Below are positions 1 to 64,000 of a stretch of DNA of 64,000 bases, piece by piece. How positions within the stretch are numbered: the first letter of the stretch is position 1; each line of letters starts with the position of its first letter. The stretch comes from Bacilli bacterium (GTDB lineage Bacteria > Bacillota_I > Bacilli_A > RFN20 > CAG-826): contig JAFUHI010000009.1 of assembly GCA_017468925.1 (NCBI GenBank), positions 360,820-424,819 of the forward strand, written 5' to 3'. The notes below the pieces were generated by a model. That model saw only the letters and a list, made by a program, of their open reading frames with translations, searched no databases and was not told where the DNA came from. The translations under genes and the position numbers were made by a program.

Positions 1-332
1 CGGTTGTGGACCTAGCATTATCCCCCAAATCGAAAGCGGCATGCCTATCAATTCAAAGCACGATCGCGTATCTAGAAGATAAACCGGCTTACGTCCAGGA
101 TTATTTGAAATTGACGCCTGTAAACGTCAAAGAAGAATGGAAATACCCATATGATAGACCGGATATCTGGGAGAAGATCCAATACCTTCCTGAGGCAGTA
201 AAAGATATGAGTTTCTATTCACCTAACGAAAACAGCAGAAGTGCTTATGAAAAGGCATTAAATGCGAATTACGAAAGAATGAAAAAGCAGGGCAGATCAT
301 CCAATTTGCCTTCTTTGAAGAAAAAGAAATAA
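1..332 (+). CDS. rarA: Replication-associated recombination protein A (RarA/MgsA), C-terminal part; gene starts before the window
   Basis: VDLALSPKS...YPYD...QYLPE...FY.P resembles the MgsA C-terminal domain. Confidence 0.8.
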   Translation, partial: VVDLALSPKSKAACLSIQSTIAYLEDKPAYVQDYLKLTPVNVKEEWKYPYDRPDIWEKIQYLPEAVKDMSFYSPNENSRSAYEKALNANYERMKKQGRSSNLPSLKKKK

Positions 333-335
333 AAC

Positions 336-349
336 TGGAAACGCTTTCA
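336..349. promoter_or_regulatory. cre-like (CcpA/LacI-family) operator
   Basis: TGGAAACGCTTTCA is a near-match to TGWNANCGNTNWCA, upstream of the small ORF. Confidence 0.35.
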
Positions 350-433
350 ATTAAATAAGACTTGTTCTTTTTCTTTTTTGACCTAAACTACATTTCCCTC
401 TTAAAAGAGGAGAAATAGAAAGGCAGGCAAAAA

Positions 434-568
434 ATGAAAGAAAAACAAGAATCAGCCTATGAACGTGAACAAGCTTCCCTTCTAGAAAAAGAAGAGAGGA
501 CTGAGGACTATGGCGATGGCCTATTAATCAGCTTCCTTGATTACTTCACTTCAAACGACAATAACTAA
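434..568 (+). CDS. Small acidic hypothetical protein (44 aa)
   Basis: MKEKQESAYEREQASLLEKEERTEDYGDGLLISFLDYFTSNDNN; purine-rich leader (AGGAG/AGGCAGG); terminator directly after; absent from the ORF track (too short). Confidence 0.55.
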   Translation: MKEKQESAYEREQASLLEKEERTEDYGDGLLISFLDYFTSNDNN

Positions 569-587
569 TTGTCCAGGCAAAAGCATC

Positions 588-615
588 AAATCCACTAGAA
601 ATAGTGGGTTTTTTC
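588..615 (+). terminator. Rho-independent terminator
   Basis: AAATCCACTA-GAAA-TAGTGGGTTT followed by a T run. Confidence 0.75.
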
Positions 616-678
616 ATATCCACGCTTGAATTAGTCGTTTGTTGATATCATAATAACACGGCTAGAAAACTAGCAAGT

Positions 679-763
679 GCACCTGTGGTGGAACTGGCAG
701 ACACGTTAGACTTAGGATCTAATGCTTCATGGCGTGCAGGTTCGATTCCTGTCAGGTGCACCA
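679..763 (+). tRNA. trnL: tRNA-Leu (anticodon TAG)
   Basis: GCACCTG/CAGGTGC acceptor stem, D-loop TGGCAGAC, anticodon arm TTAGA-CTTAGGA-TCTAA, long variable arm, GGTTCGATTCC T-arm, encoded CCA. Confidence 0.97.
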
Positions 764-795
764 ATAATGCATACTTGAAAGTATGCATTATTTTT
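764..795 (+). terminator. Terminator after tRNA-Leu
   Basis: ATAATGCATACT-TGAA-AGTATGCATTAT hairpin followed by a T run. Confidence 0.75.
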
Positions 796-1531
796 ATCAT
801 ATAGGTTGCTAATTAATATGATATATAAAGATCCACATGTGTCTGCGTGTTCTTCTTGTATTATTTTTATATCTACCAATTTGAGCATAAAAAGATTCTA
901 GTTGTTCTTCGCTATCAGTGGACATTCTATTATCGTTGCGATTGTGGTAATGAGGTAAATAACTGAAAAACTTTTTATCTATTCATTTTTGGTTTTCGCA
1001 AAAAACCTAACACAAATATGTATATACATATCTTTTTGTAAATCTTTATAGGATAATAGTTGTATGAATGAAAAAGTATTAATAAGCGTTGCGTGTCTAA
1101 ATGAGATGGGTTGAGCCTGAGTTGCAAAAAGTGATTACCTTTGCTTTTTTACTCCTGATTTTGATTTTTCTAATCCTAGGTACCATCAGTGCGCAATTGA
1201 TACAAGAAAAATGGGAGCGGTCCTTAAATCTGGCTCAAACTTCCGTACCAGTATGATTGAATTTAAGAATATACTGTGTGAGCAATTTAATACGAAAATT
1301 GAAGAGAAAGATTTTTCCTATTTGTTGGATACATTTTTAGAGTTTATCAAATTAAATCTTACCAATTTTTAATTTGTTTTAATCGGTTTTTTAATTATCA
1401 TTTATCAATAAATTAATAACAATTATCTCATATTTAAAATATAGGATTGAACTAATGTGGGTGTGATTTAATTACATTTTTATTGAACATTTGTTTTGGT
1501 GTTATAATGTTTCATCGAGAATGGGGATAAT

Positions 1532-1960
1532 ATGGAAAAAGAAAAAGCTTTAGAACTATGGGATGTTATTTACGGGAAAGGAACTGTCTGGGCAACTGAT
1601 TGTTTTGGCACTTGGATGTGTCGTGATGATTACGGAGACACTGAAAAGAAAAGGGTGCGACCTGGTAACACTGATGAATTTGAATATGGTTGGGAGATTG
1701 ATCATATTAGACCAAAAAGTAATTTTGGCGAAAATGCTGATCCAGATTTGTTAAACAACTATGAGATCGTGCATTGGAGGAACAATAGGGGCAAAGGGGA
1801 TAATTATCCACAGTTTGCGCTAGGTGATAAAACATTCAAAGTCATTAAATGCGATATTTGTGAAAGTAATGATTTAAAAGGATATGGGATTGTTGATTCA
1901 GACAACAAAAGAATAGATTGGAAAGGGCGAGCGGGCAAATGCTTTGCCAACAATAAATAA
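1532..1960 (+). CDS. HNH endonuclease family protein
   Basis: GWEIDHIRPKS...DLLNNYEIVHWRNNRGKGD HNH motif. Confidence 0.8.
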   Translation: MEKEKALELWDVIYGKGTVWATDCFGTWMCRDDYGDTEKKRVRPGNTDEFEYGWEIDHIRPKSNFGENADPDLLNNYEIVHWRNNRGKGDNYPQFALGDKTFKVIKCDICESNDLKGYGIVDSDNKRIDWKGRAGKCFANNK

Positions 1961-2298
1961 TTATAATTATTTAAAAACGCAACTTCATGAGAATTTTTAT
2001 AATAGGTAATGGTTTTGATTTAAGTCATGGTCTAGAAACAAGGTATAAGGATTTTAAAAAATATATTGAGCAAACTTATCTTTTAACTTTTAATCAATCT
2101 TTCTTGCCATATCCTGTACAAAAATATACGAAAACAATGTTTCTCTAAATAGAAAAAGGATTGTTGAAGAGTCAAACGCCATCAAAAAACTGTTTGTTGA
2201 TTTGGTGTCTTGCAATGCCGGTCTTTCTTTTTTAGTCAACAATCCAGATTACATCAGTTTCATAAACGACTAGAAGTATTAAAAAGTTGTTAATTAAA

Positions 2299-2607
2299 AA
2301 GGGCTGTTGAAAAACCTAAAAGGGCTCAGTTAATAAAGTGTGTAAAATTGTGTAATCTTAAAACTAGGTTACCAAAACTGTTAAATTAACTGTGTATAAG
2401 AGGATACGATGAAAATCGTGTCCTTTTTATTATCGAAACGTAGTGAGATAAAAACCGGGTGCTATGCACGTGAGAATAAAAGGGTTTCTCCTACGAAAAA
2501 GACCTCGCGTTATAATTGAACAGGCTGACAACCGTTCAATTAAACAGGAGGTACATCCATGTCAAGTTGTTCGAAAGCATGTAATGTGATGTTTTCAACA
2601 AACCCTT
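2299..2607. mobile_element. Non-autonomous IS remnant / MITE-like element
   Basis: Imperfect terminal inverted repeats AAGGGCTGTTGAAAA and TTTTCAACAAACCCTT; internal IS-end-like AAGTGTGTAAAATTGTGTAA; orphan TATAAT...AGGAGG-ATG with no long ORF. Confidence 0.45.
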
Positions 2608-2800
2608 ACGAGAATTAATTGATAAATATAAATTTGATATCGTTGTTAATTAAGTTGCTCAATTCCTTTGCTTGTTATTGATTGGCGCTCATGCATCCGC
2701 CAAACTAAAAAGAAAGTGTTTCGTTTGGATTGAATAGAGATAAAATATTCTTGTAGCACAAGAAAATAACTTTTTTGAGCAAAACAACTGATATCGATAG

Positions 2801-3769
2801 ATGGATAAAATGCAAAAATTCAACGATCTAATTTCTATAGTGATGCCGGTATTTAATGTCCAAGAATATATTTCATTATCGCTTTTTTCTGTTATGAGAC
2901 AAACACATAACCGCATTGAAATTATTATCGTTGATGACGGGTCTACTGATGAATCAATCAAAATTGCTGAGCGGATTGCCGCTGGAGATGACCGTGTCCG
3001 AATCATAAGGCAAGAAAACAAAGGGCTGGGAATGGCCAGAAATATAGGATTAGAGAATTCCTTAGGTGAATGGGTATTTTTCTTGGACTCTGATGATACA
3101 ATTTCACTAAACACGCTAGAATCAATGATAAAAACTGGCATAAAGTTCGACAGCGATTTTGTCTTTTCTGATTACAAAATGGTAACTGAACAAGTGAGTT
3201 GTGACGTAATCACTAATACAGAATCTTATGACGTCGATACTGATAAATTGCTAATTGATTTTTTGACCAGAAAGACTGTTTTGATTGCCCCCGGAACGCT
3301 ATATAGAAAAGATTTTTTGATAAGAAATGACTTATTCTTTTTTCCCATTCCTTGGTCAGAAGACCAGCATTTTTTGTGGAGAGTGCTTTCTAAGTCGAGG
3401 AAGGTCTCGTATGTAAAAGGAGCGTTCTATCACTATTTAGTCAGAGAAAAGTCTATTATGGTATCGACTGAAAACTATAAAAAAATCGAGAGTTATCATT
3501 ATTTTGATGAACTTGTGAAAAGCGAATCAATCCGTCACCCTATTGTTAAAAAATTTCTTCTTGCGAGATGGGTACTCGGAACGCTTAACTCTAGCGCAAA
3601 ATCTGGAACATATAGTGATTGGAAAACGCTTTATAGGCAGCTTGACGCAAAGAATAAATGTAAGATTTTATACAAATTTCCGCATGTGAAAACTAGGTTT
3701 TTAGCATTTTGTCTTAGATATTTTCCGAAATTGTATTGGAGGGCATTCGGGTTGAAGAAAACTCGCTGA
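2801..3769 (+). CDS. Glycosyltransferase family 2
   Basis: ISIVMPVFN, IVDDGSTD, FLDSDD, SED motifs. Confidence 0.93.
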   Translation: MDKMQKFNDLISIVMPVFNVQEYISLSLFSVMRQTHNRIEIIIVDDGSTDESIKIAERIAAGDDRVRIIRQENKGLGMARNIGLENSLGEWVFFLDSDDTISLNTLESMIKTGIKFDSDFVFSDYKMVTEQVSCDVITNTESYDVDTDKLLIDFLTRKTVLIAPGTLYRKDFLIRNDLFFFPIPWSEDQHFLWRVLSKSRKVSYVKGAFYHYLVREKSIMVSTENYKKIESYHYFDELVKSESIRHPIVKKFLLARWVLGTLNSSAKSGTYSDWKTLYRQLDAKNKCKILYKFPHVKTRFLAFCLRYFPKLYWRAFGLKKTR

Positions 3770-3775
3770 TGCGAT

Positions 3776-4915
3776 ATGAAAACTAGGATTTTTTATTTAA
3801 CTGATCTTTTGTCTCCGTATCGAGTGGATTGGATGAACGCCATGTCCGATGACTATGACATCGAATGTTATGTCTTTGACCTTGACGAAAAGACAAGAAC
3901 TAAGGACTGGCTTGCATATAGAAAGCCAAATTTCTCTGTTAACACGATATCATCAACGTATTTTGCTGGCATCAGGTTTTCAAAGGAATGCACAAAAATT
4001 TTGAAAAACAGGAATTACGATATATATCTTATTGATGGATATGCTTCATATGCCCAGGTTTCAGCCATCAAGAAATTAACAAAACTAAGAAAAAATGTAT
4101 TTGTAAATATTGATGGCGTCGATATTTGGAAAAATGGCGGATTTTTGTCACGAATCAAGAATGTTGTAAAAAAAGAAATATTCCGTTCCGGGGCTAATTT
4201 CCTTTGCGGCTCGTTGGTTGCCAAAGAATATGTTTTGTCGCTCGGTGCCAAAAAGGAGAATGTGTTTTTACATCATTTTACGTCGCTTTTCAAAAAAGAT
4301 TTGGTGGATTTTTCTTACAAAAAGAACGCACAAAATGGATGTAAAAAAATGATTAACTGTCATGGTAAAAAAATGGCATTGGCCGTAGGGAGATTTATCA
4401 CTCTTAAGCGTTATGATGATTTGATTAACGCCTGGACAGAGATGCCTAAAGACTGGGAATTATATTTAATTGGCGGAGGCCGTCTTTATGATTGGTATTC
4501 CTCTTTAATCAGGGAAAAAGGTTTAACAAATGTGTTTCTGATTGATTATATTGAGCCCAAAGAATTGGATAAATACTATCTGGCTGCTGATTTGTTTGTC
4601 CATACATCAGAAACGGAGACGTGGGGTTTGGTATTGAATGAGGCGATGGCAAAGTGCTGTCCTTGCATCGCGACTGATCGATGCGTGGCGGGAATAGAAC
4701 TCATCAAAAACGGAATAAATGGTTTTATTTACAATGTTGGCGACGTAAAAACATTATCAAAAAGAATACAAGAAGTGCTTCGAGATGAATATTTAACTGA
4801 TAAAATGATGGAAAACGCAGCTGAAACAATTAAATGTTATACAATTGAGAACATGGCCAAGACACATATTGATATTTTTAGGGAGGTTCTTTCTCATGCT
4901 ATGGGTCAATGCTGA
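3776..4915 (+). CDS. Glycosyltransferase family 4 (GT-B)
   Basis: VGRF...K, ETWGLVLNEAMA (EX7E). Confidence 0.92.
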   Translation: MKTRIFYLTDLLSPYRVDWMNAMSDDYDIECYVFDLDEKTRTKDWLAYRKPNFSVNTISSTYFAGIRFSKECTKILKNRNYDIYLIDGYASYAQVSAIKKLTKLRKNVFVNIDGVDIWKNGGFLSRIKNVVKKEIFRSGANFLCGSLVAKEYVLSLGAKKENVFLHHFTSLFKKDLVDFSYKKNAQNGCKKMINCHGKKMALAVGRFITLKRYDDLINAWTEMPKDWELYLIGGGRLYDWYSSLIREKGLTNVFLIDYIEPKELDKYYLAADLFVHTSETETWGLVLNEAMAKCCPCIATDRCVAGIELIKNGINGFIYNVGDVKTLSKRIQEVLRDEYLTDKMMENAAETIKCYTIENMAKTHIDIFREVLSHAMGQC

Positions 4916-5642
4916 TGATTTTGGTTTCAGCAAGACAATTACGCTGGCCATCTTAGATTGCTTCAAAAAAGGAATCATTACAACAACAACGGCGTGTGTA
5001 AACGGCCCTGATTTTTTGGAATCAGCCAAAATGATTAAAGGTACTTTGTTTGAGAAAAAAGTCGGTTTACACATTAACATAACGGAAGGGGAACCGCTAA
5101 CAGAGAAAATAAAAGACGTAAAATGGCTTTGTAAAGATGGCAAATTCATTGGCTTCCCAAAAAGAAACCACATCTTCTCAAAAAAAGATAAAAATGCGAT
5201 TTATGAAGAAATAAAAGAGCAGTTCAAAGCCTTTAAAAGCACCGGTTTGGAAATAAATCATGTTGATTCACACAACCACATTCACAACGCGCCAGGGATC
5301 TTCAATTTAATTTTAAAAATCATGAAGGAAGAGGGTGTTGAAAAAATTAGGATATTTAGAAATACAGGAAGCATCCCGTTTTATAAAAAAATTTATAAAG
5401 TAATGATGAATAAGAGAATTGAAAAAAATAGTTACTCAAGTTTCATGGGGTCTTTTGAAGACTTGAAGCTAGACTGGAAGAAAGAAAAAGATTCTATTTA
5501 TGAGTTGATGATTCATCCAGATTATGATTCCGCAGGAGAACTAATAGACAGAGAAAATGAAGACTATAGCCTTCCTATTGGAAAAAAGATTGAAGAACTG
5601 ATTGGATTCATTAAGGAAAAAAATATTAAAATTATAAAATAA
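4896..5642 (+). CDS. YdjC/ChbG-family carbohydrate deacetylase
   Basis: NADDFG, GLHIN, HVDSHNHIH, ELMIHP; start moved to ATG 4896 after GGAGG. Confidence 0.88.
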   Translation: MLWVNADDFGFSKTITLAILDCFKKGIITTTTACVNGPDFLESAKMIKGTLFEKKVGLHINITEGEPLTEKIKDVKWLCKDGKFIGFPKRNHIFSKKDKNAIYEEIKEQFKAFKSTGLEINHVDSHNHIHNAPGIFNLILKIMKEEGVEKIRIFRNTGSIPFYKKIYKVMMNKRIEKNSYSSFMGSFEDLKLDWKKEKDSIYELMIHPDYDSAGELIDRENEDYSLPIGKKIEELIGFIKEKNIKIIK

Positions 5643-5646
5643 AACT

Positions 5647-6462
5647 ATGAAAAAAATAGGACCGGATGAGCAAAGAAAATTATTGTTTGATCTTCTTACT
5701 GAGGTGGATGTTTTTTGCAAAAAAAATAATATCAGGTATTTTCTAGATTCTGGCACTCTTCTCGGCGCCATCCGCCATAAGGACTTTATTCCATGGGATG
5801 ACGATATTGATATCTGTATGCCTAGACCTGACTATGACAGATTTATAAAAATCACAAACAGTACACCAATTTCTGACAATATTTACGTCCTAAAAGAAAA
5901 AGAAGCCTTGTTTTGTTATATCAAGGTGTGTGATAAGAGAGTTGCGCTAATTGAATATCCTCAAACGTTGAGAATGGAAATAAACTTATACATCGATATC
6001 TTTCCAAAAGACGGTCTGCCAAACAACGAAAGAAAGGCCAAAAGACATGGCCAGAAAGTGCTTTTTTACAACAAGGTTTACTGGTTCAACAAATATTCTG
6101 TGAAAGTCTGGAAAAAAAGCAAAAACAAACTCAAAAAAATTATTGCTTATATTTGCTATCCATTTTGCCATGATAAGTTGTGGCCATTGAATAAAGCGAT
6201 TAGGCTTGCAAGGAAATATAGATACGAAGATAGCGAATATGTTTCTTCCTTGCTCGCTGGCGGGTGCAGAGGAAGAATAAGAAAGTCTTGTTTTTGCAAA
6301 GAAACAATGGTTACATTCCATAATCGTCAATTTCCTGCGCCAATTGGATATGATGAATATTTGCGTGAACTTTATCGAGACATAAACGACGGAGATTACA
6401 TGACTCTGCCGAATGATTGCGATAAAATCAAGCATGAATGTGAAATTTACTGGAAAGAATAA
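5647..6462 (+). CDS. licD: LicD-family phosphotransferase
   Basis: GTLLGAIRHKDFIPWDDDIDICMPRPDY, IDIFP.D. Confidence 0.92.
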   Translation: MKKIGPDEQRKLLFDLLTEVDVFCKKNNIRYFLDSGTLLGAIRHKDFIPWDDDIDICMPRPDYDRFIKITNSTPISDNIYVLKEKEALFCYIKVCDKRVALIEYPQTLRMEINLYIDIFPKDGLPNNERKAKRHGQKVLFYNKVYWFNKYSVKVWKKSKNKLKKIIAYICYPFCHDKLWPLNKAIRLARKYRYEDSEYVSSLLAGGCRGRIRKSCFCKETMVTFHNRQFPAPIGYDEYLRELYRDINDGDYMTLPNDCDKIKHECEIYWKE

Positions 6463-6475
6463 GGAGGGGGACAGA

Positions 6476-7189
6476 ATGAATTACGCGCTAATTTTCGCCG
6501 GAGGGACCGGTCAAAGAATGAACACAGTTTCTTTGCCAAAACAGTTCTTAAAGGTACATGGTGCCCCAATTATCGTTCATACCATCAGACATTTTCAGAA
6601 ATGCCCAAGCATAGATGGCATCGTTGTTGTCTGCATAAAAGAATTCATTGGATTGATGAATGAACTAAAGGAACAGTATGGTTTGAATAAGGTTATGTCC
6701 GTTATTGAGGGTGGAGATACTGGTCAGGCTTCAATTATGAATGGGCTTCTCTTTTTGAAATCGCTAGCGAACCAAGATGATATAGTGCTTATCCACGATG
6801 GAGTACGCCCATTAATTAATCAAGAAACCATTATAAAAAACATAGAATGCGTAAAGAAAAACGGAAACTGCATTACCACAACAAAATCGACCGAGACAAT
6901 TGTTATAACGGATGGAGACAATGTGACCGGAACTATTAATAGAGATAATTCTAAGTTTGGCAGAGCGCCTCAAAGTTTTATTTTGAAAGACATTTTGAAA
7001 GCGCATATCTCTTCTAAAGAAAAAGGGTTATCTTTTATTGACTCTGCCACAATGATGTCTCATTTTGGGTTTAAACTCTTTACCGTCGATGGCCCTGTGA
7101 ATAACATAAAAATAACAAGCCCGATCGATTATTTTATTTTCAAGGCCATTTTGGATGAGGCGGAAAGCGAGCAAATAAAATTTTTGTGA
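6476..7189 (+). CDS. tarI: IspD/TarI-family alditol-phosphate cytidylyltransferase
   Basis: IFAGGTGQRM, LPKQFL, IHDGVRP, NIKITSP.D; ATG 6476 after AAGGAGG. Confidence 0.85.
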   Translation: MNYALIFAGGTGQRMNTVSLPKQFLKVHGAPIIVHTIRHFQKCPSIDGIVVVCIKEFIGLMNELKEQYGLNKVMSVIEGGDTGQASIMNGLLFLKSLANQDDIVLIHDGVRPLINQETIIKNIECVKKNGNCITTTKSTETIVITDGDNVTGTINRDNSKFGRAPQSFILKDILKAHISSKEKGLSFIDSATMMSHFGFKLFTVDGPVNNIKITSPIDYFIFKAILDEAESEQIKFL

Positions 7190-7190
7190 T

Positions 7191-8252
7191 ATGGATACCG
7201 CGAAATTAGATGAATACGATATTACATCCAAAAGGCTATATGACGAAAAGATAGCTACTTTTTTGGAAAATAAAACTATTTTTATAACAGGTGCAACCGG
7301 GCTTATTGGAACTCAAGTCGGGAAAAGCCTTATTAGATATAGAAGACAATACGGAGGCAAATTTAAGATTGTTCTCCAAGCCCGTAATGTTGAGAAACTT
7401 ATGAATCGATATAAAGAAGATTTGGTCGAAGAAGGTGTTTATGTGGTTTTGGGAGATATCAGAGACATGATTATCTTTGATGGCAAAGTGGATTATATCA
7501 TTCATTGTGCAAGCAACACTTCATCGGCTTTTTTTGTCACCAATCCAGTTGAAACTATAGATATACTGGTTTCCGGAACGAAAAACGCCTTGGAATTCGC
7601 CAAAGAGAAAAGAGTGAAAGGTTTCCTTTATTTATCCACGCTTGAGGTATATGGAGATGTGTTTGATGATGCTGTCGCTATTGATGAATCCGCATTTCAT
7701 TATTTGGATTTCTTGAGCGTTAGAAGCAGTTATCCGGAAGGAAAAAGAATGTGTGAGTGTTTGTGTTCATCCTACTATCACGAATATGGCGTCCCAATTC
7801 TCATTGCCAGATTAACTCAAACAATCGGCAGTGATATTGAACCATATGACAATAGAGTTTTTGCCGAATTTGCAAGATGCTCCGTAAAAGGGAAAGATAT
7901 TGTTCTGAAAACAGCGGGTGAAACGGTGCGAAGTTATTGCGATGTTATCGATGGAACGGTCGCCCTATTTTATATTCTTTCAAAAGGTGAATTTGGAAAT
8001 GCATACAACGTGGCCAACAATGCTACCATTTGTAGCATTATGCAGTTGGCTGAATTATTTCGCTCATTGAGCAAATATAATATTAATATCGTGTTTGATC
8101 GTAGCGCGAACGCTCGCAAGCTCGGATATAATAATGATATAAAAATAAGACTCGACACATCGAAGATTGAGTCGCTTGGCTGGAAACCAAGCTATAGTCT
8201 TAAAGACACCGTGCTTAGATTGATGAAAGGTTTGGCTCTTAATGGTGATTAA
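7191..8252 (+). CDS. NAD-dependent epimerase/dehydratase (extended SDR), likely CDP-alditol synthesis
   Basis: ITGATGLIG, STLEVYG, YPEGK (YxxxK); adjacent to the TarI- and LicD-like genes. Confidence 0.85.
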   Translation: MDTAKLDEYDITSKRLYDEKIATFLENKTIFITGATGLIGTQVGKSLIRYRRQYGGKFKIVLQARNVEKLMNRYKEDLVEEGVYVVLGDIRDMIIFDGKVDYIIHCASNTSSAFFVTNPVETIDILVSGTKNALEFAKEKRVKGFLYLSTLEVYGDVFDDAVAIDESAFHYLDFLSVRSSYPEGKRMCECLCSSYYHEYGVPILIARLTQTIGSDIEPYDNRVFAEFARCSVKGKDIVLKTAGETVRSYCDVIDGTVALFYILSKGEFGNAYNVANNATICSIMQLAELFRSLSKYNINIVFDRSANARKLGYNNDIKIRLDTSKIESLGWKPSYSLKDTVLRLMKGLALNGD

Positions 8253-9426
8253 TGTTGGCTATTTCGTCGAAACACCAGTCGCCCATAATCTCACTGGCGG
8301 ATCTAGGTCTTTCTTGGAGTTGATTTTGAGATTGAAAAATGATGGAGTGGTTCCATTCGTTGTCGTTTCTGAAAAATGGAAATTGACCGACATTCTGAAA
8401 AAAAATGGAATTAAATTCTGTGTTGCCAAATCTTTCAGGCCTTTTGTTTCTGTCGAAAAGCCCGTTTTTTTATTTCGTATCAGATATTTGGTAAAACAAT
8501 TTTTTAACTATTTCGCTTATTTAAAAGCGAAGAAATTTTTCAAAGAAAACAAAGTTGAGATTATTCATATTAATAGTCAATTTGCGGGTATTTATGGCGC
8601 GAGAGTTGCAAAAAAACTCCATACGCCGTACGTCTATCATATAAGGGAATTTTTGGACAAGGGATTTGGATTAAGATTTTTTAATGAAAAGAAGGCGTTT
8701 AGAGCGATTGATGGAGCCAATAAAATCATTGCCATCTCTACTTCAATCGAAAAATATAGAGCGGACATCCATTCTCCCGGAAAAGTCGTTAAGATCTATA
8801 ATGGACTGAATTTTTCGGGCCTACCCAAGAACGAAAAAAAAGCAGGCGATAAGTTTTTGTCTCCTTGCGTCAACATGTGTATTGTTGGGAGAGTGTGTGA
8901 ATTCAAACGCCAATTGGATGCGATTAAGGCGACGGAATTATTATTCAAAAAATATCAAATTGAAGCTAAACTGCATATAATAGGATGCGAATGCAATGAC
9001 GAATATGAGAAGTCTTTAAGGAGATATGTGGAAGACAATGGCCTCTGTGATATGGTTAATTTTGTTCCTTTTCTAAACGACCCGTTAAGCAAGATTCAAG
9101 ACTTCGATATTGGGCTTATTTGTTCTGAAGGGGAGGCCTTCGGCCGCGCAACAATAGAATATTTTGCATCAAATTTACTTGTTTTTGGGGCTAATTCCGG
9201 CGCCACGCCAGAATTAATAAACAATAACGAAGATGGATATCTGTTTGAGTTGGGAGACTATGAGGAACTTGCTTTATTGATTAAAGAATCGATTGAAAAC
9301 CCAGAACATTCACGCGAAATGATTGCGCGAGGTTACATGAAGGCCTTGAGTTTATATTCATTGGAAAAAACCGCAAAAGAGGTTCTAAAATTGTACAATG
9401 ATATTTTGGGGCGAAGTCAGAAGTGA
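8242..9426 (+). CDS. Glycosyltransferase family 4
   Basis: GGSRS, HIRE, VGRV...K, EAFGRATIE. Confidence 0.92.
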   Translation: MVINVGYFVETPVAHNLTGGSRSFLELILRLKNDGVVPFVVVSEKWKLTDILKKNGIKFCVAKSFRPFVSVEKPVFLFRIRYLVKQFFNYFAYLKAKKFFKENKVEIIHINSQFAGIYGARVAKKLHTPYVYHIREFLDKGFGLRFFNEKKAFRAIDGANKIIAISTSIEKYRADIHSPGKVVKIYNGLNFSGLPKNEKKAGDKFLSPCVNMCIVGRVCEFKRQLDAIKATELLFKKYQIEAKLHIIGCECNDEYEKSLRRYVEDNGLCDMVNFVPFLNDPLSKIQDFDIGLICSEGEAFGRATIEYFASNLLVFGANSGATPELINNNEDGYLFELGDYEELALLIKESIENPEHSREMIARGYMKALSLYSLEKTAKEVLKLYNDILGRSQK

Positions 9427-10868
9427 AAAGAGATAGCGTTAAGGTAAATTTTATTTTTCAACTGGTTTATCAGTTTGCTCTTTTGATTTTGCCGTTAATT
9501 ACATCGCCCATAGTGACACGTGCTTTGGGCGATACTGGATTAGGAAATTATGCATATATCAATAGTATCGCGTATTATTTTTTGATTGTTTGTAATCTAG
9601 GGATAGCGAAATATGGTCAAAGACTGATTGCGTCAAACCGAGAAGATGATACGAAATTAAGAAAATCATTTTGGAGTCTTTTCGCTACTCATTCAGCAGT
9701 CTCTCTCTTGTCAATAACCGCTTATATTTTCTTTGTATCATTGTTTGTCAGAGACAATGTGAATATCTATTGGCTTAATCTTTTGTATATTGCTTCTGCG
9801 ATGTTTGATGTAACGTGGTTATTTTATGGGTTAGAAAACTTCAAGAGCGTCGCTTTAAAAAATCTTGCCATAAGAATCGTCTGTTTTATCTTTATATTGA
9901 TTTTTGTCAAAACAAAAAGCGATCTTTGGATTTATGCTCTTGTGCAATTCGGTAGCATTCTGCTCGGAAATCTTGCTCTTTTCCCGTTTGTTTTTAAAAA
10001 CATCAAGCCGGTTAAGTTTTCTTTTAAAGAATGTCTCGTTCACTTCAAACCAATGCTTGTTTTGTTTGTTTCTGTGCTCGCCGTTACGTTATACACCGTT
10101 TTTGATAAGACATTGCTTGGCATTTTAACGACGAAAGAAAATGTTGCCTATTATGAATATGCCAACAAGATTATAGACATCCCTAAGGCATTTATAGTTA
10201 TCATTGGCACCGTCATGTTTCCTAAAGCGTGCGCAGCAGCGAATCGTAGCGACATAATCACCCAGAAAAAATACGCAAATTATTCATATATGATGGTAGC
10301 ATTTATTGCCTTTGGCTCTATTTTTGGCTTGCTTGGCATTGGCAAATTATTCGCCGAAGTTTATTACGGTCGGGATTTTGTTGAATCGGGCAATGTTATA
10401 TTAATGCTGTGTCCAATTATATTGACGGTTGGATTGGGCGATGTCGTTCGAAGTTTGTTTTTGATTCCACAAAAGAAAGACACCATATACGTAATTTCAA
10501 TATGTCTAAATGCGGCATTAAATCTTTTGCTGTCGTATTTGCTGATTCCGGTAATTGGAATTGGCGGCGCAGTAGTTGGAACAATTGCCGCAGATGCGTT
10601 TGGACTAATTTTTCAATCGATAGTATGCAGGAAATATATTGAGTTTAAAAACGTTTTTAAGCCTATTTTTATATATTTAGTGTGCGGAGTTCTTGCTTTT
10701 GGGATAATGAGAACAATCGATGTGATCGCAGCCCCTAAACAAATCATTTTGCTAATAAAATTTTTTGTCGGCTTCTTGTCATATACCATTTTGTCTGGGG
10801 TTTTGACTGTTTTTTTCTTCCCAGAATTATCTGGAAAAATACTTGTTTTTGCAAAAAGAAAAAAATAA
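9423..10868 (+). CDS. wzx: Wzx polysaccharide flippase
   Basis: Polytopic membrane protein; LPLITSPIVTRALG, WLFYGLENF, DKTLLG motifs. Confidence 0.9.
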   Translation: MKRDSVKVNFIFQLVYQFALLILPLITSPIVTRALGDTGLGNYAYINSIAYYFLIVCNLGIAKYGQRLIASNREDDTKLRKSFWSLFATHSAVSLLSITAYIFFVSLFVRDNVNIYWLNLLYIASAMFDVTWLFYGLENFKSVALKNLAIRIVCFIFILIFVKTKSDLWIYALVQFGSILLGNLALFPFVFKNIKPVKFSFKECLVHFKPMLVLFVSVLAVTLYTVFDKTLLGILTTKENVAYYEYANKIIDIPKAFIVIIGTVMFPKACAAANRSDIITQKKYANYSYMMVAFIAFGSIFGLLGIGKLFAEVYYGRDFVESGNVILMLCPIILTVGLGDVVRSLFLIPQKKDTIYVISICLNAALNLLLSYLLIPVIGIGGAVVGTIAADAFGLIFQSIVCRKYIEFKNVFKPIFIYLVCGVLAFGIMRTIDVIAAPKQIILLIKFFVGFLSYTILSGVLTVFFFPELSGKILVFAKRKK

Positions 10869-10897
10869 TTTTTTCTGTCGTATAATATAATTTATAA

Positions 10898-13738
10898 ATG
10901 CCAGGGTGCTGCATGTTATTTTTTGAAAAAGTCAGGCAAAGAATAAAAGTTTGGTTGTTGAAGATAAAAGAAAGCTTTATCGACTCGTTTCCGTCTGAAT
11001 ATTTAAGTTTTGGCAAGAATAAAAAATTTGCTTTTGTCGCTTGTTATATCACAATGCTTCTTGCCGTGTTTGGTACCGTGTTATTTCAGGCGCCTAACTT
11101 TATAGATTGGAGTTTAAATACATATTTCATTTTCATTTGGATTGCGCTGGCAGTTTTGCTTTTTATTTTTGATTATAAAAAATTTATTTTTTCTTTTTTT
11201 CGAAGTTTTGTTTTTTTGATTCCATTTTTGTTATATTTGTCAATTGCTGTAGCATTTGGAATTAACGCATATTCTAGCGAGTTAACTAGATACATTCTTT
11301 TGTCGTTCTTTATTCTAATTCTGGGTTCTTCTTTTGCGCCTTATATAAATAGCAGGAATAGGAGATGGATTTTCGGTTCCTTCTCTCTAGCTGCATTTTT
11401 TCTTGCACTTTTAACTTATATTTTGGTCCTAAGGGGAACTGATTTAAGCAGTCCAACTTATGCGTATGAAAGCAAAAACTCTACAGGACCCATTTTGTTA
11501 TGCGCTTCTGTCTTCTTGTTTTTTAGCTCTACATCAAGCAAATTTCTCCACAGAATTCTTAGATGGCTTGGGGCTCTATTTTTTATAGTAATGATTGCAA
11601 TAATGAAATGCAGAGCAGTTTTGGTTGCTGCCCCGTTCGTTTATCTTGTAGTTTTTTTGTACACAAAGCCGACAAACGTCCAAATAACTATTGTTTTTTC
11701 TATTGTTATGTTGGCCATAATATTGATTTTTTCCATACCTTCAATCAGAGAAACGATTATTGATAATATTTTGTTCAATAACAAGACGAATTTAGATAGC
11801 CTTTCATCCGGGAGAATCTCATCGATTATCAAGGCGTTTGAGATGTTCAGACCATTCCTTGGCAGTGGCGATACTTATGTGGATTGCTTCCCGGTGCAAC
11901 TCATTTGTAGTTTCGGAATTTTTGGTTCCATTATGCTTTTGCCATTTATTGGATTGCGTTTTTATGCGCTTTACTTGGCAAAAAAACGTGAAAACAACAG
12001 GGCAAATTTTTATTTATTATTAATTTTAACTATTTTCTTTATGATGAATTCACTTTTGGAGGGTCATGGTGCATTTGGTCCAGGTGCAAGATCATTTGTT
12101 TACTGGCTTGTCATAGGTTTTCATATTGGCAGAACTCGTTTAATGCCATTGACAAATCAATGTGAGAAACTATGTGTAAAGACCACTCCGGATATAGTTT
12201 TTACAGCACTTTCTGCTCTTTTAGTTGTTTTGACATCAGCCATTTCTGTAATACCCAATGCCTTTAGTAGTTTATCTTTGAAAGTTTACGATAGAATAGA
12301 CCGCTCTGTAGTCTCTGGCGAATTTGTCGCACCAACTTCTATTTCGGTAGAGGGTCCTAATAAGTTGTGCATTGGTCAAACTATAAAATTAAATGCTGTC
12401 ATTTATCCAGAAAACGTTTCTGATTGTGGGCATCAATGGGAATCGTGGTCGGCAGGCAATGTTTTAACCATAAACAAAGACACCGGTGAGATAACTGGAA
12501 TCGGGACCGGAAGCGTGACTGTCAATGTCATATCGTTATCCGATAGAAAAATACAATCTTCGAGAGTCGTTAGTGTAGTGCGTCCAGATGATTTTATATT
12601 TCCTGAATACACAATTAGTGTTGAAAAAAACTTAATGATGATAGGCGATAAAATGGAGATAGTATACGACAGAAATACAATTTCAAACCCAGAATGGTTG
12701 TTATTCTCATCCAGCGACAAAAGCGTTGCATCCGTTGATGAACACGGTGTTATAACGGCAGCCGGAAGCGGCGATTGTTTTATTTCATCTCAGCTAAAGA
12801 TTGGCAATAAGATAAAATCAAATGATATTTTGATTTCTGTTTCTGATGAAACAATAACCCCAGTTACGTCGATTGCTTTTGATGTCCCTAATGAAATCTA
12901 TCAATATGAGCCGCTTTCTTTGGAAACCAGATTAAATGAAGGCGCATCCAACACCGGAGTCAAATATAGTATTTCCGGCGTGCCCTATTCTTTCGAGAAT
13001 GGCAAATTAATACTAAAAAAAGGTGGAGAAGCAACCGTGACAGCCTCATCAATCAGTAATCCAGAGGTTGTTCTGACAAAAAGTATTAAAGTGCTGAAAA
13101 ATGAGCCCGTTAAGATCATCTTGGAACCTATTGATTGGTTGTACATCAACAACAAATACAAACTAAACATTGATGTGCAATACGAAAGCGGGATTGTGAG
13201 AAGAGCAACAAAAGATGAAGTAGTTACGGAATCTGCCCGCGTTTCTTTTGGAAAGAATGGAATTTGCGACGATGGATTCACTTTGTGCGCTATGTCGTCT
13301 GGTTATGCTCAATTTACATTCCGTTCCAAAGAAACCATTGGTTTGGCAAAAAGATTTAGTTTCAGCGTCAAAAAGGTTCCGTTCGAGCAAAATGTCATCT
13401 CGGCAGAAAGTTTTGGGCTGTTTGTTTTTTCCACAATCTTTAGCATTTTTGCTTTTGTGAGTTTGATGATTAAGGGTAAAAAACGGCATGTTTTTCTTGT
13501 TTTGCTCTTCGCTTTCTCCCTTGGCGCTCAACTGCTACTTGTTTTTTTGCAAATAAAAACCTGGAATCCTTTGTATTTAATATCGCTTATGATGCCATTA
13601 ATTCCTTGTATTATCATAACAGTTGCGTTTAGAAAGAAAAAATGGTCGCTTGGATATGATTCTAGATTGCCAGATTTTGAAGAATTTGAGCGAAAAGAAT
13701 TAGAAAAAAAGGATTTTTATTTCGAAGTGACAATATAA
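10898..13738 (+). CDS. O-antigen ligase/Wzy-like polymerase fused to Ig-like (Big_2-type) domains and C-terminal TM helices
   Basis: N-terminal multi-TM region with KCRA, LSSGRI, PFLGSG; then PTSISV...WES...GEITGIGTGSVTV and SSSDKSVASVDEHGVITAAGSG repeats; about 3 terminal TM segments. Confidence 0.7.
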   Translation: MPGCCMLFFEKVRQRIKVWLLKIKESFIDSFPSEYLSFGKNKKFAFVACYITMLLAVFGTVLFQAPNFIDWSLNTYFIFIWIALAVLLFIFDYKKFIFSFFRSFVFLIPFLLYLSIAVAFGINAYSSELTRYILLSFFILILGSSFAPYINSRNRRWIFGSFSLAAFFLALLTYILVLRGTDLSSPTYAYESKNSTGPILLCASVFLFFSSTSSKFLHRILRWLGALFFIVMIAIMKCRAVLVAAPFVYLVVFLYTKPTNVQITIVFSIVMLAIILIFSIPSIRETIIDNILFNNKTNLDSLSSGRISSIIKAFEMFRPFLGSGDTYVDCFPVQLICSFGIFGSIMLLPFIGLRFYALYLAKKRENNRANFYLLLILTIFFMMNSLLEGHGAFGPGARSFVYWLVIGFHIGRTRLMPLTNQCEKLCVKTTPDIVFTALSALLVVLTSAISVIPNAFSSLSLKVYDRIDRSVVSGEFVAPTSISVEGPNKLCIGQTIKLNAVIYPENVSDCGHQWESWSAGNVLTINKDTGEITGIGTGSVTVNVISLSDRKIQSSRVVSVVRPDDFIFPEYTISVEKNLMMIGDKMEIVYDRNTISNPEWLLFSSSDKSVASVDEHGVITAAGSGDCFISSQLKIGNKIKSNDILISVSDETITPVTSIAFDVPNEIYQYEPLSLETRLNEGASNTGVKYSISGVPYSFENGKLILKKGGEATVTASSISNPEVVLTKSIKVLKNEPVKIILEPIDWLYINNKYKLNIDVQYESGIVRRATKDEVVTESARVSFGKNGICDDGFTLCAMSSGYAQFTFRSKETIGLAKRFSFSVKKVPFEQNVISAESFGLFVFSTIFSIFAFVSLMIKGKKRHVFLVLLFAFSLGAQLLLVFLQIKTWNPLYLISLMMPLIPCIIITVAFRKKKWSLGYDSRLPDFEEFERKELEKKDFYFEVTI

Positions 13739-13877
13739 TTTAAATGCGTTTGGCGCTAACGTTAACTACATAATTCTTGTCTTTTGTTTGCGCGTCTATT
13801 GCTCGTCGTTAATGGGACAGCGTATTGGAAGAACACTTGAACAATTTGCAAAAAAGAACAAAATTGCTTTTAAAATA

Positions 13878-14914
13878 TAGAAGTATTTACAAAAAGGTTG
13901 CTCACTTTTTCTGATTATATCTATCTTTTATGCGATAAGTGATTTTAGATTGGAAGCATTTTAATTCCAATTGAGTCACTTTTTCATTGATGTTATATGC
14001 ATTGATAGTTGATCTAAAGACAATCCAATTGAGATAATCTTGCAAATTCTCGCTTCTTGAACCGATATGGATAATCATATTTCTTTCTATCTCTCCGCAG
14101 AAAGAATTGATGGGTTGCATATGTTTTTTTTGGATTCTCTGGCAACCGATTTCCATATTTCATCAGTCGCATTCAATTCTTTTATAAGTTTATCGTGAGA
14201 AAATATTCCATCATGAATAATGTGACTGCCAGGGGCGATATGTTTGCCATATGAACCAAGGCACTGCTTGCTTGATATATGCCCTCTTCCCACTATTTCG
14301 GCATATTTATTGCCGTTGTTGTCTATCGCGCAAGCAACCACTATTTGGTTAATGGATTGCCCTCGATATTTAAGACCATTAGCTTTTGTGACCAGATATC
14401 TTTTATTGACCGGTATTAATTTCTCATCGATCCAAACTGTGTTTGATAACATTGTTTCCTTTATCATTTGGCCCGCGACTTTATATATTTTCATTCTCCA
14501 CATATAGGCAGTTCTGCTGGATATGGATAAAACATCCATGATCGTTTCTATCTTGCTATCATCAATGACCAATATTATCAGCTTCCTTAATGTCTCTTTG
14601 TCTAGTTTCGCTGATGAAAACATTGTTTTAGTCGCTTCAAGAAATATTCTTTCGCATGACGAACATTTATATCTCTGTTTGCCTTCTCTTTTTCCGTTTT
14701 TCTTAAAAATGAAATCGCCGCAGAATGGGCAAAATAACTTCTTTGAATCCATCAAAAAAGTTCCTTTCTAAAACGTAAGCAACCATCAACGAAAGGAACT
14801 GTGCTAGCAAAACCAATATTGATGGCTGCCTACGTTCGTTTTACTAGCAAACTCATTATACAACAAAAGATTGCTGTCCTTAATCTATCAGCAACCTTTT
14901 TGTAAATACTTCTA
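13878..14914 (-). mobile_element. IS1595-family insertion sequence
   Basis: Perfect 25-bp terminal inverted repeats TAGAAGTATTTACAAAAAGGTTGCT at 13878-13902 and 14890-14914 enclosing a transposase. Confidence 0.9.
13902..14755 (-). pseudogene. IS1595-family transposase split by a -1 frameshift at an A8 run (pseudogene or programmed frameshift)
   Basis: CPFC...RYKCSSC zinc finger, HTH, WIDE and HDG catalytic motifs in 14087-14755; C-terminus (HMQPINSFC...LQDYLNW) in 13902-14156. Confidence 0.85.
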
Positions 14915-14964
14915 AAAATAAAACAATAATTCATTTTAATGATTTAAATTGATAAAATTTTCTT

Positions 14965-15462
14965 ATGAAAGAAGTATATAAAAATCTATTTGTTGGATCA
15001 CAATTTGATTATGAATGTAATCCTAAAATGTTCGATGATTGGTTTGTGGTTCATGCCTGTAAAGAACCTTATCACAGAAAAGCTTTAGGTTATACTGGGC
15101 GATCTGCGCCAAAGGACGACCCACGTTATTTATTTTTATATGATGAAAAGAACCATTTGATTTTAAATATGGTTGATACTGATTCTCCAGAATTCTTTCG
15201 AGACGAAATGATTAATGAAGCCATTTTTTATGTTATAGGAGGATTAAAAAAGGGGAAACGTGTTTTAATACATTGCAATCAAGGTGAGTCCAGAGCTCCA
15301 TCTCTAGCACTCCTTTTATTAAATCAATTAGGAGTGTTGTCTTGTGACTTTGATGAGGCAATTAAAGTATTTGTCAAATTTTATCCAGATTATATGCCAA
15401 AACTTGGAATTTTAACTTACGTGAGAAGGAGATGGGTCCATGAAACTAAGAATCGAAATTAA
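14965..15462 (+). CDS. Dual-specificity / protein-tyrosine phosphatase family protein
   Basis: NLFVGS N-terminus; VLIHCNQGESRAPS (HCX5R) active site. Confidence 0.88.
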   Translation: MKEVYKNLFVGSQFDYECNPKMFDDWFVVHACKEPYHRKALGYTGRSAPKDDPRYLFLYDEKNHLILNMVDTDSPEFFRDEMINEAIFYVIGGLKKGKRVLIHCNQGESRAPSLALLLLNQLGVLSCDFDEAIKVFVKFYPDYMPKLGILTYVRRRWVHETKNRN

Positions 15463-17620
15463 CAAATGCCATGGTATTTATTCCATCAATGAAACATTAG
15501 ATTTTAATGATAAACCAGTGATTATTCATGCTCCAAATGGGACATTTAAAACCTCTTTTTGCAAAACTTTAGTTGAATGGATAAACGGCAATGATTCATA
15601 TGATGTTGTTACAGGCGTTATCGGGAGCCGAATTGTAGAAATTAATGGCAAAGCAGCTAAACCTGATGAATTTGAAGTGTTTACTGATTTTTCTCATTCT
15701 CAACCATTAAGCAATTCAAAAGGAATTTTGTTAAATAATTCTTTGAGAACGGCCTACGATGCAGCGTTGTCAACTTACGAAAGTCTTAGAGATGGACTTT
15801 TGAATGCTGTTAGTAAAAAATATAAAATCAGTAAAATAGATATGGTTATTTGCAGAGTTTTTAATGCAAATGATGTGGATGTAGCTTTAAAGAAAATCTA
15901 CTTTAAATTATCTAGAAAAAAGAAACTAAAAGTGTTTACAGGCAATTATTCGGATTATTTTTCTGATACCATAGGGAAAAATATTTCAAAGGATCCATCT
16001 AAACAAATAATAGAAAAATATCAAAAGATATACAACAAGACTCTAAAAGAGGCTTTCATAAAGGAAGGAGTGTTTGATTTTTATAATTTAATAAATGTCT
16101 CCGAATCTCTTTCCGAAAATAATTATTTCGATGCAGGGAACATAATAGTATTAAATGGTGAAAAACCTATAACTACAACAAAAGAATTGAATTCATTTAT
16201 CGACAGCATTAAAAATGGTATTTCCAAAGATTCCGAACTTCAACAAGCTTTTATTGGGTTAGAAACCGATTTTTCAAAAAGAGGAATGAATAAAGTTGCT
16301 GAAAACATAAAGTCAGACCCTTCAATGGCTTTGCTTTATAAGAATTATTCTTCATTTGAAGAATCATATTTGCTTGACAAGTTCAATTCATTTAAATCTG
16401 ATCTTATTGATATAAATAAACAATATAAAATAAGTAGGAAGACCATTAAAAAAATAAAAAGTGAAGCTAAAAAAGACGATGAAATATGGCGAGATGTTAT
16501 CGACACATTCGATAATCGCTTTAGAATGCCGTTTGATATTGTTATTGCTGACACACCATCTGCTGTTCTTGGAATTGATGATGTTGCTTATACGTATAAG
16601 TATAGAGTCAACGGCAACACGTACGATGTTGATGAAAGCGTGCTAATTAGCGATGTTTTGTCAGAAGGAGAGTCTAGGGTGTTTAGTCTGTTAAATACTA
16701 TTTTTAGAATCAAAGAATTAGAAAAAAATGGAAAGCATAAAATTTTAGTGTTTGATGATGTGGCAGATGCTTTTGATTATTCTAACAAGCACGCCATAAT
16801 CGAATATTTAAGAGAGATTTCGCTAAATCCTTTGTTTGATGTTCTTGTTTTGACTCATAATTTTGATTTTTATAGACATTTTGGAAATAGAATTAGCGGA
16901 AGAGGATCATGCAAATTTGCATCTAGTGATGGATATGGGAATATCGCTTTTAGTGATGGAGAATATTTAAAAAATCTCTATACAAATTATTTGCGACAAA
17001 AAGCGATGGCACCTAATTCCCTTAATCATGCAATTGCAATTGTTCCGTTTGCAAGAGCGGCAGAAGAAATAATTAATCCAAATTATGAAACCAATGATAC
17101 GATCTATGATTTATTAACAAATATTTTGCATTATAGACCAAATAGTGGAGCAAGAATTACTGGCAATTCTTATGCTAAAAAGGTTGGGAAATTGTTGAAT
17201 ATGCAGCTCACCTCACTCATTGGGCACAAAACTAGATTGTATAAAATAATATATAATCAAGCCATACAAATTGCGGCATCGACTACGATAGACCAAAAAA
17301 TAGAGGAGAAGATTTTACTTTCGATGGCCATGAGAATTTTTGGTGAAAAATACATGATATATCACCTAAGAAATACTGGTGTTATAACTAACTCTTTCTG
17401 CTTGAATAATGTTCAGTTTGGGCAACTACTCGATTTATTCAGGAATAACAGCGGTAATAAACATGCAATTGATACGTTAGATTTAATAAGTATTTTTACT
17501 CCTATCGAAATACATGTTAATGGTTTTGCTTACGAACCGTTGATTGATTATTCAATTGTTAGACTTAGAAAACTATTTAAAGACCTGGATATGTTGCTTG
17601 GAAAAACACTGAGACCTTGA
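15440..17620 (+). CDS. SMC/RloC-like ABC ATPase (AAA_13-like), candidate anti-phage protein
   Basis: Walker A APNGTFKTS, long helical insert, signature LSEGE, Walker B LVFDD, H-loop LTHNFDF; C-terminal extension of about 230 aa. Confidence 0.75.
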   Translation: MKLRIEINKCHGIYSINETLDFNDKPVIIHAPNGTFKTSFCKTLVEWINGNDSYDVVTGVIGSRIVEINGKAAKPDEFEVFTDFSHSQPLSNSKGILLNNSLRTAYDAALSTYESLRDGLLNAVSKKYKISKIDMVICRVFNANDVDVALKKIYFKLSRKKKLKVFTGNYSDYFSDTIGKNISKDPSKQIIEKYQKIYNKTLKEAFIKEGVFDFYNLINVSESLSENNYFDAGNIIVLNGEKPITTTKELNSFIDSIKNGISKDSELQQAFIGLETDFSKRGMNKVAENIKSDPSMALLYKNYSSFEESYLLDKFNSFKSDLIDINKQYKISRKTIKKIKSEAKKDDEIWRDVIDTFDNRFRMPFDIVIADTPSAVLGIDDVAYTYKYRVNGNTYDVDESVLISDVLSEGESRVFSLLNTIFRIKELEKNGKHKILVFDDVADAFDYSNKHAIIEYLREISLNPLFDVLVLTHNFDFYRHFGNRISGRGSCKFASSDGYGNIAFSDGEYLKNLYTNYLRQKAMAPNSLNHAIAIVPFARAAEEIINPNYETNDTIYDLLTNILHYRPNSGARITGNSYAKKVGKLLNMQLTSLIGHKTRLYKIIYNQAIQIAASTTIDQKIEEKILLSMAMRIFGEKYMIYHLRNTGVITNSFCLNNVQFGQLLDLFRNNSGNKHAIDTLDLISIFTPIEIHVNGFAYEPLIDYSIVRLRKLFKDLDMLLGKTLRP

Positions 17621-17687
17621 TAGATTGTATTGTTACAGTCGGAAACTTTTTACTCATCTATAAAACTGGTATTTATATAGTCGGTGA

Positions 17688-18149
17688 AAGACAACGGCCA
17701 TCGCTGAAAAAATACCAAATGGAAAATATAGTCGATATTCCGACGATATCACCGTATCATCTTCCAAAAGAATACCAGTTAGTGTTCTCTGTGATATAGA
17801 AAATATCCTAGAAAATAATAAACTCATGATCAATCGCAAAAAAACACATTTTTCATCAAATGTTGATAATGTTTTGGTTACTGGCATTAGGATAAAAAGA
17901 AACGAATCTGTATCGTTGTCAACTTCATTTAAAAAAGATCTTAAAACAAGAATCTATCATAAGCTTAGATTTGGAAGCAATTCCGCGGAAAATGCATCGG
18001 TCTTGTTGGGCTTACTTAATTATTTAAAAATGATAGATATTCATTATTTTAACAAAATAAATGCAAAATATCTTTCGGAAGACGGTTTGACTTGCTGTGA
18101 ACAGCTTAAAAGAATAATCGCAACTGAGAAGCAAAAAAAGACTGTATGA
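17688..18149 (+). pseudogene. Retron-type reverse transcriptase, C-terminal half only (5' deleted)
   Basis: Open frame 17688-18149 reads ...KYSRYSDDITVSS (YSDD at 17736-17747)...INRKKT...VLVTGIRI...LLGLLNYLKMID; VTG is the retron region-Y signature; N-terminal RT motifs are absent. Confidence 0.8.
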
Positions 18150-18289
18150 TTTTCTAATATACAATTGTTTCGATAAAGAGAATGCCAGGCCATTTATATT
18201 GGTAAATTCTGTATCTAATAACATTTTGGAGAAAACTAAAGTATAGTAAAAAAATAGAATATAATAGATACAAAGATAATATTACTTTT

Positions 18290-18571
18290 ATGGTTGGAAC
18301 TATTACTGCGATATTTATTCTCGCGTTAGCGATTATTGGCTATGCCAACTTATATGTTCATAATCTTTTTTTGTTTTGCCTTTTGGTTGCAATTTTATTA
18401 GTGATTATAGATATATTTTTTAGCGTTTTTTGGATTGTTTTTAGATTAAAAACATATAAAAAAATGGTACCGCACGAACAAGTTGACTGTATTATGACAT
18501 TATTTATTAATGTAATCTCGCTCTTTTTTGCTATATTCGGAATAGTGTTTGTGACAATTTACCAGTTGTAA
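18290..18571 (+). CDS. Small hypothetical membrane protein (about 3 TM)
   Basis: 93 aa, three hydrophobic stretches. Confidence 0.55.
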   Translation: MVGTITAIFILALAIIGYANLYVHNLFLFCLLVAILLVIIDIFFSVFWIVFRLKTYKKMVPHEQVDCIMTLFINVISLFFAIFGIVFVTIYQL

Positions 18572-18644
18572 AAGAAGTGATTAAAAGGTTGTGGCACAAC
18601 CATTAATTGTTTTAAGGGCTCTAATTTGTTTTAATATGTGGTAG

Positions 18645-18878
18645 TTACCCTAGAAGCGCCTTCCCCGGTAACCGCTTTGAAATGGTGGGATTATCGTCTT
18701 TTTTACCATAGATACTTATAACAGGCATTTTGCATTTCTTTCTTAGTAGAATTATGGCTTCGGTCATCTCAGAAACATCGATAACTCCCTTATCGCATAA
18801 TTCTTCTAAGATATAAAGACAGATGTTATATTCGTAAGGGAGTTTCTTATCTAAGATAACCTTATCCTTATTGTGCAT
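18645..18878 (-). CDS. SHOCT-like small protein of the type found before serine recombinases
   Basis: Y...LYILEELCDKGVIDVSE...LRKK pattern; a conserved second copy at 20885-20977 supports coding status. Confidence 0.5.
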   Translation of the reverse strand: MHNKDKVILDKKLPYEYNICLYILEELCDKGVIDVSEMTEAIILLRKKCKMPVISIYGKKDDNPTISKRLPGKALLG

Positions 18879-18908
18879 AGTGGCGCCTGTTCCTTATGTG
18901 TCTATAAA
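18791..18908. repeat. Degenerate direct repeat, copy 1
   Basis: TATCGCATAATTCTTCTAAGATATAAAGACAGATGTT...GGGAGTTTCTTATCTAAGATAACCTTATCCTTATTGTGCATA aligns with 20890-20998. Confidence 0.85.
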
Positions 18909-19019
18909 TCCAATAATAAAAAGAATATTTCAAGTAATAATTTAATTAAGCGTCTATTAATAAATAGACATAAAAATGCCCATAAAGTATTATATTCAAG
19001 AAGAAATAAAGTATATATT

Positions 19020-19766
19020 ATGGCATTAGTCAGTATTATTACACCTGCTTATAATTGTAAAAACACTATTAAGGGAACATACGATAGTGTTCTTTCTCAA
19101 ACATTTAAAGACTGGGAATGGATAATAGTGGACGACTGCTCTAAGGACGATTCTTTTTCTTTTATTAAAGAATTAGCAAAAAGCGAGCCGAGAATAATTG
19201 TTCTACAGACATCAAAGAATGGTGGTTCCGCTGTTGCTAGAAATATAGCGTTAAAACACGCTAGCGATAGATATATCACATTCTTAGATTCTGATGATTT
19301 TCTTGATCCAAATTATTTAGAATGCCAATTAGATTTTATCAAAGATAATGGTCCTCTTATTTCAGCGGGATATAGAAGACAAGCAGAACATACATGCACC
19401 GATTTCTTTGTTCCTGATGAAACTGATTATAAAGAAGCATTAAAAGGTAATCCTTTATCTTGTTTAACCACTATGTATGATAGAGAAGTTATTGGTGATG
19501 TTTTCTTTGACGAAACATATGATAGACACGAAGACTATATTTTATGGTTACCTATCCTTAAAAGAGGAATTGTTGCCAAAGGCAATCATAAAGTATTGGC
19601 GACTTATGTTATTCATTCAAATAGCAAAAACTCAAACAAATCCAAATTAGTTAAATCTATGTATCGTGTTTACCTTGATTCACAAAGATTTAATTGGCTT
19701 ATGAGTTGGATTTATGTTTTTAGATATGCCTTATATAGCAGGAAAAAATATAAAAATGTTATGTAA
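19020..19766 (+). CDS. Glycosyltransferase family 2 (TuaG-like)
   Basis: VSIITPAYN, IVDDCSKD, FLDSDD, HEDY; start moved to ATG 19020. Confidence 0.9.
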   Translation: MALVSIITPAYNCKNTIKGTYDSVLSQTFKDWEWIIVDDCSKDDSFSFIKELAKSEPRIIVLQTSKNGGSAVARNIALKHASDRYITFLDSDDFLDPNYLECQLDFIKDNGPLISAGYRRQAEHTCTDFFVPDETDYKEALKGNPLSCLTTMYDREVIGDVFFDETYDRHEDYILWLPILKRGIVAKGNHKVLATYVIHSNSKNSNKSKLVKSMYRVYLDSQRFNWLMSWIYVFRYALYSRKKYKNVM

Positions 19767-19807
19767 AAATATTTTAATGAATAAGTCGAAGAAATAGTAC
19801 AGTTTAT

Positions 19808-20854
19808 ATGAGTGAGAGTAATTTAGAAAAAATATTAGCATTCCACGAGTTGGTAATGGGTAAAAGCGATGAATACAAAAAAGAAAAAGCCAAAGATTTT
19901 AACATTGATTTTGAAGAATATAAAAGACGAATAAAAGGTAAAGAAAAAGAAGCTGAATTTTTGATAATTATGCGCTCACTTAGAAGTGTGTCACATTTAG
20001 TTGCTTATGATGAAAGCTTGTCCAAAATAACAAATGAATTTACATCAGATTATGAAATTACCTTTAGAGATAACTACAAAATTTTGCTTGAGATAAAATC
20101 ATCTCACGAATTATCAAAAAGAATTATTTCTGGAGGGAATTTTGAAAAACGCCTCGATTTTGCTAAAAGCAAAAATATGCCATTAAGATTTGCCGTTTGC
20201 TTGGGTGGACATTGGGGTGTTTATACGTCTGATTATCTTAAATCCAAGAACTTTGTGTTGGATTATTCAGACACAATGAACGAAGATAATCTAAAAAAAT
20301 CTTGGCTTCAGAGCGAGTTTGGAACATGTTCATATGCATTTTTTAATAAAATTGAAATTATTAGCATTTATGAAAAAAACACCAAAAAAGGTTTGGGGAT
20401 TTTCTTTGAAGATTATGGAGAATTAATCGAATATCGAATTCTTCAAGATGGTAAAGAGGTATTTAAATGTAACAAGAACAATTCAACGAATTTGTTTGTT
20501 TCAATGTGTGTTGAAGCCATTCAAGATGAATTATCGAAAGACAATCATTATGTATATAAAAATGGAAATAAAACAAAAATAATAGAATTTAATACTAGAA
20601 AGCCATTATTAATACCAGAATACCGTTTTATATTATCGAGAATAAACCATTTATCTTTTGGACATGATAGCAGAGATGATGATCTATTTTTTGTGGCAAA
20701 ATCTTCACAAGAAGAATTTAATAATTATTCCGTTTCCTATATAAGATTTGCGCTTTCAACACTCGTTGACAAAGGGCTAAAGGTTTTTGTTGAGAGGGAC
20801 GGACTCTTATATAAATTTTCGCAATTTTCAAAAACGTTTTGGAATGTAAAATAA
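19808..20854 (+). CDS. Hypothetical protein with a predicted PD-(D/E)xK nuclease N-terminal domain
   Basis: GKEKE...SDYEI...LLEIKS motif spacing. Confidence 0.55.
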   Translation: MSESNLEKILAFHELVMGKSDEYKKEKAKDFNIDFEEYKRRIKGKEKEAEFLIIMRSLRSVSHLVAYDESLSKITNEFTSDYEITFRDNYKILLEIKSSHELSKRIISGGNFEKRLDFAKSKNMPLRFAVCLGGHWGVYTSDYLKSKNFVLDYSDTMNEDNLKKSWLQSEFGTCSYAFFNKIEIISIYEKNTKKGLGIFFEDYGELIEYRILQDGKEVFKCNKNNSTNLFVSMCVEAIQDELSKDNHYVYKNGNKTKIIEFNTRKPLLIPEYRFILSRINHLSFGHDSRDDDLFFVAKSSQEEFNNYSVSYIRFALSTLVDKGLKVFVERDGLLYKFSQFSKTFWNVK

Positions 20855-20884
20855 CGCTTTAAAAACATTCGTTTCATTAAAGAA

Positions 20885-20977
20885 TTATATATCACATAAT
20901 TTTTCTGAGATATAAAAACAGATGTTGTTTTCATATGGGAGTTTCTTATTAAAGATAACCTTATTCTTATGATGCAT
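20885..20977 (-). pseudogene. Truncated paralog of the SHOCT-like gene
   Basis: MHHKNKVIFNKKLPYENNICFYISEKLCDI* versus MHNKDKVILDKKLPYEYNICLYILEELCDK... Confidence 0.7.
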
Positions 20978-20998
20978 ATTGGCTTATGTGTTTATAAA
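20890..20998. repeat. Degenerate direct repeat, copy 2
   Basis: TATCACATAATTTTTCTGAGATATAAAAACAGATGTT...GGGAGTTTCTTATTAAAGATAACCTTATTCTTATGATGCATA. Confidence 0.85.
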
Positions 20999-21226
20999 GT
21001 CATCAAAAAGAGAGAAGAAATTGGAGTTTTAAAACTGTCGGATGAAGATAGAAATATTAACAGCTTAAAATGGAACAGTGATCGAATGATTATTAATTTC
21101 AAATAATCGAAGATAAAGAATCCCAAATAATACAAACAATTGAACAATGAGCTTTGTTTTATCTTAGCGTGTTGCCATATTGATTTATCAATAAGGTTGG
21201 CTAAAATATAGCCGAGGTTAATTATT

Positions 21227-22282
21227 ATGCATGTTATAGCAATCATTGGATGCGGAAGAATCGCAAATTTTGCTCATCTTCCCGCATTATCAAAACAAGA
21301 TGATGTAAGGATAAAGTACGCCTGTGACATCATTTTAGAAAAAGCGGAAAAAGCCAAGAAAGATTTCCCGAAGATAGAGAACGTTATAGAGGATTATCAT
21401 ATCGCTTTAAACGATTCACAAGTCGAAGCGGTTTTCGTTTTGGTCCCTAATTTCGAGCATGACCGCATTTCCATCGATGCTTTAAGGGCGGGGAAACACG
21501 TATTGTGTGAAAAGCCAATCGCGGTGAATTACGCCAAAGCAAAGAAGATGGAAGAAGAGGCTAAGAAGGCGAATAAGATATTGAATATCGGTGTCTGCAA
21601 TAGGTATAGCGCTCCAGTAGCCACTTTAGCAAAATACAATAAACAGGGGAGATTTGGCAGGGTTTTCCATGTCGATTGCTCTTTTTCTTGCTGCCGTTCT
21701 ATCCCTGGATTAGGCGGCCCATTCACCGATTCATCTAAATCAGGAGGAGGTGTCCTTATCGACTGGGGTGTTCACTTCCTCGACTTGATTCTCTATGTTC
21801 TTGGAGGAGCGAAAATAGAAACCGTATCCGCTGACACATATAGTGAGCTTGCCAAAGACATGAAATCATACAAATATTGGGATATGTGGGCCAAAGACAC
21901 ATCGGATATAGAAAATGGTGTCAATGACGTGGAGGAACTTATATCAGGTTATGTCAGGACCGATAAAGCATCCATATCTTTAAAAGGCGCCTGGGCGCAA
22001 AATGTCTGCGCGGATGATATGTATATCGATTTCCACGGGACCAAAGGTGGGGCAAGGCTCAAATACGGAGGCCAATTCACTTTCTTTAATGGGGAGACTC
22101 TAGAAGAAACACCATCCAACATTGAGATACCAAATATGTATGAAGTCGAGCAAAGATCGTTCTTTGATTCGATTGATACTGGTATCCCAGATAAAGGATA
22201 CATAAGCAATGTTATTGAGGTCGCTAAATTAATGGATGAATTATACGCTTCCGCCAAAATACATAAGGAGTTATCTATATGA
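21227..22282 (+). CDS. Gfo/Idh/MocA oxidoreductase
   Basis: IIGCGRIA, HVLCEKP, GGGVLIDWGVHFLD. Confidence 0.93.
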   Translation: MHVIAIIGCGRIANFAHLPALSKQDDVRIKYACDIILEKAEKAKKDFPKIENVIEDYHIALNDSQVEAVFVLVPNFEHDRISIDALRAGKHVLCEKPIAVNYAKAKKMEEEAKKANKILNIGVCNRYSAPVATLAKYNKQGRFGRVFHVDCSFSCCRSIPGLGGPFTDSSKSGGGVLIDWGVHFLDLILYVLGGAKIETVSADTYSELAKDMKSYKYWDMWAKDTSDIENGVNDVEELISGYVRTDKASISLKGAWAQNVCADDMYIDFHGTKGGARLKYGGQFTFFNGETLEETPSNIEIPNMYEVEQRSFFDSIDTGIPDKGYISNVIEVAKLMDELYASAKIHKELSI

Positions 22283-23112
22283 AAAAGATAGGATTTATAG
22301 ATCATTATTTGAATGAATGGCACGCTTTAAACTACCCAGAGATGATTGAAAGAGCGAAGCAAGGGATGGATGAAGATTTCATCGTTGCCTACGCTTATGC
22401 CGAAAAGGATTTCGGTGACCTCACAACAGACAAATTCTGTGAGATGATGAACGTTGAAAAATGCTCATCAATCGAAGAGATATGTGAGAAAAGCGATTGC
22501 CTAATCATCTTCAGCCCCGATAATCCCGAAAGGAAATTGGATTTGGCTAGGCAAGTTCTTCCATATGGAAAACCCACCTTCATCGATAAGACATTCGCCG
22601 CATCGTTAGAAGAAGCTAAAGAGATATATTCTATCGCGGAGAAATATCACACCCCGATGTTCTCGTCTTCATCTTTGAGATTCGCCCCAGAGATAAAAGA
22701 ATATCCCGATGTGGATTCTTTGCTAATAATCGCCCCGGCATTGCATCCAGTGGACTATTGGGTCCATCCTTTAGAGATGCTTGTCACTAAAATGGGAGTG
22801 GGGGCTAAAAAGGCAAAACTCAGCAAAAGCGGGAACATATTAACTTTATTCCTTAAATATGAGAATGAGAAAAACGCTTTAGTCGTTATGAAAGATATGG
22901 GCCCTGCTGAAGGATATTTCATCAGTGGTAACGGCACCACACACCAAACCATGGTGAAATTAGAAAAACCATTCTTTGACTATGAGATGAAAGACATTCT
23001 CCGTTTCTTCTTGGATGGGAAACCATCATTCCCAAAAGAGGAAACATTAGAGGTGATGAAGATAAGGGACTTCGCTTTGAAAGAAATATTTGATGAGTGG
23101 GTCGAGATCTAA
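22279..23112 (+). CDS. Gfo/Idh/MocA-like NAD(P)-binding oxidoreductase (divergent)
   Basis: GKPTFIDKTFA, MFSSSSLRF, YWVHPLE. Confidence 0.75.
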   Translation: MKKIGFIDHYLNEWHALNYPEMIERAKQGMDEDFIVAYAYAEKDFGDLTTDKFCEMMNVEKCSSIEEICEKSDCLIIFSPDNPERKLDLARQVLPYGKPTFIDKTFAASLEEAKEIYSIAEKYHTPMFSSSSLRFAPEIKEYPDVDSLLIIAPALHPVDYWVHPLEMLVTKMGVGAKKAKLSKSGNILTLFLKYENEKNALVVMKDMGPAEGYFISGNGTTHQTMVKLEKPFFDYEMKDILRFFLDGKPSFPKEETLEVMKIRDFALKEIFDEWVEI

Positions 23113-23273
23113 TTTTTCAATCATTGATATAATTCTTAAAATATATTTTAACCGTCGAAACAATACTTGTTTTTAATATTAATATATTTAGAAAAAATCT
23201 AGGTTTTATCGGAAAAATCTTTTGAAACAAGACTTTTTTTGCTTTAAGATAAAACTAGTATGGAGGATATATT

Positions 23274-24749
23274 ATGAACGCAAAGAAAATAGGTTTTGTT
23301 TCGATAATTTCTTTTGCAACATTAGCGATAGCGGTGTTGATATCCACTTCCAAAGAAAATGCACTTTCGTTGCGGGCTGAAGAATGTACTCATTCCAATG
23401 TCGAGCATTATGAAGCAACCCCAAATCATATAGAGCATTGGGCTTGTTGCGAATGCCATCATGCCTGGGCTGATGAAGGAAAAACCATAGAAGTGAGTGA
23501 AAACACCACGACTGATAGAGATATTTTAGACACCGATAATTATTACCACGCAGCATATCAGATGGCAGATGATAATTGGGAATGGTCGGGCGCGATGAAT
23601 GCTGTATACGATTCGACGTTCTCCTTCCTCCAAAAGGCTTCTTTGCCTTCAAGCAAACTATGCTTCATTGAGACAAATTCCACCGACACAACAATCGATG
23701 CGGATAAAATCGCCGCAGTCAAAATAACAAACAACACAGATGTGACGCTAAAAGTCACCCCATCATCAAGAGAATGGAATCCTTATCCAAACTATGTTTT
23801 CAATTTACCGGCTGGTGAAAGTGCGATTGCTTCTATCCCGGCAGCAGCTTGGAATGATAATACTGGAGGCAGGGCATTGACTGGCTTCGCACTCCGTTTA
23901 GATCCGGTCGGTTCATCAACATTTATCGGTGATGTGCTTGTTACCACTCCAAGATTTGGATTGAATTATTACAATACTTCCTACAATTATGTTTCGGATT
24001 GGGTGTGGGATGGACCAATGGGTGTTAGCCTAGAAACATCTGAGGCCTACCAACTTGCTCATTATGAAGGGGTGGTGGAAGGTTTTGTCCAAACAAACGC
24101 TAAGGATATAACAGTTCCAGATGGTCATGCCTATAAAGTGACAGTGATAAACAACACCGATGCGATTCTTGACACATACGTTAGAGATAGAGAATGGTCG
24201 ACCAATTACAACCATTACACGATTGATGTAGGCGAAAAGAAGATAATAACCATCACTTCATCCGCCATAAATCACGCTGGATCCAGCGGATTCACCGGCT
24301 TCTCGATCAGATTTGGCGCAACTTCGATCACAGGAGACATTTTGGTGTCAGCCCCAGTTGATGAATATTACACAAGATTTGAATCCAGTGTTTCATCAGA
24401 GGAAAAATTCATCGAAAATATCGGTTTTGCCTATGAAATTGATGCGACAGGAACTACATCTTACCCAAATATCTATTTTAGAGGCAGAGAATATCTTGAC
24501 CCATCGCTATATCAAGGAATCATGATTTATTTCTACAACTCTGGAAATAGCTCTAGCTGCGCTGCTTGGAGCGAAGACTGGAATGACCATGGCAACGGAT
24601 TGGGAACATTGACGCCAAACACCTGGGTTTCGGCAATGATCACTGTTGATACATGGAATGGAGATAACAATTCCAAGGATGTTGGCATATATGACGCTAA
24701 TATAGGAGGCAAACTCCTCATCTCTTTAGGCGAGCCGGTTCTTTTGTGA
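23274..24749 (+). CDS. Secreted hypothetical protein with a Cys/His motif and tandem beta-rich repeats
   Basis: Signal peptide; CTH...HIEHWACCECHH; two clear internal repeats (NNTD...REW...TGF..R...GD.LV..P) plus a third divergent one. Confidence 0.8.
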   Translation: MNAKKIGFVSIISFATLAIAVLISTSKENALSLRAEECTHSNVEHYEATPNHIEHWACCECHHAWADEGKTIEVSENTTTDRDILDTDNYYHAAYQMADDNWEWSGAMNAVYDSTFSFLQKASLPSSKLCFIETNSTDTTIDADKIAAVKITNNTDVTLKVTPSSREWNPYPNYVFNLPAGESAIASIPAAAWNDNTGGRALTGFALRLDPVGSSTFIGDVLVTTPRFGLNYYNTSYNYVSDWVWDGPMGVSLETSEAYQLAHYEGVVEGFVQTNAKDITVPDGHAYKVTVINNTDAILDTYVRDREWSTNYNHYTIDVGEKKIITITSSAINHAGSSGFTGFSIRFGATSITGDILVSAPVDEYYTRFESSVSSEEKFIENIGFAYEIDATGTTSYPNIYFRGREYLDPSLYQGIMIYFYNSGNSSSCAAWSEDWNDHGNGLGTLTPNTWVSAMITVDTWNGDNNSKDVGIYDANIGGKLLISLGEPVLL

Positions 24750-24765
24750 GCCGATAATGATTCTG

Positions 24766-24789
24766 AACCAGGGCATGCCCCTGGTTTTT
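24766..24789 (+). terminator. Rho-independent terminator
   Basis: AACCAGGG-CATGC-CCCTGGTT followed by a T run. Confidence 0.8.
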
Positions 24790-24919
24790 ATTAATGTTAA
24801 TTATTGTCGCAACAAAGAAATATAATGCATAGCATTATTTATTTATATCAATCATTGAACTAATTTCGTTGAATAACTTGTTTTTATTTTTAAATAAAAT
24901 ACCATATATTTAGGTTAGT

Positions 24920-25876
24920 ATGGAAGCAAGGGAAAGAGCTGGTAAGCCATTTTCTTTGAAAGGGCTATATCGCAATCACAAAAAAGCCATCGATAAAAAT
25001 GTTTTTGTCGTATCTTTTATGTTTTTGCCAATCATTTTGTTCCTGATTTTCTATGTCTATGTCAATTTGGATTCATTCGTGATGGCCTTTAGAGCGGTTG
25101 GGACATTAGAAGATGGGACCATTGGAGAATATTGGACTCTTAATAATTTTGTTAACCTCGCTAACATCCTCAAGGGAGGCGAGGATGGTCTTGGCATCCT
25201 GACTGAAGCTATACTCAACACTTTGTTGTTCAATGTGGTCAATCTCTTCTTAATCCTTCCCACAACCACGCTCATATGCTATTTCCTCTACAAGAAAATC
25301 GCTGGATATAAATTTTTCAGAGCCGTCTATTATCTCCCTTGCATCATCACTAGCAGTGCGTTGGTGATGCTATTCAAACTCGCTTTGCAAGATGGAGGCC
25401 CGCTAGATGTTCTTTTTAGAAAGATGGGTTACTTTTATCCATTGTCTCGTAGTCCTAGTGCTTTGATAACGATCCTTGTATATCATTTTTTGTTCAGTTT
25501 GGGCGGGAATATGATTGTTATATCCGGCGCCATGCGCTCAATCAATTCCGAGATGCTTGAGTCGGCTGAGATAGATGGATGCAACTGGTTCCAGGAATTT
25601 ATTTATATCATATTGCCTTCGATTTGGCCGACTATTTCAACTATTTTGATTTTATCGGCCGCTGGATTCTTGGGAGCAACCGGTCCAATATTAGCCTTTA
25701 CAGAGGGCGATAAAGGTACAATGACTTTATCTTTCTATACATTTGCTTTGGTATCAGGTAAAGGTGCGCCGACAGATTATTATCTGGCATCGGCTATCGG
25801 CTTATGCATGTCGGCTATATCGTTCCCGCTGGCATTAGTTGTTAAAAAGGTGGTTTATGGCAAAGAAGGGGCTTAA
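24920..25876 (+). CDS. Carbohydrate ABC transporter permease (MalF-like)
   Basis: About 6 TM; ESAEIDGC EAA loop. Confidence 0.92.
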   Translation: MEARERAGKPFSLKGLYRNHKKAIDKNVFVVSFMFLPIILFLIFYVYVNLDSFVMAFRAVGTLEDGTIGEYWTLNNFVNLANILKGGEDGLGILTEAILNTLLFNVVNLFLILPTTTLICYFLYKKIAGYKFFRAVYYLPCIITSSALVMLFKLALQDGGPLDVLFRKMGYFYPLSRSPSALITILVYHFLFSLGGNMIVISGAMRSINSEMLESAEIDGCNWFQEFIYIILPSIWPTISTILILSAAGFLGATGPILAFTEGDKGTMTLSFYTFALVSGKGAPTDYYLASAIGLCMSAISFPLALVVKKVVYGKEGA

Positions 25877-26774
25877 TGGGAAATTAGTGGGCTTTAACGG
25901 CCGCAAGAAGTCGAAGAGCGAAAAAGTTGTCTTTGGCATCGCCTTCATTCTTTTTGCCGCCTACGCCGCCTTCATTCTCTTCTTCTTTGTCTTTGCTTTT
26001 CTATGCGCATTAAGACCGGATGGGACATCTTTTGAAAATGAAAGATTCCTCCATAGCAATCTGTTTTCTTGGCCATCCAACGCCTCGTTTAATTCTTTCT
26101 TGAACTCATTTGACACCATCGCCCAAATCAACGACCACGATACATTCCTTTCCATCACTTGGAATTCGATTTGGAGGACGACGACATATGTTTTCCTTTC
26201 AATCCTCACCAGCTCCATGGTTTGTTATATTATCGTGTTCTATCGCTCGAAATTCACAAAATTCATCTATAATCTTGGCATTTTGGTGTCCATTTTGCCT
26301 TTGTATGGTGGGACTGCGGCGACCATAAGACTCTATAACCAACTACATTTCATCAATAATCCTCTTGCTTTGATAACATCCATCGGGCTCTATGGCGGAT
26401 ATTTCTTTTACATGCATTCGTTTTACAGGACTTTGTCTTGGCAATATGCGGAAGCCGCTTTTATCGACGGGGCTAGCCATTACCGTGTGTTTTTCCAGAT
26501 AATGTTCCCGATGGTCTTGCCTAGCGCATCCGCTTTATTCGTCATGAGTTTTATCGCCTCGTGGAACGATTATGAATCAACGATTTTATATATGCCAAAA
26601 TTCCCGAATTTGGCTTATGCGGTATACGCGATGGAATCGATCGCCACGTATAATAGCGCGATTCCAGCTTATTTAGCAGGCGTGTTGGTCACGCTTGTGC
26701 CGATACTTGTTTTGTTTTTGATTTTCCAAAACTCAATAATGGAAAAAGTCCATTTAGGTGGACTCAAAGGATAA
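25857..26774 (+). CDS. Carbohydrate ABC transporter permease (MalG-like)
   Basis: EAAFIDGAS, SWNDY, GGLKG C-terminus; start at ATG 25857. Confidence 0.92.
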   Translation: MAKKGLNGKLVGFNGRKKSKSEKVVFGIAFILFAAYAAFILFFFVFAFLCALRPDGTSFENERFLHSNLFSWPSNASFNSFLNSFDTIAQINDHDTFLSITWNSIWRTTTYVFLSILTSSMVCYIIVFYRSKFTKFIYNLGILVSILPLYGGTAATIRLYNQLHFINNPLALITSIGLYGGYFFYMHSFYRTLSWQYAEAAFIDGASHYRVFFQIMFPMVLPSASALFVMSFIASWNDYESTILYMPKFPNLAYAVYAMESIATYNSAIPAYLAGVLVTLVPILVLFLIFQNSIMEKVHLGGLKG

Positions 26775-26786
26775 AGGAGAGAAACT

Positions 26787-28400
26787 ATGAAAAAGATGAA
26801 CCTAGCGCTGTTTGCAAGCCTAATCGCAATCCCTGCTTTGGCTGGATGCGGATCAAATGATGACCCAAACGCCATCAAAATCGCATGCGTTAAACTTGGA
26901 TATGGCACCGAATGGCTTACCGCCTTAACCAAAAGATACACTGAAAAAACAGGCGTAACCTTCTCAATCCAACCAATGATTGGTCAAGCGGGAAACAATG
27001 GGCTAGACGATGAACTCAGAGCCTTAAGCGGAAGCTACGATCTATATGGACTTCGCCCAAATAGCTTTTATTTCCTTCTATATTCCGGAGCGGTGAACGC
27101 GAAAGGGAAAAGATATGAGACCGCTTTTGAGCCACTAGACGATATCTATACCGCCGAATATTCTGGTGAAAATGGCAACAACACCATGGAAAAGAAGATG
27201 GATGAGTCATTTAAGAATTATGCGAATGTGAACGGCCATTATTATGCCGTCCCTTGGGCCAACGGTTTTGTCACAATTATGAGAAATCTTGATATTTGGC
27301 AGAAACTCGGCTTCTCAAAAGAAGAATACCCGCGCACAACTGACGAATTATTCGAGATGATGGATGAAATGAATAAGAAAATCGCCTCTGATAAGACAAC
27401 GTTTAGCGAAGTCGCCCCGATGATATATTGTGAAACCGACGAATATTATTCCACTATCTTGGGAAGCTGGTTTGCTCAATATGAAGGTGATGAAGAGATG
27501 CAGAAATTCTATGCTGGAAGAAATCCTGACGGCAAAAGAGGGCCGGATATGTTCACATATGAAGGCATCGCTGAATCGCTGAAGGTCATGAAAAAGATTC
27601 TTGAAAAAGACTCTGGCGGCAAATACGTTTATCAAAACGAGAAATCCAAGAGCCTTTCCTTCACATCAATGCAACAATATTTCTTATTCGGCTCCGCGGC
27701 AATGTGCGTTAATGGAACGTGGTTAGAAGTAGAGAATGCCGACACGAGGAATCACGAAATCGACAGCATAAAGATCCCGATGGTCAGTTCCATCGTCGAT
27801 AAACTAGTAGGAGATTATAACGACGAAGAATTAAGAGAGATGGTTTCGTTTGTGGACGCCCATTATGAAGAAGGCGACAACGAAGGGATGCCAGATTTTT
27901 CTGAAGAAGAGGACATCGAAACAGTCAGAGAATCTAGGAATACAGGCTCAGTCATGAGAACTGACTACGATCATTTGTTCGTTATTCCATCATGGGCGGA
28001 TCAAGAAAAGAAGCCGGAGACAAAGAAATTCCTCCAATGGATGTATAGCGATGAGGCCTTGCAGCTTTTCTATGACACAATGAAAGGTCACCATTTGCCA
28101 GCGACACCATCCACAGGAAGCTATAACCAAGATAACGTCGAATTATCCTACTTCAGGAAAAACGCGAACAAATTCTTCGCGGAAGGCAATTACTGCAGAT
28201 ATTTGGTCAACACAGTCAAAGACAAGATATTCTCCGTCGCTGGAGTTCAATCCAATTTCTCGAACACCATCGCCAAGAAAAAGAACTGCATTAGCTGGCT
28301 GGCTGATGGAATGACGGTGGAAAAAGTCATCGAAGAAAACACGAACGCGCTGACCAGTAAATGGCAGTCGATCTTAAATAGCATTGGCAAGGAAGATTAA
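26787..28400 (+). CDS. Carbohydrate ABC substrate-binding lipoprotein
   Basis: Lipobox LAGC; GYGTEWL, YAVPW, AAMCVNGTW. Confidence 0.9.
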   Translation: MKKMNLALFASLIAIPALAGCGSNDDPNAIKIACVKLGYGTEWLTALTKRYTEKTGVTFSIQPMIGQAGNNGLDDELRALSGSYDLYGLRPNSFYFLLYSGAVNAKGKRYETAFEPLDDIYTAEYSGENGNNTMEKKMDESFKNYANVNGHYYAVPWANGFVTIMRNLDIWQKLGFSKEEYPRTTDELFEMMDEMNKKIASDKTTFSEVAPMIYCETDEYYSTILGSWFAQYEGDEEMQKFYAGRNPDGKRGPDMFTYEGIAESLKVMKKILEKDSGGKYVYQNEKSKSLSFTSMQQYFLFGSAAMCVNGTWLEVENADTRNHEIDSIKIPMVSSIVDKLVGDYNDEELREMVSFVDAHYEEGDNEGMPDFSEEEDIETVRESRNTGSVMRTDYDHLFVIPSWADQEKKPETKKFLQWMYSDEALQLFYDTMKGHHLPATPSTGSYNQDNVELSYFRKNANKFFAEGNYCRYLVNTVKDKIFSVAGVQSNFSNTIAKKKNCISWLADGMTVEKVIEENTNALTSKWQSILNSIGKED

Positions 28401-28401
28401 A

Positions 28402-30867
28402 ATGAGGAAACCGGTCTTTTTATTGTCGTTATCATGTTTGCTGGGGGTGATTTCATCGTGCGGAGGAAATGGCGGAGAGCAAAACGAATCATCTGTCTTT
28501 TCGACATGGACAACCTATTCGACTTCAAAAATCATTCAGCAGACCTACAACAACAATAATTACATAAATACCGGGGATGCAGTGAAGATAAAGATGATGA
28601 GGGATGAATATGAATCTAGCCAACTCATCATCACTTCCGAGGGCAGGCAGTCCTTCGATTTGATTAAAGGGGATTTAATTGATGAGGCGACTGGGAATAC
28701 AATTCCCCAGGAAAACATTGAGATATATGTTCAGAAATACATTGAGCTAGAGCTCAATATGCATTCAAGCAACAACCCTCTATTTGTCGGCGGCGATATG
28801 ATTCCTGATATGCTCCTCCCGCTAGAATACGCGAAGAGCAGCGGAGAGAATTTCACCAAAGCCAATTCAAATCAAGGAATAACCATTGAAATAAGCTCAT
28901 ATGGCCTCCCAGCAGGCGTTTATAAAGGCGAGTTCACTTTGAAAGTGGGCGAGATATCCAAGCAAATCCCCATTGAAGTCACGATTTGGGATATTCTCCT
29001 CGAAGGGAAAAGCACCATCCAATCTTGCTGGCTAATATATTCGATGTATATGCTTACTGGTGAGTATGATGCGAGTGAGAAAATGCTTGATACTTACGCC
29101 GATTTCCTTTCCAAATACAAAGCGAATCCATACATTATCCAAGAAGATGTCATGAATTCGCCGGAAGCTTTGATGCAAGACGTGAAGAGGATGTGGAACA
29201 TAAAGAATTACAATTCCATAACCATTCCTTATGATTTTCCTTTGACATATGATGCATCGACTGCGCAAGGCGATAGAGCCGCAAGCTATATCGTCAAATT
29301 GGCGGAGGAATCGACAGAGGAGAATTTCTATCTCGATTATGCCTTGTTTTATCCTTCGACTTATGATGAAGCGGATGTAATCGCACCGAAAAAGGCGGCA
29401 TCACCTGCATTCTTTAAGGAGGGAGGAAGCTACCAGCAAACGTTAGAAAAAGCCATTCGAATGCTTGAGAACAAAGGTTATTTCGCCACCAAGAGCAACG
29501 AATGGAATGAAAGGGTGAAGAAGGCTATCAGAGCCATCCCCGATGTATTCACAAATGTTAATCTTGCAGAAGGATGGGTCAAGGAATATCCGGCCACATT
29601 CTGCCCTCAGATTAATGTTTTGGACTATAAAAAATACCAGGAATTATACAAAGATTACGCGAATAAAAACGTCAACGGTGATTTCTGGACTTATACATGT
29701 TGTTCCCCGAATTATCCATATCCATCGCATCATTTGGATGATGATTGCTTGTCCATGAGAATCATGGGGTGGATGGAGAAGGCATTCGATATCAATGGAT
29801 ATCTCTTCTTTATGGCGAATATGTACACGACCGAAAAAAGAAACAACGAGTACACAACCCCATATGTGATCGCCAATAGAAACGATTCCGCAAATGGCGA
29901 TGGATTCATCATGTACCCAGGAAGGCCATATGGTTCTCCAACCCCATTCCCAAGCATGAGATTGGTGACATATCGCGATGGGCTAGAAGACTATGATATG
30001 CTTGAGGTTTTCGAAAGGAAAATCGAGGCAATGAAAGATAAATATGGCATTGATGACCTTGATTCAAAAGAATATGTGAAAGATATCTATGACACTTTAT
30101 TCAATAATTCAGTGCCGACCGAAGAGCATGCAAAAGTGTACGAAGCCAGAGAAGAATTGGCGAAACGCATACTCAATTTCGATAACGAAGACGATTTGTT
30201 TACATACGCTAAAAACGACGATGGGGTGTTTAATCTATACATTCATACAAATAGCCCGACTTTGAAAATCCAAGGGAGCCAAGTAAGCGGAACCCTTCTT
30301 TCCGAAGCGAGGTATCGCTACATCATCCCTTTGAATGAGACAAAGGAAAATATCAGCATTGTCACCGATAAAGGGAATGTTTACGAATACGCTAACCGCG
30401 GATATAAGAACATAACGAATTTCATGCCTGATTATGATGGAGCGAAACTTTCAAAAAATTCTTCATTTGTCGCCGAAACAGGCAGGATTCACGCGAATAT
30501 TGAGTCGGTGAGAGAAGAAACCATCAGCAAGACGATTCGCTTCGTTCCGTCCATTTCCTTTGAGGGATTGGAATTAGAAGGCGCCAAGAAACTGAAATTC
30601 AATTATTCCAATCCTTCATCCATAGAGAATCTGACATTTGATGTTGACTTGGTCGGCAAAACCAAAACAGTCACAATCGCGGATCATTTTTGCATGAGTG
30701 GAGTCTCCAAAAGCATGGAGATCGACCTAAGCAAAGTCAACATGGATCTATCTGACGTGAAGAGTCTTAGATTCAGCTTCGTCAATTATTATTTCGATTC
30801 GAATGAAGAAATGCAGCTATTCAACACTAGAGAGATTGAATTGGGGGACATTTTCGCATCTTATTGA
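28402..30867 (+). CDS. DUF4091/GH123-like glycoside hydrolase lipoprotein
   Basis: Lipobox ISSC; DEYES.Q, WTYTC, NGDGFIMYPG, PSMRLVTYRDGLEDYDML. Confidence 0.75.
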   Translation: MRKPVFLLSLSCLLGVISSCGGNGGEQNESSVFSTWTTYSTSKIIQQTYNNNNYINTGDAVKIKMMRDEYESSQLIITSEGRQSFDLIKGDLIDEATGNTIPQENIEIYVQKYIELELNMHSSNNPLFVGGDMIPDMLLPLEYAKSSGENFTKANSNQGITIEISSYGLPAGVYKGEFTLKVGEISKQIPIEVTIWDILLEGKSTIQSCWLIYSMYMLTGEYDASEKMLDTYADFLSKYKANPYIIQEDVMNSPEALMQDVKRMWNIKNYNSITIPYDFPLTYDASTAQGDRAASYIVKLAEESTEENFYLDYALFYPSTYDEADVIAPKKAASPAFFKEGGSYQQTLEKAIRMLENKGYFATKSNEWNERVKKAIRAIPDVFTNVNLAEGWVKEYPATFCPQINVLDYKKYQELYKDYANKNVNGDFWTYTCCSPNYPYPSHHLDDDCLSMRIMGWMEKAFDINGYLFFMANMYTTEKRNNEYTTPYVIANRNDSANGDGFIMYPGRPYGSPTPFPSMRLVTYRDGLEDYDMLEVFERKIEAMKDKYGIDDLDSKEYVKDIYDTLFNNSVPTEEHAKVYEAREELAKRILNFDNEDDLFTYAKNDDGVFNLYIHTNSPTLKIQGSQVSGTLLSEARYRYIIPLNETKENISIVTDKGNVYEYANRGYKNITNFMPDYDGAKLSKNSSFVAETGRIHANIESVREETISKTIRFVPSISFEGLELEGAKKLKFNYSNPSSIENLTFDVDLVGKTKTVTIADHFCMSGVSKSMEIDLSKVNMDLSDVKSLRFSFVNYYFDSNEEMQLFNTREIELGDIFASY

Positions 30868-30878
30868 GGGGAGGAATT

Positions 30879-32837
30879 ATGAGAAAGAAAGCGTATTTAT
30901 TCATGCTGCCGTTCCTTCTTTTGGCAGGATGCACTCAACAAGAAGAAGCTAAAAAGGATGATAGGACCGAGGTCCTTATAAACGATTTCGAGACTATCGA
31001 GCAACTCACCCTTATGAAGTTCCCTCATCCGAAGCATTCAGACCGCGGGAAAATGGAATTGGTGAATGAGCATGCCACAAGCGGAGAGAAGTCTTTGAAA
31101 TATTCAAATGACCATGGAAAATATTTGGAAGTCTGTCACTATTTTGACCATATTGTCGGAGGGGATATCGACATCTCAAACATCAAATCGATTGATGTGG
31201 ATATTTTCAATGCCTCGGATTTTGATACAACTTGCACATTTTCAATCTATGCCACAAAAGAAATGACCGTTTTGCTTTCTAGCAATTTTGAATTAAAAGC
31301 AGACGAATTAACCCATGTCTCTATGCCTTTAAGCAAGCTCGCTTTGGAATTCAATTACGAATCTATCATCTGCACCTCGCTTACCTTGTATATGCCAAAT
31401 ACAGATTACAATAGAGGAATCGGCTATACCTTCTATGTCGACAACTGGAAGGCGTATATGGGAAGCGAATACACCGAAGATGACTTGGAAAATAAGCCGA
31501 AAATAGAGACCATTCAGGAGAAAATCGAAGCGCTGCCCAGGAGTGAAGATATAACTTTGCTTAACAAAGATGCTTTGAAAGAAATAGCGGACCTTTTGTC
31601 TCCTTTGCCAGATTTATATCGTAGAGTAGTTCCTAATATCGCTAAATATTCCGCCTCAATTGAAACATATTATTCACTCATTGAAGCGGATAGAGTCATT
31701 GATTACGATAAGGATATTTTCATCAATTTCGATGAATTCTACGGCTCCGCTCAACTTATACCATTCGCCGAAACAAAAGCCGATGTATTCTATTCAAACG
31801 ATGAATGGGAAGGAAAGGAAAATGGAGTGGGATCAACAAAGATAGTGTTCGACGGCACAACTGACAATACTTTTACTTACAAAAGCTCCCTCAATTTCAA
31901 CGATTTCGATTTTGTTGAGTTCAAAATACATAACTCATCTCCAAACTACGTAAGAATTTGGCTATCTTATGACAATGAGATTTTCATCGATATCGCGCCT
32001 AATGATACGGCAAAAGCCAAATTCAACGCGCCTTTGCTAAATAAGCAAAATTATTGGGCGATCCATCACCTAAGAAGTTTATCCGATTCGACTATCATAA
32101 GCGCGACTGGCGCTATATATCTATCAAAAGTGGTGGCGACAGGTAGAAGCCAAGAAACCCTTACCAAGCAAATGAAATACGCTTTTAATCGCTTGCCTTC
32201 CGTTCAATCGCTAGTTAACGAGGATGACTTCTTATCCGTCATAACCACAGTAGCAACAGCTAGATATCTATACGGTCTTGTCCTTGATAAATCAGTCGTG
32301 GAAAGAGAAAAAGTCGAGTTGCTAGTCGCTTTGGAAGAGAAAATAGAATCAAGCGGCTATGGCTTGGCGTATAACGCATATGATGGCGCCATGATGAGAT
32401 TTTCCTCGTACGGAGAGGATTTCAGTGCCGCTTTCGCCATCGAAAACGAAACTTTTGGCTATGTCAATAACGCAACAATAACCAAAGTGCCAGATCATAA
32501 AGATAATCCAAATCTTCACGAACAAGCCTTCACTTTCGCCGGGGAAGTAACGCCAAATGAAGAGGTGGCAGGATATGTTTTGTTGGTCAACAACCCAACG
32601 GAATACACCTTTAATCTAATCGTTAGAAGCACCGACTGGGATTGGGGCACTCATTCTAAATATTTCACCACCATGGAATTGAAACCAGGATGGAATAAGG
32701 TCAATATCAAAACCGCATTGCTATATTGCTCTGATGATCGGAAAGTATCTTTATTTGTCTCTGATGGCGGAATGGATTTGGATATGAGTGGGGTTTGGCA
32801 ATTCTCATCGTTATTTGCAGTCCCAAGAGCGATATAA
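30879..32837 (+). CDS. Hypothetical lipoprotein with carbohydrate-binding-like beta domains and helical spacers
   Basis: Lipobox LAGC; INDFE...HATSGEKSLK...YVDN CBM-like pattern. Confidence 0.75.
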   Translation: MRKKAYLFMLPFLLLAGCTQQEEAKKDDRTEVLINDFETIEQLTLMKFPHPKHSDRGKMELVNEHATSGEKSLKYSNDHGKYLEVCHYFDHIVGGDIDISNIKSIDVDIFNASDFDTTCTFSIYATKEMTVLLSSNFELKADELTHVSMPLSKLALEFNYESIICTSLTLYMPNTDYNRGIGYTFYVDNWKAYMGSEYTEDDLENKPKIETIQEKIEALPRSEDITLLNKDALKEIADLLSPLPDLYRRVVPNIAKYSASIETYYSLIEADRVIDYDKDIFINFDEFYGSAQLIPFAETKADVFYSNDEWEGKENGVGSTKIVFDGTTDNTFTYKSSLNFNDFDFVEFKIHNSSPNYVRIWLSYDNEIFIDIAPNDTAKAKFNAPLLNKQNYWAIHHLRSLSDSTIISATGAIYLSKVVATGRSQETLTKQMKYAFNRLPSVQSLVNEDDFLSVITTVATARYLYGLVLDKSVVEREKVELLVALEEKIESSGYGLAYNAYDGAMMRFSSYGEDFSAAFAIENETFGYVNNATITKVPDHKDNPNLHEQAFTFAGEVTPNEEVAGYVLLVNNPTEYTFNLIVRSTDWDWGTHSKYFTTMELKPGWNKVNIKTALLYCSDDRKVSLFVSDGGMDLDMSGVWQFSSLFAVPRAI

Positions 32838-32844
32838 TTAATTC

Positions 32845-33579
32845 ATGCCATCGATCAAGCTTGAGAACTTGAATTTCAGTTTCGAAAAGAAAAAGGCAAA
32901 GACCGTTGTTTTAAATGATGTTTCGATTGAATTCGAATCTAATAAGATCCATGTTATTTTAGGACAATCTGGATGTGGAAAAACCACGTTGCTCAAATGC
33001 ATAAATGGATTATATGATTACGAAGGCCATATTTATTTCGATGATATCTTAATGGATCAAGTCCCGCCAAAAGATAGGATGATAGGTTATGTCAGCCAGG
33101 AGTTTGGCTTATTTCCACATTTTTCTTTATTCAAGTCGATTAGTTACCCTCTTCTAATTAGTGGGACCGATGCTGATGAGATTAGAAGAAGAACAGACGA
33201 GATTTGCGAGGTTTTAGGCATAAAAGAGCTGCTTTCTCGCAAACCGAAGCAAGTTTCCTTGGGCGAAGAACAAAGAGCGGCGATAGCAAGAGCTTTGATC
33301 AAAAGGCCTCCAATTTGCCTATTTGATGAACCGCTTAGCAACGTTGATGAATCATCTAGAGCCAAAATCAGAGCAAAAATAAGAGACATGATCCATGAAT
33401 ACAACTGCACAGCGATATATGTGACTCATGATTTATCAGAAGCTACTTCAATAGCGGATTATATATACCTTTTGGGGAAGGGTGGATTTATTGCAAAAGG
33501 CACTGCGAAGGAAATGGTGGAAAGCAATAAATCAGAGGTTAAGGAATTTTTTGACACGCTAAAAAATGAAACGCTTTGA
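32845..33579 (+). CDS. ABC transporter ATP-binding protein (MalK/MsmX-like, short)
   Basis: GQSGCGKTT, LFDEPLSN, YVTHD; signature reads VSLGE. Confidence 0.9.
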   Translation: MPSIKLENLNFSFEKKKAKTVVLNDVSIEFESNKIHVILGQSGCGKTTLLKCINGLYDYEGHIYFDDILMDQVPPKDRMIGYVSQEFGLFPHFSLFKSISYPLLISGTDADEIRRRTDEICEVLGIKELLSRKPKQVSLGEEQRAAIARALIKRPPICLFDEPLSNVDESSRAKIRAKIRDMIHEYNCTAIYVTHDLSEATSIADYIYLLGKGGFIAKGTAKEMVESNKSEVKEFFDTLKNETL

Positions 33580-34048
33580 TTACGAGAAAATATTAGAGAA
33601 CAACTTGAGGGCGTATAGAAGGTCCGTTGTTTTCTTGGTCGCATCTTCTGTCGTTTATGTTGCATGCTTTATTCTCGCCATATTCTTATCGAATTATGAA
33701 AACAGGGCGTTAATGATGGTTGTTTTCTCCATCATTCTTTCCCTGATTGGGATTGAAATAGTTGGAATAATAATCTATGGCCTATTAGAGAATAGAAGGA
33801 AGATGAAGCAAATAAATCTGATTTTCAGCTCATATCTGGAGCCTTTAGAAGGCGAGATAGTGGAGATAAAAGGGTTAATAAATTCCTCAATTGGGAGAAG
33901 AGGTCATGAAATCATAATCAAGAATGATTCACTTAGGAGTGTTTTATATGATCCTTCTTTTGGCGAAAACCCATTTAGAGTCGGCGATAAAGTCAAGATT
34001 GAGATCAGCGAGTCATTCATAGTCAAATATGAGGTGGAAAATGCGTAA
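33566..34048 (+). CDS. Hypothetical membrane protein (2 TM)
   Basis: Two hydrophobic helices; overlaps neighbouring operon genes. Confidence 0.7.
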   Translation: MKRFDYEKILENNLRAYRRSVVFLVASSVVYVACFILAIFLSNYENRALMMVVFSIILSLIGIEIVGIIIYGLLENRRKMKQINLIFSSYLEPLEGEIVEIKGLINSSIGRRGHEIIIKNDSLRSVLYDPSFGENPFRVGDKVKIEISESFIVKYEVENA

Positions 34049-34640
34049 TCTATTCTCTAAATGGTATTTATATCTTTTATCTGCGGTGGTATCCACTGTC
34101 GCAATATGCTTATCGATATCTTTTAAAACCGCACCGAAAGATCACGAGAGAATTGATATATTCATTGGTGCTTTGGAAATGAAAACGTCGCAATTTGATA
34201 GAGATATTGACGAAAAAAAGCCAGATGGAATAAAGAAGGTCGAGACAAGATTTATTGCGAAAACCGCCAATAATTTCTCATATTTGTTTTTCTCTTTGAG
34301 AAGTGAGATGGATTTTTATATCCTTCCTTTGGATTTTGTTGAGGAAAATAAGGGCGACGTTGTGAATTACTCTTCGAACATCAAAATAGATTATCTAGAA
34401 AAAGAACTGGGAAGACACTTCGATTATTATTATGACGATGAAAATAGGCCAAAAGGGTTCAAAATCTATGATTGCAAGAAGGAAGAGGGGATATTGGGTA
34501 ATTACATCACCTATTCAAACGATGAAGAAAGGAATGACTATTATTTATTTTTCTCATTCAAGACCAAAAACATTGGCGAGATGAATGGTGGAGGAAGCAC
34601 TGGTGCGTTTAAAGTGATAGATGTGCTATTTAATTTATGA
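34041..34640 (+). CDS. Hypothetical membrane-anchored protein
   Basis: N-terminal TM; ATG 34041 after GAGGTGG; operonic. Confidence 0.7.
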   Translation: MRNLFSKWYLYLLSAVVSTVAICLSISFKTAPKDHERIDIFIGALEMKTSQFDRDIDEKKPDGIKKVETRFIAKTANNFSYLFFSLRSEMDFYILPLDFVEENKGDVVNYSSNIKIDYLEKELGRHFDYYYDDENRPKGFKIYDCKKEEGILGNYITYSNDEERNDYYLFFSFKTKNIGEMNGGGSTGAFKVIDVLFNL

Positions 34641-35473
34641 GAAGAAATGATAGAAATCGTTCTGGATTTGAGTCTCTTCCAAAGAATTATAGGGAATTAT
34701 TTTTCGACACGCTTAAACAGAATTGGAGAACGTTCTTTTTGGTTGGGTTGATATCTTTGCTATTTTTTCTCCCGACCTTGGTTTTCATGTTTTTGAACGA
34801 CTACTATTTTTTAAGCATTTCATCTAATGAGTCATATACGTTAGCTGAAGTGGACGCTTTAAGGATAACATCCGCAAATTACTTTAATATCGGTGCTTCA
34901 GTCGGAATTGTGATAGCGTGCATAGGGATATCGGGCTTATCTAGGGTAAATCTATTTCTTTCTAGAGAAGAGGGTGTCTTCTTTTTCCAAGATTTCAATA
35001 AGGGAGTGAAGCAAAACACCAAAAATAACATTGTTTTCTTTATTATTTACGCAATTCTCATTTATTTTTCGTTTTTCGTTACTAACAACATCGCTGGTAA
35101 TATGTTTCTTTTGTTTATGCCATTCGCGTTGGTGCAGACAATCTTCTTCCCATTGCTATTGATTAATGTGGAAACCACATCGATTTATTCTTGGTTAATC
35201 AAGGATTCTTTCCGCAACGCCTTTATTATTTACATAAAGAACTTTGTTTTTGTTCTAATTTTCTCGACATTATTCACATCAATATTGTTGTTAAACCTGA
35301 TTCAGCATATCGTCATAAAGTACATCTCGTTTGTTCTTTTCATTGTGATAATCTATCCGCTGCTTGCTATTTCGTTCAGAGTTTTTATGAATAGGGCGTT
35401 GGATAGAGACATAAACAAGAAAAATTATCCCGAGATTTATAAGAAGGGGATATATACCGAAGAAAGCAAATAA
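34637..35473 (+). CDS. YesL/DUF624-like membrane protein (sugar-ABC associated)
   Basis: Multi-TM; FFQDF.KGVKQN and FRNAF patterns. Confidence 0.6.
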   Translation: MRRNDRNRSGFESLPKNYRELFFDTLKQNWRTFFLVGLISLLFFLPTLVFMFLNDYYFLSISSNESYTLAEVDALRITSANYFNIGASVGIVIACIGISGLSRVNLFLSREEGVFFFQDFNKGVKQNTKNNIVFFIIYAILIYFSFFVTNNIAGNMFLLFMPFALVQTIFFPLLLINVETTSIYSWLIKDSFRNAFIIYIKNFVFVLIFSTLFTSILLLNLIQHIVIKYISFVLFIVIIYPLLAISFRVFMNRALDRDINKKNYPEIYKKGIYTEESK

Positions 35474-35514
35474 TAATCATATGATTTGTGTTAATTTTTG
35501 ATATAATTATTTTA

Positions 35515-36630
35515 ATGATAAATTATATTGAAAATCACACAGATTCGCAGAAGAGCTTTCGCACAATTTTTTCTTTTATAGTAAAGAAAGGCAAGACCAC
35601 AAGAAGAGAGATTCAAAAGGGCACTAATTATTCTTGGAGCAGCGTTTCCGGAGTGGTATCTGTGCTTTTAAATAACAATTTGGTAATCGAAACGGACCCA
35701 GTAATAAGCGGAGTAGGAAGAGGGACATCATACATTGTTCCAAACGGAGATAGATTTGTATCCATCGGCTTAGATATTAATTCGACAGGGTTCACCTCCT
35801 CTGTGGTTGGCGTCGATGGCAGCATTAAATATAAAAATATGCGTCCATACTTGGGGGACACGAAAGAATATGTCTTGGATTTGATGTTTAAATTGATTGA
35901 CGATTGCCTGGCTTTTGCGAAGGATAAATACAATGTTGCCTCTATTGGTGTTTCTTGTCAGGGAACCGTAATAAACCACTCGATTTACAAAAGATTCGTA
36001 TTCGCAAAAGATTTCATGTACTGCAACATAAAAGAGATAATTGAAAAGAAATATGGGATATTTACCTATTTAGAACACGATACGAACTGTCTGCTTGAGG
36101 ATTATCTTTTCAATCATAACGAAGGCTATGTGTCCGTTTGCGTTGCTCGAATTGTCTCTGGTCTTGGGTTTGCTATTTCTTCAAACGGCCAATCTTTGGA
36201 AATGTTCGGCCCCATTGATTTCGGACATATGATAGTGCAACCAAGAGATGGCGACAAATGCTTATGTGGGATGAATGGGTGTTTAGAAGCGTATGTTTCT
36301 TCTGTTGGAATCGCTAGGAGAGCGGGTGTCGAAGATTTTTCGATAATAGAGAAAAACAGGGACAAATATAGGAACATCCTGGATGAGGCTGGATTTTATT
36401 TGGGTGTTGCTTTAGCAAACCTTAGTCACATATTTTCCCTTGACGGGGTTGTGATGACAGGCCACGTCATCGGAAACGATGAGACGATGCTCAAGCAAAT
36501 TATTAAATACAACAACGAGTTTAGTGGCGAAGAAAGAGCGGAGATCAAATACCTGCCAAATCTTTCTCCTTCTTTCGGCGCTGCAAGATTATCGTTTATA
36601 GAAAAGGTTGATAAAGAAGGCGCATTTTAA
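35515..36630 (+). CDS. ROK-family transcriptional regulator
   Basis: N-terminal wHTH, GVGR, IGLDI, DFGHM, CLCGMNGCLEAY, FGAA. Confidence 0.9.
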   Translation: MINYIENHTDSQKSFRTIFSFIVKKGKTTRREIQKGTNYSWSSVSGVVSVLLNNNLVIETDPVISGVGRGTSYIVPNGDRFVSIGLDINSTGFTSSVVGVDGSIKYKNMRPYLGDTKEYVLDLMFKLIDDCLAFAKDKYNVASIGVSCQGTVINHSIYKRFVFAKDFMYCNIKEIIEKKYGIFTYLEHDTNCLLEDYLFNHNEGYVSVCVARIVSGLGFAISSNGQSLEMFGPIDFGHMIVQPRDGDKCLCGMNGCLEAYVSSVGIARRAGVEDFSIIEKNRDKYRNILDEAGFYLGVALANLSHIFSLDGVVMTGHVIGNDETMLKQIIKYNNEFSGEERAEIKYLPNLSPSFGAARLSFIEKVDKEGAF

Positions 36631-38162
36631 TGCAAATATATTTTAACACGCCAAAATATGTATTATTGAGCATCGATGGCAAAAATCCATGCAAATTACG
36701 CATGGAAGATGGAGAAGCTTCATTTGATGACGTTGAAATTAAGTTAAAAAATAATTGCATTTTTCTTAAAGCGACCTCCTCGTTGGTGTCACATATATAT
36801 CTCGCTTACGACTCCGATTTTGGCGATAGCCATCTGTTTCTAGGTGATAGTTTCGAAAGAGGCTATGGAGATATGGGATGGAAAAAGAAAGAGGAAACAA
36901 AACAAATGTTTTGGTATTTTTTCGCCGACGATAAAAAGACAAATAATCTAAGCGCTTTTGGGGTTGGTGTTCAGCCAAATTCGATAGTCTCTTATAAAAT
37001 AAAAAATAACGAGATCATTGTTGATGTTAATGTTCAATCAGGCGGAAGTGGGGTGAATCTCGAAGGAAGGATGTTAAAAGCCGCCACATTTTTCTCAAAG
37101 GAATACCATTCCGGAAAAACTGAAGATAATTGTAGAGAATTTCTTTCTTTGCTTATGGGGTATATTAGGCCACTCAAGACCAAAACCCCCGTATATGGTT
37201 TCAACAACTGGTATTATGCCTATGGGGAATCAAGCTATCAGCAAATAATCAAAGATACGAAGCTATTATGCGAATTGAGTTATGGAATAAAAAACAGGCC
37301 ATATATGGTGATTGATGATGGTTGGTCAATCAATCCATGTTCTGGCCCGTGGATGCCAAACGAGAAATTTAAAGATATGAAGGCGTTATCGGACGAAATC
37401 AAATCATACAATGTTATTCCTGGCATTTGGTTTAGACCACTAAAGGACCTATCTTCACAATTCGAAAACGCTAGACACCCGCTCAACCACGAATGGCTTG
37501 ACCCAACTAGCGAAGAAGTCCTACAGAAAATAAAAAAGGATGTAGAGAGATTTGTGGGATGGGGATATAGATTGATTAAATTTGATTTCGTCACAGTTGA
37601 TATTTATACAAAATATGGTTTTCAGATGGATGATAGTTTGACCACTCAAGGATGGAAATATTTGGATAACCATCACACCAACGCTGAAATAATCATGAAT
37701 TTGTATAAAGTTATTAGAAACGCTGCGGGCGATTGTGTACTTATAGGCTGCAATTCTATTCCGCATTTATGCGCAGGCATGGTTGAGATAAATCGTATTG
37801 GTGATGATATATCCGGTTTTGAGTGGGAAAGAGTGAAGAAATACGGGGTTAATTCCCTTGCATTTAGATTGATCCAAAACAAAGTGTTTTATGACATAGA
37901 TGCAGATTGCGTTGGAATAATGGGCAAAATTGATTGGAAAAAGAATCGGCAATGGCTGGATGTTCTTTCTAAATCCGGCTCACCATTATTCGTCTCTTGC
38001 GACCCTGATGAGGCAACCGAAGAAATTAAGAAAGACATCAAAGAAGCTTTTTCAATCAATTCAAGCCAAAAACATGCGTATTTTCCTCTCGATTGGCAGA
38101 CCAGTTTCATTCCAAAAGAATGGGCGGATGAAAAAGAAAGAGACATTTATGATTGGAATTGA
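36630..38162 (+). CDS. Glycoside hydrolase family 36 (alpha-galactosidase/alpha-GalNAcase-like)
   Basis: GFNNWY, VIDDGW, IKFDF (nucleophile), RIGDD (acid/base). Confidence 0.85.
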   Translation: MQIYFNTPKYVLLSIDGKNPCKLRMEDGEASFDDVEIKLKNNCIFLKATSSLVSHIYLAYDSDFGDSHLFLGDSFERGYGDMGWKKKEETKQMFWYFFADDKKTNNLSAFGVGVQPNSIVSYKIKNNEIIVDVNVQSGGSGVNLEGRMLKAATFFSKEYHSGKTEDNCREFLSLLMGYIRPLKTKTPVYGFNNWYYAYGESSYQQIIKDTKLLCELSYGIKNRPYMVIDDGWSINPCSGPWMPNEKFKDMKALSDEIKSYNVIPGIWFRPLKDLSSQFENARHPLNHEWLDPTSEEVLQKIKKDVERFVGWGYRLIKFDFVTVDIYTKYGFQMDDSLTTQGWKYLDNHHTNAEIIMNLYKVIRNAAGDCVLIGCNSIPHLCAGMVEINRIGDDISGFEWERVKKYGVNSLAFRLIQNKVFYDIDADCVGIMGKIDWKKNRQWLDVLSKSGSPLFVSCDPDEATEEIKKDIKEAFSINSSQKHAYFPLDWQTSFIPKEWADEKERDIYDWN

Positions 38163-38299
38163 TTTATTAATATTGGAGATAAATCGCAATTAATAATATT
38201 AAAATATTATTATTACTATATTAATGAATGAGAAAAGACAAATTTGCAAAATAACAACGTTTTATTTTGTTATAAAATAAACATATAAGGAAATTGTTT

Positions 38300-40879
38300 A
38301 TGAAAAAGAGAACTTCTGTTTTATTGTTATCTGTCGCTTTATTGCCAATGATTGTTTCCTGCGGTGGTCGCGATGTAACATCTTCATCGTCGGGCGCTAG
38401 CATCCCGGTTCCCCCTGTCAGCTCATCTTCATCATCGACTTCAGAAATCGACGTTGATAGAGAGGCGGCAAGAGTCGTAGAGGAGATGATCGATGCGCTT
38501 AATGATTCATCTACGATCGAAGAAATTGAGGCGGTTGTTGCCGCATATAATAATCTGACAGAAAGGCAGAAGAACTTTGTTTCAAATAGAGATAAATTGG
38601 CGGAATATGAAGAGATGATTGAATATTATCGCCAAGTGCAAATCATAATCTCTTTGATTGATGCCTTAGATGAAAACAATCCTGATGAAGACGCGGTTTC
38701 AGAAGTTATTGTGGCATATAATGCATTGCCGCCTGAGTGGCAAGAAAAAGTAACCAATTCTGATAAACTTGAAAGATGCGAAGTTAAAATCTGTGCTAAA
38801 ATCCTAGAACCACTGTTTACAAAAGCAAATGCTTTGGATTTGACGTTAACCAAAGACTCTGTCCAATTTGCTCTGCTATCCGAAAGAATTGAGAGTTCGC
38901 TTGAGATATTCTCCGCAGAACTTGCTTCAAAAGTTGATGGATATGCTGAATACAAAGCCGCGAAAGAAGAAAACGAAAAGGTTTATTCGATTGCTGTCGA
39001 TGAATATATTTCAACCACTCACGATTTGCCAGATGGCAAGGCCGGATGGCCGCTTCCAAAAGAAGAAGATGGTGATTATGGATACTTGTTCCATGAGAAC
39101 CTAAGCGATTATCAATTAAGCGGCCCAGGCAATATCCAAGTGGCTGGAGTCGCCGATTTTTCGCCTTTTAAAAAGATAGGTTTCTTCGTCTCGTGGGCTG
39201 TGAGTGGACAAATAGTCAAGGTGTTAAATGACGAAAGAGACGTATTTTTCGCAGAAACCCCAACTGTAGCGGGAGAATTCCAATATTTCGAGATACCAAC
39301 CTCTTTGCTTCCAGACAAAACAGGTCTCAATTACACGCATATTGCCTCATATTTCGAAGATAGAAGCTTGGGTGCGATGGATGGATATTACATAAGTTCC
39401 ATAGTCGGCATCGGGATAGATGAAACAAAGGCTCAAGAGGATGTTGATGCATTGATTGCCCTAATCAGTTCGCTTGATGAAAACGACCCTGACGAAGAGG
39501 CTGTTTTAGAGGCGAGAGAAAAATACGATGAGCTTCTTGATTTATATTCTGCTGAGTGGCAAGGAAAGGTCACAAACATCGACAAATTGACTAGATGCGA
39601 GGCAATCGTATCGGTCAGGATGATAAACAGAATGATCGTGACTGCGAATTCTTTGTCTTTGGAAGAAGAAGCAAAAATCGCTCAATTTGCGATGCTTTCG
39701 GATAGAATTGACTCAATTTTTGATACACTTGACGCTTCAAAAGCCGCTTTGGTTGAAGGGTATGAAACATACTTGGCCAAAAAAGATAATATCGTTTCAG
39801 AAGCGGAAATCGCCTATAGTGGCGACTATCGTTTCTGGGATGGAAGCAAAGACAATTATTTAAAGGAAGCCGACGATGCGGAATTTGGCAAACTCTATTC
39901 GCATGTATTTGATAGAGCCCGCTCTGGAGAAGATAGCGATTCTATCGCAGTCTATCAAAGCAACCAGGGGCAGGATTGGACCAAATACAAAAAGATTGGC
40001 TTTTTTGCGAGATTTGATAAGCCAAACCCGAAGAATGATTTCTTCGTTGTCACGCCTGATTGGGCTGAAACGGTATATATCGTCCCGACATTGGTTGATG
40101 AAGCCACCAATCTATATTATTTCTCAATCGATTTGTCTTCCCTTGCTCATTCTTTTGCCTCGGATACGCAGCTTCAAGTGTATTTCGTAGAGGGAGTTGA
40201 AAAAGTAGATGTTAGTGCGATGGTCGGTTTCCTAAAGATGGATATCAGCGGATTGGTGCAACTAGCAAACGAGCTTGATACGGCCACAAACGCAGCAATC
40301 GCCCGCTTTACCTTGTTAAGCGAGCAAATTGAATCGATATACAATACGCTTGGGGAAGAGAGAAAGGCACTTGTTGAAGGATATGACGAGTATGCCATAA
40401 AACGCGATGAGTTAGCCGCTAGATGCTCAATACTTTACAATCAAATCTTTACGACTTACGATCCGCAGAATGAAGATCAATGGCCCATTATGCCAGTAAA
40501 AGAATCATCTGATTTCGGCATAGTCCACGGCTATGATTTTGGAAGAGATGTAAATGGCGGAATCAATATCTTCTTCAATGACGCGAAAGGAGATAATTGG
40601 GTAGGGAAGAAAGTTGGAATATTCATCCAATTAGATGAAGTTACATCTGACCGTGCCGCCATGATTGGTGATGATTCCTGGAGCGAATGCTCTTGGAGCA
40701 GCCCGCTTCTATATGATGAAGCGAAATATATACATTATTATGAGTTCGATTTATCAAGCGGACTCACACACGCCTTCGAGACAAACCCATATCTTTATGT
40801 ATATTTGAAAAGAGCAGGCGGAGTCGAAGGTAACACCGCCTATGCAAATGTTTCAAATTTTGTTGTGTTCAACGATTAG
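38300..40879 (+). CDS. Large acidic lipoprotein with repeated helical spacers and three beta-sandwich modules
   Basis: Lipobox IVSC; Ser-rich linker; repeats ending V(T/S)N.DKL and V(E/D)GY..Y; KKIGFF-type motif three times. Confidence 0.8.
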   Translation: MKKRTSVLLLSVALLPMIVSCGGRDVTSSSSGASIPVPPVSSSSSSTSEIDVDREAARVVEEMIDALNDSSTIEEIEAVVAAYNNLTERQKNFVSNRDKLAEYEEMIEYYRQVQIIISLIDALDENNPDEDAVSEVIVAYNALPPEWQEKVTNSDKLERCEVKICAKILEPLFTKANALDLTLTKDSVQFALLSERIESSLEIFSAELASKVDGYAEYKAAKEENEKVYSIAVDEYISTTHDLPDGKAGWPLPKEEDGDYGYLFHENLSDYQLSGPGNIQVAGVADFSPFKKIGFFVSWAVSGQIVKVLNDERDVFFAETPTVAGEFQYFEIPTSLLPDKTGLNYTHIASYFEDRSLGAMDGYYISSIVGIGIDETKAQEDVDALIALISSLDENDPDEEAVLEAREKYDELLDLYSAEWQGKVTNIDKLTRCEAIVSVRMINRMIVTANSLSLEEEAKIAQFAMLSDRIDSIFDTLDASKAALVEGYETYLAKKDNIVSEAEIAYSGDYRFWDGSKDNYLKEADDAEFGKLYSHVFDRARSGEDSDSIAVYQSNQGQDWTKYKKIGFFARFDKPNPKNDFFVVTPDWAETVYIVPTLVDEATNLYYFSIDLSSLAHSFASDTQLQVYFVEGVEKVDVSAMVGFLKMDISGLVQLANELDTATNAAIARFTLLSEQIESIYNTLGEERKALVEGYDEYAIKRDELAARCSILYNQIFTTYDPQNEDQWPIMPVKESSDFGIVHGYDFGRDVNGGINIFFNDAKGDNWVGKKVGIFIQLDEVTSDRAAMIGDDSWSECSWSSPLLYDEAKYIHYYEFDLSSGLTHAFETNPYLYVYLKRAGGVEGNTAYANVSNFVVFND

Positions 40880-40887
40880 GGAAAAAT

Positions 40888-42066
40888 ATGGATAATGAAT
40901 TCAAATTTGGTTTCTGGAATTACCTTACTGTCGGGACGATAGATAAGAAAATCGTTCATGAATGGAAAGAGCTTGGCTGCAATCTCTTTATGTCTTTCCG
41001 TTTCCTAAAAGGGAAAAGCGACAAAAATAAGATGATCGAACTTCTCGATGAAGCCCAAAAAGTCGGTGTAAAAGTCATAATAAACGACGAAAGAACAGAA
41101 TATCTTCGATTGAAGGAGATGAGCAAAGAAGAATTTATCGCAAACATAAAAGAAGCGGTGGATGATTTCGGCTCTCATCCTGCCACATATGGATTTTATG
41201 GCGGGGACGAGCCTTTTTCTGATCAAGAAGGCAATTTCGCCTTTACCATGTCGTTATTAAAGAATTTGATGCCAAACAAAACACATTTTGGGAATTTGCT
41301 GCCGTATTGGTCGGGGCTTTTGGGTGAGCCAGACGAGAATAACCGCGAAAATTCGTTTTATTACAAAAAAATAAATCGAATGATACGGGATGGCAAATTA
41401 GGTATTCTCGCTTTTGATCAATATACCCAATGCTACGATGAAACAAGAGACCAAGAAGATGGATTGAGGCGTTTCTTCCTTGGGATGCATCATTTTTTGA
41501 CTCTGGCGAAGTGGAATAATATTCCTTTATACGTCTCACTTCTTTCAATCGGTCATTATTGTTATCGCGATCCAAGCGAAATTGATATAAGATGGCAAAT
41601 CAATGTCGCCGCGGCAATGGGCGCGAAAGGCGTCATATGGTTCTATTTCCACCAAAACGCTTTGGACTATGGGTTCTTCAATCCGCCATTTTTAGGCGAA
41701 AAAGCTTACAAAACCCCCATGTTTGGGAAAATCCAGAGACAACAATATATATTCAACGAAAGATACAAAACGGTTTTCGATAACATCGAAATCGACCATT
41801 GTTATTTCAAGGAGGGCGACTATGGGTTGCCTAAATATACTCCTGATAAGAAATTCGTTGAGAGATTAGATGTGTTTCACAAAGACTACACAACCATTGT
41901 TTCCCTGGGACATTATAGAGACGATAAGAAACACAAAGTCATGATTGTTTTGAACGCAAACCAATATCATAGCAATGCCTTTTCATTATATCGGATGAAT
42001 GGTGATGCCACGCATTTTGATTTATGCGCAGGCGATATGAGAATATTTGATTTTTTTGAAGAATAA
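40888..42066 (+). CDS. Putative TIM-barrel glycoside hydrolase (GH42-like, unassigned), cytoplasmic
   Basis: GDEP, AFDQY, RWQ...AMGAKGVIWF motifs; no signal peptide. Confidence 0.6.
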   Translation: MDNEFKFGFWNYLTVGTIDKKIVHEWKELGCNLFMSFRFLKGKSDKNKMIELLDEAQKVGVKVIINDERTEYLRLKEMSKEEFIANIKEAVDDFGSHPATYGFYGGDEPFSDQEGNFAFTMSLLKNLMPNKTHFGNLLPYWSGLLGEPDENNRENSFYYKKINRMIRDGKLGILAFDQYTQCYDETRDQEDGLRRFFLGMHHFLTLAKWNNIPLYVSLLSIGHYCYRDPSEIDIRWQINVAAAMGAKGVIWFYFHQNALDYGFFNPPFLGEKAYKTPMFGKIQRQQYIFNERYKTVFDNIEIDHCYFKEGDYGLPKYTPDKKFVERLDVFHKDYTTIVSLGHYRDDKKHKVMIVLNANQYHSNAFSLYRMNGDATHFDLCAGDMRIFDFFEE

Positions 42067-42135
42067 AAATATTGATTCGTGCAATCGATTATCTTTTTGC
42101 TAACTCCGTTTCTATACTATTGGTGGAGATAAAAT

Positions 42136-43398
42136 ATGAAAAAAGTTTTTAGCGTGGCGATAATCGGTTGTGGCTCTAGAGGCCTTGATGTCTATGCCTT
42201 CAATATGGTTGAAACCAAAGGGTTTGAAATCGTATCCGTTTGCGACAAAAGAGAAACTCGCATAGAAAGAGCGAAAGAACTATATTCGATTAATCCAGAT
42301 AACTGTTTCCTGGACGAGAACGAATTCTTCAAAGAAAAAAGAGCAGATGTCCTTGTTATAGCCACTCAAGATAGAGACCACGTAAGACAATGCATTAAGG
42401 CGTTAGAGAAAGGGTATGACGTCCTTTTGGAAAAGCCAATTAGCCCAAGCAAAGATGAATGCTTAGCTTTATTAGCCGCCCACAAGAAATACGGCGGGAA
42501 AGTGATTGTATGCCACGTTCTAAGATATGCGCCCGCATATAAGAAGGCCGCAGAATTAATCGATTCTGGCGCAATAGGCAAATTAATTGATATAAACGCT
42601 TTGGAGCAAGTTGGGTATTGGCATATCGCCCATAGTTTTGTCCGTGGCAACTGGAGAAATTCAGAAGAAACATCTCCTATGATTTTGGCCAAATGCTGCC
42701 ACGATATGGATTTGCTTCAATATTTCGCCAAAAGCAAAGCCAAAAGTGTCTCCTCTATAGGCGACCTCTCTTATTTCAAGAAAGAGAACCAGCCCAAAGA
42801 CGCTGCCGATAAATGCGATGAATGCAAATATGATAAGACTTGCCCATATAGTGCTTACCGCACATATGTCGAAAGATGGAAAGAGGCTGGAATGCCTGAT
42901 ACGATGTGGCCGCAAAACGTTGTCTGTCTGGAACATCCTCTTACCGAAGAAAAAATAATTAATGCCTATAAGCACAATAAATATGGCCGCTGCGTATTTG
43001 CTTGCGACAATAATGTCGTTGACCATCAAACAACCAACATATTGTTTGAAAATGGTGTCACCGCTAATCTGACGATGCTTGGCTTTACCCAAACAAATAG
43101 CAGGATTTATCGATTCCATGGCTCTATAGGAGAAATAGTCCTTGATGAGGAGAGAAAGGAATTGGTTTATAAGCCATTTGGCGGCCAAAGTGAAATATTC
43201 CCATTCTCCAAAATATTGAAAACAGAAGTGGGACATGGCGGAGGAGATTTGGCCCTTATTGAAGCTTTATACGATTCACTCACCAATCAAAGCGGCCTTT
43301 CTACAGTTTTAGAATCATCGATAGAAAGTCATTTGATGGCTTTTGCCGCTGAAGCAAGCAGATTAAAAGATGGCAAGGCGATAAATCCACACGAATGA
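42136..43398 (+). CDS. Gfo/Idh/MocA oxidoreductase
   Basis: IIGCGSRG, LLEKP, HSFVRGNWR, LAKCCHDMD, GHGGGD. Confidence 0.93.
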   Translation: MKKVFSVAIIGCGSRGLDVYAFNMVETKGFEIVSVCDKRETRIERAKELYSINPDNCFLDENEFFKEKRADVLVIATQDRDHVRQCIKALEKGYDVLLEKPISPSKDECLALLAAHKKYGGKVIVCHVLRYAPAYKKAAELIDSGAIGKLIDINALEQVGYWHIAHSFVRGNWRNSEETSPMILAKCCHDMDLLQYFAKSKAKSVSSIGDLSYFKKENQPKDAADKCDECKYDKTCPYSAYRTYVERWKEAGMPDTMWPQNVVCLEHPLTEEKIINAYKHNKYGRCVFACDNNVVDHQTTNILFENGVTANLTMLGFTQTNSRIYRFHGSIGEIVLDEERKELVYKPFGGQSEIFPFSKILKTEVGHGGGDLALIEALYDSLTNQSGLSTVLESSIESHLMAFAAEASRLKDGKAINPHE

Positions 43399-43423
43399 AA
43401 ACATTAGTCGTATAATAGATATA

Positions 43424-44290
43424 ATGTTCGACCCGAAAACAACTAAATTCCCATATCCGATTGACACCGATAAACATTATTTAATCGTCAAGAAAAATGA
43501 CGGCACTGTTTTCGATGACAAATACCCATATATTGACAAATCTAAATGGTTCAGATTTAAGCGATGGGTGATGAGGGTTTTGCTTTATATCCTCATGTTC
43601 CCTGTATCAGGAATCAGGATGGGATTGAAAGTCGAAGGCAAGAAGAATCTAAAGAAATATAAAGATGTCATAAACAACGGAATAATATCGGTCTGCAATC
43701 ACGTCCATATGTGGGATTATGCCTCGATTTTGCACGGAATTAGACCATATAAGCCATATATCCTTTCTTGGGCGCCTGATATCAGTGGAGAAAACGGAAA
43801 GATAATAAGACTTGTTGGCGGAATCCCAATCCCAGAAAATGACTTAAGAGCAACCGTAACATACCTTAAAGCAGTGCGGGATTTATTGACGAAAGATAAA
43901 GGTTGGCTTCACATATATTCAGAAGGCAGCATGTGGGAATATTATCAGCCAATTAGACCGTTCAAAAGAGGTGCGGCTTATTTCGCCTGCAAATATGACA
44001 AACCAATTCTGCCGATGGCCTACTCATATAGAAAGCCAGGCTGGATTAGAAGAAAAATATTCCATCAGATCGCTTTATATACCTTGCACATTGGAGAGCC
44101 AATCTATCCAAACAATTCTCTAGAAATCAAAGCGAGAGAAGAAGATCTGACAATCAGAAGTCACGAGGCTGTTTGCCTTTTGGCGGGAATAGACCCAAAA
44201 GAAAACATCTATCCTCCGGTTTTCAATGATTCCAAACGCATTGATTATTACACCAAAGAATATGGAAAAGGCTACAAAGGTTCATGGTAA
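43424..44290 (+). CDS. Lysophospholipid acyltransferase (PlsC-like)
   Basis: NHVHMWD (HX4D), YSEG, PFKRGA. Confidence 0.82.
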   Translation: MFDPKTTKFPYPIDTDKHYLIVKKNDGTVFDDKYPYIDKSKWFRFKRWVMRVLLYILMFPVSGIRMGLKVEGKKNLKKYKDVINNGIISVCNHVHMWDYASILHGIRPYKPYILSWAPDISGENGKIIRLVGGIPIPENDLRATVTYLKAVRDLLTKDKGWLHIYSEGSMWEYYQPIRPFKRGAAYFACKYDKPILPMAYSYRKPGWIRRKIFHQIALYTLHIGEPIYPNNSLEIKAREEDLTIRSHEAVCLLAGIDPKENIYPPVFNDSKRIDYYTKEYGKGYKGSW

Positions 44291-44315
44291 CGCAATTAGC
44301 AATCAAAACTGAATG

Positions 44316-44343
44316 AAATCCCTGTGTTTAACGGGATTTTTTT
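44316..44343 (+). terminator. Rho-independent terminator
   Basis: AAATCCC...GGGATTT followed by a T run. Confidence 0.7.
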
Positions 44344-44369
44344 CTTTGCCTATATATAAATATATAGAT

Positions 44370-44383
44370 TGTAAGCGGTATCA
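44370..44383. promoter_or_regulatory. cre (CcpA/LacI-family) operator candidate
   Basis: TGTAAGCGGTATCA matches TGWNANCGNTNWCA at all positions; intergenic. Confidence 0.5.
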
Positions 44384-44478
44384 AAATTGTAAAAATTGTA
44401 AAACAATAGTCAAATTCATTATTTTTGTCAATTTAGTGTTTATAATTACGCTTATTTGCTAAATAGGAGGAGAACGAA

Positions 44479-45033
44479 ATGAAAATCTCAAGCAAAATCA
44501 CAATCATCGGGGGTATTGGTGCCCTCGCGTTGATCGGCACTGGCTTCGCTGCCTGGCAATTCAACGAATCAAAAACCGAAACACAAGACAGCAATGTCAT
44601 CATCACCCCAGAGGTCAAAGATGGTTCTTTGGTCATTTCCGATCACCCAACATTCTATTTGACACTCGACCAAGATGGCGCTTTCTGGACAACAGTCGAC
44701 TATTCCGCCAAAGAAGAAGCTGTTGCAGATGCGGACAAGATCACCACTTTCGAACTCAAATACACCGGATCTGCAAAAGCCCAGAATGTATCTGATGTCA
44801 CTTTGGAAGTCACATTCACCAAAGATTCCGCCATTGATACTTATGTAACACTTGGAGCTGGATCGTTAGGTGATGCAACCGCCAATGGAAATGTCAAAAC
44901 AGCAACATACACCCTTCCAACATTGACCTACACATCTAGCAAGCCAACAACCGAAGCTGCTTACAAAACAATGAAAACAGCTTTGGCTAGTGCAAAAGTC
45001 ACCTTCACCTTGAAGGCTACCGTTGCTGCTTAA
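44479..45033 (+). CDS. TasA/camelysin-like protein with a SipW-type signal peptide
   Basis: Signal ends GTGFAAW.F; Thr/Ala-rich beta domain; strong SD TAGGAGG; next to a SipW-like peptidase. Confidence 0.65.
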   Translation: MKISSKITIIGGIGALALIGTGFAAWQFNESKTETQDSNVIITPEVKDGSLVISDHPTFYLTLDQDGAFWTTVDYSAKEEAVADADKITTFELKYTGSAKAQNVSDVTLEVTFTKDSAIDTYVTLGAGSLGDATANGNVKTATYTLPTLTYTSSKPTTEAAYKTMKTALASAKVTFTLKATVAA

Positions 45034-45051
45034 TTTTTTCTCAGATAAACA

Positions 45052-45876
45052 ATGTCAACGTTATTGCTGATCACCATTATAGTGGTGGCGGTAGTAACTT
45101 GCTTAGTTATCGGATTAACTCTCCTCGCATATAGCACTGTGTTGAAGTCAGCCAAAAGGCTGGCTTCCACCGGTGTGTTGGACGAGGAATTCTTAAGGGA
45201 TGAAGCCACATCCAAACACCCGATCAAGAAGGTATTTGGAATCATATTGCATGCATTATCAATATTGTTGTGTGTAGGCTTAGTCTCGTTAGCAGTGGTC
45301 GCCGGTGTCTATAAGGCAAAAGGCGAGCAATTCGTATATAACGATCATGTGTCTTTGGTCATTGCCTCTGATTCCATGAAGGAATACTGGGATGATGACT
45401 ACAAAGAGGAACTGATCGGAGAATATAGCGTCTTCGCTGGAGTTTCTGCTGAAGAATCGGATAAAAAGCTATTCTCAGAGCAATTTGAGAAAGGCGATTT
45501 GCTTGATTTTAAGGTAGTTGAAGCGGAAGAAGAGCTAAATCTTTACGACGTATACGGCTATAAGAATAAGAAGAACCAGATTATCACGCATCGACTAATC
45601 GGTGTGGCTACGGATGGATCTCTCATCTTTAGGGGTGATAATACTGGAGGTAGAGACACTTTAGTGTCTAGAGAGCAGGTTGTATACCGCTACGAAGGCC
45701 AAAAAGTAAAAGGACTTGGAATACCCGTCCTATTCTTTGGGTCAGGTTTTGGAATTTATTCCATTATTTCAGTATTGGCGATGTACACCATAAGCGATAT
45801 AGCTATATATAAATATAATAAGATAAAGAAAGATAGGCTAGAGGCCATAAAGGAGTACCATTATGGCAGCAGGTAG
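45052..45876 (+). CDS. sipW: SipW-like (S26B/ER-type) signal peptidase I
   Basis: IASDSM (Ser), GDL, ITHRLI (His), RGDN...D, with TM helices. Confidence 0.75.
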   Translation: MSTLLLITIIVVAVVTCLVIGLTLLAYSTVLKSAKRLASTGVLDEEFLRDEATSKHPIKKVFGIILHALSILLCVGLVSLAVVAGVYKAKGEQFVYNDHVSLVIASDSMKEYWDDDYKEELIGEYSVFAGVSAEESDKKLFSEQFEKGDLLDFKVVEAEEELNLYDVYGYKNKKNQIITHRLIGVATDGSLIFRGDNTGGRDTLVSREQVVYRYEGQKVKGLGIPVLFFGSGFGIYSIISVLAMYTISDIAIYKYNKIKKDRLEAIKEYHYGSR

Positions 45877-46684
45877 AAAGATCAAATACATAACTCTAGC
45901 ATCTTTATTTGCAATATCCTTATCCATAGGCATTGGATATGCTTCTTGGCAATTTAACGACAGCCAATCGTCGTCATTAAATAACAATGTTGGAATCAAT
46001 TCATGGAGATTCAGCCAGGCTTTGCCAATAGAGCCAGGACAAACGATTGATATTTCAAGCAACGGAACGGTTTCGATTGATGGCGAAGTTATAGAAGATG
46101 CGGATATCGAATATCCTGGCGGAGATCCAGAAACTGGTGGCGGTCAGGTTAGCATGAAGATCGGTGTTGACGATGATGGCAATCTTGTCGTGAGCGAGTA
46201 TTCGGCAACTAATATAGGTTCAGAATTTTTAAATTATACACAAAATCTTACGTTCCCCCAGTCAATATCAATTGACGGAAATGAATATAAAATTCTTGGC
46301 ATCTCAGAGCCAATTACGTTAAGTGCACGAGGAGCGTATTGGATTGGCGACAAAACACTGACAATTAATGTTCCAGAAGGATATGAGTATGTGTGTGATG
46401 GCGTATTTGAAAGTTTTACTTTTAGTAATGCAAGCAATCTAAATGTTGTTTACAATCTTCCTTCATCTTTGGCATATCTAGGAAATAATGCATTTAATTT
46501 CGCCACATCTGCCACGATTTCTATCAAATACTCCGGAACTGTAGCGCAATGGAGAGAATTGATTGCAAATTCTGCCGCTGCATACGGAAGCGGATATAAA
46601 TTCTTCTCTGGCGCGACAGGGAACATAACAATAACCTGTTCCGATGGAAATGTTAGATACAACAAGAATGGTGTTGAGCAGTAG
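45863..46684 (+). CDS. Second SipW-type substrate with a BspA-like LRR remnant
   Basis: Signal ends GIGYASWQF; LPSSLAYLGNNAF, YSGTVAQW, ITCSDG. Confidence 0.65.
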   Translation: MAAGRKIKYITLASLFAISLSIGIGYASWQFNDSQSSSLNNNVGINSWRFSQALPIEPGQTIDISSNGTVSIDGEVIEDADIEYPGGDPETGGGQVSMKIGVDDDGNLVVSEYSATNIGSEFLNYTQNLTFPQSISIDGNEYKILGISEPITLSARGAYWIGDKTLTINVPEGYEYVCDGVFESFTFSNASNLNVVYNLPSSLAYLGNNAFNFATSATISIKYSGTVAQWRELIANSAAAYGSGYKFFSGATGNITITCSDGNVRYNKNGVEQ

Positions 46685-46726
46685 TTGTTTTTATAGCCAC
46701 ATCAGATATAATTTGATTTTGAATTT

Positions 46727-47026
46727 ATGGAATTTAATACAATAGATATCATTGGATACGTTGCGACAGCGCTCATCGCAATATCATCATTGCCACAAGT
46801 TATAAAGACAATAATTACCAAAAACACAAAAGGCATCTCTATTTTGATGTTTCTTTTGCTTTTCGTTGGCAACTCGATGTGGTTTGCATACGGCATAGCA
46901 TTAAAGAATTTGCCTATGATTATAGGTAATGCGATAAGCATCCTCCTTTACGCAATCATGATCACATTCAAAATAGTGAATATAGCTAGAGGCAAAGACA
47001 CTTTGCTCAAAAAAGAAGAAGATTAG
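46727..47026 (+). CDS. SemiSWEET / PQ-loop transporter
   Basis: SSLPQVIKT, TKGIS, WFAYG, IIGN; 3 TM. Confidence 0.88.
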   Translation: MEFNTIDIIGYVATALIAISSLPQVIKTIITKNTKGISILMFLLLFVGNSMWFAYGIALKNLPMIIGNAISILLYAIMITFKIVNIARGKDTLLKKEED

Positions 47027-47039
47027 TAACGATATTTGC

Positions 47040-48038
47040 TTATTTTGACCCAATCACATCGTTGGATTGGGTCCTTTTTGTCGCTTTGTTAAAGAAGTAT
47101 GCAATTAGCTGAACAATGCACGCGAAAACGATTGTGAATAATATCGCAAGAAGCGCCTTCAAAGAAAAGATAGATACCAAGACGGTAACATTCATCGCCC
47201 CACACATAAAAGTCTGATTCATCAAATATAATGGATAACAAATTCCATCAATCGTTTTAAGGAACGGCATTTTCAGCCTATTGAGGAAACGCAATGGCAG
47301 AATAAAAAGGAAGAAGCTTGCGAAACCTAATGCTGATGAAGGGATGTTCGTTAACAAAAAGAACAGATATTTATGCAAATTATCTTTATACGTTATGGCA
47401 AGGAAGAAACCAAAGAATGAGATAATGGCGATTATTAACCAAATCAGAAATTTAGATATTTTCCATTTCTCATTCGTTTCAGCGTAATCAGAGAAGGATT
47501 GCCTGCCTATTAGATACGCCGCAATATAGAAGGTTACTATGAAGGCGGTTCCGAAGAAGAGGCAAATTATTCCTTCGACTAATATCGCTGCACCAAGAAG
47601 TATGTATGGAGTCGTATCTTTTCTTTGCAGAAGCGGTGTCAACGCATAGCAAATCGCAATATAAGCTATGTAATAGAAGTTCCCGAATTGGATGAGGAAG
47701 CCTCCATCTGCGACTCGTGAGCCCACAAACAAATCAAAGTAATTGAAATTATTTGTCACAATCATCGCCACAAAATTCCAGATGATCATAATAAGCAAGC
47801 AAATCCCCGCAGGAATAAGGAGTTTCTTTAGGTTTTTGAGGTAAAAACCTTTAATATCTGTGATTGCTTTCTGTGAATAAAGAAATCCGGACAAGGCGGT
47901 TAGACCCTGCACGCCTTTGCTTAAAAGAGATTCATAATCTATCTCTCTTTCCAAGAGAATGAAGAATACATGAAATAGCAACACGCATAAAGTTGCTATA
48001 ATCCTGTATACCGATAGATTATTGTATCGTTTCATCAT
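47040..48038 (-). CDS. Acyltransferase family 3 (OafA-like)
   Basis: RIIATLCVLLFH, LSGFL, YPLYL; about 10 TM. Confidence 0.75.
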   Translation of the reverse strand: MMKRYNNLSVYRIIATLCVLLFHVFFILLEREIDYESLLSKGVQGLTALSGFLYSQKAITDIKGFYLKNLKKLLIPAGICLLIMIIWNFVAMIVTNNFNYFDLFVGSRVADGGFLIQFGNFYYIAYIAICYALTPLLQRKDTTPYILLGAAILVEGIICLFFGTAFIVTFYIAAYLIGRQSFSDYAETNEKWKISKFLIWLIIAIISFFGFFLAITYKDNLHKYLFFLLTNIPSSALGFASFFLFILPLRFLNRLKMPFLKTIDGICYPLYLMNQTFMCGAMNVTVLVSIFSLKALLAILFTIVFACIVQLIAYFFNKATKRTQSNDVIGSK

Positions 48039-49422
48039 TTGTTGATTGTATCATATCGCTTTGCTTTTTGGACTTGAAATAGCCATAACGGTTTTTATAC
48101 GCGAATAAGAAGACGAAGGCTAATATTACCGACACAACCTCGGCAACTATGATTGACCACCAAATTCCTTCTCCCCCAAACCATAGAGGCATTATCAACA
48201 CAAAAACGATTTCACACACTAACGTTCTAACTAAAGAAGTAATCGCGGATATAAGGCCATTATTTAAGGCAGTGAAGAAAGATGATATATAAATTGAGAA
48301 GCCATTCACCAAGAAGGAGATGGAAAAGACCCTCATCGCCAAAGTGGAAAGTTCTATTAATTCATCATTACCTCTAGCAAATATCCTGGAGAAAAGATTC
48401 GCGCTGGCGAAAGACAATACGAACATTACAATTCCAGTAATCCCGATGATTATCATGCTTTTGGCGAACACGTTTTGTAATTCTTTCTTGTTTTTGGCGC
48501 CGTAATTAAATCCCACAATAGGAGCCATACCGATTGAATACCCGATGAATATGGCAACAAAAATAAAGGAGACATACATTATGATGCCATAGGCTGAAAC
48601 ACCATTGACGCCATAATATTTTAGAAGCTGAATATTGTATACAATAGACACGATTGAAGCGGATATATTGGAAAGAAATTCAGAGAAGCCGTTGCTTGAT
48701 GATTGGAGGAGTGGCCTTAAAACGAATTTGCATCTAGTCAAATGGATCAAACCATCTTTTTTGACAATAAAGTATATTAATGGTCCAACGCCACCGACTA
48801 AATACCCCAAAATCGTTGCAAAAGCCGCGCCAATTACGCCCCAATGGAAAACACCGATGAATAAGGCGTCCAATGCCATATTCGTTATCCCCGCGGCTAA
48901 AGTGAATATAAATCCTAGATTCTGTCTTTCCGCAACCACAAGGAAGCTCTGGAAGACATTCTGCAACATAAAGATGCTTTGGCCTAATATTAATATTTTT
49001 CCATAGATTATCGCTTGTTGGACCATCTCTTCAGATGTCCCTTCGGTGATGGAGCCCATCGCCCTAGATATTGGCTCAATGGAGAAGAACAATCCTATAG
49101 AAATGATGAGCCCTAACACAAAGTTTGCATATACGATTAAAGAGAATGTTCTTGAAGCTTCTTCGTTTTTCTTCTCGCCCAACAATTTCGATACCAGCGC
49201 GGAGCCACCAGTTCCAAACATAAACCCTATTCCGCCTACGATCATTATTATTGGGAAGATTAAATTAACTCCCGCGAAAGCGTCATTCCCCGCGAAATTT
49301 GAGACAAAGATGCCATCGACGATGGAATAAAGCGAAGTGAAAACCATCATGAGGATAGGGGATATTGTCATGAGGAGAATTTTCTTGAATGTGAAATGAT
49401 CAGATAGATGCGCTCTTTCCAT
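48019..49422 (-). CDS. MATE-family efflux transporter
   Basis: LYSIVDGIFVSN, GVIGAAFAT, GFNYGAKN; about 12 TM. Confidence 0.93.
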   Translation of the reverse strand: MERAHLSDHFTFKKILLMTISPILMMVFTSLYSIVDGIFVSNFAGNDAFAGVNLIFPIIMIVGGIGFMFGTGGSALVSKLLGEKKNEEASRTFSLIVYANFVLGLIISIGLFFSIEPISRAMGSITEGTSEEMVQQAIIYGKILILGQSIFMLQNVFQSFLVVAERQNLGFIFTLAAGITNMALDALFIGVFHWGVIGAAFATILGYLVGGVGPLIYFIVKKDGLIHLTRCKFVLRPLLQSSSNGFSEFLSNISASIVSIVYNIQLLKYYGVNGVSAYGIIMYVSFIFVAIFIGYSIGMAPIVGFNYGAKNKKELQNVFAKSMIIIGITGIVMFVLSFASANLFSRIFARGNDELIELSTLAMRVFSISFLVNGFSIYISSFFTALNNGLISAITSLVRTLVCEIVFVLIMPLWFGGEGIWWSIIVAEVVSVILAFVFLFAYKNRYGYFKSKKQSDMIQSTNDETIQ

Positions 49423-49532
49423 ATAATCGCCTAAATAGGCGATAGATAGGCTAGCAAAAATAATCTAATTAATCAACTTGGTCTTTAATTATATTTGATT
49501 GGTTCTTTCGTTTCTTCTATGATAAATGCGAT

Positions 49533-51671
49533 ATGGATGATTGTTTCTCATTAGATTTGCCAATTTTAAAAAAAGATGGTCGCATAAGCGAATGGGTTGA
49601 CGCTTTGATGCTAGGCAATGGGTTTTTCGGCGCCTTGCTTTATGGCAAAAATAAATTGATGTTTTCCTTGGATCGCATCGATTTATGGGACACTAGGCCT
49701 TATGAAGTATCCAAAAGAAAAGATTTCACTTTTGATTCGATGTTGAATTACATCAAAAACGATTGGGATAAATACATCGACGTTTTTGATAATTGTTATA
49801 ACTCACCATACCCAAGCAAATTGCATGCCGGCTCAATCGTTCTGGATTTAGAAATAGATGATGATACCGAATGGAGCCTCGATCTTAGTGATGGTAAATT
49901 CAAAGTCGTTTCTTCCGACTACAAACTGAATGGATATATAGACAAAAATAAAGATGTATTGGTAATCCTCGGCCTTCGTAAAGATATCAAGATAGATTTC
50001 TCAATGCCAGAATATTTGACAAGCAATGAAATCGATGGACCAAATAAAGGTCTTGGCTATGAAAAAACCTTATTTGTGGAGGAAGGGGACTTTTCTTATT
50101 CGGTCCAAAAAACGATAATCGATGGCTATTTTGGTATTGTTATATATAGGGCGGATAACGCTGCATACGTGACTGTTTATAAAGGGAATGATGATAAAAA
50201 AGCAATTGAAGAGGCTAAAGACTTATTGAAAGAATACCATCTCTATAGGAATTCGTTTCTCATTAAGCACATAGAAAATTGGAGGGAATATTATTCGACT
50301 TCCTCCATTTCTATTCCCGATAAAGAATTGAAACGCCAATACGATTTAGGAAGATATTTCTTTGGCTGCAATTCTAACCATGATTATCCCGTCTCTCTCC
50401 AAGGAGTGTGGACCAAAAACGATGGACAAATGCCACCTTGGAAGGGTGATTATCATGCGGATATCAATCTGCAGATGTCATATGAATCATATATGAAAAA
50501 CGGCAATTTCTTAGAAGGAAAAGTCGTCATCGATTACCTTTGGAGGATGAGACATAAATATAAAGAGAATGCCAAAACATTCTGCGAGACCGATGGATAT
50601 TTTATTCCAGGGGTAATGAGCATTGACGGACAAATACTAGGCGGTTGGCCGATGTATTCAATAAACCCTGCATGCGGCATATGGACCGCTAAAGCCTTTG
50701 ATGACTATTATAGATACACAGGCGATATAGATTTCCTAAAAGAATACGCTTTCCCGTTTTTAAGCGAGGTGGAGAAAAACATCTCTGGATTGATGGAAAG
50801 GTATGGAGGATTGCCATTCCATTCCTCACCAGAGCTCGGCGATAACTCTAAGGATTCCATCTTCTCAACACAAAGCAATTTCGAGACTGGCTTATTGAAT
50901 TATTTGTATAGAACGTTAAGCGAATATTGTTCAATCCTTGGAATCGAAGATAAATATAAAGATAAGAAGTGGGAGTATTCCATAAACGATAAAGGCGAGA
51001 TGCGCATATGTGAAAGCAAAGATTATAGCGAATCCCATCGACATTTCTCGCATATTTTATCAGAGAAAAACCTTGAGAATCTCACCCCTTTTGAAAATTA
51101 TGACCAGATTTGCAGGGATTTTGCGGTTTTGGAAAAATACGGTACATCAGAGTGGGTGGCTTTTTCCTTCACTGAGATGAGCCAGTTTGCAAGTTATATA
51201 GGCAAAGGAGAAGAGGCGTATAAATATTTAGATATTTTCGTAAAAGCCTTTGTGAATGATAACGGCTTCGACATGAATGAGGATTTCAAACATCTAGGCT
51301 ATAGTGAGATCAGTTCACACGCCTTCACACTTGATGCCGACATCGCTTTTGTAAAATCCATAAACGATATGCTTTTAGGGACGGTAAGAGGAGTAATTTG
51401 TTTATTCCCAGCGATACCCCAAAAATGGAAAGATGAAGGCGTTTCTTTCACTAATTTAAGAGGCTTCAATTCAACGATGATCAGCGCTTCCCACAAAGAT
51501 GGAATCCGTTTTGAGATCGTGAATCCACTCAATAAACCGATAAAAATTTACAACAATCTAGGCGAGACAATCAAACTTGAAATAGATGGTCAAATCAGAA
51601 CGATAAACGCAAAACTCGGTGACATAATTGAATTGGAAGGTTGCAAAATAGTAAGGCGTGGCGCAATGTGA
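49533..51671 (+). CDS. GH95-like alpha-L-fucosidase/galactosidase
   Basis: LMLGNG, LQGVW, PPWKGDYHADINLQM, SSPE, HRHFSH, LFPAIP. Confidence 0.85.
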   Translation: MDDCFSLDLPILKKDGRISEWVDALMLGNGFFGALLYGKNKLMFSLDRIDLWDTRPYEVSKRKDFTFDSMLNYIKNDWDKYIDVFDNCYNSPYPSKLHAGSIVLDLEIDDDTEWSLDLSDGKFKVVSSDYKLNGYIDKNKDVLVILGLRKDIKIDFSMPEYLTSNEIDGPNKGLGYEKTLFVEEGDFSYSVQKTIIDGYFGIVIYRADNAAYVTVYKGNDDKKAIEEAKDLLKEYHLYRNSFLIKHIENWREYYSTSSISIPDKELKRQYDLGRYFFGCNSNHDYPVSLQGVWTKNDGQMPPWKGDYHADINLQMSYESYMKNGNFLEGKVVIDYLWRMRHKYKENAKTFCETDGYFIPGVMSIDGQILGGWPMYSINPACGIWTAKAFDDYYRYTGDIDFLKEYAFPFLSEVEKNISGLMERYGGLPFHSSPELGDNSKDSIFSTQSNFETGLLNYLYRTLSEYCSILGIEDKYKDKKWEYSINDKGEMRICESKDYSESHRHFSHILSEKNLENLTPFENYDQICRDFAVLEKYGTSEWVAFSFTEMSQFASYIGKGEEAYKYLDIFVKAFVNDNGFDMNEDFKHLGYSEISSHAFTLDADIAFVKSINDMLLGTVRGVICLFPAIPQKWKDEGVSFTNLRGFNSTMISASHKDGIRFEIVNPLNKPIKIYNNLGETIKLEIDGQIRTINAKLGDIIELEGCKIVRRGAM

Positions 51672-51783
51672 AAGCATGTAAAGCCTACATTTCCGCCAGA
51701 TGCATTAACCAATAGTTGTTTGGCTAATCGAATACTTGATTGCTAATATTTATAACATTAAAATTAAGCATATATACGTCAAC

Positions 51784-52680
51784 ATGAAATTTTTTGAAGA
51801 CTTTCGGTTCAAAAGATCGCTGAGGGATAAAGTTGCTCAAAGCAAAAACGAAAAGGCAGTGATGATTGTCATCTGCGTTTTGATGTCTCTTTACGCTTTG
51901 TCTTTGGTTGTCCCTTTTTTCTTTTTGGTGATTAATTCATTCAAAGATGATTTGGAATGGCTTAACAATCCTCTTGGTTTTTCTACCAAGCCAACCATAG
52001 ATACTTACATTTTTGTATTCGAGGAGCTTAGGATTAATGGTGTTGGATTAGGCGAGATGTTTTTGAATTCCGTCCTTCTTTCGGCGGGATTGACCGTTTT
52101 TTCTATGGCGTTGACTACCGCTGCGGCCTACGTTCTTGCTAAATATCAATTCAAAGGAAACAAGCTAATCTATTCCATCGTCTTGATAAGCTCTATGTTC
52201 CCGACTATTGCTGCATTGCCTGCCACATATCGATTTATGCAGCAAACTCATTTGCTAAACACATATATTGGTATGCTATTGCTGCAAGGCGGTGCTTTCG
52301 GAGGTGCTTTCCTATATCTTCACGCTTATTTTAAGCAAATACCTTGGGACTATGCTGAATCAGCAATGATAGATGGAGCAAGCGACTTTAAGATTTTTGT
52401 TCGCATAATGATTCCTCTAGCGAAGAATGGAATCATTACTTTCACAATAACAAGATTCCTCGGATTCTGGAATGATTATTGGTATCCTTCCTTGTTCTAT
52501 AACGAGCATCCGACTTTGGCGGTTGGTTTGTCCTTGATCAATGAATGGGCGTTCCATCAATTGAGATATACCGAAATGTTCGCGGCGATGGTCATAACCA
52601 TCATCCCGGTTTTGGTTTTCTACGCCATATTCCAAAAGCAGTTGCTATCAAATACGGTTGATGGAGGAATCAAATCATGA
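51784..52680 (+). CDS. Carbohydrate ABC permease (MalG-like)
   Basis: ESAMIDGAS, WNDY, GGIKS. Confidence 0.92.
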   Translation: MKFFEDFRFKRSLRDKVAQSKNEKAVMIVICVLMSLYALSLVVPFFFLVINSFKDDLEWLNNPLGFSTKPTIDTYIFVFEELRINGVGLGEMFLNSVLLSAGLTVFSMALTTAAAYVLAKYQFKGNKLIYSIVLISSMFPTIAALPATYRFMQQTHLLNTYIGMLLLQGGAFGGAFLYLHAYFKQIPWDYAESAMIDGASDFKIFVRIMIPLAKNGIITFTITRFLGFWNDYWYPSLFYNEHPTLAVGLSLINEWAFHQLRYTEMFAAMVITIIPVLVFYAIFQKQLLSNTVDGGIKS

Positions 52681-53615
52681 GCGGATCATTTACCCCAAAA
52701 ACCAAATGGAGAAAGAAGCAACTTGTTTTTGTTTGGCTTATGCTAGCCATCCCAATCCTTCAGTTCCTTGTTTTCTTTGTCTATGTAAATATCGATTCAT
52801 TTATTATCGCTTTCCAGAATTTTGATTACACAAACCAAGTTACTGAATGGACTACGGACAATTTCCGTTTCTTTTTTGCGGATCTGACCCAAAAAGAAGC
52901 AATAAAAACCGCGATGTTCAACTCGTTGCTGGTTGGACTAAATGACGCAGTTCTCGTCATTGTCTCCGCAATGCTTGCCTATTTCTTCTTTAAGAAAGTT
53001 CCTGGAAGAAATATATTCAGGATTATATTCTTCCTCCCATCAATTATCTCGATTGTCATATATACGATGGTGTTCAAATACATGTTCAGCGCTGACATGC
53101 ACGGTTTGATACCGGAAACTTTGATGGCGTTTGGTGTTCCTGAGGGTGATTTGCCATTATGGTTCTCTGACCCATGGTTAGCGAGATCGCTTATCTTGAT
53201 ATATTGTTTATGGGTTGGAACTGGCTATAACATCTTGATTTTAGGCGGATCGATGGCGAACATTCCAAGCGATGTGATGGAATATTCAAAACTAGAAGGA
53301 GTATCGATGTTTAGGGAATTATTCCAAATTGTCATCCCGATGATATGGCCAACCATTTCAGTCGCATTTATCGGTTCAATCTCGGTCTCATTCACCTTAT
53401 TTATGCAGGTGAACCTCATCACAGGCGGTTTGCCTCATCTCATCGATGGGTCGGGCGGGGCGACTGCGACAATATCTTTCCTTGTCAACTCAATGATTGG
53501 CAGCAATAGGGAGCGGGCTGCAGCTTATGGTTTATGTTTCACCGCCATCTCTATCCCAATCATTTTGATTGCGAGAAAAATAATGGACGTTGTAAACAAG
53601 AAATTAGGTTTCTAA
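52677..53615 (+). CDS. Carbohydrate ABC permease (MalF-like)
   Basis: EYSKLEGV EAA-like loop; paralog of 24920-25876 (YVN.DSF). Confidence 0.9.
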   Translation: MSGSFTPKTKWRKKQLVFVWLMLAIPILQFLVFFVYVNIDSFIIAFQNFDYTNQVTEWTTDNFRFFFADLTQKEAIKTAMFNSLLVGLNDAVLVIVSAMLAYFFFKKVPGRNIFRIIFFLPSIISIVIYTMVFKYMFSADMHGLIPETLMAFGVPEGDLPLWFSDPWLARSLILIYCLWVGTGYNILILGGSMANIPSDVMEYSKLEGVSMFRELFQIVIPMIWPTISVAFIGSISVSFTLFMQVNLITGGLPHLIDGSGGATATISFLVNSMIGSNRERAAAYGLCFTAISIPIILIARKIMDVVNKKLGF

Positions 53616-53636
53616 TAGATTTAAGGAGGAATTTCT

Positions 53637-55898
53637 ATGAAAAAGATGAAATACGCTTTAAGCGCTATCGCGGTAATGGCTGCAGGATTAAGTGTCGCTT
53701 TGGCTTCAATTCAACCAAATCAAGCAGATGCTGGAAGCAGCAGGAAACTACTAATAGACGAATCGTTCAACGATGTAAGATATAGCGGCTCCTACAACAG
53801 CAATATCTGGGATTATAGTGGTTCTGCCGATGGAATAGTTCAAAGCACCAGCACAAACGTCTATTTGGAAGCTCCTGTCAATAAAACGCCAGGCGATACG
53901 TTTTATTTTGGGACTGTTGTCAAATTGGAGAATATCGAATTTGTTCAATTCGATTTGATGATAACCACCTCGAGAGATAGAGATAACTGGGTTGGCGTTA
54001 ATTTCATAAATGGAGCAATAGATAACGCAAATCTAGCAGATTATACATACGAATTCCCAATCTCATTCACCGCCGAAACTCTCAACACTTCGCTTACATC
54101 AACATTTGTTGGTGAAAGAAGCTTCAGCTATCAATTCGGTGAAAGCAGCATGCAAAACAAATGGTTTACCTGCCGCATTACTCCGACAAGCGATTTATCA
54201 GCAGAGATATTGCTTGCAAAGCAAGGCGGAGAATTCGATGAAGCAAAGAAAATCGTTTGCACGTTCGATTCCTCTCACCAAGACCGCTCATTCAAAAACG
54301 CTTATGTCGGTTTCCAAGCTTGCAATCCTAATCCAGGATACTGCATCGATAATATTCACTTCAAAGAAGGTGGTGAGGGCGGAAATGAAATCACAGAAGA
54401 TTTCACTGATAACATAATGTCAGAAGAACTTGGTTTCTATTCGTTAGAAGGAAGAGCGACCACATATTCAAGAAACGATAACAACTATCTTACCTTGAAT
54501 GGGGCAAGGGCTAACGACAAATTGATTAGCAAAGCGATTGTCCCGGTTGATGAATCGGTTGCAGAGGATTTTGTCATTTTCGATGCCTCTTTCAACGTTA
54601 AAATCCCTTCATCTTCCTCGGGGGAAGCCGCTTTTGCATACGCCATAAAGAACCAAGCTGCCATAACCCAAGATTCATCGATGATGGTGTTTTCTTCCTC
54701 TGGTGCCACCTTGCGTAGATTCGTTAATGGGGAGCAAACCAGCGATGATTCGCATAATCATGTCTCCATTCCTTCTATAAGCAGCCAAGAAGGCGCGAAT
54801 ATATACATCAAGGTAAGAAAGACTGGCACGCTTGTTCTTTCTGTTAATGAAGAAGAGGTTGCCACATTAGATGAAATTGAAGGATATGCTGGAAAATTAG
54901 GCTTTATCGCTTTATCCAATATCGATGACGATATTAGATTTGATAATCTTGTTGTCTACCATTCGACCTATTATGTGCCTGTGACTAAATCAGTAACCCA
55001 CAATTTTTCCAACAATTATTGGGGGAATGCAGGCCATGAAGATTTCTTCATTGCCAATAACGGTGGCGGCTCGATGCGAGCGGAAAATGGGAGACTCAAG
55101 TGGAGTGGCTGCTCCGATGGCTCTTTCTTTGGATCCGCCCATCAATATGATGAATTCATAATGGATTACAAAGTCTGCTCGATATATGTTGGGACAGATG
55201 ATGTGAGGGAGCAGCAAAAAACCAAGGTCGGTTGCTGGCTCGGTTTGGACTTCTCCAGAAGCTCCTTGACCAAAACTGAATACGGAACCTTTGGCAATTA
55301 CTACATTTTGATCAATAGCCCTCGCGACTATGATAATGTCTATTTCTATAAGCAAAGCGGCTCACCATATGATGAAGATATCGTCAAAACCAAGCAATAT
55401 AAGCAGATACCTGCCTCTTTATTCAACGCCTTGCATTATGACGATGTAAGGACCATGAAAAGCGATATCAAGGATGGCGACCATGTATGCGTAAGATGGG
55501 TTTCTACTGGTAATACATTGTCTTTATATTTAAAGAAGGCCAGCGAGCCAACATTTGATTTGTATTTCACCGCGACGAATGTCGAACTAAATGGATATTT
55601 CGCCTTATGCTGCACAGGCTTCACCTACCTTGAATTGGATGATTTCTCGATGGCTAATACTTCACCAATCTATGTCTGCGCGGATAATGATGTTCCTGAA
55701 ACCGTCATCGAGACCGAGACGATAACGATCTATGATGACGCTAATGTCGACGTCAATCTCGATGAAGAGATTAATTTAACAGGAAAAGGCGGATGTGGAG
55801 GTGCGATTGTAGCATCGGGAATTGTTGCAGGAATTGCGCTCATTTCCGTCGGTGTTATCGCATTTGCCCGCAAGAGAAAGGGGGATAGAAATGAATAG
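53637..55898 (+). CDS. Surface protein with lectin-like beta domains and a C-terminal GGC-TM-basic sorting signal
   Basis: Sec signal; beta-rich body; ends GKGGCGGAIVASGIVAGIALISVGVIAFARKRKGDRNE. Confidence 0.78.
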   Translation: MKKMKYALSAIAVMAAGLSVALASIQPNQADAGSSRKLLIDESFNDVRYSGSYNSNIWDYSGSADGIVQSTSTNVYLEAPVNKTPGDTFYFGTVVKLENIEFVQFDLMITTSRDRDNWVGVNFINGAIDNANLADYTYEFPISFTAETLNTSLTSTFVGERSFSYQFGESSMQNKWFTCRITPTSDLSAEILLAKQGGEFDEAKKIVCTFDSSHQDRSFKNAYVGFQACNPNPGYCIDNIHFKEGGEGGNEITEDFTDNIMSEELGFYSLEGRATTYSRNDNNYLTLNGARANDKLISKAIVPVDESVAEDFVIFDASFNVKIPSSSSGEAAFAYAIKNQAAITQDSSMMVFSSSGATLRRFVNGEQTSDDSHNHVSIPSISSQEGANIYIKVRKTGTLVLSVNEEEVATLDEIEGYAGKLGFIALSNIDDDIRFDNLVVYHSTYYVPVTKSVTHNFSNNYWGNAGHEDFFIANNGGGSMRAENGRLKWSGCSDGSFFGSAHQYDEFIMDYKVCSIYVGTDDVREQQKTKVGCWLGLDFSRSSLTKTEYGTFGNYYILINSPRDYDNVYFYKQSGSPYDEDIVKTKQYKQIPASLFNALHYDDVRTMKSDIKDGDHVCVRWVSTGNTLSLYLKKASEPTFDLYFTATNVELNGYFALCCTGFTYLELDDFSMANTSPIYVCADNDVPETVIETETITIYDDANVDVNLDEEINLTGKGGCGGAIVASGIVAGIALISVGVIAFARKRKGDRNE

Positions 55899-57336
55899 CA
55901 AAAGAACGATAATTCTTCTCGCTTCTTTAAGTGCTCTTCTTTCTTCTTGCACCGGTTCTTCCAATGCAAGACTAGAGGCGCCAACCTTTGAAAAGGCATC
56001 AAGCCCGATGCATTTCACGGCCTATGCCTGCCCCACGGTGGAGAATTGGTCAGGCACCTCAAATAATGTCAATTGCGCTACCGAGGAGCATTATAGAAAA
56101 CTTGCGGAAGCGGGTTTCACAAAGGCTTTGGCTTTATACGAAGGAGCGCCAGGCGGAGCAAGAACAACCGCAGAGCATGTTAGAAAATCCCACGCTGCAG
56201 CAGAGCAGGACGCTATGAAAATTCTTGAGCAGGCCGAGAAATTCGGAATCAAATATTATGTCAGGGATTGGTCTTTCTATGGATTAGTCAAAAACTATAG
56301 CGACATCACGACCAAAGAACAATATGAAGAAATAATCCGCAGTATGCTGCATGAAGATAATCCGTATATCAATTCTCCTTCTTTTCTTGGAAATTATGGC
56401 CATGACGAACCCAATTATGATGAGCTTGCAAAAATAAAAGACCAGGTTGAGATATACAATCGCGTGATGAAGGAGCTTGGAAAAGAAGGGGCAGAGTGTG
56501 TAATAAACCTTAACCCCTCTTATGTTTCCGGCGCTGGATTGAATTTCCACACTTATAGCGAATATGTCGATTATTATTTCGAGAACATCGCCCCGTTGGT
56601 GGGGTATGGCTCTTTTGATTTCTATCCCTTCCTTTTTGATTACGTAGATGGAAGCTATATGAGGCAGATGTATCTATATAACATCGAGCTTTTCGCTAGA
56701 AAATGCAAAGAAGGCGGATATGAGCTTAGATCTTATATTCAAGACAAGGGTGATTTCACCGGAACGAGGGATATGTGTGGAATAGGCGATTTTAGATTCC
56801 AGATCTACACTCTTATGGCTTTTGGAGCGAGGGATATAACCTATTACACATATTCAGGCGAAGAAAGTGAAAGCGAAGGTGGTTTCGCTTTGATGAATTT
56901 CATGGATGGGACATATAATTGGACATATGATTTGGCTAAGAAAGTCAATAATGAGGTTCATGCGTTTGAGGATGCATATCTATCTTATAAGTGGGACGGT
57001 GTTATGTATAAAAATGCGAATATCCTCATTGATAATCAGAATTTCGCCAACTTGGTTGATCCCTTGGAATCACACGATAGGGTATCTTTTGGCGATGTAA
57101 GCGAAGATACGCTTCTAACCTCGTTTAAAAACGATGAGGGAGATGATGCGTTTATGCTGGTCAATTTCACCGATCCATATTTCAAAAAGAGCGACACAGT
57201 CACTCTCAAATTCAATAACGCAAGAGGCCTATTGATGTATCGCATGGGGCAAAAAATGGTAGTGCCTTTGAATAATGGCGAATACACCTTCAAACTTTAC
57301 CCAGGCGAAGGAAGATTTATCATTCCAATCAAATAA
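55891..57336 (+). CDS. Putative TIM-barrel glycoside hydrolase lipoprotein (GH42-like, unassigned)
   Basis: Lipobox LSSC; HDEP, SFDFYP, RFQ...AFGARDITYY; related to 40888-42066. Confidence 0.65.
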   Translation: MNSKRTIILLASLSALLSSCTGSSNARLEAPTFEKASSPMHFTAYACPTVENWSGTSNNVNCATEEHYRKLAEAGFTKALALYEGAPGGARTTAEHVRKSHAAAEQDAMKILEQAEKFGIKYYVRDWSFYGLVKNYSDITTKEQYEEIIRSMLHEDNPYINSPSFLGNYGHDEPNYDELAKIKDQVEIYNRVMKELGKEGAECVINLNPSYVSGAGLNFHTYSEYVDYYFENIAPLVGYGSFDFYPFLFDYVDGSYMRQMYLYNIELFARKCKEGGYELRSYIQDKGDFTGTRDMCGIGDFRFQIYTLMAFGARDITYYTYSGEESESEGGFALMNFMDGTYNWTYDLAKKVNNEVHAFEDAYLSYKWDGVMYKNANILIDNQNFANLVDPLESHDRVSFGDVSEDTLLTSFKNDEGDDAFMLVNFTDPYFKKSDTVTLKFNNARGLLMYRMGQKMVVPLNNGEYTFKLYPGEGRFIIPIK

Positions 57337-57362
57337 TCTATAATTCTAGGAGGAGAAAATAT

Positions 57363-58766
57363 ATGAAAAACGTCAAAGGAATATTATTAATGACCGCTCT
57401 ACTATCTTCTGTAGCGGCTCTTTCCGCATGCGGAAGCAAAGAAGAAGAGGTGCAAGAAGGAAAGACATTGCTTAATTTTGAATATCTTCAAGCAGGTTTT
57501 GGCGACGCCCCATATCAGGCTCTTGCCGAAGCTTTTATGGCGGAGCACGATGATGTTTTGGTGAAGCTTAGACCAAATAAAGACATCAACACCACGACCG
57601 CCTCCCGCTTGGAGACAAAAAACAATATGTCTGATATCTATATCGTTAGAGATGTATTGGAAATTCAAAGATGGGCCGCCAAAGGCTGGGTTCATGATTT
57701 AAAGGACGATGTTTATTCCGCGAAGATAGATGGGGAAGAGACATTGATGGATTTGATGGATGAGGATGCTTTGGAATATTCCAAGGTAAACGACCATTTC
57801 TATTCAGTTCCTGAATATTACAACATCGATGGTTTTGTTTATGATGCGGCTTTGTGGGAGAAAAACGGCTGGGAAGTGCCGACAACCACTAAAGAATTAG
57901 AAGAGCTTTGCTTGAAAATAAAAAGCGATAGCACTGTCGCCCCAATCGTTTATTGCGGCGGGCCTAATTCCGCAGACGGATATTTATATTTCGCCACAGA
58001 TGGTTGGATGACCGCCTTTGAAGGAAGGACTAACCTCAAGAGATTCTATGCCTTTGAATCGCCCGATGTATTCAAGCCAGAGAATTCAAGAGGCAAGTGG
58101 CACGGATTAACAAACCTCAAAACATTCTTCTATGGCGATTATGTCATGGCGAGATCGCAAGATAAAGACTTTATGACCGCTCAAAAAGACATAATAGACG
58201 GGAAAGCCGCCATGATGTTAAACGGTTCTTGGTTCATCAATGAAAACAAAAGAATGCTGGATGTCAATCCAAAAGCCAACATGAAGATGTTCAAGGTGCC
58301 TGAGGTATCCGATAGCAACAATGTCAAATTGCGCGCAGAAGGTTATGCGACTGTGACCGGAAAAGAATTAATCTGCGCCGACGTAGGTGCATCATATTTC
58401 ATCCCAGAATACGCCCCACATAGAGATTTAGCCGTCGAATTCCTCAAATTTATCAATAGGCGTTCCAGCAGCGTTCTCTACACTTTGAATTCCAATGCCC
58501 CAAGGCCTCTTGATTACAATATCGATCCGACTTCGGAAGCATATAAAGACATGACTGATTTCGGAAAATCAGTTTTGGATATCGTAAGAAACAATGAACT
58601 ATTCCTCGCGTTTTCAAAAAGTCCATTAATGTTAGAAGGACATGTTGGATTGTATGCCAAAGGAAGAAGGGAATCTTCAATCTATCAGAAAATGACTCCA
58701 GATGAGGTTTTGGAAGACGAATACAATTACGTCTTGAATAACTGGGATTCCTGGACTAAAGCCTAA
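57363..58766 (+). CDS. Carbohydrate ABC substrate-binding lipoprotein
   Basis: Lipobox LSAC; FYSVP, W.VPTT..EL, GKAAMMLNGSW. Confidence 0.9.
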   Translation: MKNVKGILLMTALLSSVAALSACGSKEEEVQEGKTLLNFEYLQAGFGDAPYQALAEAFMAEHDDVLVKLRPNKDINTTTASRLETKNNMSDIYIVRDVLEIQRWAAKGWVHDLKDDVYSAKIDGEETLMDLMDEDALEYSKVNDHFYSVPEYYNIDGFVYDAALWEKNGWEVPTTTKELEELCLKIKSDSTVAPIVYCGGPNSADGYLYFATDGWMTAFEGRTNLKRFYAFESPDVFKPENSRGKWHGLTNLKTFFYGDYVMARSQDKDFMTAQKDIIDGKAAMMLNGSWFINENKRMLDVNPKANMKMFKVPEVSDSNNVKLRAEGYATVTGKELICADVGASYFIPEYAPHRDLAVEFLKFINRRSSSVLYTLNSNAPRPLDYNIDPTSEAYKDMTDFGKSVLDIVRNNELFLAFSKSPLMLEGHVGLYAKGRRESSIYQKMTPDEVLEDEYNYVLNNWDSWTKA

Positions 58767-58786
58767 TAGATTATTTATGCAAAATC

Positions 58787-58808
58787 GCTCCAGAAATGGG
58801 GCTTTTTT
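58787..58808 (+). terminator. Terminator between convergent genes
   Basis: GCTCCA-GAAA-TGGGGC followed by TTTTTT. Confidence 0.7.
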
Positions 58809-58825
58809 GATTTTGAAAATCAAGT

Positions 58826-59572
58826 TTATGATTCTAGATTCTTTTCGTCAATGCTTTCTTTGATATGCCAGAAAGCCGCATAGCCCACGAAAACGACACC
58901 AAAGGCGATGTTGACTAGGAAGAATTTATAATTCCATTCGCTTCCGCCTAACGCTAAATAGACATCTGTTTCAAGGAAATTGAATAAGAAGTGGAACAAC
59001 AACGCCAAAGGCAAGTCGTCTATCGTGGCAAAATACCCACAGATTAGCCCGATAAAGAAAGTGTATCCTATTTGGGCAAAAGTCGTGCCTATATCCATTC
59101 CTGAGAATAGATTGAATATATGGCAAATAGCAAATATTCCAGCACTTATCAAAATGCTTAGATGCTTATTGAATTTCATTCTTAACGAAGGAAGAAGAGA
59201 ATATCTGAAAACCGTTTCTTCGCATAACACCGTTAGCAATGTGATTAAACCGCTTTGATATAAAAGCGACATATTCCCACTTTGGTAGCGATCTGCAGGG
59301 AAAACAAGGTAAATAAATAGATTTGAGAAGCATAGAAGCAACGTTGGCCAAAGATATGGATGAATCTTTACGGATGGCTTATAAAGCGATTTGTCAAAGA
59401 ATTGAATCAGGATAACTGCAATCAAAACGGCGACCCTAAGCGAAGCGTCATAAATCCATTTATAAGCAGCATCCCCATACCAAGGTATTGAGACAACGCC
59501 TATATACAAAAGAATCAATATAAGCGATCCGAGAAATCTATATGTGAATGTTCTTTCTTTAGTATCTGCCAT
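58826..59572 (-). CDS. CPBP-family (CAAX/Abi) intramembrane protease
   Basis: EETVFR, FAICH, HFLFN motifs; multi-TM. Confidence 0.88.
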   Translation of the reverse strand: MADTKERTFTYRFLGSLILILLYIGVVSIPWYGDAAYKWIYDASLRVAVLIAVILIQFFDKSLYKPSVKIHPYLWPTLLLCFSNLFIYLVFPADRYQSGNMSLLYQSGLITLLTVLCEETVFRYSLLPSLRMKFNKHLSILISAGIFAICHIFNLFSGMDIGTTFAQIGYTFFIGLICGYFATIDDLPLALLFHFLFNFLETDVYLALGGSEWNYKFFLVNIAFGVVFVGYAAFWHIKESIDEKNLES

Positions 59573-59607
59573 ATGTAAAGTATAATCTAAAAGATTAAAA
59601 TATTGTT

Positions 59608-60378
59608 ATGTTTCCTTACGCGTTTGGCTGGCTAGACATGTATGCGGTGATGATTGGGATAGGCATTATCTCGTGTTTTGTATTTCTTGAGATATATTAT
59701 CGCAAGCAAAAAGTAAGAAAACTTCTAATATCTTATTTTGAGATTTTGGGCACGTTAGCGATTGGCTTGGGTTTACTTTTCGCGGTTCTTTTCCAAAATC
59801 TATATGATTTCATCGAAAACCCAGAGACTTATTCGTGGTCATGGTCAATGACTTTCTATGGTGGTCTTATCGGTGGGGTTGTTTTATTCCTGCTTGGCTA
59901 TTTCTTTGTGATAAGAAAGAAATTCGGTCCGCAGATGAGAAATCTTTTGACTATTGCGCCCGCTTGTATAACGATTGCTCATGCTTTTGGAAGAATTGGA
60001 TGCTTCCTTTCAGGATGCTGCTATGGAATAGAGACTGATTCTCCTTTGGGGGTGTTGTTCCCAGGCCATAATCACGCGGTGTTGCCAACCAATTTATTTG
60101 AAGCAGTTTTCTTATTTGTTTTATCTGGTACTTTATTTTTCTTATCGCTTAAGATTAATTTCAAATACAACATGGGTGTTTACCTGGTATCCTATGGAAT
60201 TTGGAGATTCATAATCGAATTCTTTAGGGATGACCATAGAGGCGAATTTATCCCAGGACTCTCCCCAAGCCAGTTTTGGAGCATCATCATGATTGTTGGG
60301 GGAATTGTTTTTTTCTTCATTTATCATTTTGTGGAAAAAAGAATTGTTAGCAAAAAAGAAGCTCAACAAGAAAATTAG
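59608..60378 (+). CDS. lgt: Prolipoprotein diacylglyceryl transferase family protein
   Basis: FYGGLIGG, AFGRIGCF..GCCYG, PT.LFE, YGIWRFIIEFFR. Confidence 0.88.
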   Translation: MFPYAFGWLDMYAVMIGIGIISCFVFLEIYYRKQKVRKLLISYFEILGTLAIGLGLLFAVLFQNLYDFIENPETYSWSWSMTFYGGLIGGVVLFLLGYFFVIRKKFGPQMRNLLTIAPACITIAHAFGRIGCFLSGCCYGIETDSPLGVLFPGHNHAVLPTNLFEAVFLFVLSGTLFFLSLKINFKYNMGVYLVSYGIWRFIIEFFRDDHRGEFIPGLSPSQFWSIIMIVGGIVFFFIYHFVEKRIVSKKEAQQEN

Positions 60379-60493
60379 ATATAAAATCCCCGCCAAAGCC
60401 CCTTCAATTTGTGTATAAGAGGTGAAAAGGAGGGATTTATTTAGTAGCAAAATCACTTTGTACGCATATATCATATGCACAAAATAGTCTTTT

Positions 60494-60524
60494 TTGACGC
60501 TTAAGCGTCAGAATTTGCTATAAT
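60494..60524 (+). promoter_or_regulatory. sigma70-type promoter with a 16-bp dyad and a 19-bp spacer
   Basis: TTGACG (60494-60499), perfect palindrome TGACGCTTAAGCGTCA (60495-60510), TGCTATAAT, ATG 6 nt later. Confidence 0.55.
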
Positions 60525-60530
60525 TTCTAT

Positions 60531-61202
60531 ATGGGCAATAAAATTCCTTCTTCCTGGGTTCATGATATCGAGGCTTTCGAGAAAGCATTCCGTTTGGGCG
60601 AAGTCATAAAAGACGAAGTTTTTGTGAATAATCTTTATTCTTCGATTAACCTATTGGAATTTTTAGCCGCCTCATATTCCTTTTGGGATATTAATGAAAG
60701 CTTCGCTCCTGTCTATTGCCAGAATTACCTCATAGTGCTAGGCAGCCTATATGAAGGCATCATCCAGGCTGCATTTAAAGAAAAAGAAAGAAGATGCCTT
60801 GCTATATGCAACGTTTGTTCCAGAGGAGGAGATTGTCCTTTTTATTGGGCTAAAGACGAAAAAGGCATCAAAGTCATAGGCAGCGAGCTTAGGTTCATCG
60901 ATCTAATTGAAAGAGCATCGTATCTAGGGATGTTAAAAGGGTTGAGCGAAGATGACGTTAATGGCATAAGAAAGATAAGGAACAACGTCCATTTGAATAG
61001 GCTAAATAGGCGTTTCCAAGACTTTGATACACTCAGCACCGAAACAATAAACGCCTATCAAGCAACGCTTAAAAAATTATTCTTCGCAGTCTATAAATGG
61101 CTTAAAAACAATGGCGACATCTGTCTATATGATGAGAACAAATCCTCACTTAAGAAAAGAAATATCGATATAGATTCGTTAGAGGATAGATTTGGGATGT
61201 AA
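60531..61202 (+). CDS. Hypothetical protein, HEPN-like
   Basis: GSLYEGI helix, IRKIRNNVH (RN..H) motif, Cys cluster CLAICNVC...CP. Confidence 0.55.
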   Translation: MGNKIPSSWVHDIEAFEKAFRLGEVIKDEVFVNNLYSSINLLEFLAASYSFWDINESFAPVYCQNYLIVLGSLYEGIIQAAFKEKERRCLAICNVCSRGGDCPFYWAKDEKGIKVIGSELRFIDLIERASYLGMLKGLSEDDVNGIRKIRNNVHLNRLNRRFQDFDTLSTETINAYQATLKKLFFAVYKWLKNNGDICLYDENKSSLKKRNIDIDSLEDRFGM

Positions 61203-61203
61203 T

Positions 61204-62619
61204 ATGGCGAAAGAGAAGAAGAAAATAAATTCCAAAATCAAATACGCCATATCAATTGGATTGGTGTTATTTCTCACGGTGTTTTCGCTTATTTTCTCCC
61301 TCTATGGTGCAGGTGAAGGAGACGTAGGGAAAGGATATCAAATCGTCAGCAGCTCCTTGGTTTCGGCCGATCCGATATATTTGCTTATAATATTTGGCTT
61401 GATTCTAGTTTCATATTTGATTGATGGCCTGATCATTCTTGTTTTTTGTCGTTTGTACACCAGACATTATAAATTCCATCAAGGGCTCGCCAATGCGATG
61501 ATAGGCGCTTTCTATAGCGCTGTCACCCCAGCATCAAGCGGAGGCCAAGTGATGCAAGCCTACACAATGAAAAAGCAAGGCGTAGAGGTTTCAAATGCCG
61601 CCTCAATCCTGGTCATGTGGTTTATTATTTATCAATCTAGCTTGGTGGCGTTCGACGTTGTCGCCGTTTTGTTTGAGTGGACCACGATTGGATCAATCAC
61701 CGCGTTTAAAATACCAGGGGTAGAGGTTGGCTCATGGGATGGAACAATCCCGATGTTACCAATGATTATAGTGGGATTTGCTTTGAATGTCGGGGTTATC
61801 TTGATTCTATTCTTAATGAGTTACAACTCCAAAGTTCATAACTTCATCATGCATTATGGCATTGATATATTGGCTAAATTAAAGATTCTTAAGAACCCGG
61901 ATAGAACTAGAGAGAATTTAAGAGTCCAGGTCGAGAACTTCAAAATTGAATTGCGAAGACTTCAATCGAATTTCCCTGTAACGATTTTGATTTTCTTGTT
62001 GTTTACAATCAACCTATTCATTAGATTCTCCCTTCCGTATTTTGCCGGTGCTGCTTTGAGCGATGCATATTATTATGAAGTTGGAAATGCCTATTTCGAT
62101 CCGGGATACAGGCCTTTATTCTATGTTCTTTTCGACGCCGCGTGTCGGAGCTCATTCCACCAAATGGTAACTGGTTTGCTTCCTTTGCCGGGTGGCGCGG
62201 GAGTCTCGGAATTATTCTTTGCTATTATGTTCAAGGATTTCTTTACGACCGCAGATATCGCTTCTACCCAGATTCTTTGGAGAACCGCCTCATTCCATAT
62301 TGTCGTTATGGCGTCTGGCTTGGTTGCTGCTCTATATCATTCTAGACCAAGAGAAGATTATAAATTCGCCAATAGAGAAACATACATCAATTTGCAGCTT
62401 GAAACATTTGATGAAAGAAAACGTTCCTCTGACACAATCTATGAAACAAGCATGCTTTCTAGAAAAGCATTGAGGGAACAATTGTTTGCGATTGGGTTTA
62501 AAAATAATGAATATCTTACGGGGGACGCCGAAGGATATCTAAAAGAGTTGAATAGAATCGGTGACAATAGAAAGCGTAGACCGATGATTAAGAAAACCAA
62601 GAAAGAGGAAAACAGATGA
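61204..62619 (+). CDS. Lysylphosphatidylglycerol-synthase TM-domain / UPF0104 flippase-like protein
   Basis: SAVTPASSGGQ, PLPGGAGVSE, LWR motifs. Confidence 0.82.
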   Translation: MAKEKKKINSKIKYAISIGLVLFLTVFSLIFSLYGAGEGDVGKGYQIVSSSLVSADPIYLLIIFGLILVSYLIDGLIILVFCRLYTRHYKFHQGLANAMIGAFYSAVTPASSGGQVMQAYTMKKQGVEVSNAASILVMWFIIYQSSLVAFDVVAVLFEWTTIGSITAFKIPGVEVGSWDGTIPMLPMIIVGFALNVGVILILFLMSYNSKVHNFIMHYGIDILAKLKILKNPDRTRENLRVQVENFKIELRRLQSNFPVTILIFLLFTINLFIRFSLPYFAGAALSDAYYYEVGNAYFDPGYRPLFYVLFDAACRSSFHQMVTGLLPLPGGAGVSELFFAIMFKDFFTTADIASTQILWRTASFHIVVMASGLVAALYHSRPREDYKFANRETYINLQLETFDERKRSSDTIYETSMLSRKALREQLFAIGFKNNEYLTGDAEGYLKELNRIGDNRKRRPMIKKTKKEENR

Positions 62620-63794
62620 GAATCGCAATCTTTTCTGATACATTCACCCCAGAAATCAATGGTGTAGCCACCTCGACTTATAACCTCTTTTTGACGTTAA
62701 GAGCCCACGGCGAAGAGGTTGTGGTGGTCACCACCAATCATTTCGATAATCAATTCAAATATGAAGATGGAGTGATGAGAATCCCTGGTATCACGATTCT
62801 TAAAAAAGCATACGGCTACAAATTAGCGGGCTTCTATAACGCCGAAGCTGCAAAGATATTGAAGGAATTTAAACCTGAAGTCATTCATATCCAAACGGAT
62901 GGAGGAATAGGTCAGTTTGGTTTCATCACCGCTTCAGCGCTTAAATGCGCATCGGTCTACACTTTCCACACAATGCTTGAGGATTATGCTTATTATGTGA
63001 CTAGAGGCGTGTTCTTAGAAAGGGTGAGCAGGGGCATATTGCGTGGCTATGTAAGATACAAATCAACCGAAGCCGATGAATTTATCACCCCATCGAAGAA
63101 GATTCAGGATTATATGCGCTCAATCGGAGTTGATTCGTATATAAATGTCATCCCTACAGGCATTAATTTCAAAGCGTTCGATAGAAACGATGTGGATCCA
63201 GCCAAAGTCAAAGAAATCAAAAAGAAATATGGAATAGAGGGGAAGAAGGTTTTGCTTTCCCTGGGAAGGGTCGCCAAAGAAAAATCCATCGATATTTGCA
63301 TTGAAGGGTACGCAAAATACCTTTCTACGGCAAAAGATGATAATTCCATTATGATGGTCGTAGGGGGAGGCCCGGCCATAGATGAATTAATCAAATTCAG
63401 CGAGAAACTTGGCATAAAGGACAAAGTGATTTTCACCGATAAAGTTCTGCCTAGTGAGGCGCCACTATATTATTCTTTGGGCGATGTATTCTGTTCCGCC
63501 TCGATCACCGAAACCCAAGGGCTTACATTCATGGAATCAATGGCCTCTTTCAACATCCTTTTCGCTAGATACGACGATAGTTTAACCAGCCTAATAAAAG
63601 ATGGGCAAAATGGATTTTTCTTCTTTGATTCTGATGATTTCGCCGCAAAACTCCCCTCTTTATTTGGTTTGAAGCCAGAAGAAAAAGAAAAAATATTATT
63701 GGAGGCGATGAAATCAATCGACCCTTATTCGCTCGATGTGTTTTATTCAAGTGTCATGGAGGTTTATAGACGTGCAATACGCAAAAAGTGGTAA
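62616..63794 (+). CDS. GT4 glycosyltransferase, probable 1,2-diacylglycerol glucosyltransferase
   Basis: FSDTFTPEINGVATS, TFHT, GRVAKEK, ETQGLTFMESMA; adjacent to the flippase-like gene. Confidence 0.88.
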   Translation: MRIAIFSDTFTPEINGVATSTYNLFLTLRAHGEEVVVVTTNHFDNQFKYEDGVMRIPGITILKKAYGYKLAGFYNAEAAKILKEFKPEVIHIQTDGGIGQFGFITASALKCASVYTFHTMLEDYAYYVTRGVFLERVSRGILRGYVRYKSTEADEFITPSKKIQDYMRSIGVDSYINVIPTGINFKAFDRNDVDPAKVKEIKKKYGIEGKKVLLSLGRVAKEKSIDICIEGYAKYLSTAKDDNSIMMVVGGGPAIDELIKFSEKLGIKDKVIFTDKVLPSEAPLYYSLGDVFCSASITETQGLTFMESMASFNILFARYDDSLTSLIKDGQNGFFFFDSDDFAAKLPSLFGLKPEEKEKILLEAMKSIDPYSLDVFYSSVMEVYRRAIRKKW

Positions 63795-63801
63795 TAAGCC
63801 C

Positions 63802-64000
63802 ATGACAATAATCGACATAAAAAGAAATAAGAAAAAGCAAATTGTGGTCTGCTTTACTGATGAAGAAATCGTTATGAGTGAGAATGTTTTCTCCTCGTTC
63901 TTGCTTTATAAAGGAAAAACTTTATCCCCAAAAGAAATAAAGAACATAAAGGAGACGAACGATAAAGAAAGTTTATATAACTACGCTTTGTCTTCACTCA
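63802..64000 (+). CDS. recX: RecX-family regulator, N-terminal part (runs off the window)
   Basis: MTIIDIKRNKK...LYKGKTLS..EI...LYNYALSSL resembles the Bacillota RecX N-terminus. Confidence 0.55.
   Translation, partial: MTIIDIKRNKKKQIVVCFTDEEIVMSENVFSSFLLYKGKTLSPKEIKNIKETNDKESLYNYALSSL

Follow-up and report, generated by a model that had tools for sequence, protein, structure and literature searches.

A mobile phosphatase-ATPase cassette, a candidate defence unit, lies against a type II-A retron remnant in a Bacilli polysaccharide-synthesis locus

The window analysed here, a stretch of 64,000 nucleotides from a Bacilli bacterium, contains a composite region in which a mobile cassette of ∼2.8 kb (14914 to ∼17695), encoding a phosphatase and an ATPase, lies directly against the remnant of a retron reverse transcriptase (RT). 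The best explanation, to which we give a probability of roughly 0.55, is a mobile cassette of abortive-infection type abutting the relic of a type II-A retron. The cassette is likely to be a defence unit, and the RT piece is very probably an unrelated relic with no part in it; we put at slightly below even odds the possibility that phosphatase and ATPase share a pathway instead of working side by side. The region is left with a phosphatase-accessorised defence candidate of modest novelty. The principal alternative, which we regard as possible though less probable, is that the operon combines two single-gene defence candidates which are independent of each other and travel together through cassette shuffling, the phosphatase having its own target (a phage protein or a nucleotide) and the ATPase working alone as in its distant relatives.

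The window as a whole is a polysaccharide-synthesis locus, and the region is flanked by genes for a flippase, oxidoreductases, a GT2 glycosyltransferase and a membrane protein that resembles a polymerase and carries Big_2 domains. The features of the region itself are given in the table.

Table. Features of the cassette and its flanks (positions are those of the window).
Feature	Position	Strand	Remarks
IS1595/IS1-type insertion sequence	13869-14923	-	abuts the cassette's left end
Transposase ORF of the insertion sequence	14087-14755	-	NCBIfam matches
Cassette's own upstream region	14914-14964	+	51 bp; holds TGATAAAAT
Phosphatase ORF (DSP-fold cysteine phosphatase)	14965-15462	+	165 aa; CX5R loop intact
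ATPase ORF (PDC-S46-family SMC/Rad50-type ABC ATPase)	15440-17620	+	726 aa
3'-end element of the cassette, junction with the retron remnant	17625-17694	+	70 bp
Type II-A retron RT 3' remnant	17697-18149	+	codon 171 to stop; contains YSDD
RT-like ORF, from its listed start onward	17826-18149	+	107 aa
Intergenic DNA once following the ancestral retron	18150-18280	+	blastn match to L214

The three ORFs are co-oriented and closely packed on the plus strand, as the initial annotation had described them; the phosphatase gene overlaps the ATPase gene by 23 bp and the RT frame opens at 17688, 67 nt past the ATPase stop. The Shine-Dalgarno sequence of the ATPase gene (AAGGAG, 15426-15431) is located within the phosphatase gene, and the two genes form an overlapping, co-transcribable pair. 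Both the overlap and the internal Shine-Dalgarno sequence argue against two independent genes. The phosphatase gene has no Shine-Dalgarno sequence in the 51 bp of its upstream region. The extended -10 element that had been read there, TGATAAAAT, is indeed present at 14950-14958 on the plus strand, with its -10 hexamer ending 6 nt 5' of the phosphatase ATG, but such motifs are no more frequent than chance allows: the window has 14 copies of TGNTAWAAT where shuffled sequence has 13.97 ± 3.56, and a promoter scan of 13700-19000 returned 23 sites, against 27.9 ± 6.3 in shuffles, none of them at TGATAAAAT. Since the frequency of the motif equals chance, its promoter function can be given as putative.

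The limits of the cassette emerge from comparison with metagenomic contigs. Contigs from four independent studies (X4, X6, X8 and X11) begin to match the window at 14913-14916 and cover the phosphatase and ATPase genes, from ∼14914 to 17644-17691, and carry neither the RT piece nor the insertion sequence; all four runs cover ∼14914-17650, and none covers 17774-18207. In the X11 contig, which is 72,081 bp long, the flanks differ from those of the window on both sides, and a GT2-like stretch lies ∼1 kb from the cassette. Among more divergent members of the two families, cluster P0003 of the ATPase (69% identity) and cluster P0125 of the phosphatase (75%) each list a longest contig of 34,282 bp. 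The pair stays together in five genomic contexts, and this too stands against independence of the two genes. All copies that show both genes together are at least 95% identical or have their context out of view, so that conservation of the pair is seen among close copies only. Of the three-gene module originally proposed, what survives is a unit of phosphatase and ATPase, which overlap and move together, the RT having no place in it.

The insertion sequence on the left is bounded by inverted repeats of 34 nt (13869-13902 and 14890-14923) that are 88% complementary, with a perfect core of 25 nt, and its transposase matches the NCBIfam models transpos_IS1595 (8.7e-16) and IS1_IS1595_Zn (5e-11). 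A copy that is 67% identical is carried by genome G033, and the body of the element is barely covered by the contigs of the four runs.

The ATPase matches the PADLOC model PDLC05023 (PDC-S46) from end to end, residues 2-717 aligning with profile positions 3-716 of 719 (1.2e-147, 491.6 bits), in agreement with the genome search; PADLOC otherwise lists only weak PDC-S06 and mad3. In the preprint by Payne et al. 2024 (10.1101/2024.01.29.577857), the PDCs of PADLOC are described as untested phage-defence candidates, and PDC-S46 is a single-gene candidate from the 'guilt-by-embedding' set. Relatives of the window protein number only 10 known clusters, at 38-96% identity, and it is 25-31% identical to the PDC-S46 members of the genome collection. 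It resembles the PDC-S46 family in its full-length model match and in the R-M and mobile-gene neighbourhood of its relatives (R-M, HEPN, GmrSD and integrase genes adjoin the distant homologues), but differs in being preceded by an overlapping phosphatase gene, which the distant family loci lack. The phosphatase was found at none of 100 distant PDC-S46 loci (80 genome, 8 phylum and 12 viral), and DSPc at none of the 79 neighbours of distant PDC-S46 genes, so that the ATPase family evidently does not need the phosphatase. No neighbour is conserved, the largest neighbour cluster accounting for 4 of 80 loci. These distributions, together with the cataloguing of PDC-S46 as a single gene, favour two independent genes. 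The cassette, being compact and having natural boundaries, is ready to clone and could yield the first functional data on the candidate PDC-S46.

The catalytic residues of the ATPase are intact, and invariant positions include K37, S408-G410-E411, D439-D440, T472-H473-N474, R539, H564, H692 and E699. A helical insert occupies residues ∼93-360 and an all-helical domain forms the C-terminal part (∼513-724), where R539, E543, H564, K624, R632, H692, N694, E699 and D703 are conserved. Structural searches (Foldseek and VIA) with the AF2 model (pLDDT 85.7) return the heads of Smc and Rad50, LmuB and PtuA. PtuA (Z 13.2) is matched through a generic ABC head and ranks below Smc and Rad50, and the protein differs from Septu PtuA and the OLD-type ATPases of type I retrons in giving no match to PtuA, ATPase-TOPRIM or OLD models; Pfam and PADLOC profile searches show no HNH or TOPRIM ORF near it.

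RloC and PrrC, the anticodon nucleases of Pfam AAA_13, are ABC ATPases fused to a HEPN RNase. For the window ATPase, the description RloC-like can at most be applied to the head, which hhalign aligns with four AAA_13/PDC-S06 proteins at 98.8% probability over residues 338-495 only, and it is not borne out for the C-terminal domain, the profile of which does not align with that of the RloC-type nuclease domain (probability 0.13%). RloC/PrrC and the window protein both show the ABC signature, the Walker B 'DD' and, as the switch region, 'LTHNFxF(Y/F)R'; in both, a long insert of helices interrupts the head and an extra domain forms the C-terminus, and RloC/PrrC and PDC-S46 alike occur surrounded by R-M and defence genes. 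An R-x3-E...H pattern is conserved as well, R539-x3-E543 and H564 being invariant or close to it, but the E-to-H spacing is 20, outside the published 31 in PrrC and 36-52 in RloC (PMC2610378). RloC has a CXXC zinc hook, whereas the 726-residue sequence has none, C10 being the only invariant Cys of its family; a CXXC (C295/C298) is present in the AAA_13 proteins that adjoin other phosphatases. Pfam AAA_13 gives no match to the window ATPase at E 0.1 or better, and some members of its family carry a precomputed PF13166.

The HCX5R phosphatase announced by the initial annotation is borne out, the P-loop being H103-C104-N-Q-G-E-S-R110 (HCNQGESR) with C104 and R110 as its catalytic residues. D71 is likely to be the general acid, and the catalytic residues are intact. 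In an alignment of 23 sequences (46-94% identity) H103, C104, G107, S109 and R110 are invariant, as is an HACKEPxHR motif at residues 30-38. Although the Pfam DSPc match (6.6e-5, 23.2 bits) is under the cut-off of 33.5, a PDB profile search finds DUSP16 (2e-6), and Foldseek with the AF2 model (pLDDT 93.1) finds DUSP16, DUSP8 and DUSP10 (4.4e-8 to 2e-7; TM 0.60-0.68). The protein shares with the DUSP/VH1-fold phosphatases the fold, the HCX5R P-loop and an Asp 33 residues upstream, but is only 13-21% identical to them and is distinguished by its odd P-loop, C-N-Q-G-E-S-R, and by the additional invariant HACKEPxHR, which brings a second Cys. The DUSP/VH1 enzymes are of eukaryotic type and viral, whereas the window family sits in prokaryotic defence islands.

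Members of the phosphatase family (254 clusters at 50% identity, E 1e-30 or better) sit tightly upstream of varied defence genes, and many of these sites fall within operons of type I R-M systems; where a downstream ORF is present, the gap to it is 30 nt or less in 31 of 66 loci. A Pfam family could be assigned to 44 of the 61 downstream neighbours scanned, among them HsdR (6), AAA_13 (4), Schlafen-AlbA_2 (4), DUF3644/PDC-S19 (4), AAA_15/21 (3), Mrr (2), Abi_C (2) and, in one case each, SMODS, SAVED-HNH, TIR-STAND, HamA and SLATT. The 61 upstream neighbours scanned include HsdS (13) and AbiTii (7). The family has no model match in the PADLOC release searched, and no description of it in defence was found in the literature searched.

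These neighbourhoods bear on the question of independence in both directions. An RloC-like ABC ATPase of at least four subfamilies follows the phosphatase in 7-8 of 80 loci (L122, L125, L169, L175, L181, L193 and L197, weakly in L120), loci scattered over the phosphatase tree (5 changes needed for 6 rows), and there are Abi_C-DSP fusion proteins; recurrence directly upstream of such ATPases, and a domain that can be built into an effector protein, argue against a gene that merely travels alongside. On the other hand, in 6 loci the phosphatase gene is the sole gene between hsdS and hsdR, and its partners are very varied. The scatter of AAA_13-type neighbours on the phosphatase tree does not differ from that of shuffled labels: the 5 changes observed compare with an average of 5.7 over 500 shuffles, of which 120 give as few. 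Dozens of unrelated neighbours fit an independent gene as well as they fit an accessory role.

If the preferred reading is correct, the cassette would be an anti-phage unit of abortive-infection type in which the ATPase acts by analogy with defence ABC ATPases such as PrrC and RloC: the head, driven by nucleotide, would sense a cue of infection and the conserved helical C-terminal domain would deliver a damaging activity. The phosphatase would be a generic accessory, recruited by many defence genes as an upstream operon partner, and could either dephosphorylate defence proteins that phage kinases have modified or trim the phosphate ends of nucleic acids cut by the effector. The first option is raised because a Ser/Thr/Tyr kinase of phage T7 is reported to disarm defences by pervasive phosphorylation (PMC13645617), and for the same reason a defence-linked phosphatase of this kind may be regarded as a directly testable candidate for a bacterial counter-move.

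A broader proposal is that this phosphatase family is a widespread accessory module of prokaryotic immunity, being the first operon gene with RloC-like, HEPN/Abi_C, Schlafen-like, Mrr, CBASS, TIR-STAND and HsdR partners and sometimes fused to them, and that PDC-S46 and the phosphatase form a true two-component system. We consider this unlikely. Were it true, the phosphatase would protect or potentiate its partner effectors, either by erasing phage-kinase phosphorylation of defence proteins, an anti-anti-defence, or by taking the terminal phosphates off RNA or DNA that has been cleaved, which repair ligases could then not reseal.

It is highly improbable that the phosphatase, and perhaps the ATPase, instead functions in the polysaccharide synthesis encoded around it, for instance in the control of capsule export by tyrosine phosphorylation or in dephosphorylation of sugar or lipid carriers. 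Such a role would suit the flippase, polymerase-like protein, GT2 and oxidoreductase genes that flank the cassette here, its position ∼1 kb from a GT2-like stretch in the X11 contig, a DSP-glycosyltransferase fusion (P0267, a single family member) and the presence of the related retron locus of genome G379 among sugar-nucleotide genes. R-M, Abi, CBASS-type and ATPase genes, however, dominate the 122 phosphatase-family neighbours scanned, with no glycosyltransferase or capsule gene seen among them; the ATPase belongs to a defence-candidate family that neighbours R-M genes and mobile elements; and the cassette is mobile and flanked by an insertion sequence and a retron relic. Polysaccharide loci are simply a landing place for such cargo in this lineage.

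The RT piece corresponds, on comparison with its relatives, to the last 153 codons (the last 42%) of a type II-A retron RT. Its open frame runs from 17688 to 18149, with RYSDD (the YxDD motif) inside it; no ATG, GTG or TTG precedes the YSDD part, since the first listed start in the frame is at 17826. Annotated initially as a damaged RT, it is rather a start-less 3' remnant that matches only positions 167-288 of 289 in NF038233, the St85-family model (4.4e-20; 71.6 bits against a cut-off of 235). PADLOC matches to RT_I-A (3.3e-14) and RT_II-A (8.4e-14) are likewise to the C-terminal third only. The remnant resembles type II-A retrons, such as Retron-Sen2/St85, in matching the St85-family RT and RT_II-A models, but these retrons have an NDT effector, an RT and an msr-msd, and the locus keeps only the RT tail. 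The retron ncRNA, the NDT effector and RT codons 1-170 are gone, and the remnant, a non-functional relic, cannot make msDNA.

A full-length orthologue is found in the related genome G379, where an RT of 321 aa (RT_II-A 5e-62), 89% identical to the remnant, is preceded by an NDT_II-A effector (1.2e-29) in a canonical type II-A retron; G016, of the same genus as the window, also has an NDT_II-A and RT_II-A pair. A single blastn match of 587 bp to the G379 locus (L214, 7786-8371; 89.8% identical over the remnant) spans the RT remnant and the intergenic DNA that follows it. Elsewhere, a tblastx comparison of all of the window with L214 reveals neither NDT nor the N-terminal half of the RT, and blastn and tblastx find no homology in the window to the 277 bp that separate the repeat element from the NDT gene in L214. 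Rfam finds nothing in 13500-19000, a result that is uninformative alone because the intact loci L214 and L215 give the same null.

It is hardly credible, given these relationships, that the region represents the new retron initially claimed, in which RT, msDNA, RloC-like ATPase and HCX5R phosphatase act together and this copy of the RT is damaged: the three genes are co-oriented and closely spaced, type I retrons use SMC-family ATPases and the Foldseek head matches include retron I-A ATPase chains such as 9n69_C, but those matches are generic SMC-head matches below Smc, cohesin and Rad50, the RT's orthologue lies in a complete NDT-type II-A retron, and the cassette occurs in four studies without the RT piece. 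The initial annotation had named lack of recurrence elsewhere as the sign of a chance juxtaposition, and this is what was found for the RT. An RT is present at 1 of 204 homologous loci, in G120, where the PDC-S46 gene adjoins a retron; that RT is a self-contained type XI RT-protease, convergent on the opposite strand. In its main text, the paper that classifies retrons (PMC7736814) never uses the word 'phosphatase'. What resembled a novel class of retron is an artefact of the junction, created as defence genes were shuffled: the mobile cassette cut off, and now abuts, the tail of an ordinary type II-A retron. It is a useful warning for the reading of defence islets from sequence alone.

The junction itself is sharp, the break in homology falling exactly at the end of the cassette. 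Homology to L214 starts abruptly at 17697, RT codon 171, and the X4 and X8 contigs follow the window as far as 17652-17691 before diverging, a loose end lying at 17695. The 70 bp that close the cassette on its 3' side are single-copy in genome G000 and 87% identical to L214 9702-9771, intergenic DNA that lies behind another ATPase gene in G379.

The phosphatase, ATPase and RT-like frames are co-oriented, and the ORF listing together with a read-back of the frames gives the layout that the initial annotation had described: the phosphatase and ATPase genes overlap by 23 bp, and the RT-like frame, which contains the motif RYSDD, is open from 17688, 67 nt past the ATPase stop. As the ORF listing begins the RT-frame ORF at 17826, there is no start codon (ATG, GTG or TTG) in this frame between 17688 and 17826.

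Features of the phosphatase-ATPase region and its surroundings (window positions)
Feature	Position	Strand	Length	Remarks
IS1595/IS1-type element	13869-14923			Abuts the left end of the cassette; 34-nt inverted repeats, 222-aa transposase
Phosphatase frame	14965-15462	+	165 aa	
ATPase frame	15440-17620	+	726 aa	
ATG ORF of the RT-like frame	17826-18149	+	107 aa	
Membrane-like ORF	18290-18571		93 aa	
ORF whose start is overlapped by the 94-nt element	18645-18878	-	77 aa	
Direct repeat, first copy	18791-18884		94 nt	85% identical to second copy
ORF	19808-20854		348 aa	
Direct repeat, second copy	20890-20983		94 nt	

Sequence comparison identifies the "RT" as the 3' end of an ordinary retron of type II-A. 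The frame scores 71.6 bits against the St85-family RT model (cut-off 235), matching only positions 167-288 of its 289, and in PADLOC it matches only the last third of the RT_I-A and RT_II-A models, the two scoring near-equally because II-A1 and type I-A RTs fall in one clade (PMC7736814). The II-A1 retrons, which include Retron-Sen2 (St85), have an NDT and DNA-binding effector (PMC7736814); the word "phosphatase" is absent from the main text of this retron classification (PMC7736814). The frame is the sole RT-like match in its own genome (1.66 Mb, 79.6% complete). A search of 400 same-class genomes returned 14 matches, the window's own among them; the best, 89% identical and within a 322-aa open frame, is in G379, a genome of the same family and another genus. 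The G379 gene is an RT_II-A (5e-62, 321 aa); the NDT_II-A effector gene (1.2e-29) lies upstream and overlaps it. An NDT_II-A and RT_II-A pair is likewise present in G016, which belongs to the same genus as the window. By blastn, positions 7786-8371 of the intact G379 locus (L214) correspond to window 17697-18280 (89.8% over 587 bp) and, since the RT gene of L214 starts at 7276, the homology begins at RT codon 171. The window has no blastn match to the L214 NDT gene, to the first 170 RT codons or to the 277 bp that precede the NDT gene, the expected place of the ncRNA. The "damaged RT" of the initial annotation is therefore retron RT sequence, but only its 3' tail. Rfam gives no match in 13500-19000 of the window nor in the intact retron loci and, being silent even on the latter, is uninformative on the ncRNA; a long hairpin in the 286 nt upstream of the G379 NDT gene is not significant against shuffles (folding z-score -1.55; 15 of 200 shuffles fold as well). 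The G016 locus (L215, G016:C14:26000-40000) is a dense defence islet comprising, in order, DUF2971/PDC-S31, the intact II-A retron (NDT and RT), AbiH and a PDC-S06 AAA_13 ATPase, the last two being separate genes.

The boundaries of the cassette are drawn by public sequencing runs, 20 of which contain part of 14800-18300; no RNA run is among these, and three may be the source sample. Contigs were compared from four runs of four other studies (anaerobic digester, gut 2013, landfill and sheep gut). In all four the contigs cover 14913/14916 to 17644-17691, and the body of the IS element is barely covered; at 17774-18207 two runs have a depth of 0 and two a depth of 0.5-0.8. In run X11, a contig of 72,081 bp matches window 14914-17644 apart from 86 differences and one gap, and is unrelated to the window over 3197 letters downstream and 1055 upstream. 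The mobile unit therefore spans about 14914-17695. Its right end is a 70-bp element (17625-17694), with the retron homology beginning two bases further; this element is 87% identical to L214 9702-9771, a spacer behind a different ATPase gene. The phosphatase and ATPase genes are thus one mobile cassette, of which the RT piece is not part. The IS1595/IS1-type element has a 67%-identical copy in another genome (G033).

With the RT reduced to a II-A tail, the homology breaking at the end of the cassette and the cassette present without RT in four studies, the new retron type that had been claimed, with phosphatase, ATPase and RT as its components, is refuted. Homologous loci agree: an RT HMM built from 10 full-length RTs finds an RT at one of 168 ATPase and phosphatase loci and at none of 36 viral loci. 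That single case lies in genome G120: a type XI RT-protease retron, self-contained, which runs on the opposite strand and converges with the PDC-S46 gene. We conclude that retrons and ATPases of this kind adjoin one another in defence islets without being partners. At this locus (L252, G120:C1:574000-588000), PDC-S46 lies at 5563-7704 (+) and the RT-protease at 8246-9859 (-; 1e-133); no further retron neighbour was found. What is left is a mobile cassette of phosphatase and PDC-S46, a variant of a known candidate defence family.

The ATPase is a full-length match to PDC-S46 (1.2e-147, PADLOC), a name that our literature search found in no paper, nor in the main text of the PADLOC PDC preprint. 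Its AF2 model (pLDDT 85.7) shows an ABC head of SMC/Rad50 type that carries a helical insert. Among its matches are, by Foldseek, the Smc head 5xei (2.5e-6), cohesin, Rad50, Lamassu LmuB and retron I-A ATPases, and, by VIA, 5h68_B (Z 15.4), Rad50 3qku_A (Z 15.3) and PtuA 8ee4_A (Z 13.2); these are generic head matches. The wide VIA-align search, with the whole model as query, returned a list full of ABC heads that hardly probed the C-terminal domain, and residues 505-726 gave no usable match in the ESM Atlas. This domain (about 513-724) is all-helical, with R539, H564, K624, R632, H692, N694, E699 and D703 invariant. Comparison with four AAA_13/PDC-S06 proteins gives a profile probability of 98.8% confined to residues 338-495 (signature, Walker B and switch), whereas the two C-terminal domains do not align (0.13%). 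An R-x3-E-x20-H arrangement resembles the ACNase triad but differs in its spacing, E to H being x31 in PrrC and x36-52 in RloC (PMC2610378), and the protein lacks a CXXC zinc hook. The designation "RloC-like" thus holds for the head but is unproven for the effector domain.

The phosphatase falls below the Pfam DSPc cut-off and has no PADLOC or NCBIfam model. Its profile matches DUSPs in the PDB at 2e-6, and its model (pLDDT 93.1) matches DUSP16, DUSP8 and DUSP10 with TM 0.60-0.68. Across 23 sequences of 46-94% identity, D71, H103, C104, G107, S109 and R110 are invariant, as is a second motif, HACKEPxHR, at residues 30-38. The family is large, with 802 matches in a 90%-clustered set and, among 1.84 billion representatives, 2224, 803 and 254 clusters at E <=1e-3, 1e-10 and 1e-30. 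The largely viral clusters of the Atlas had raised the idea of a mainly phage-borne family, which is rejected because direct scans show its rarity: 5 of 50,697 phage records, 1 of 72,556 plasmids and 24 loci in 2.9 million viral contigs. Long forms comprise Abi_C-DSP (2 clusters), DSP-glycosyltransferase and DSP-unknown proteins; none aligns to the ATPase profiles, so that no phosphatase-ATPase fusion is found. The Abi_C-DSP proteins (P0241 and P0242, at L138 and L159) have 547 aa, with an N-terminal Abi_C (HEPN-type) domain and a C-terminal phosphatase; their genes lie behind hsdS and before a deaminase-HATPase_c_4 gene.

The best 80 of at least 533 confirmed JGI metagenome phosphatase loci were surveyed for neighbours. 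A co-directional ORF follows in 66, with a gap of <=30 nt in 31 of the 66. Sixty-one downstream proteins of >=100 aa were scanned, 17 of them without a Pfam family. The remainder include HsdR-type proteins (6 loci), AAA_13, Schlafen-AlbA_2 with HATPase_c_4 and DUF3644 (4 each), AAA_15/AAA_21 and HAD (3 each), Mrr, Abi_C and deaminase with HATPase_c_4 (2 each), and the window's own ATPase in a 97% copy (L122). Single loci have SMODS, SAVED-HNH, TIR-STAND, HamA, SLATT, PD-(D/E)XK, RhuM, cyclase, M78 peptidase, AAA, DUF6978, recombinase or oxidoreductase. PADLOC assigns the AAA_13 neighbours to PDC-S06 and the one DUF3644 protein scanned with it (L150) to PDC-S19. Upstream, 61 scanned proteins include HsdS (13) and AbiTii (7), and further OLD-like and AAA_21 ATPases, SIR2, HerA, patatin, RES and SAVED. 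Our literature search found no description of a DSP or tyrosine phosphatase family tied to defence genes, hsdR/hsdS or AbiTii, and this defence-associated family is the lead that the analysis offers. A trio of AbiTii-domain protein, DSP phosphatase and HAD hydrolase recurs in four of the 80 loci (L132, L136, L168 and L170), beside which L165, L157, L142 and L178 are listed.

The main rival reading is that the phosphatase and ATPase are independent single-gene candidates that happen to share one operon, and the relatives of the ATPase speak for it. Scoring of 8000 candidates gave 171 matches; among the 120 listed, four clusters have 68-96% identity, six (P0005-P0010) 38-41% and the rest <=30%, and the 38-41% relatives occur in neither the genome nor the JGI collection. 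The genome collection holds 562 relatives, the best 80 of them at 25-31% identity, and of 399 genomes drawn from the phylum 23 have a match, 8 of these strong besides the window's own. The phosphatase HMM finds nothing at 88 of these loci (the best 80 genome loci and the 8 from the phylum) or at 12 viral-contig loci, so that the pairing is absent from all 100 loci with distant ATPase homologues. DSPc is found in none of 79 scanned neighbours, and no co-directional family is conserved, the largest cluster occurring at 4 of 80 loci. The neighbours are type I, III and ISP R-M, GmrSD, HEPN, DUF4238, RhuM, integrases, resolvases and transposases, with two Metallophos proteins. The latter, calcineurin-like phosphoesterases of ~400 aa, follow distant PDC-S46 genes (L065 10218-11435 and L082 10311-11486), an arrangement that by analogy recalls the Rad50-Mre11/SbcCD pairing. 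Three PDC-S46 homologues from small same-class genomes (L016, L017 and L020; G137, G115 and G425) have open frames only with read-through of 4-9 in-frame TGA codons, which suggests that TGA encodes Trp (code 4) there; in the window itself the genes are open without it.

Against independence stand the overlap of the two genes, their movement together and the position of a strong ATPase Shine-Dalgarno sequence, AAGGAG (15426-15431), 8 nt before the ATG and within the phosphatase gene. The phosphatase ATG has no Shine-Dalgarno sequence ahead of it and lies 6 nt past a -10-like hexamer, from which a leaderless transcript appears possible. The extended -10 reported in the initial annotation, TGATAAAAT, is present at 14950-14958, but is weak evidence because TGNTAWAAT occurs at chance frequency (14 in the window, 13.97 +/- 3.56 in shuffles) and a promoter scan of 13700-19000 (23 sites, 27.9 +/- 6.3 in shuffles) found none there. 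RloC-like ABC ATPases of several subfamilies also recur directly behind the phosphatase (L122, L125, L169, L175, L181, L193 and L197), with a degenerate one at L120. On a phosphatase tree of 80 rows (79 loci, L122 being too short, and the window protein; 71 distinct sequences) the 6 rows with this label require 5 changes, against a shuffled mean of 5.7, and 120 of 500 shuffles are as low; the pairing is therefore repeated, yet no more so than frequent shuffling would give, a point on the side of independence. A contig size common to an ATPase cluster of 69% identity and a phosphatase cluster of 75% identity is an indirect hint that the two genes still go together at such a distance.

The region is composite in anatomy, the catalytic motifs are intact in both proteins, and both families lie among defence genes. 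The ATPase would act as a sensor-effector, like PrrC, RloC and other defence ABC ATPases, with the phosphatase as a portable accessory. The phosphatase might undo the phosphorylation of defence proteins by phage kinases; a T7 kinase with Ser/Thr/Tyr specificity disarms defences in this way (PMC13645617), and phosphatase is mentioned in the available text of that paper only as a reagent. Alternatively, where RNase-type partners cleave nucleic acids, it might strip the terminal phosphates from the products; HEPN/Abi_C, AAA_13 and Schlafen-like genes are common beside it. Both predicted roles are compatible with promiscuous partners.

To the right of the retron relic, before the sugar genes, lie the 348-aa and 93-aa ORFs, which have no Pfam, NCBIfam or PADLOC family and lie where the GC content of the window is lowest (0.29-0.30). 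The 94-nt repeat stands ahead of the GT2 gene and of the oxidoreductase genes; both full copies in the genome are in the window, with a 26-nt partial match on contig C11 (89%, E 0.0045). An 84-89% identical element lies directly upstream of the intact G379 retron (L214 5888-6013), and the repeat may mark cassette boundaries in polysaccharide and defence islets.
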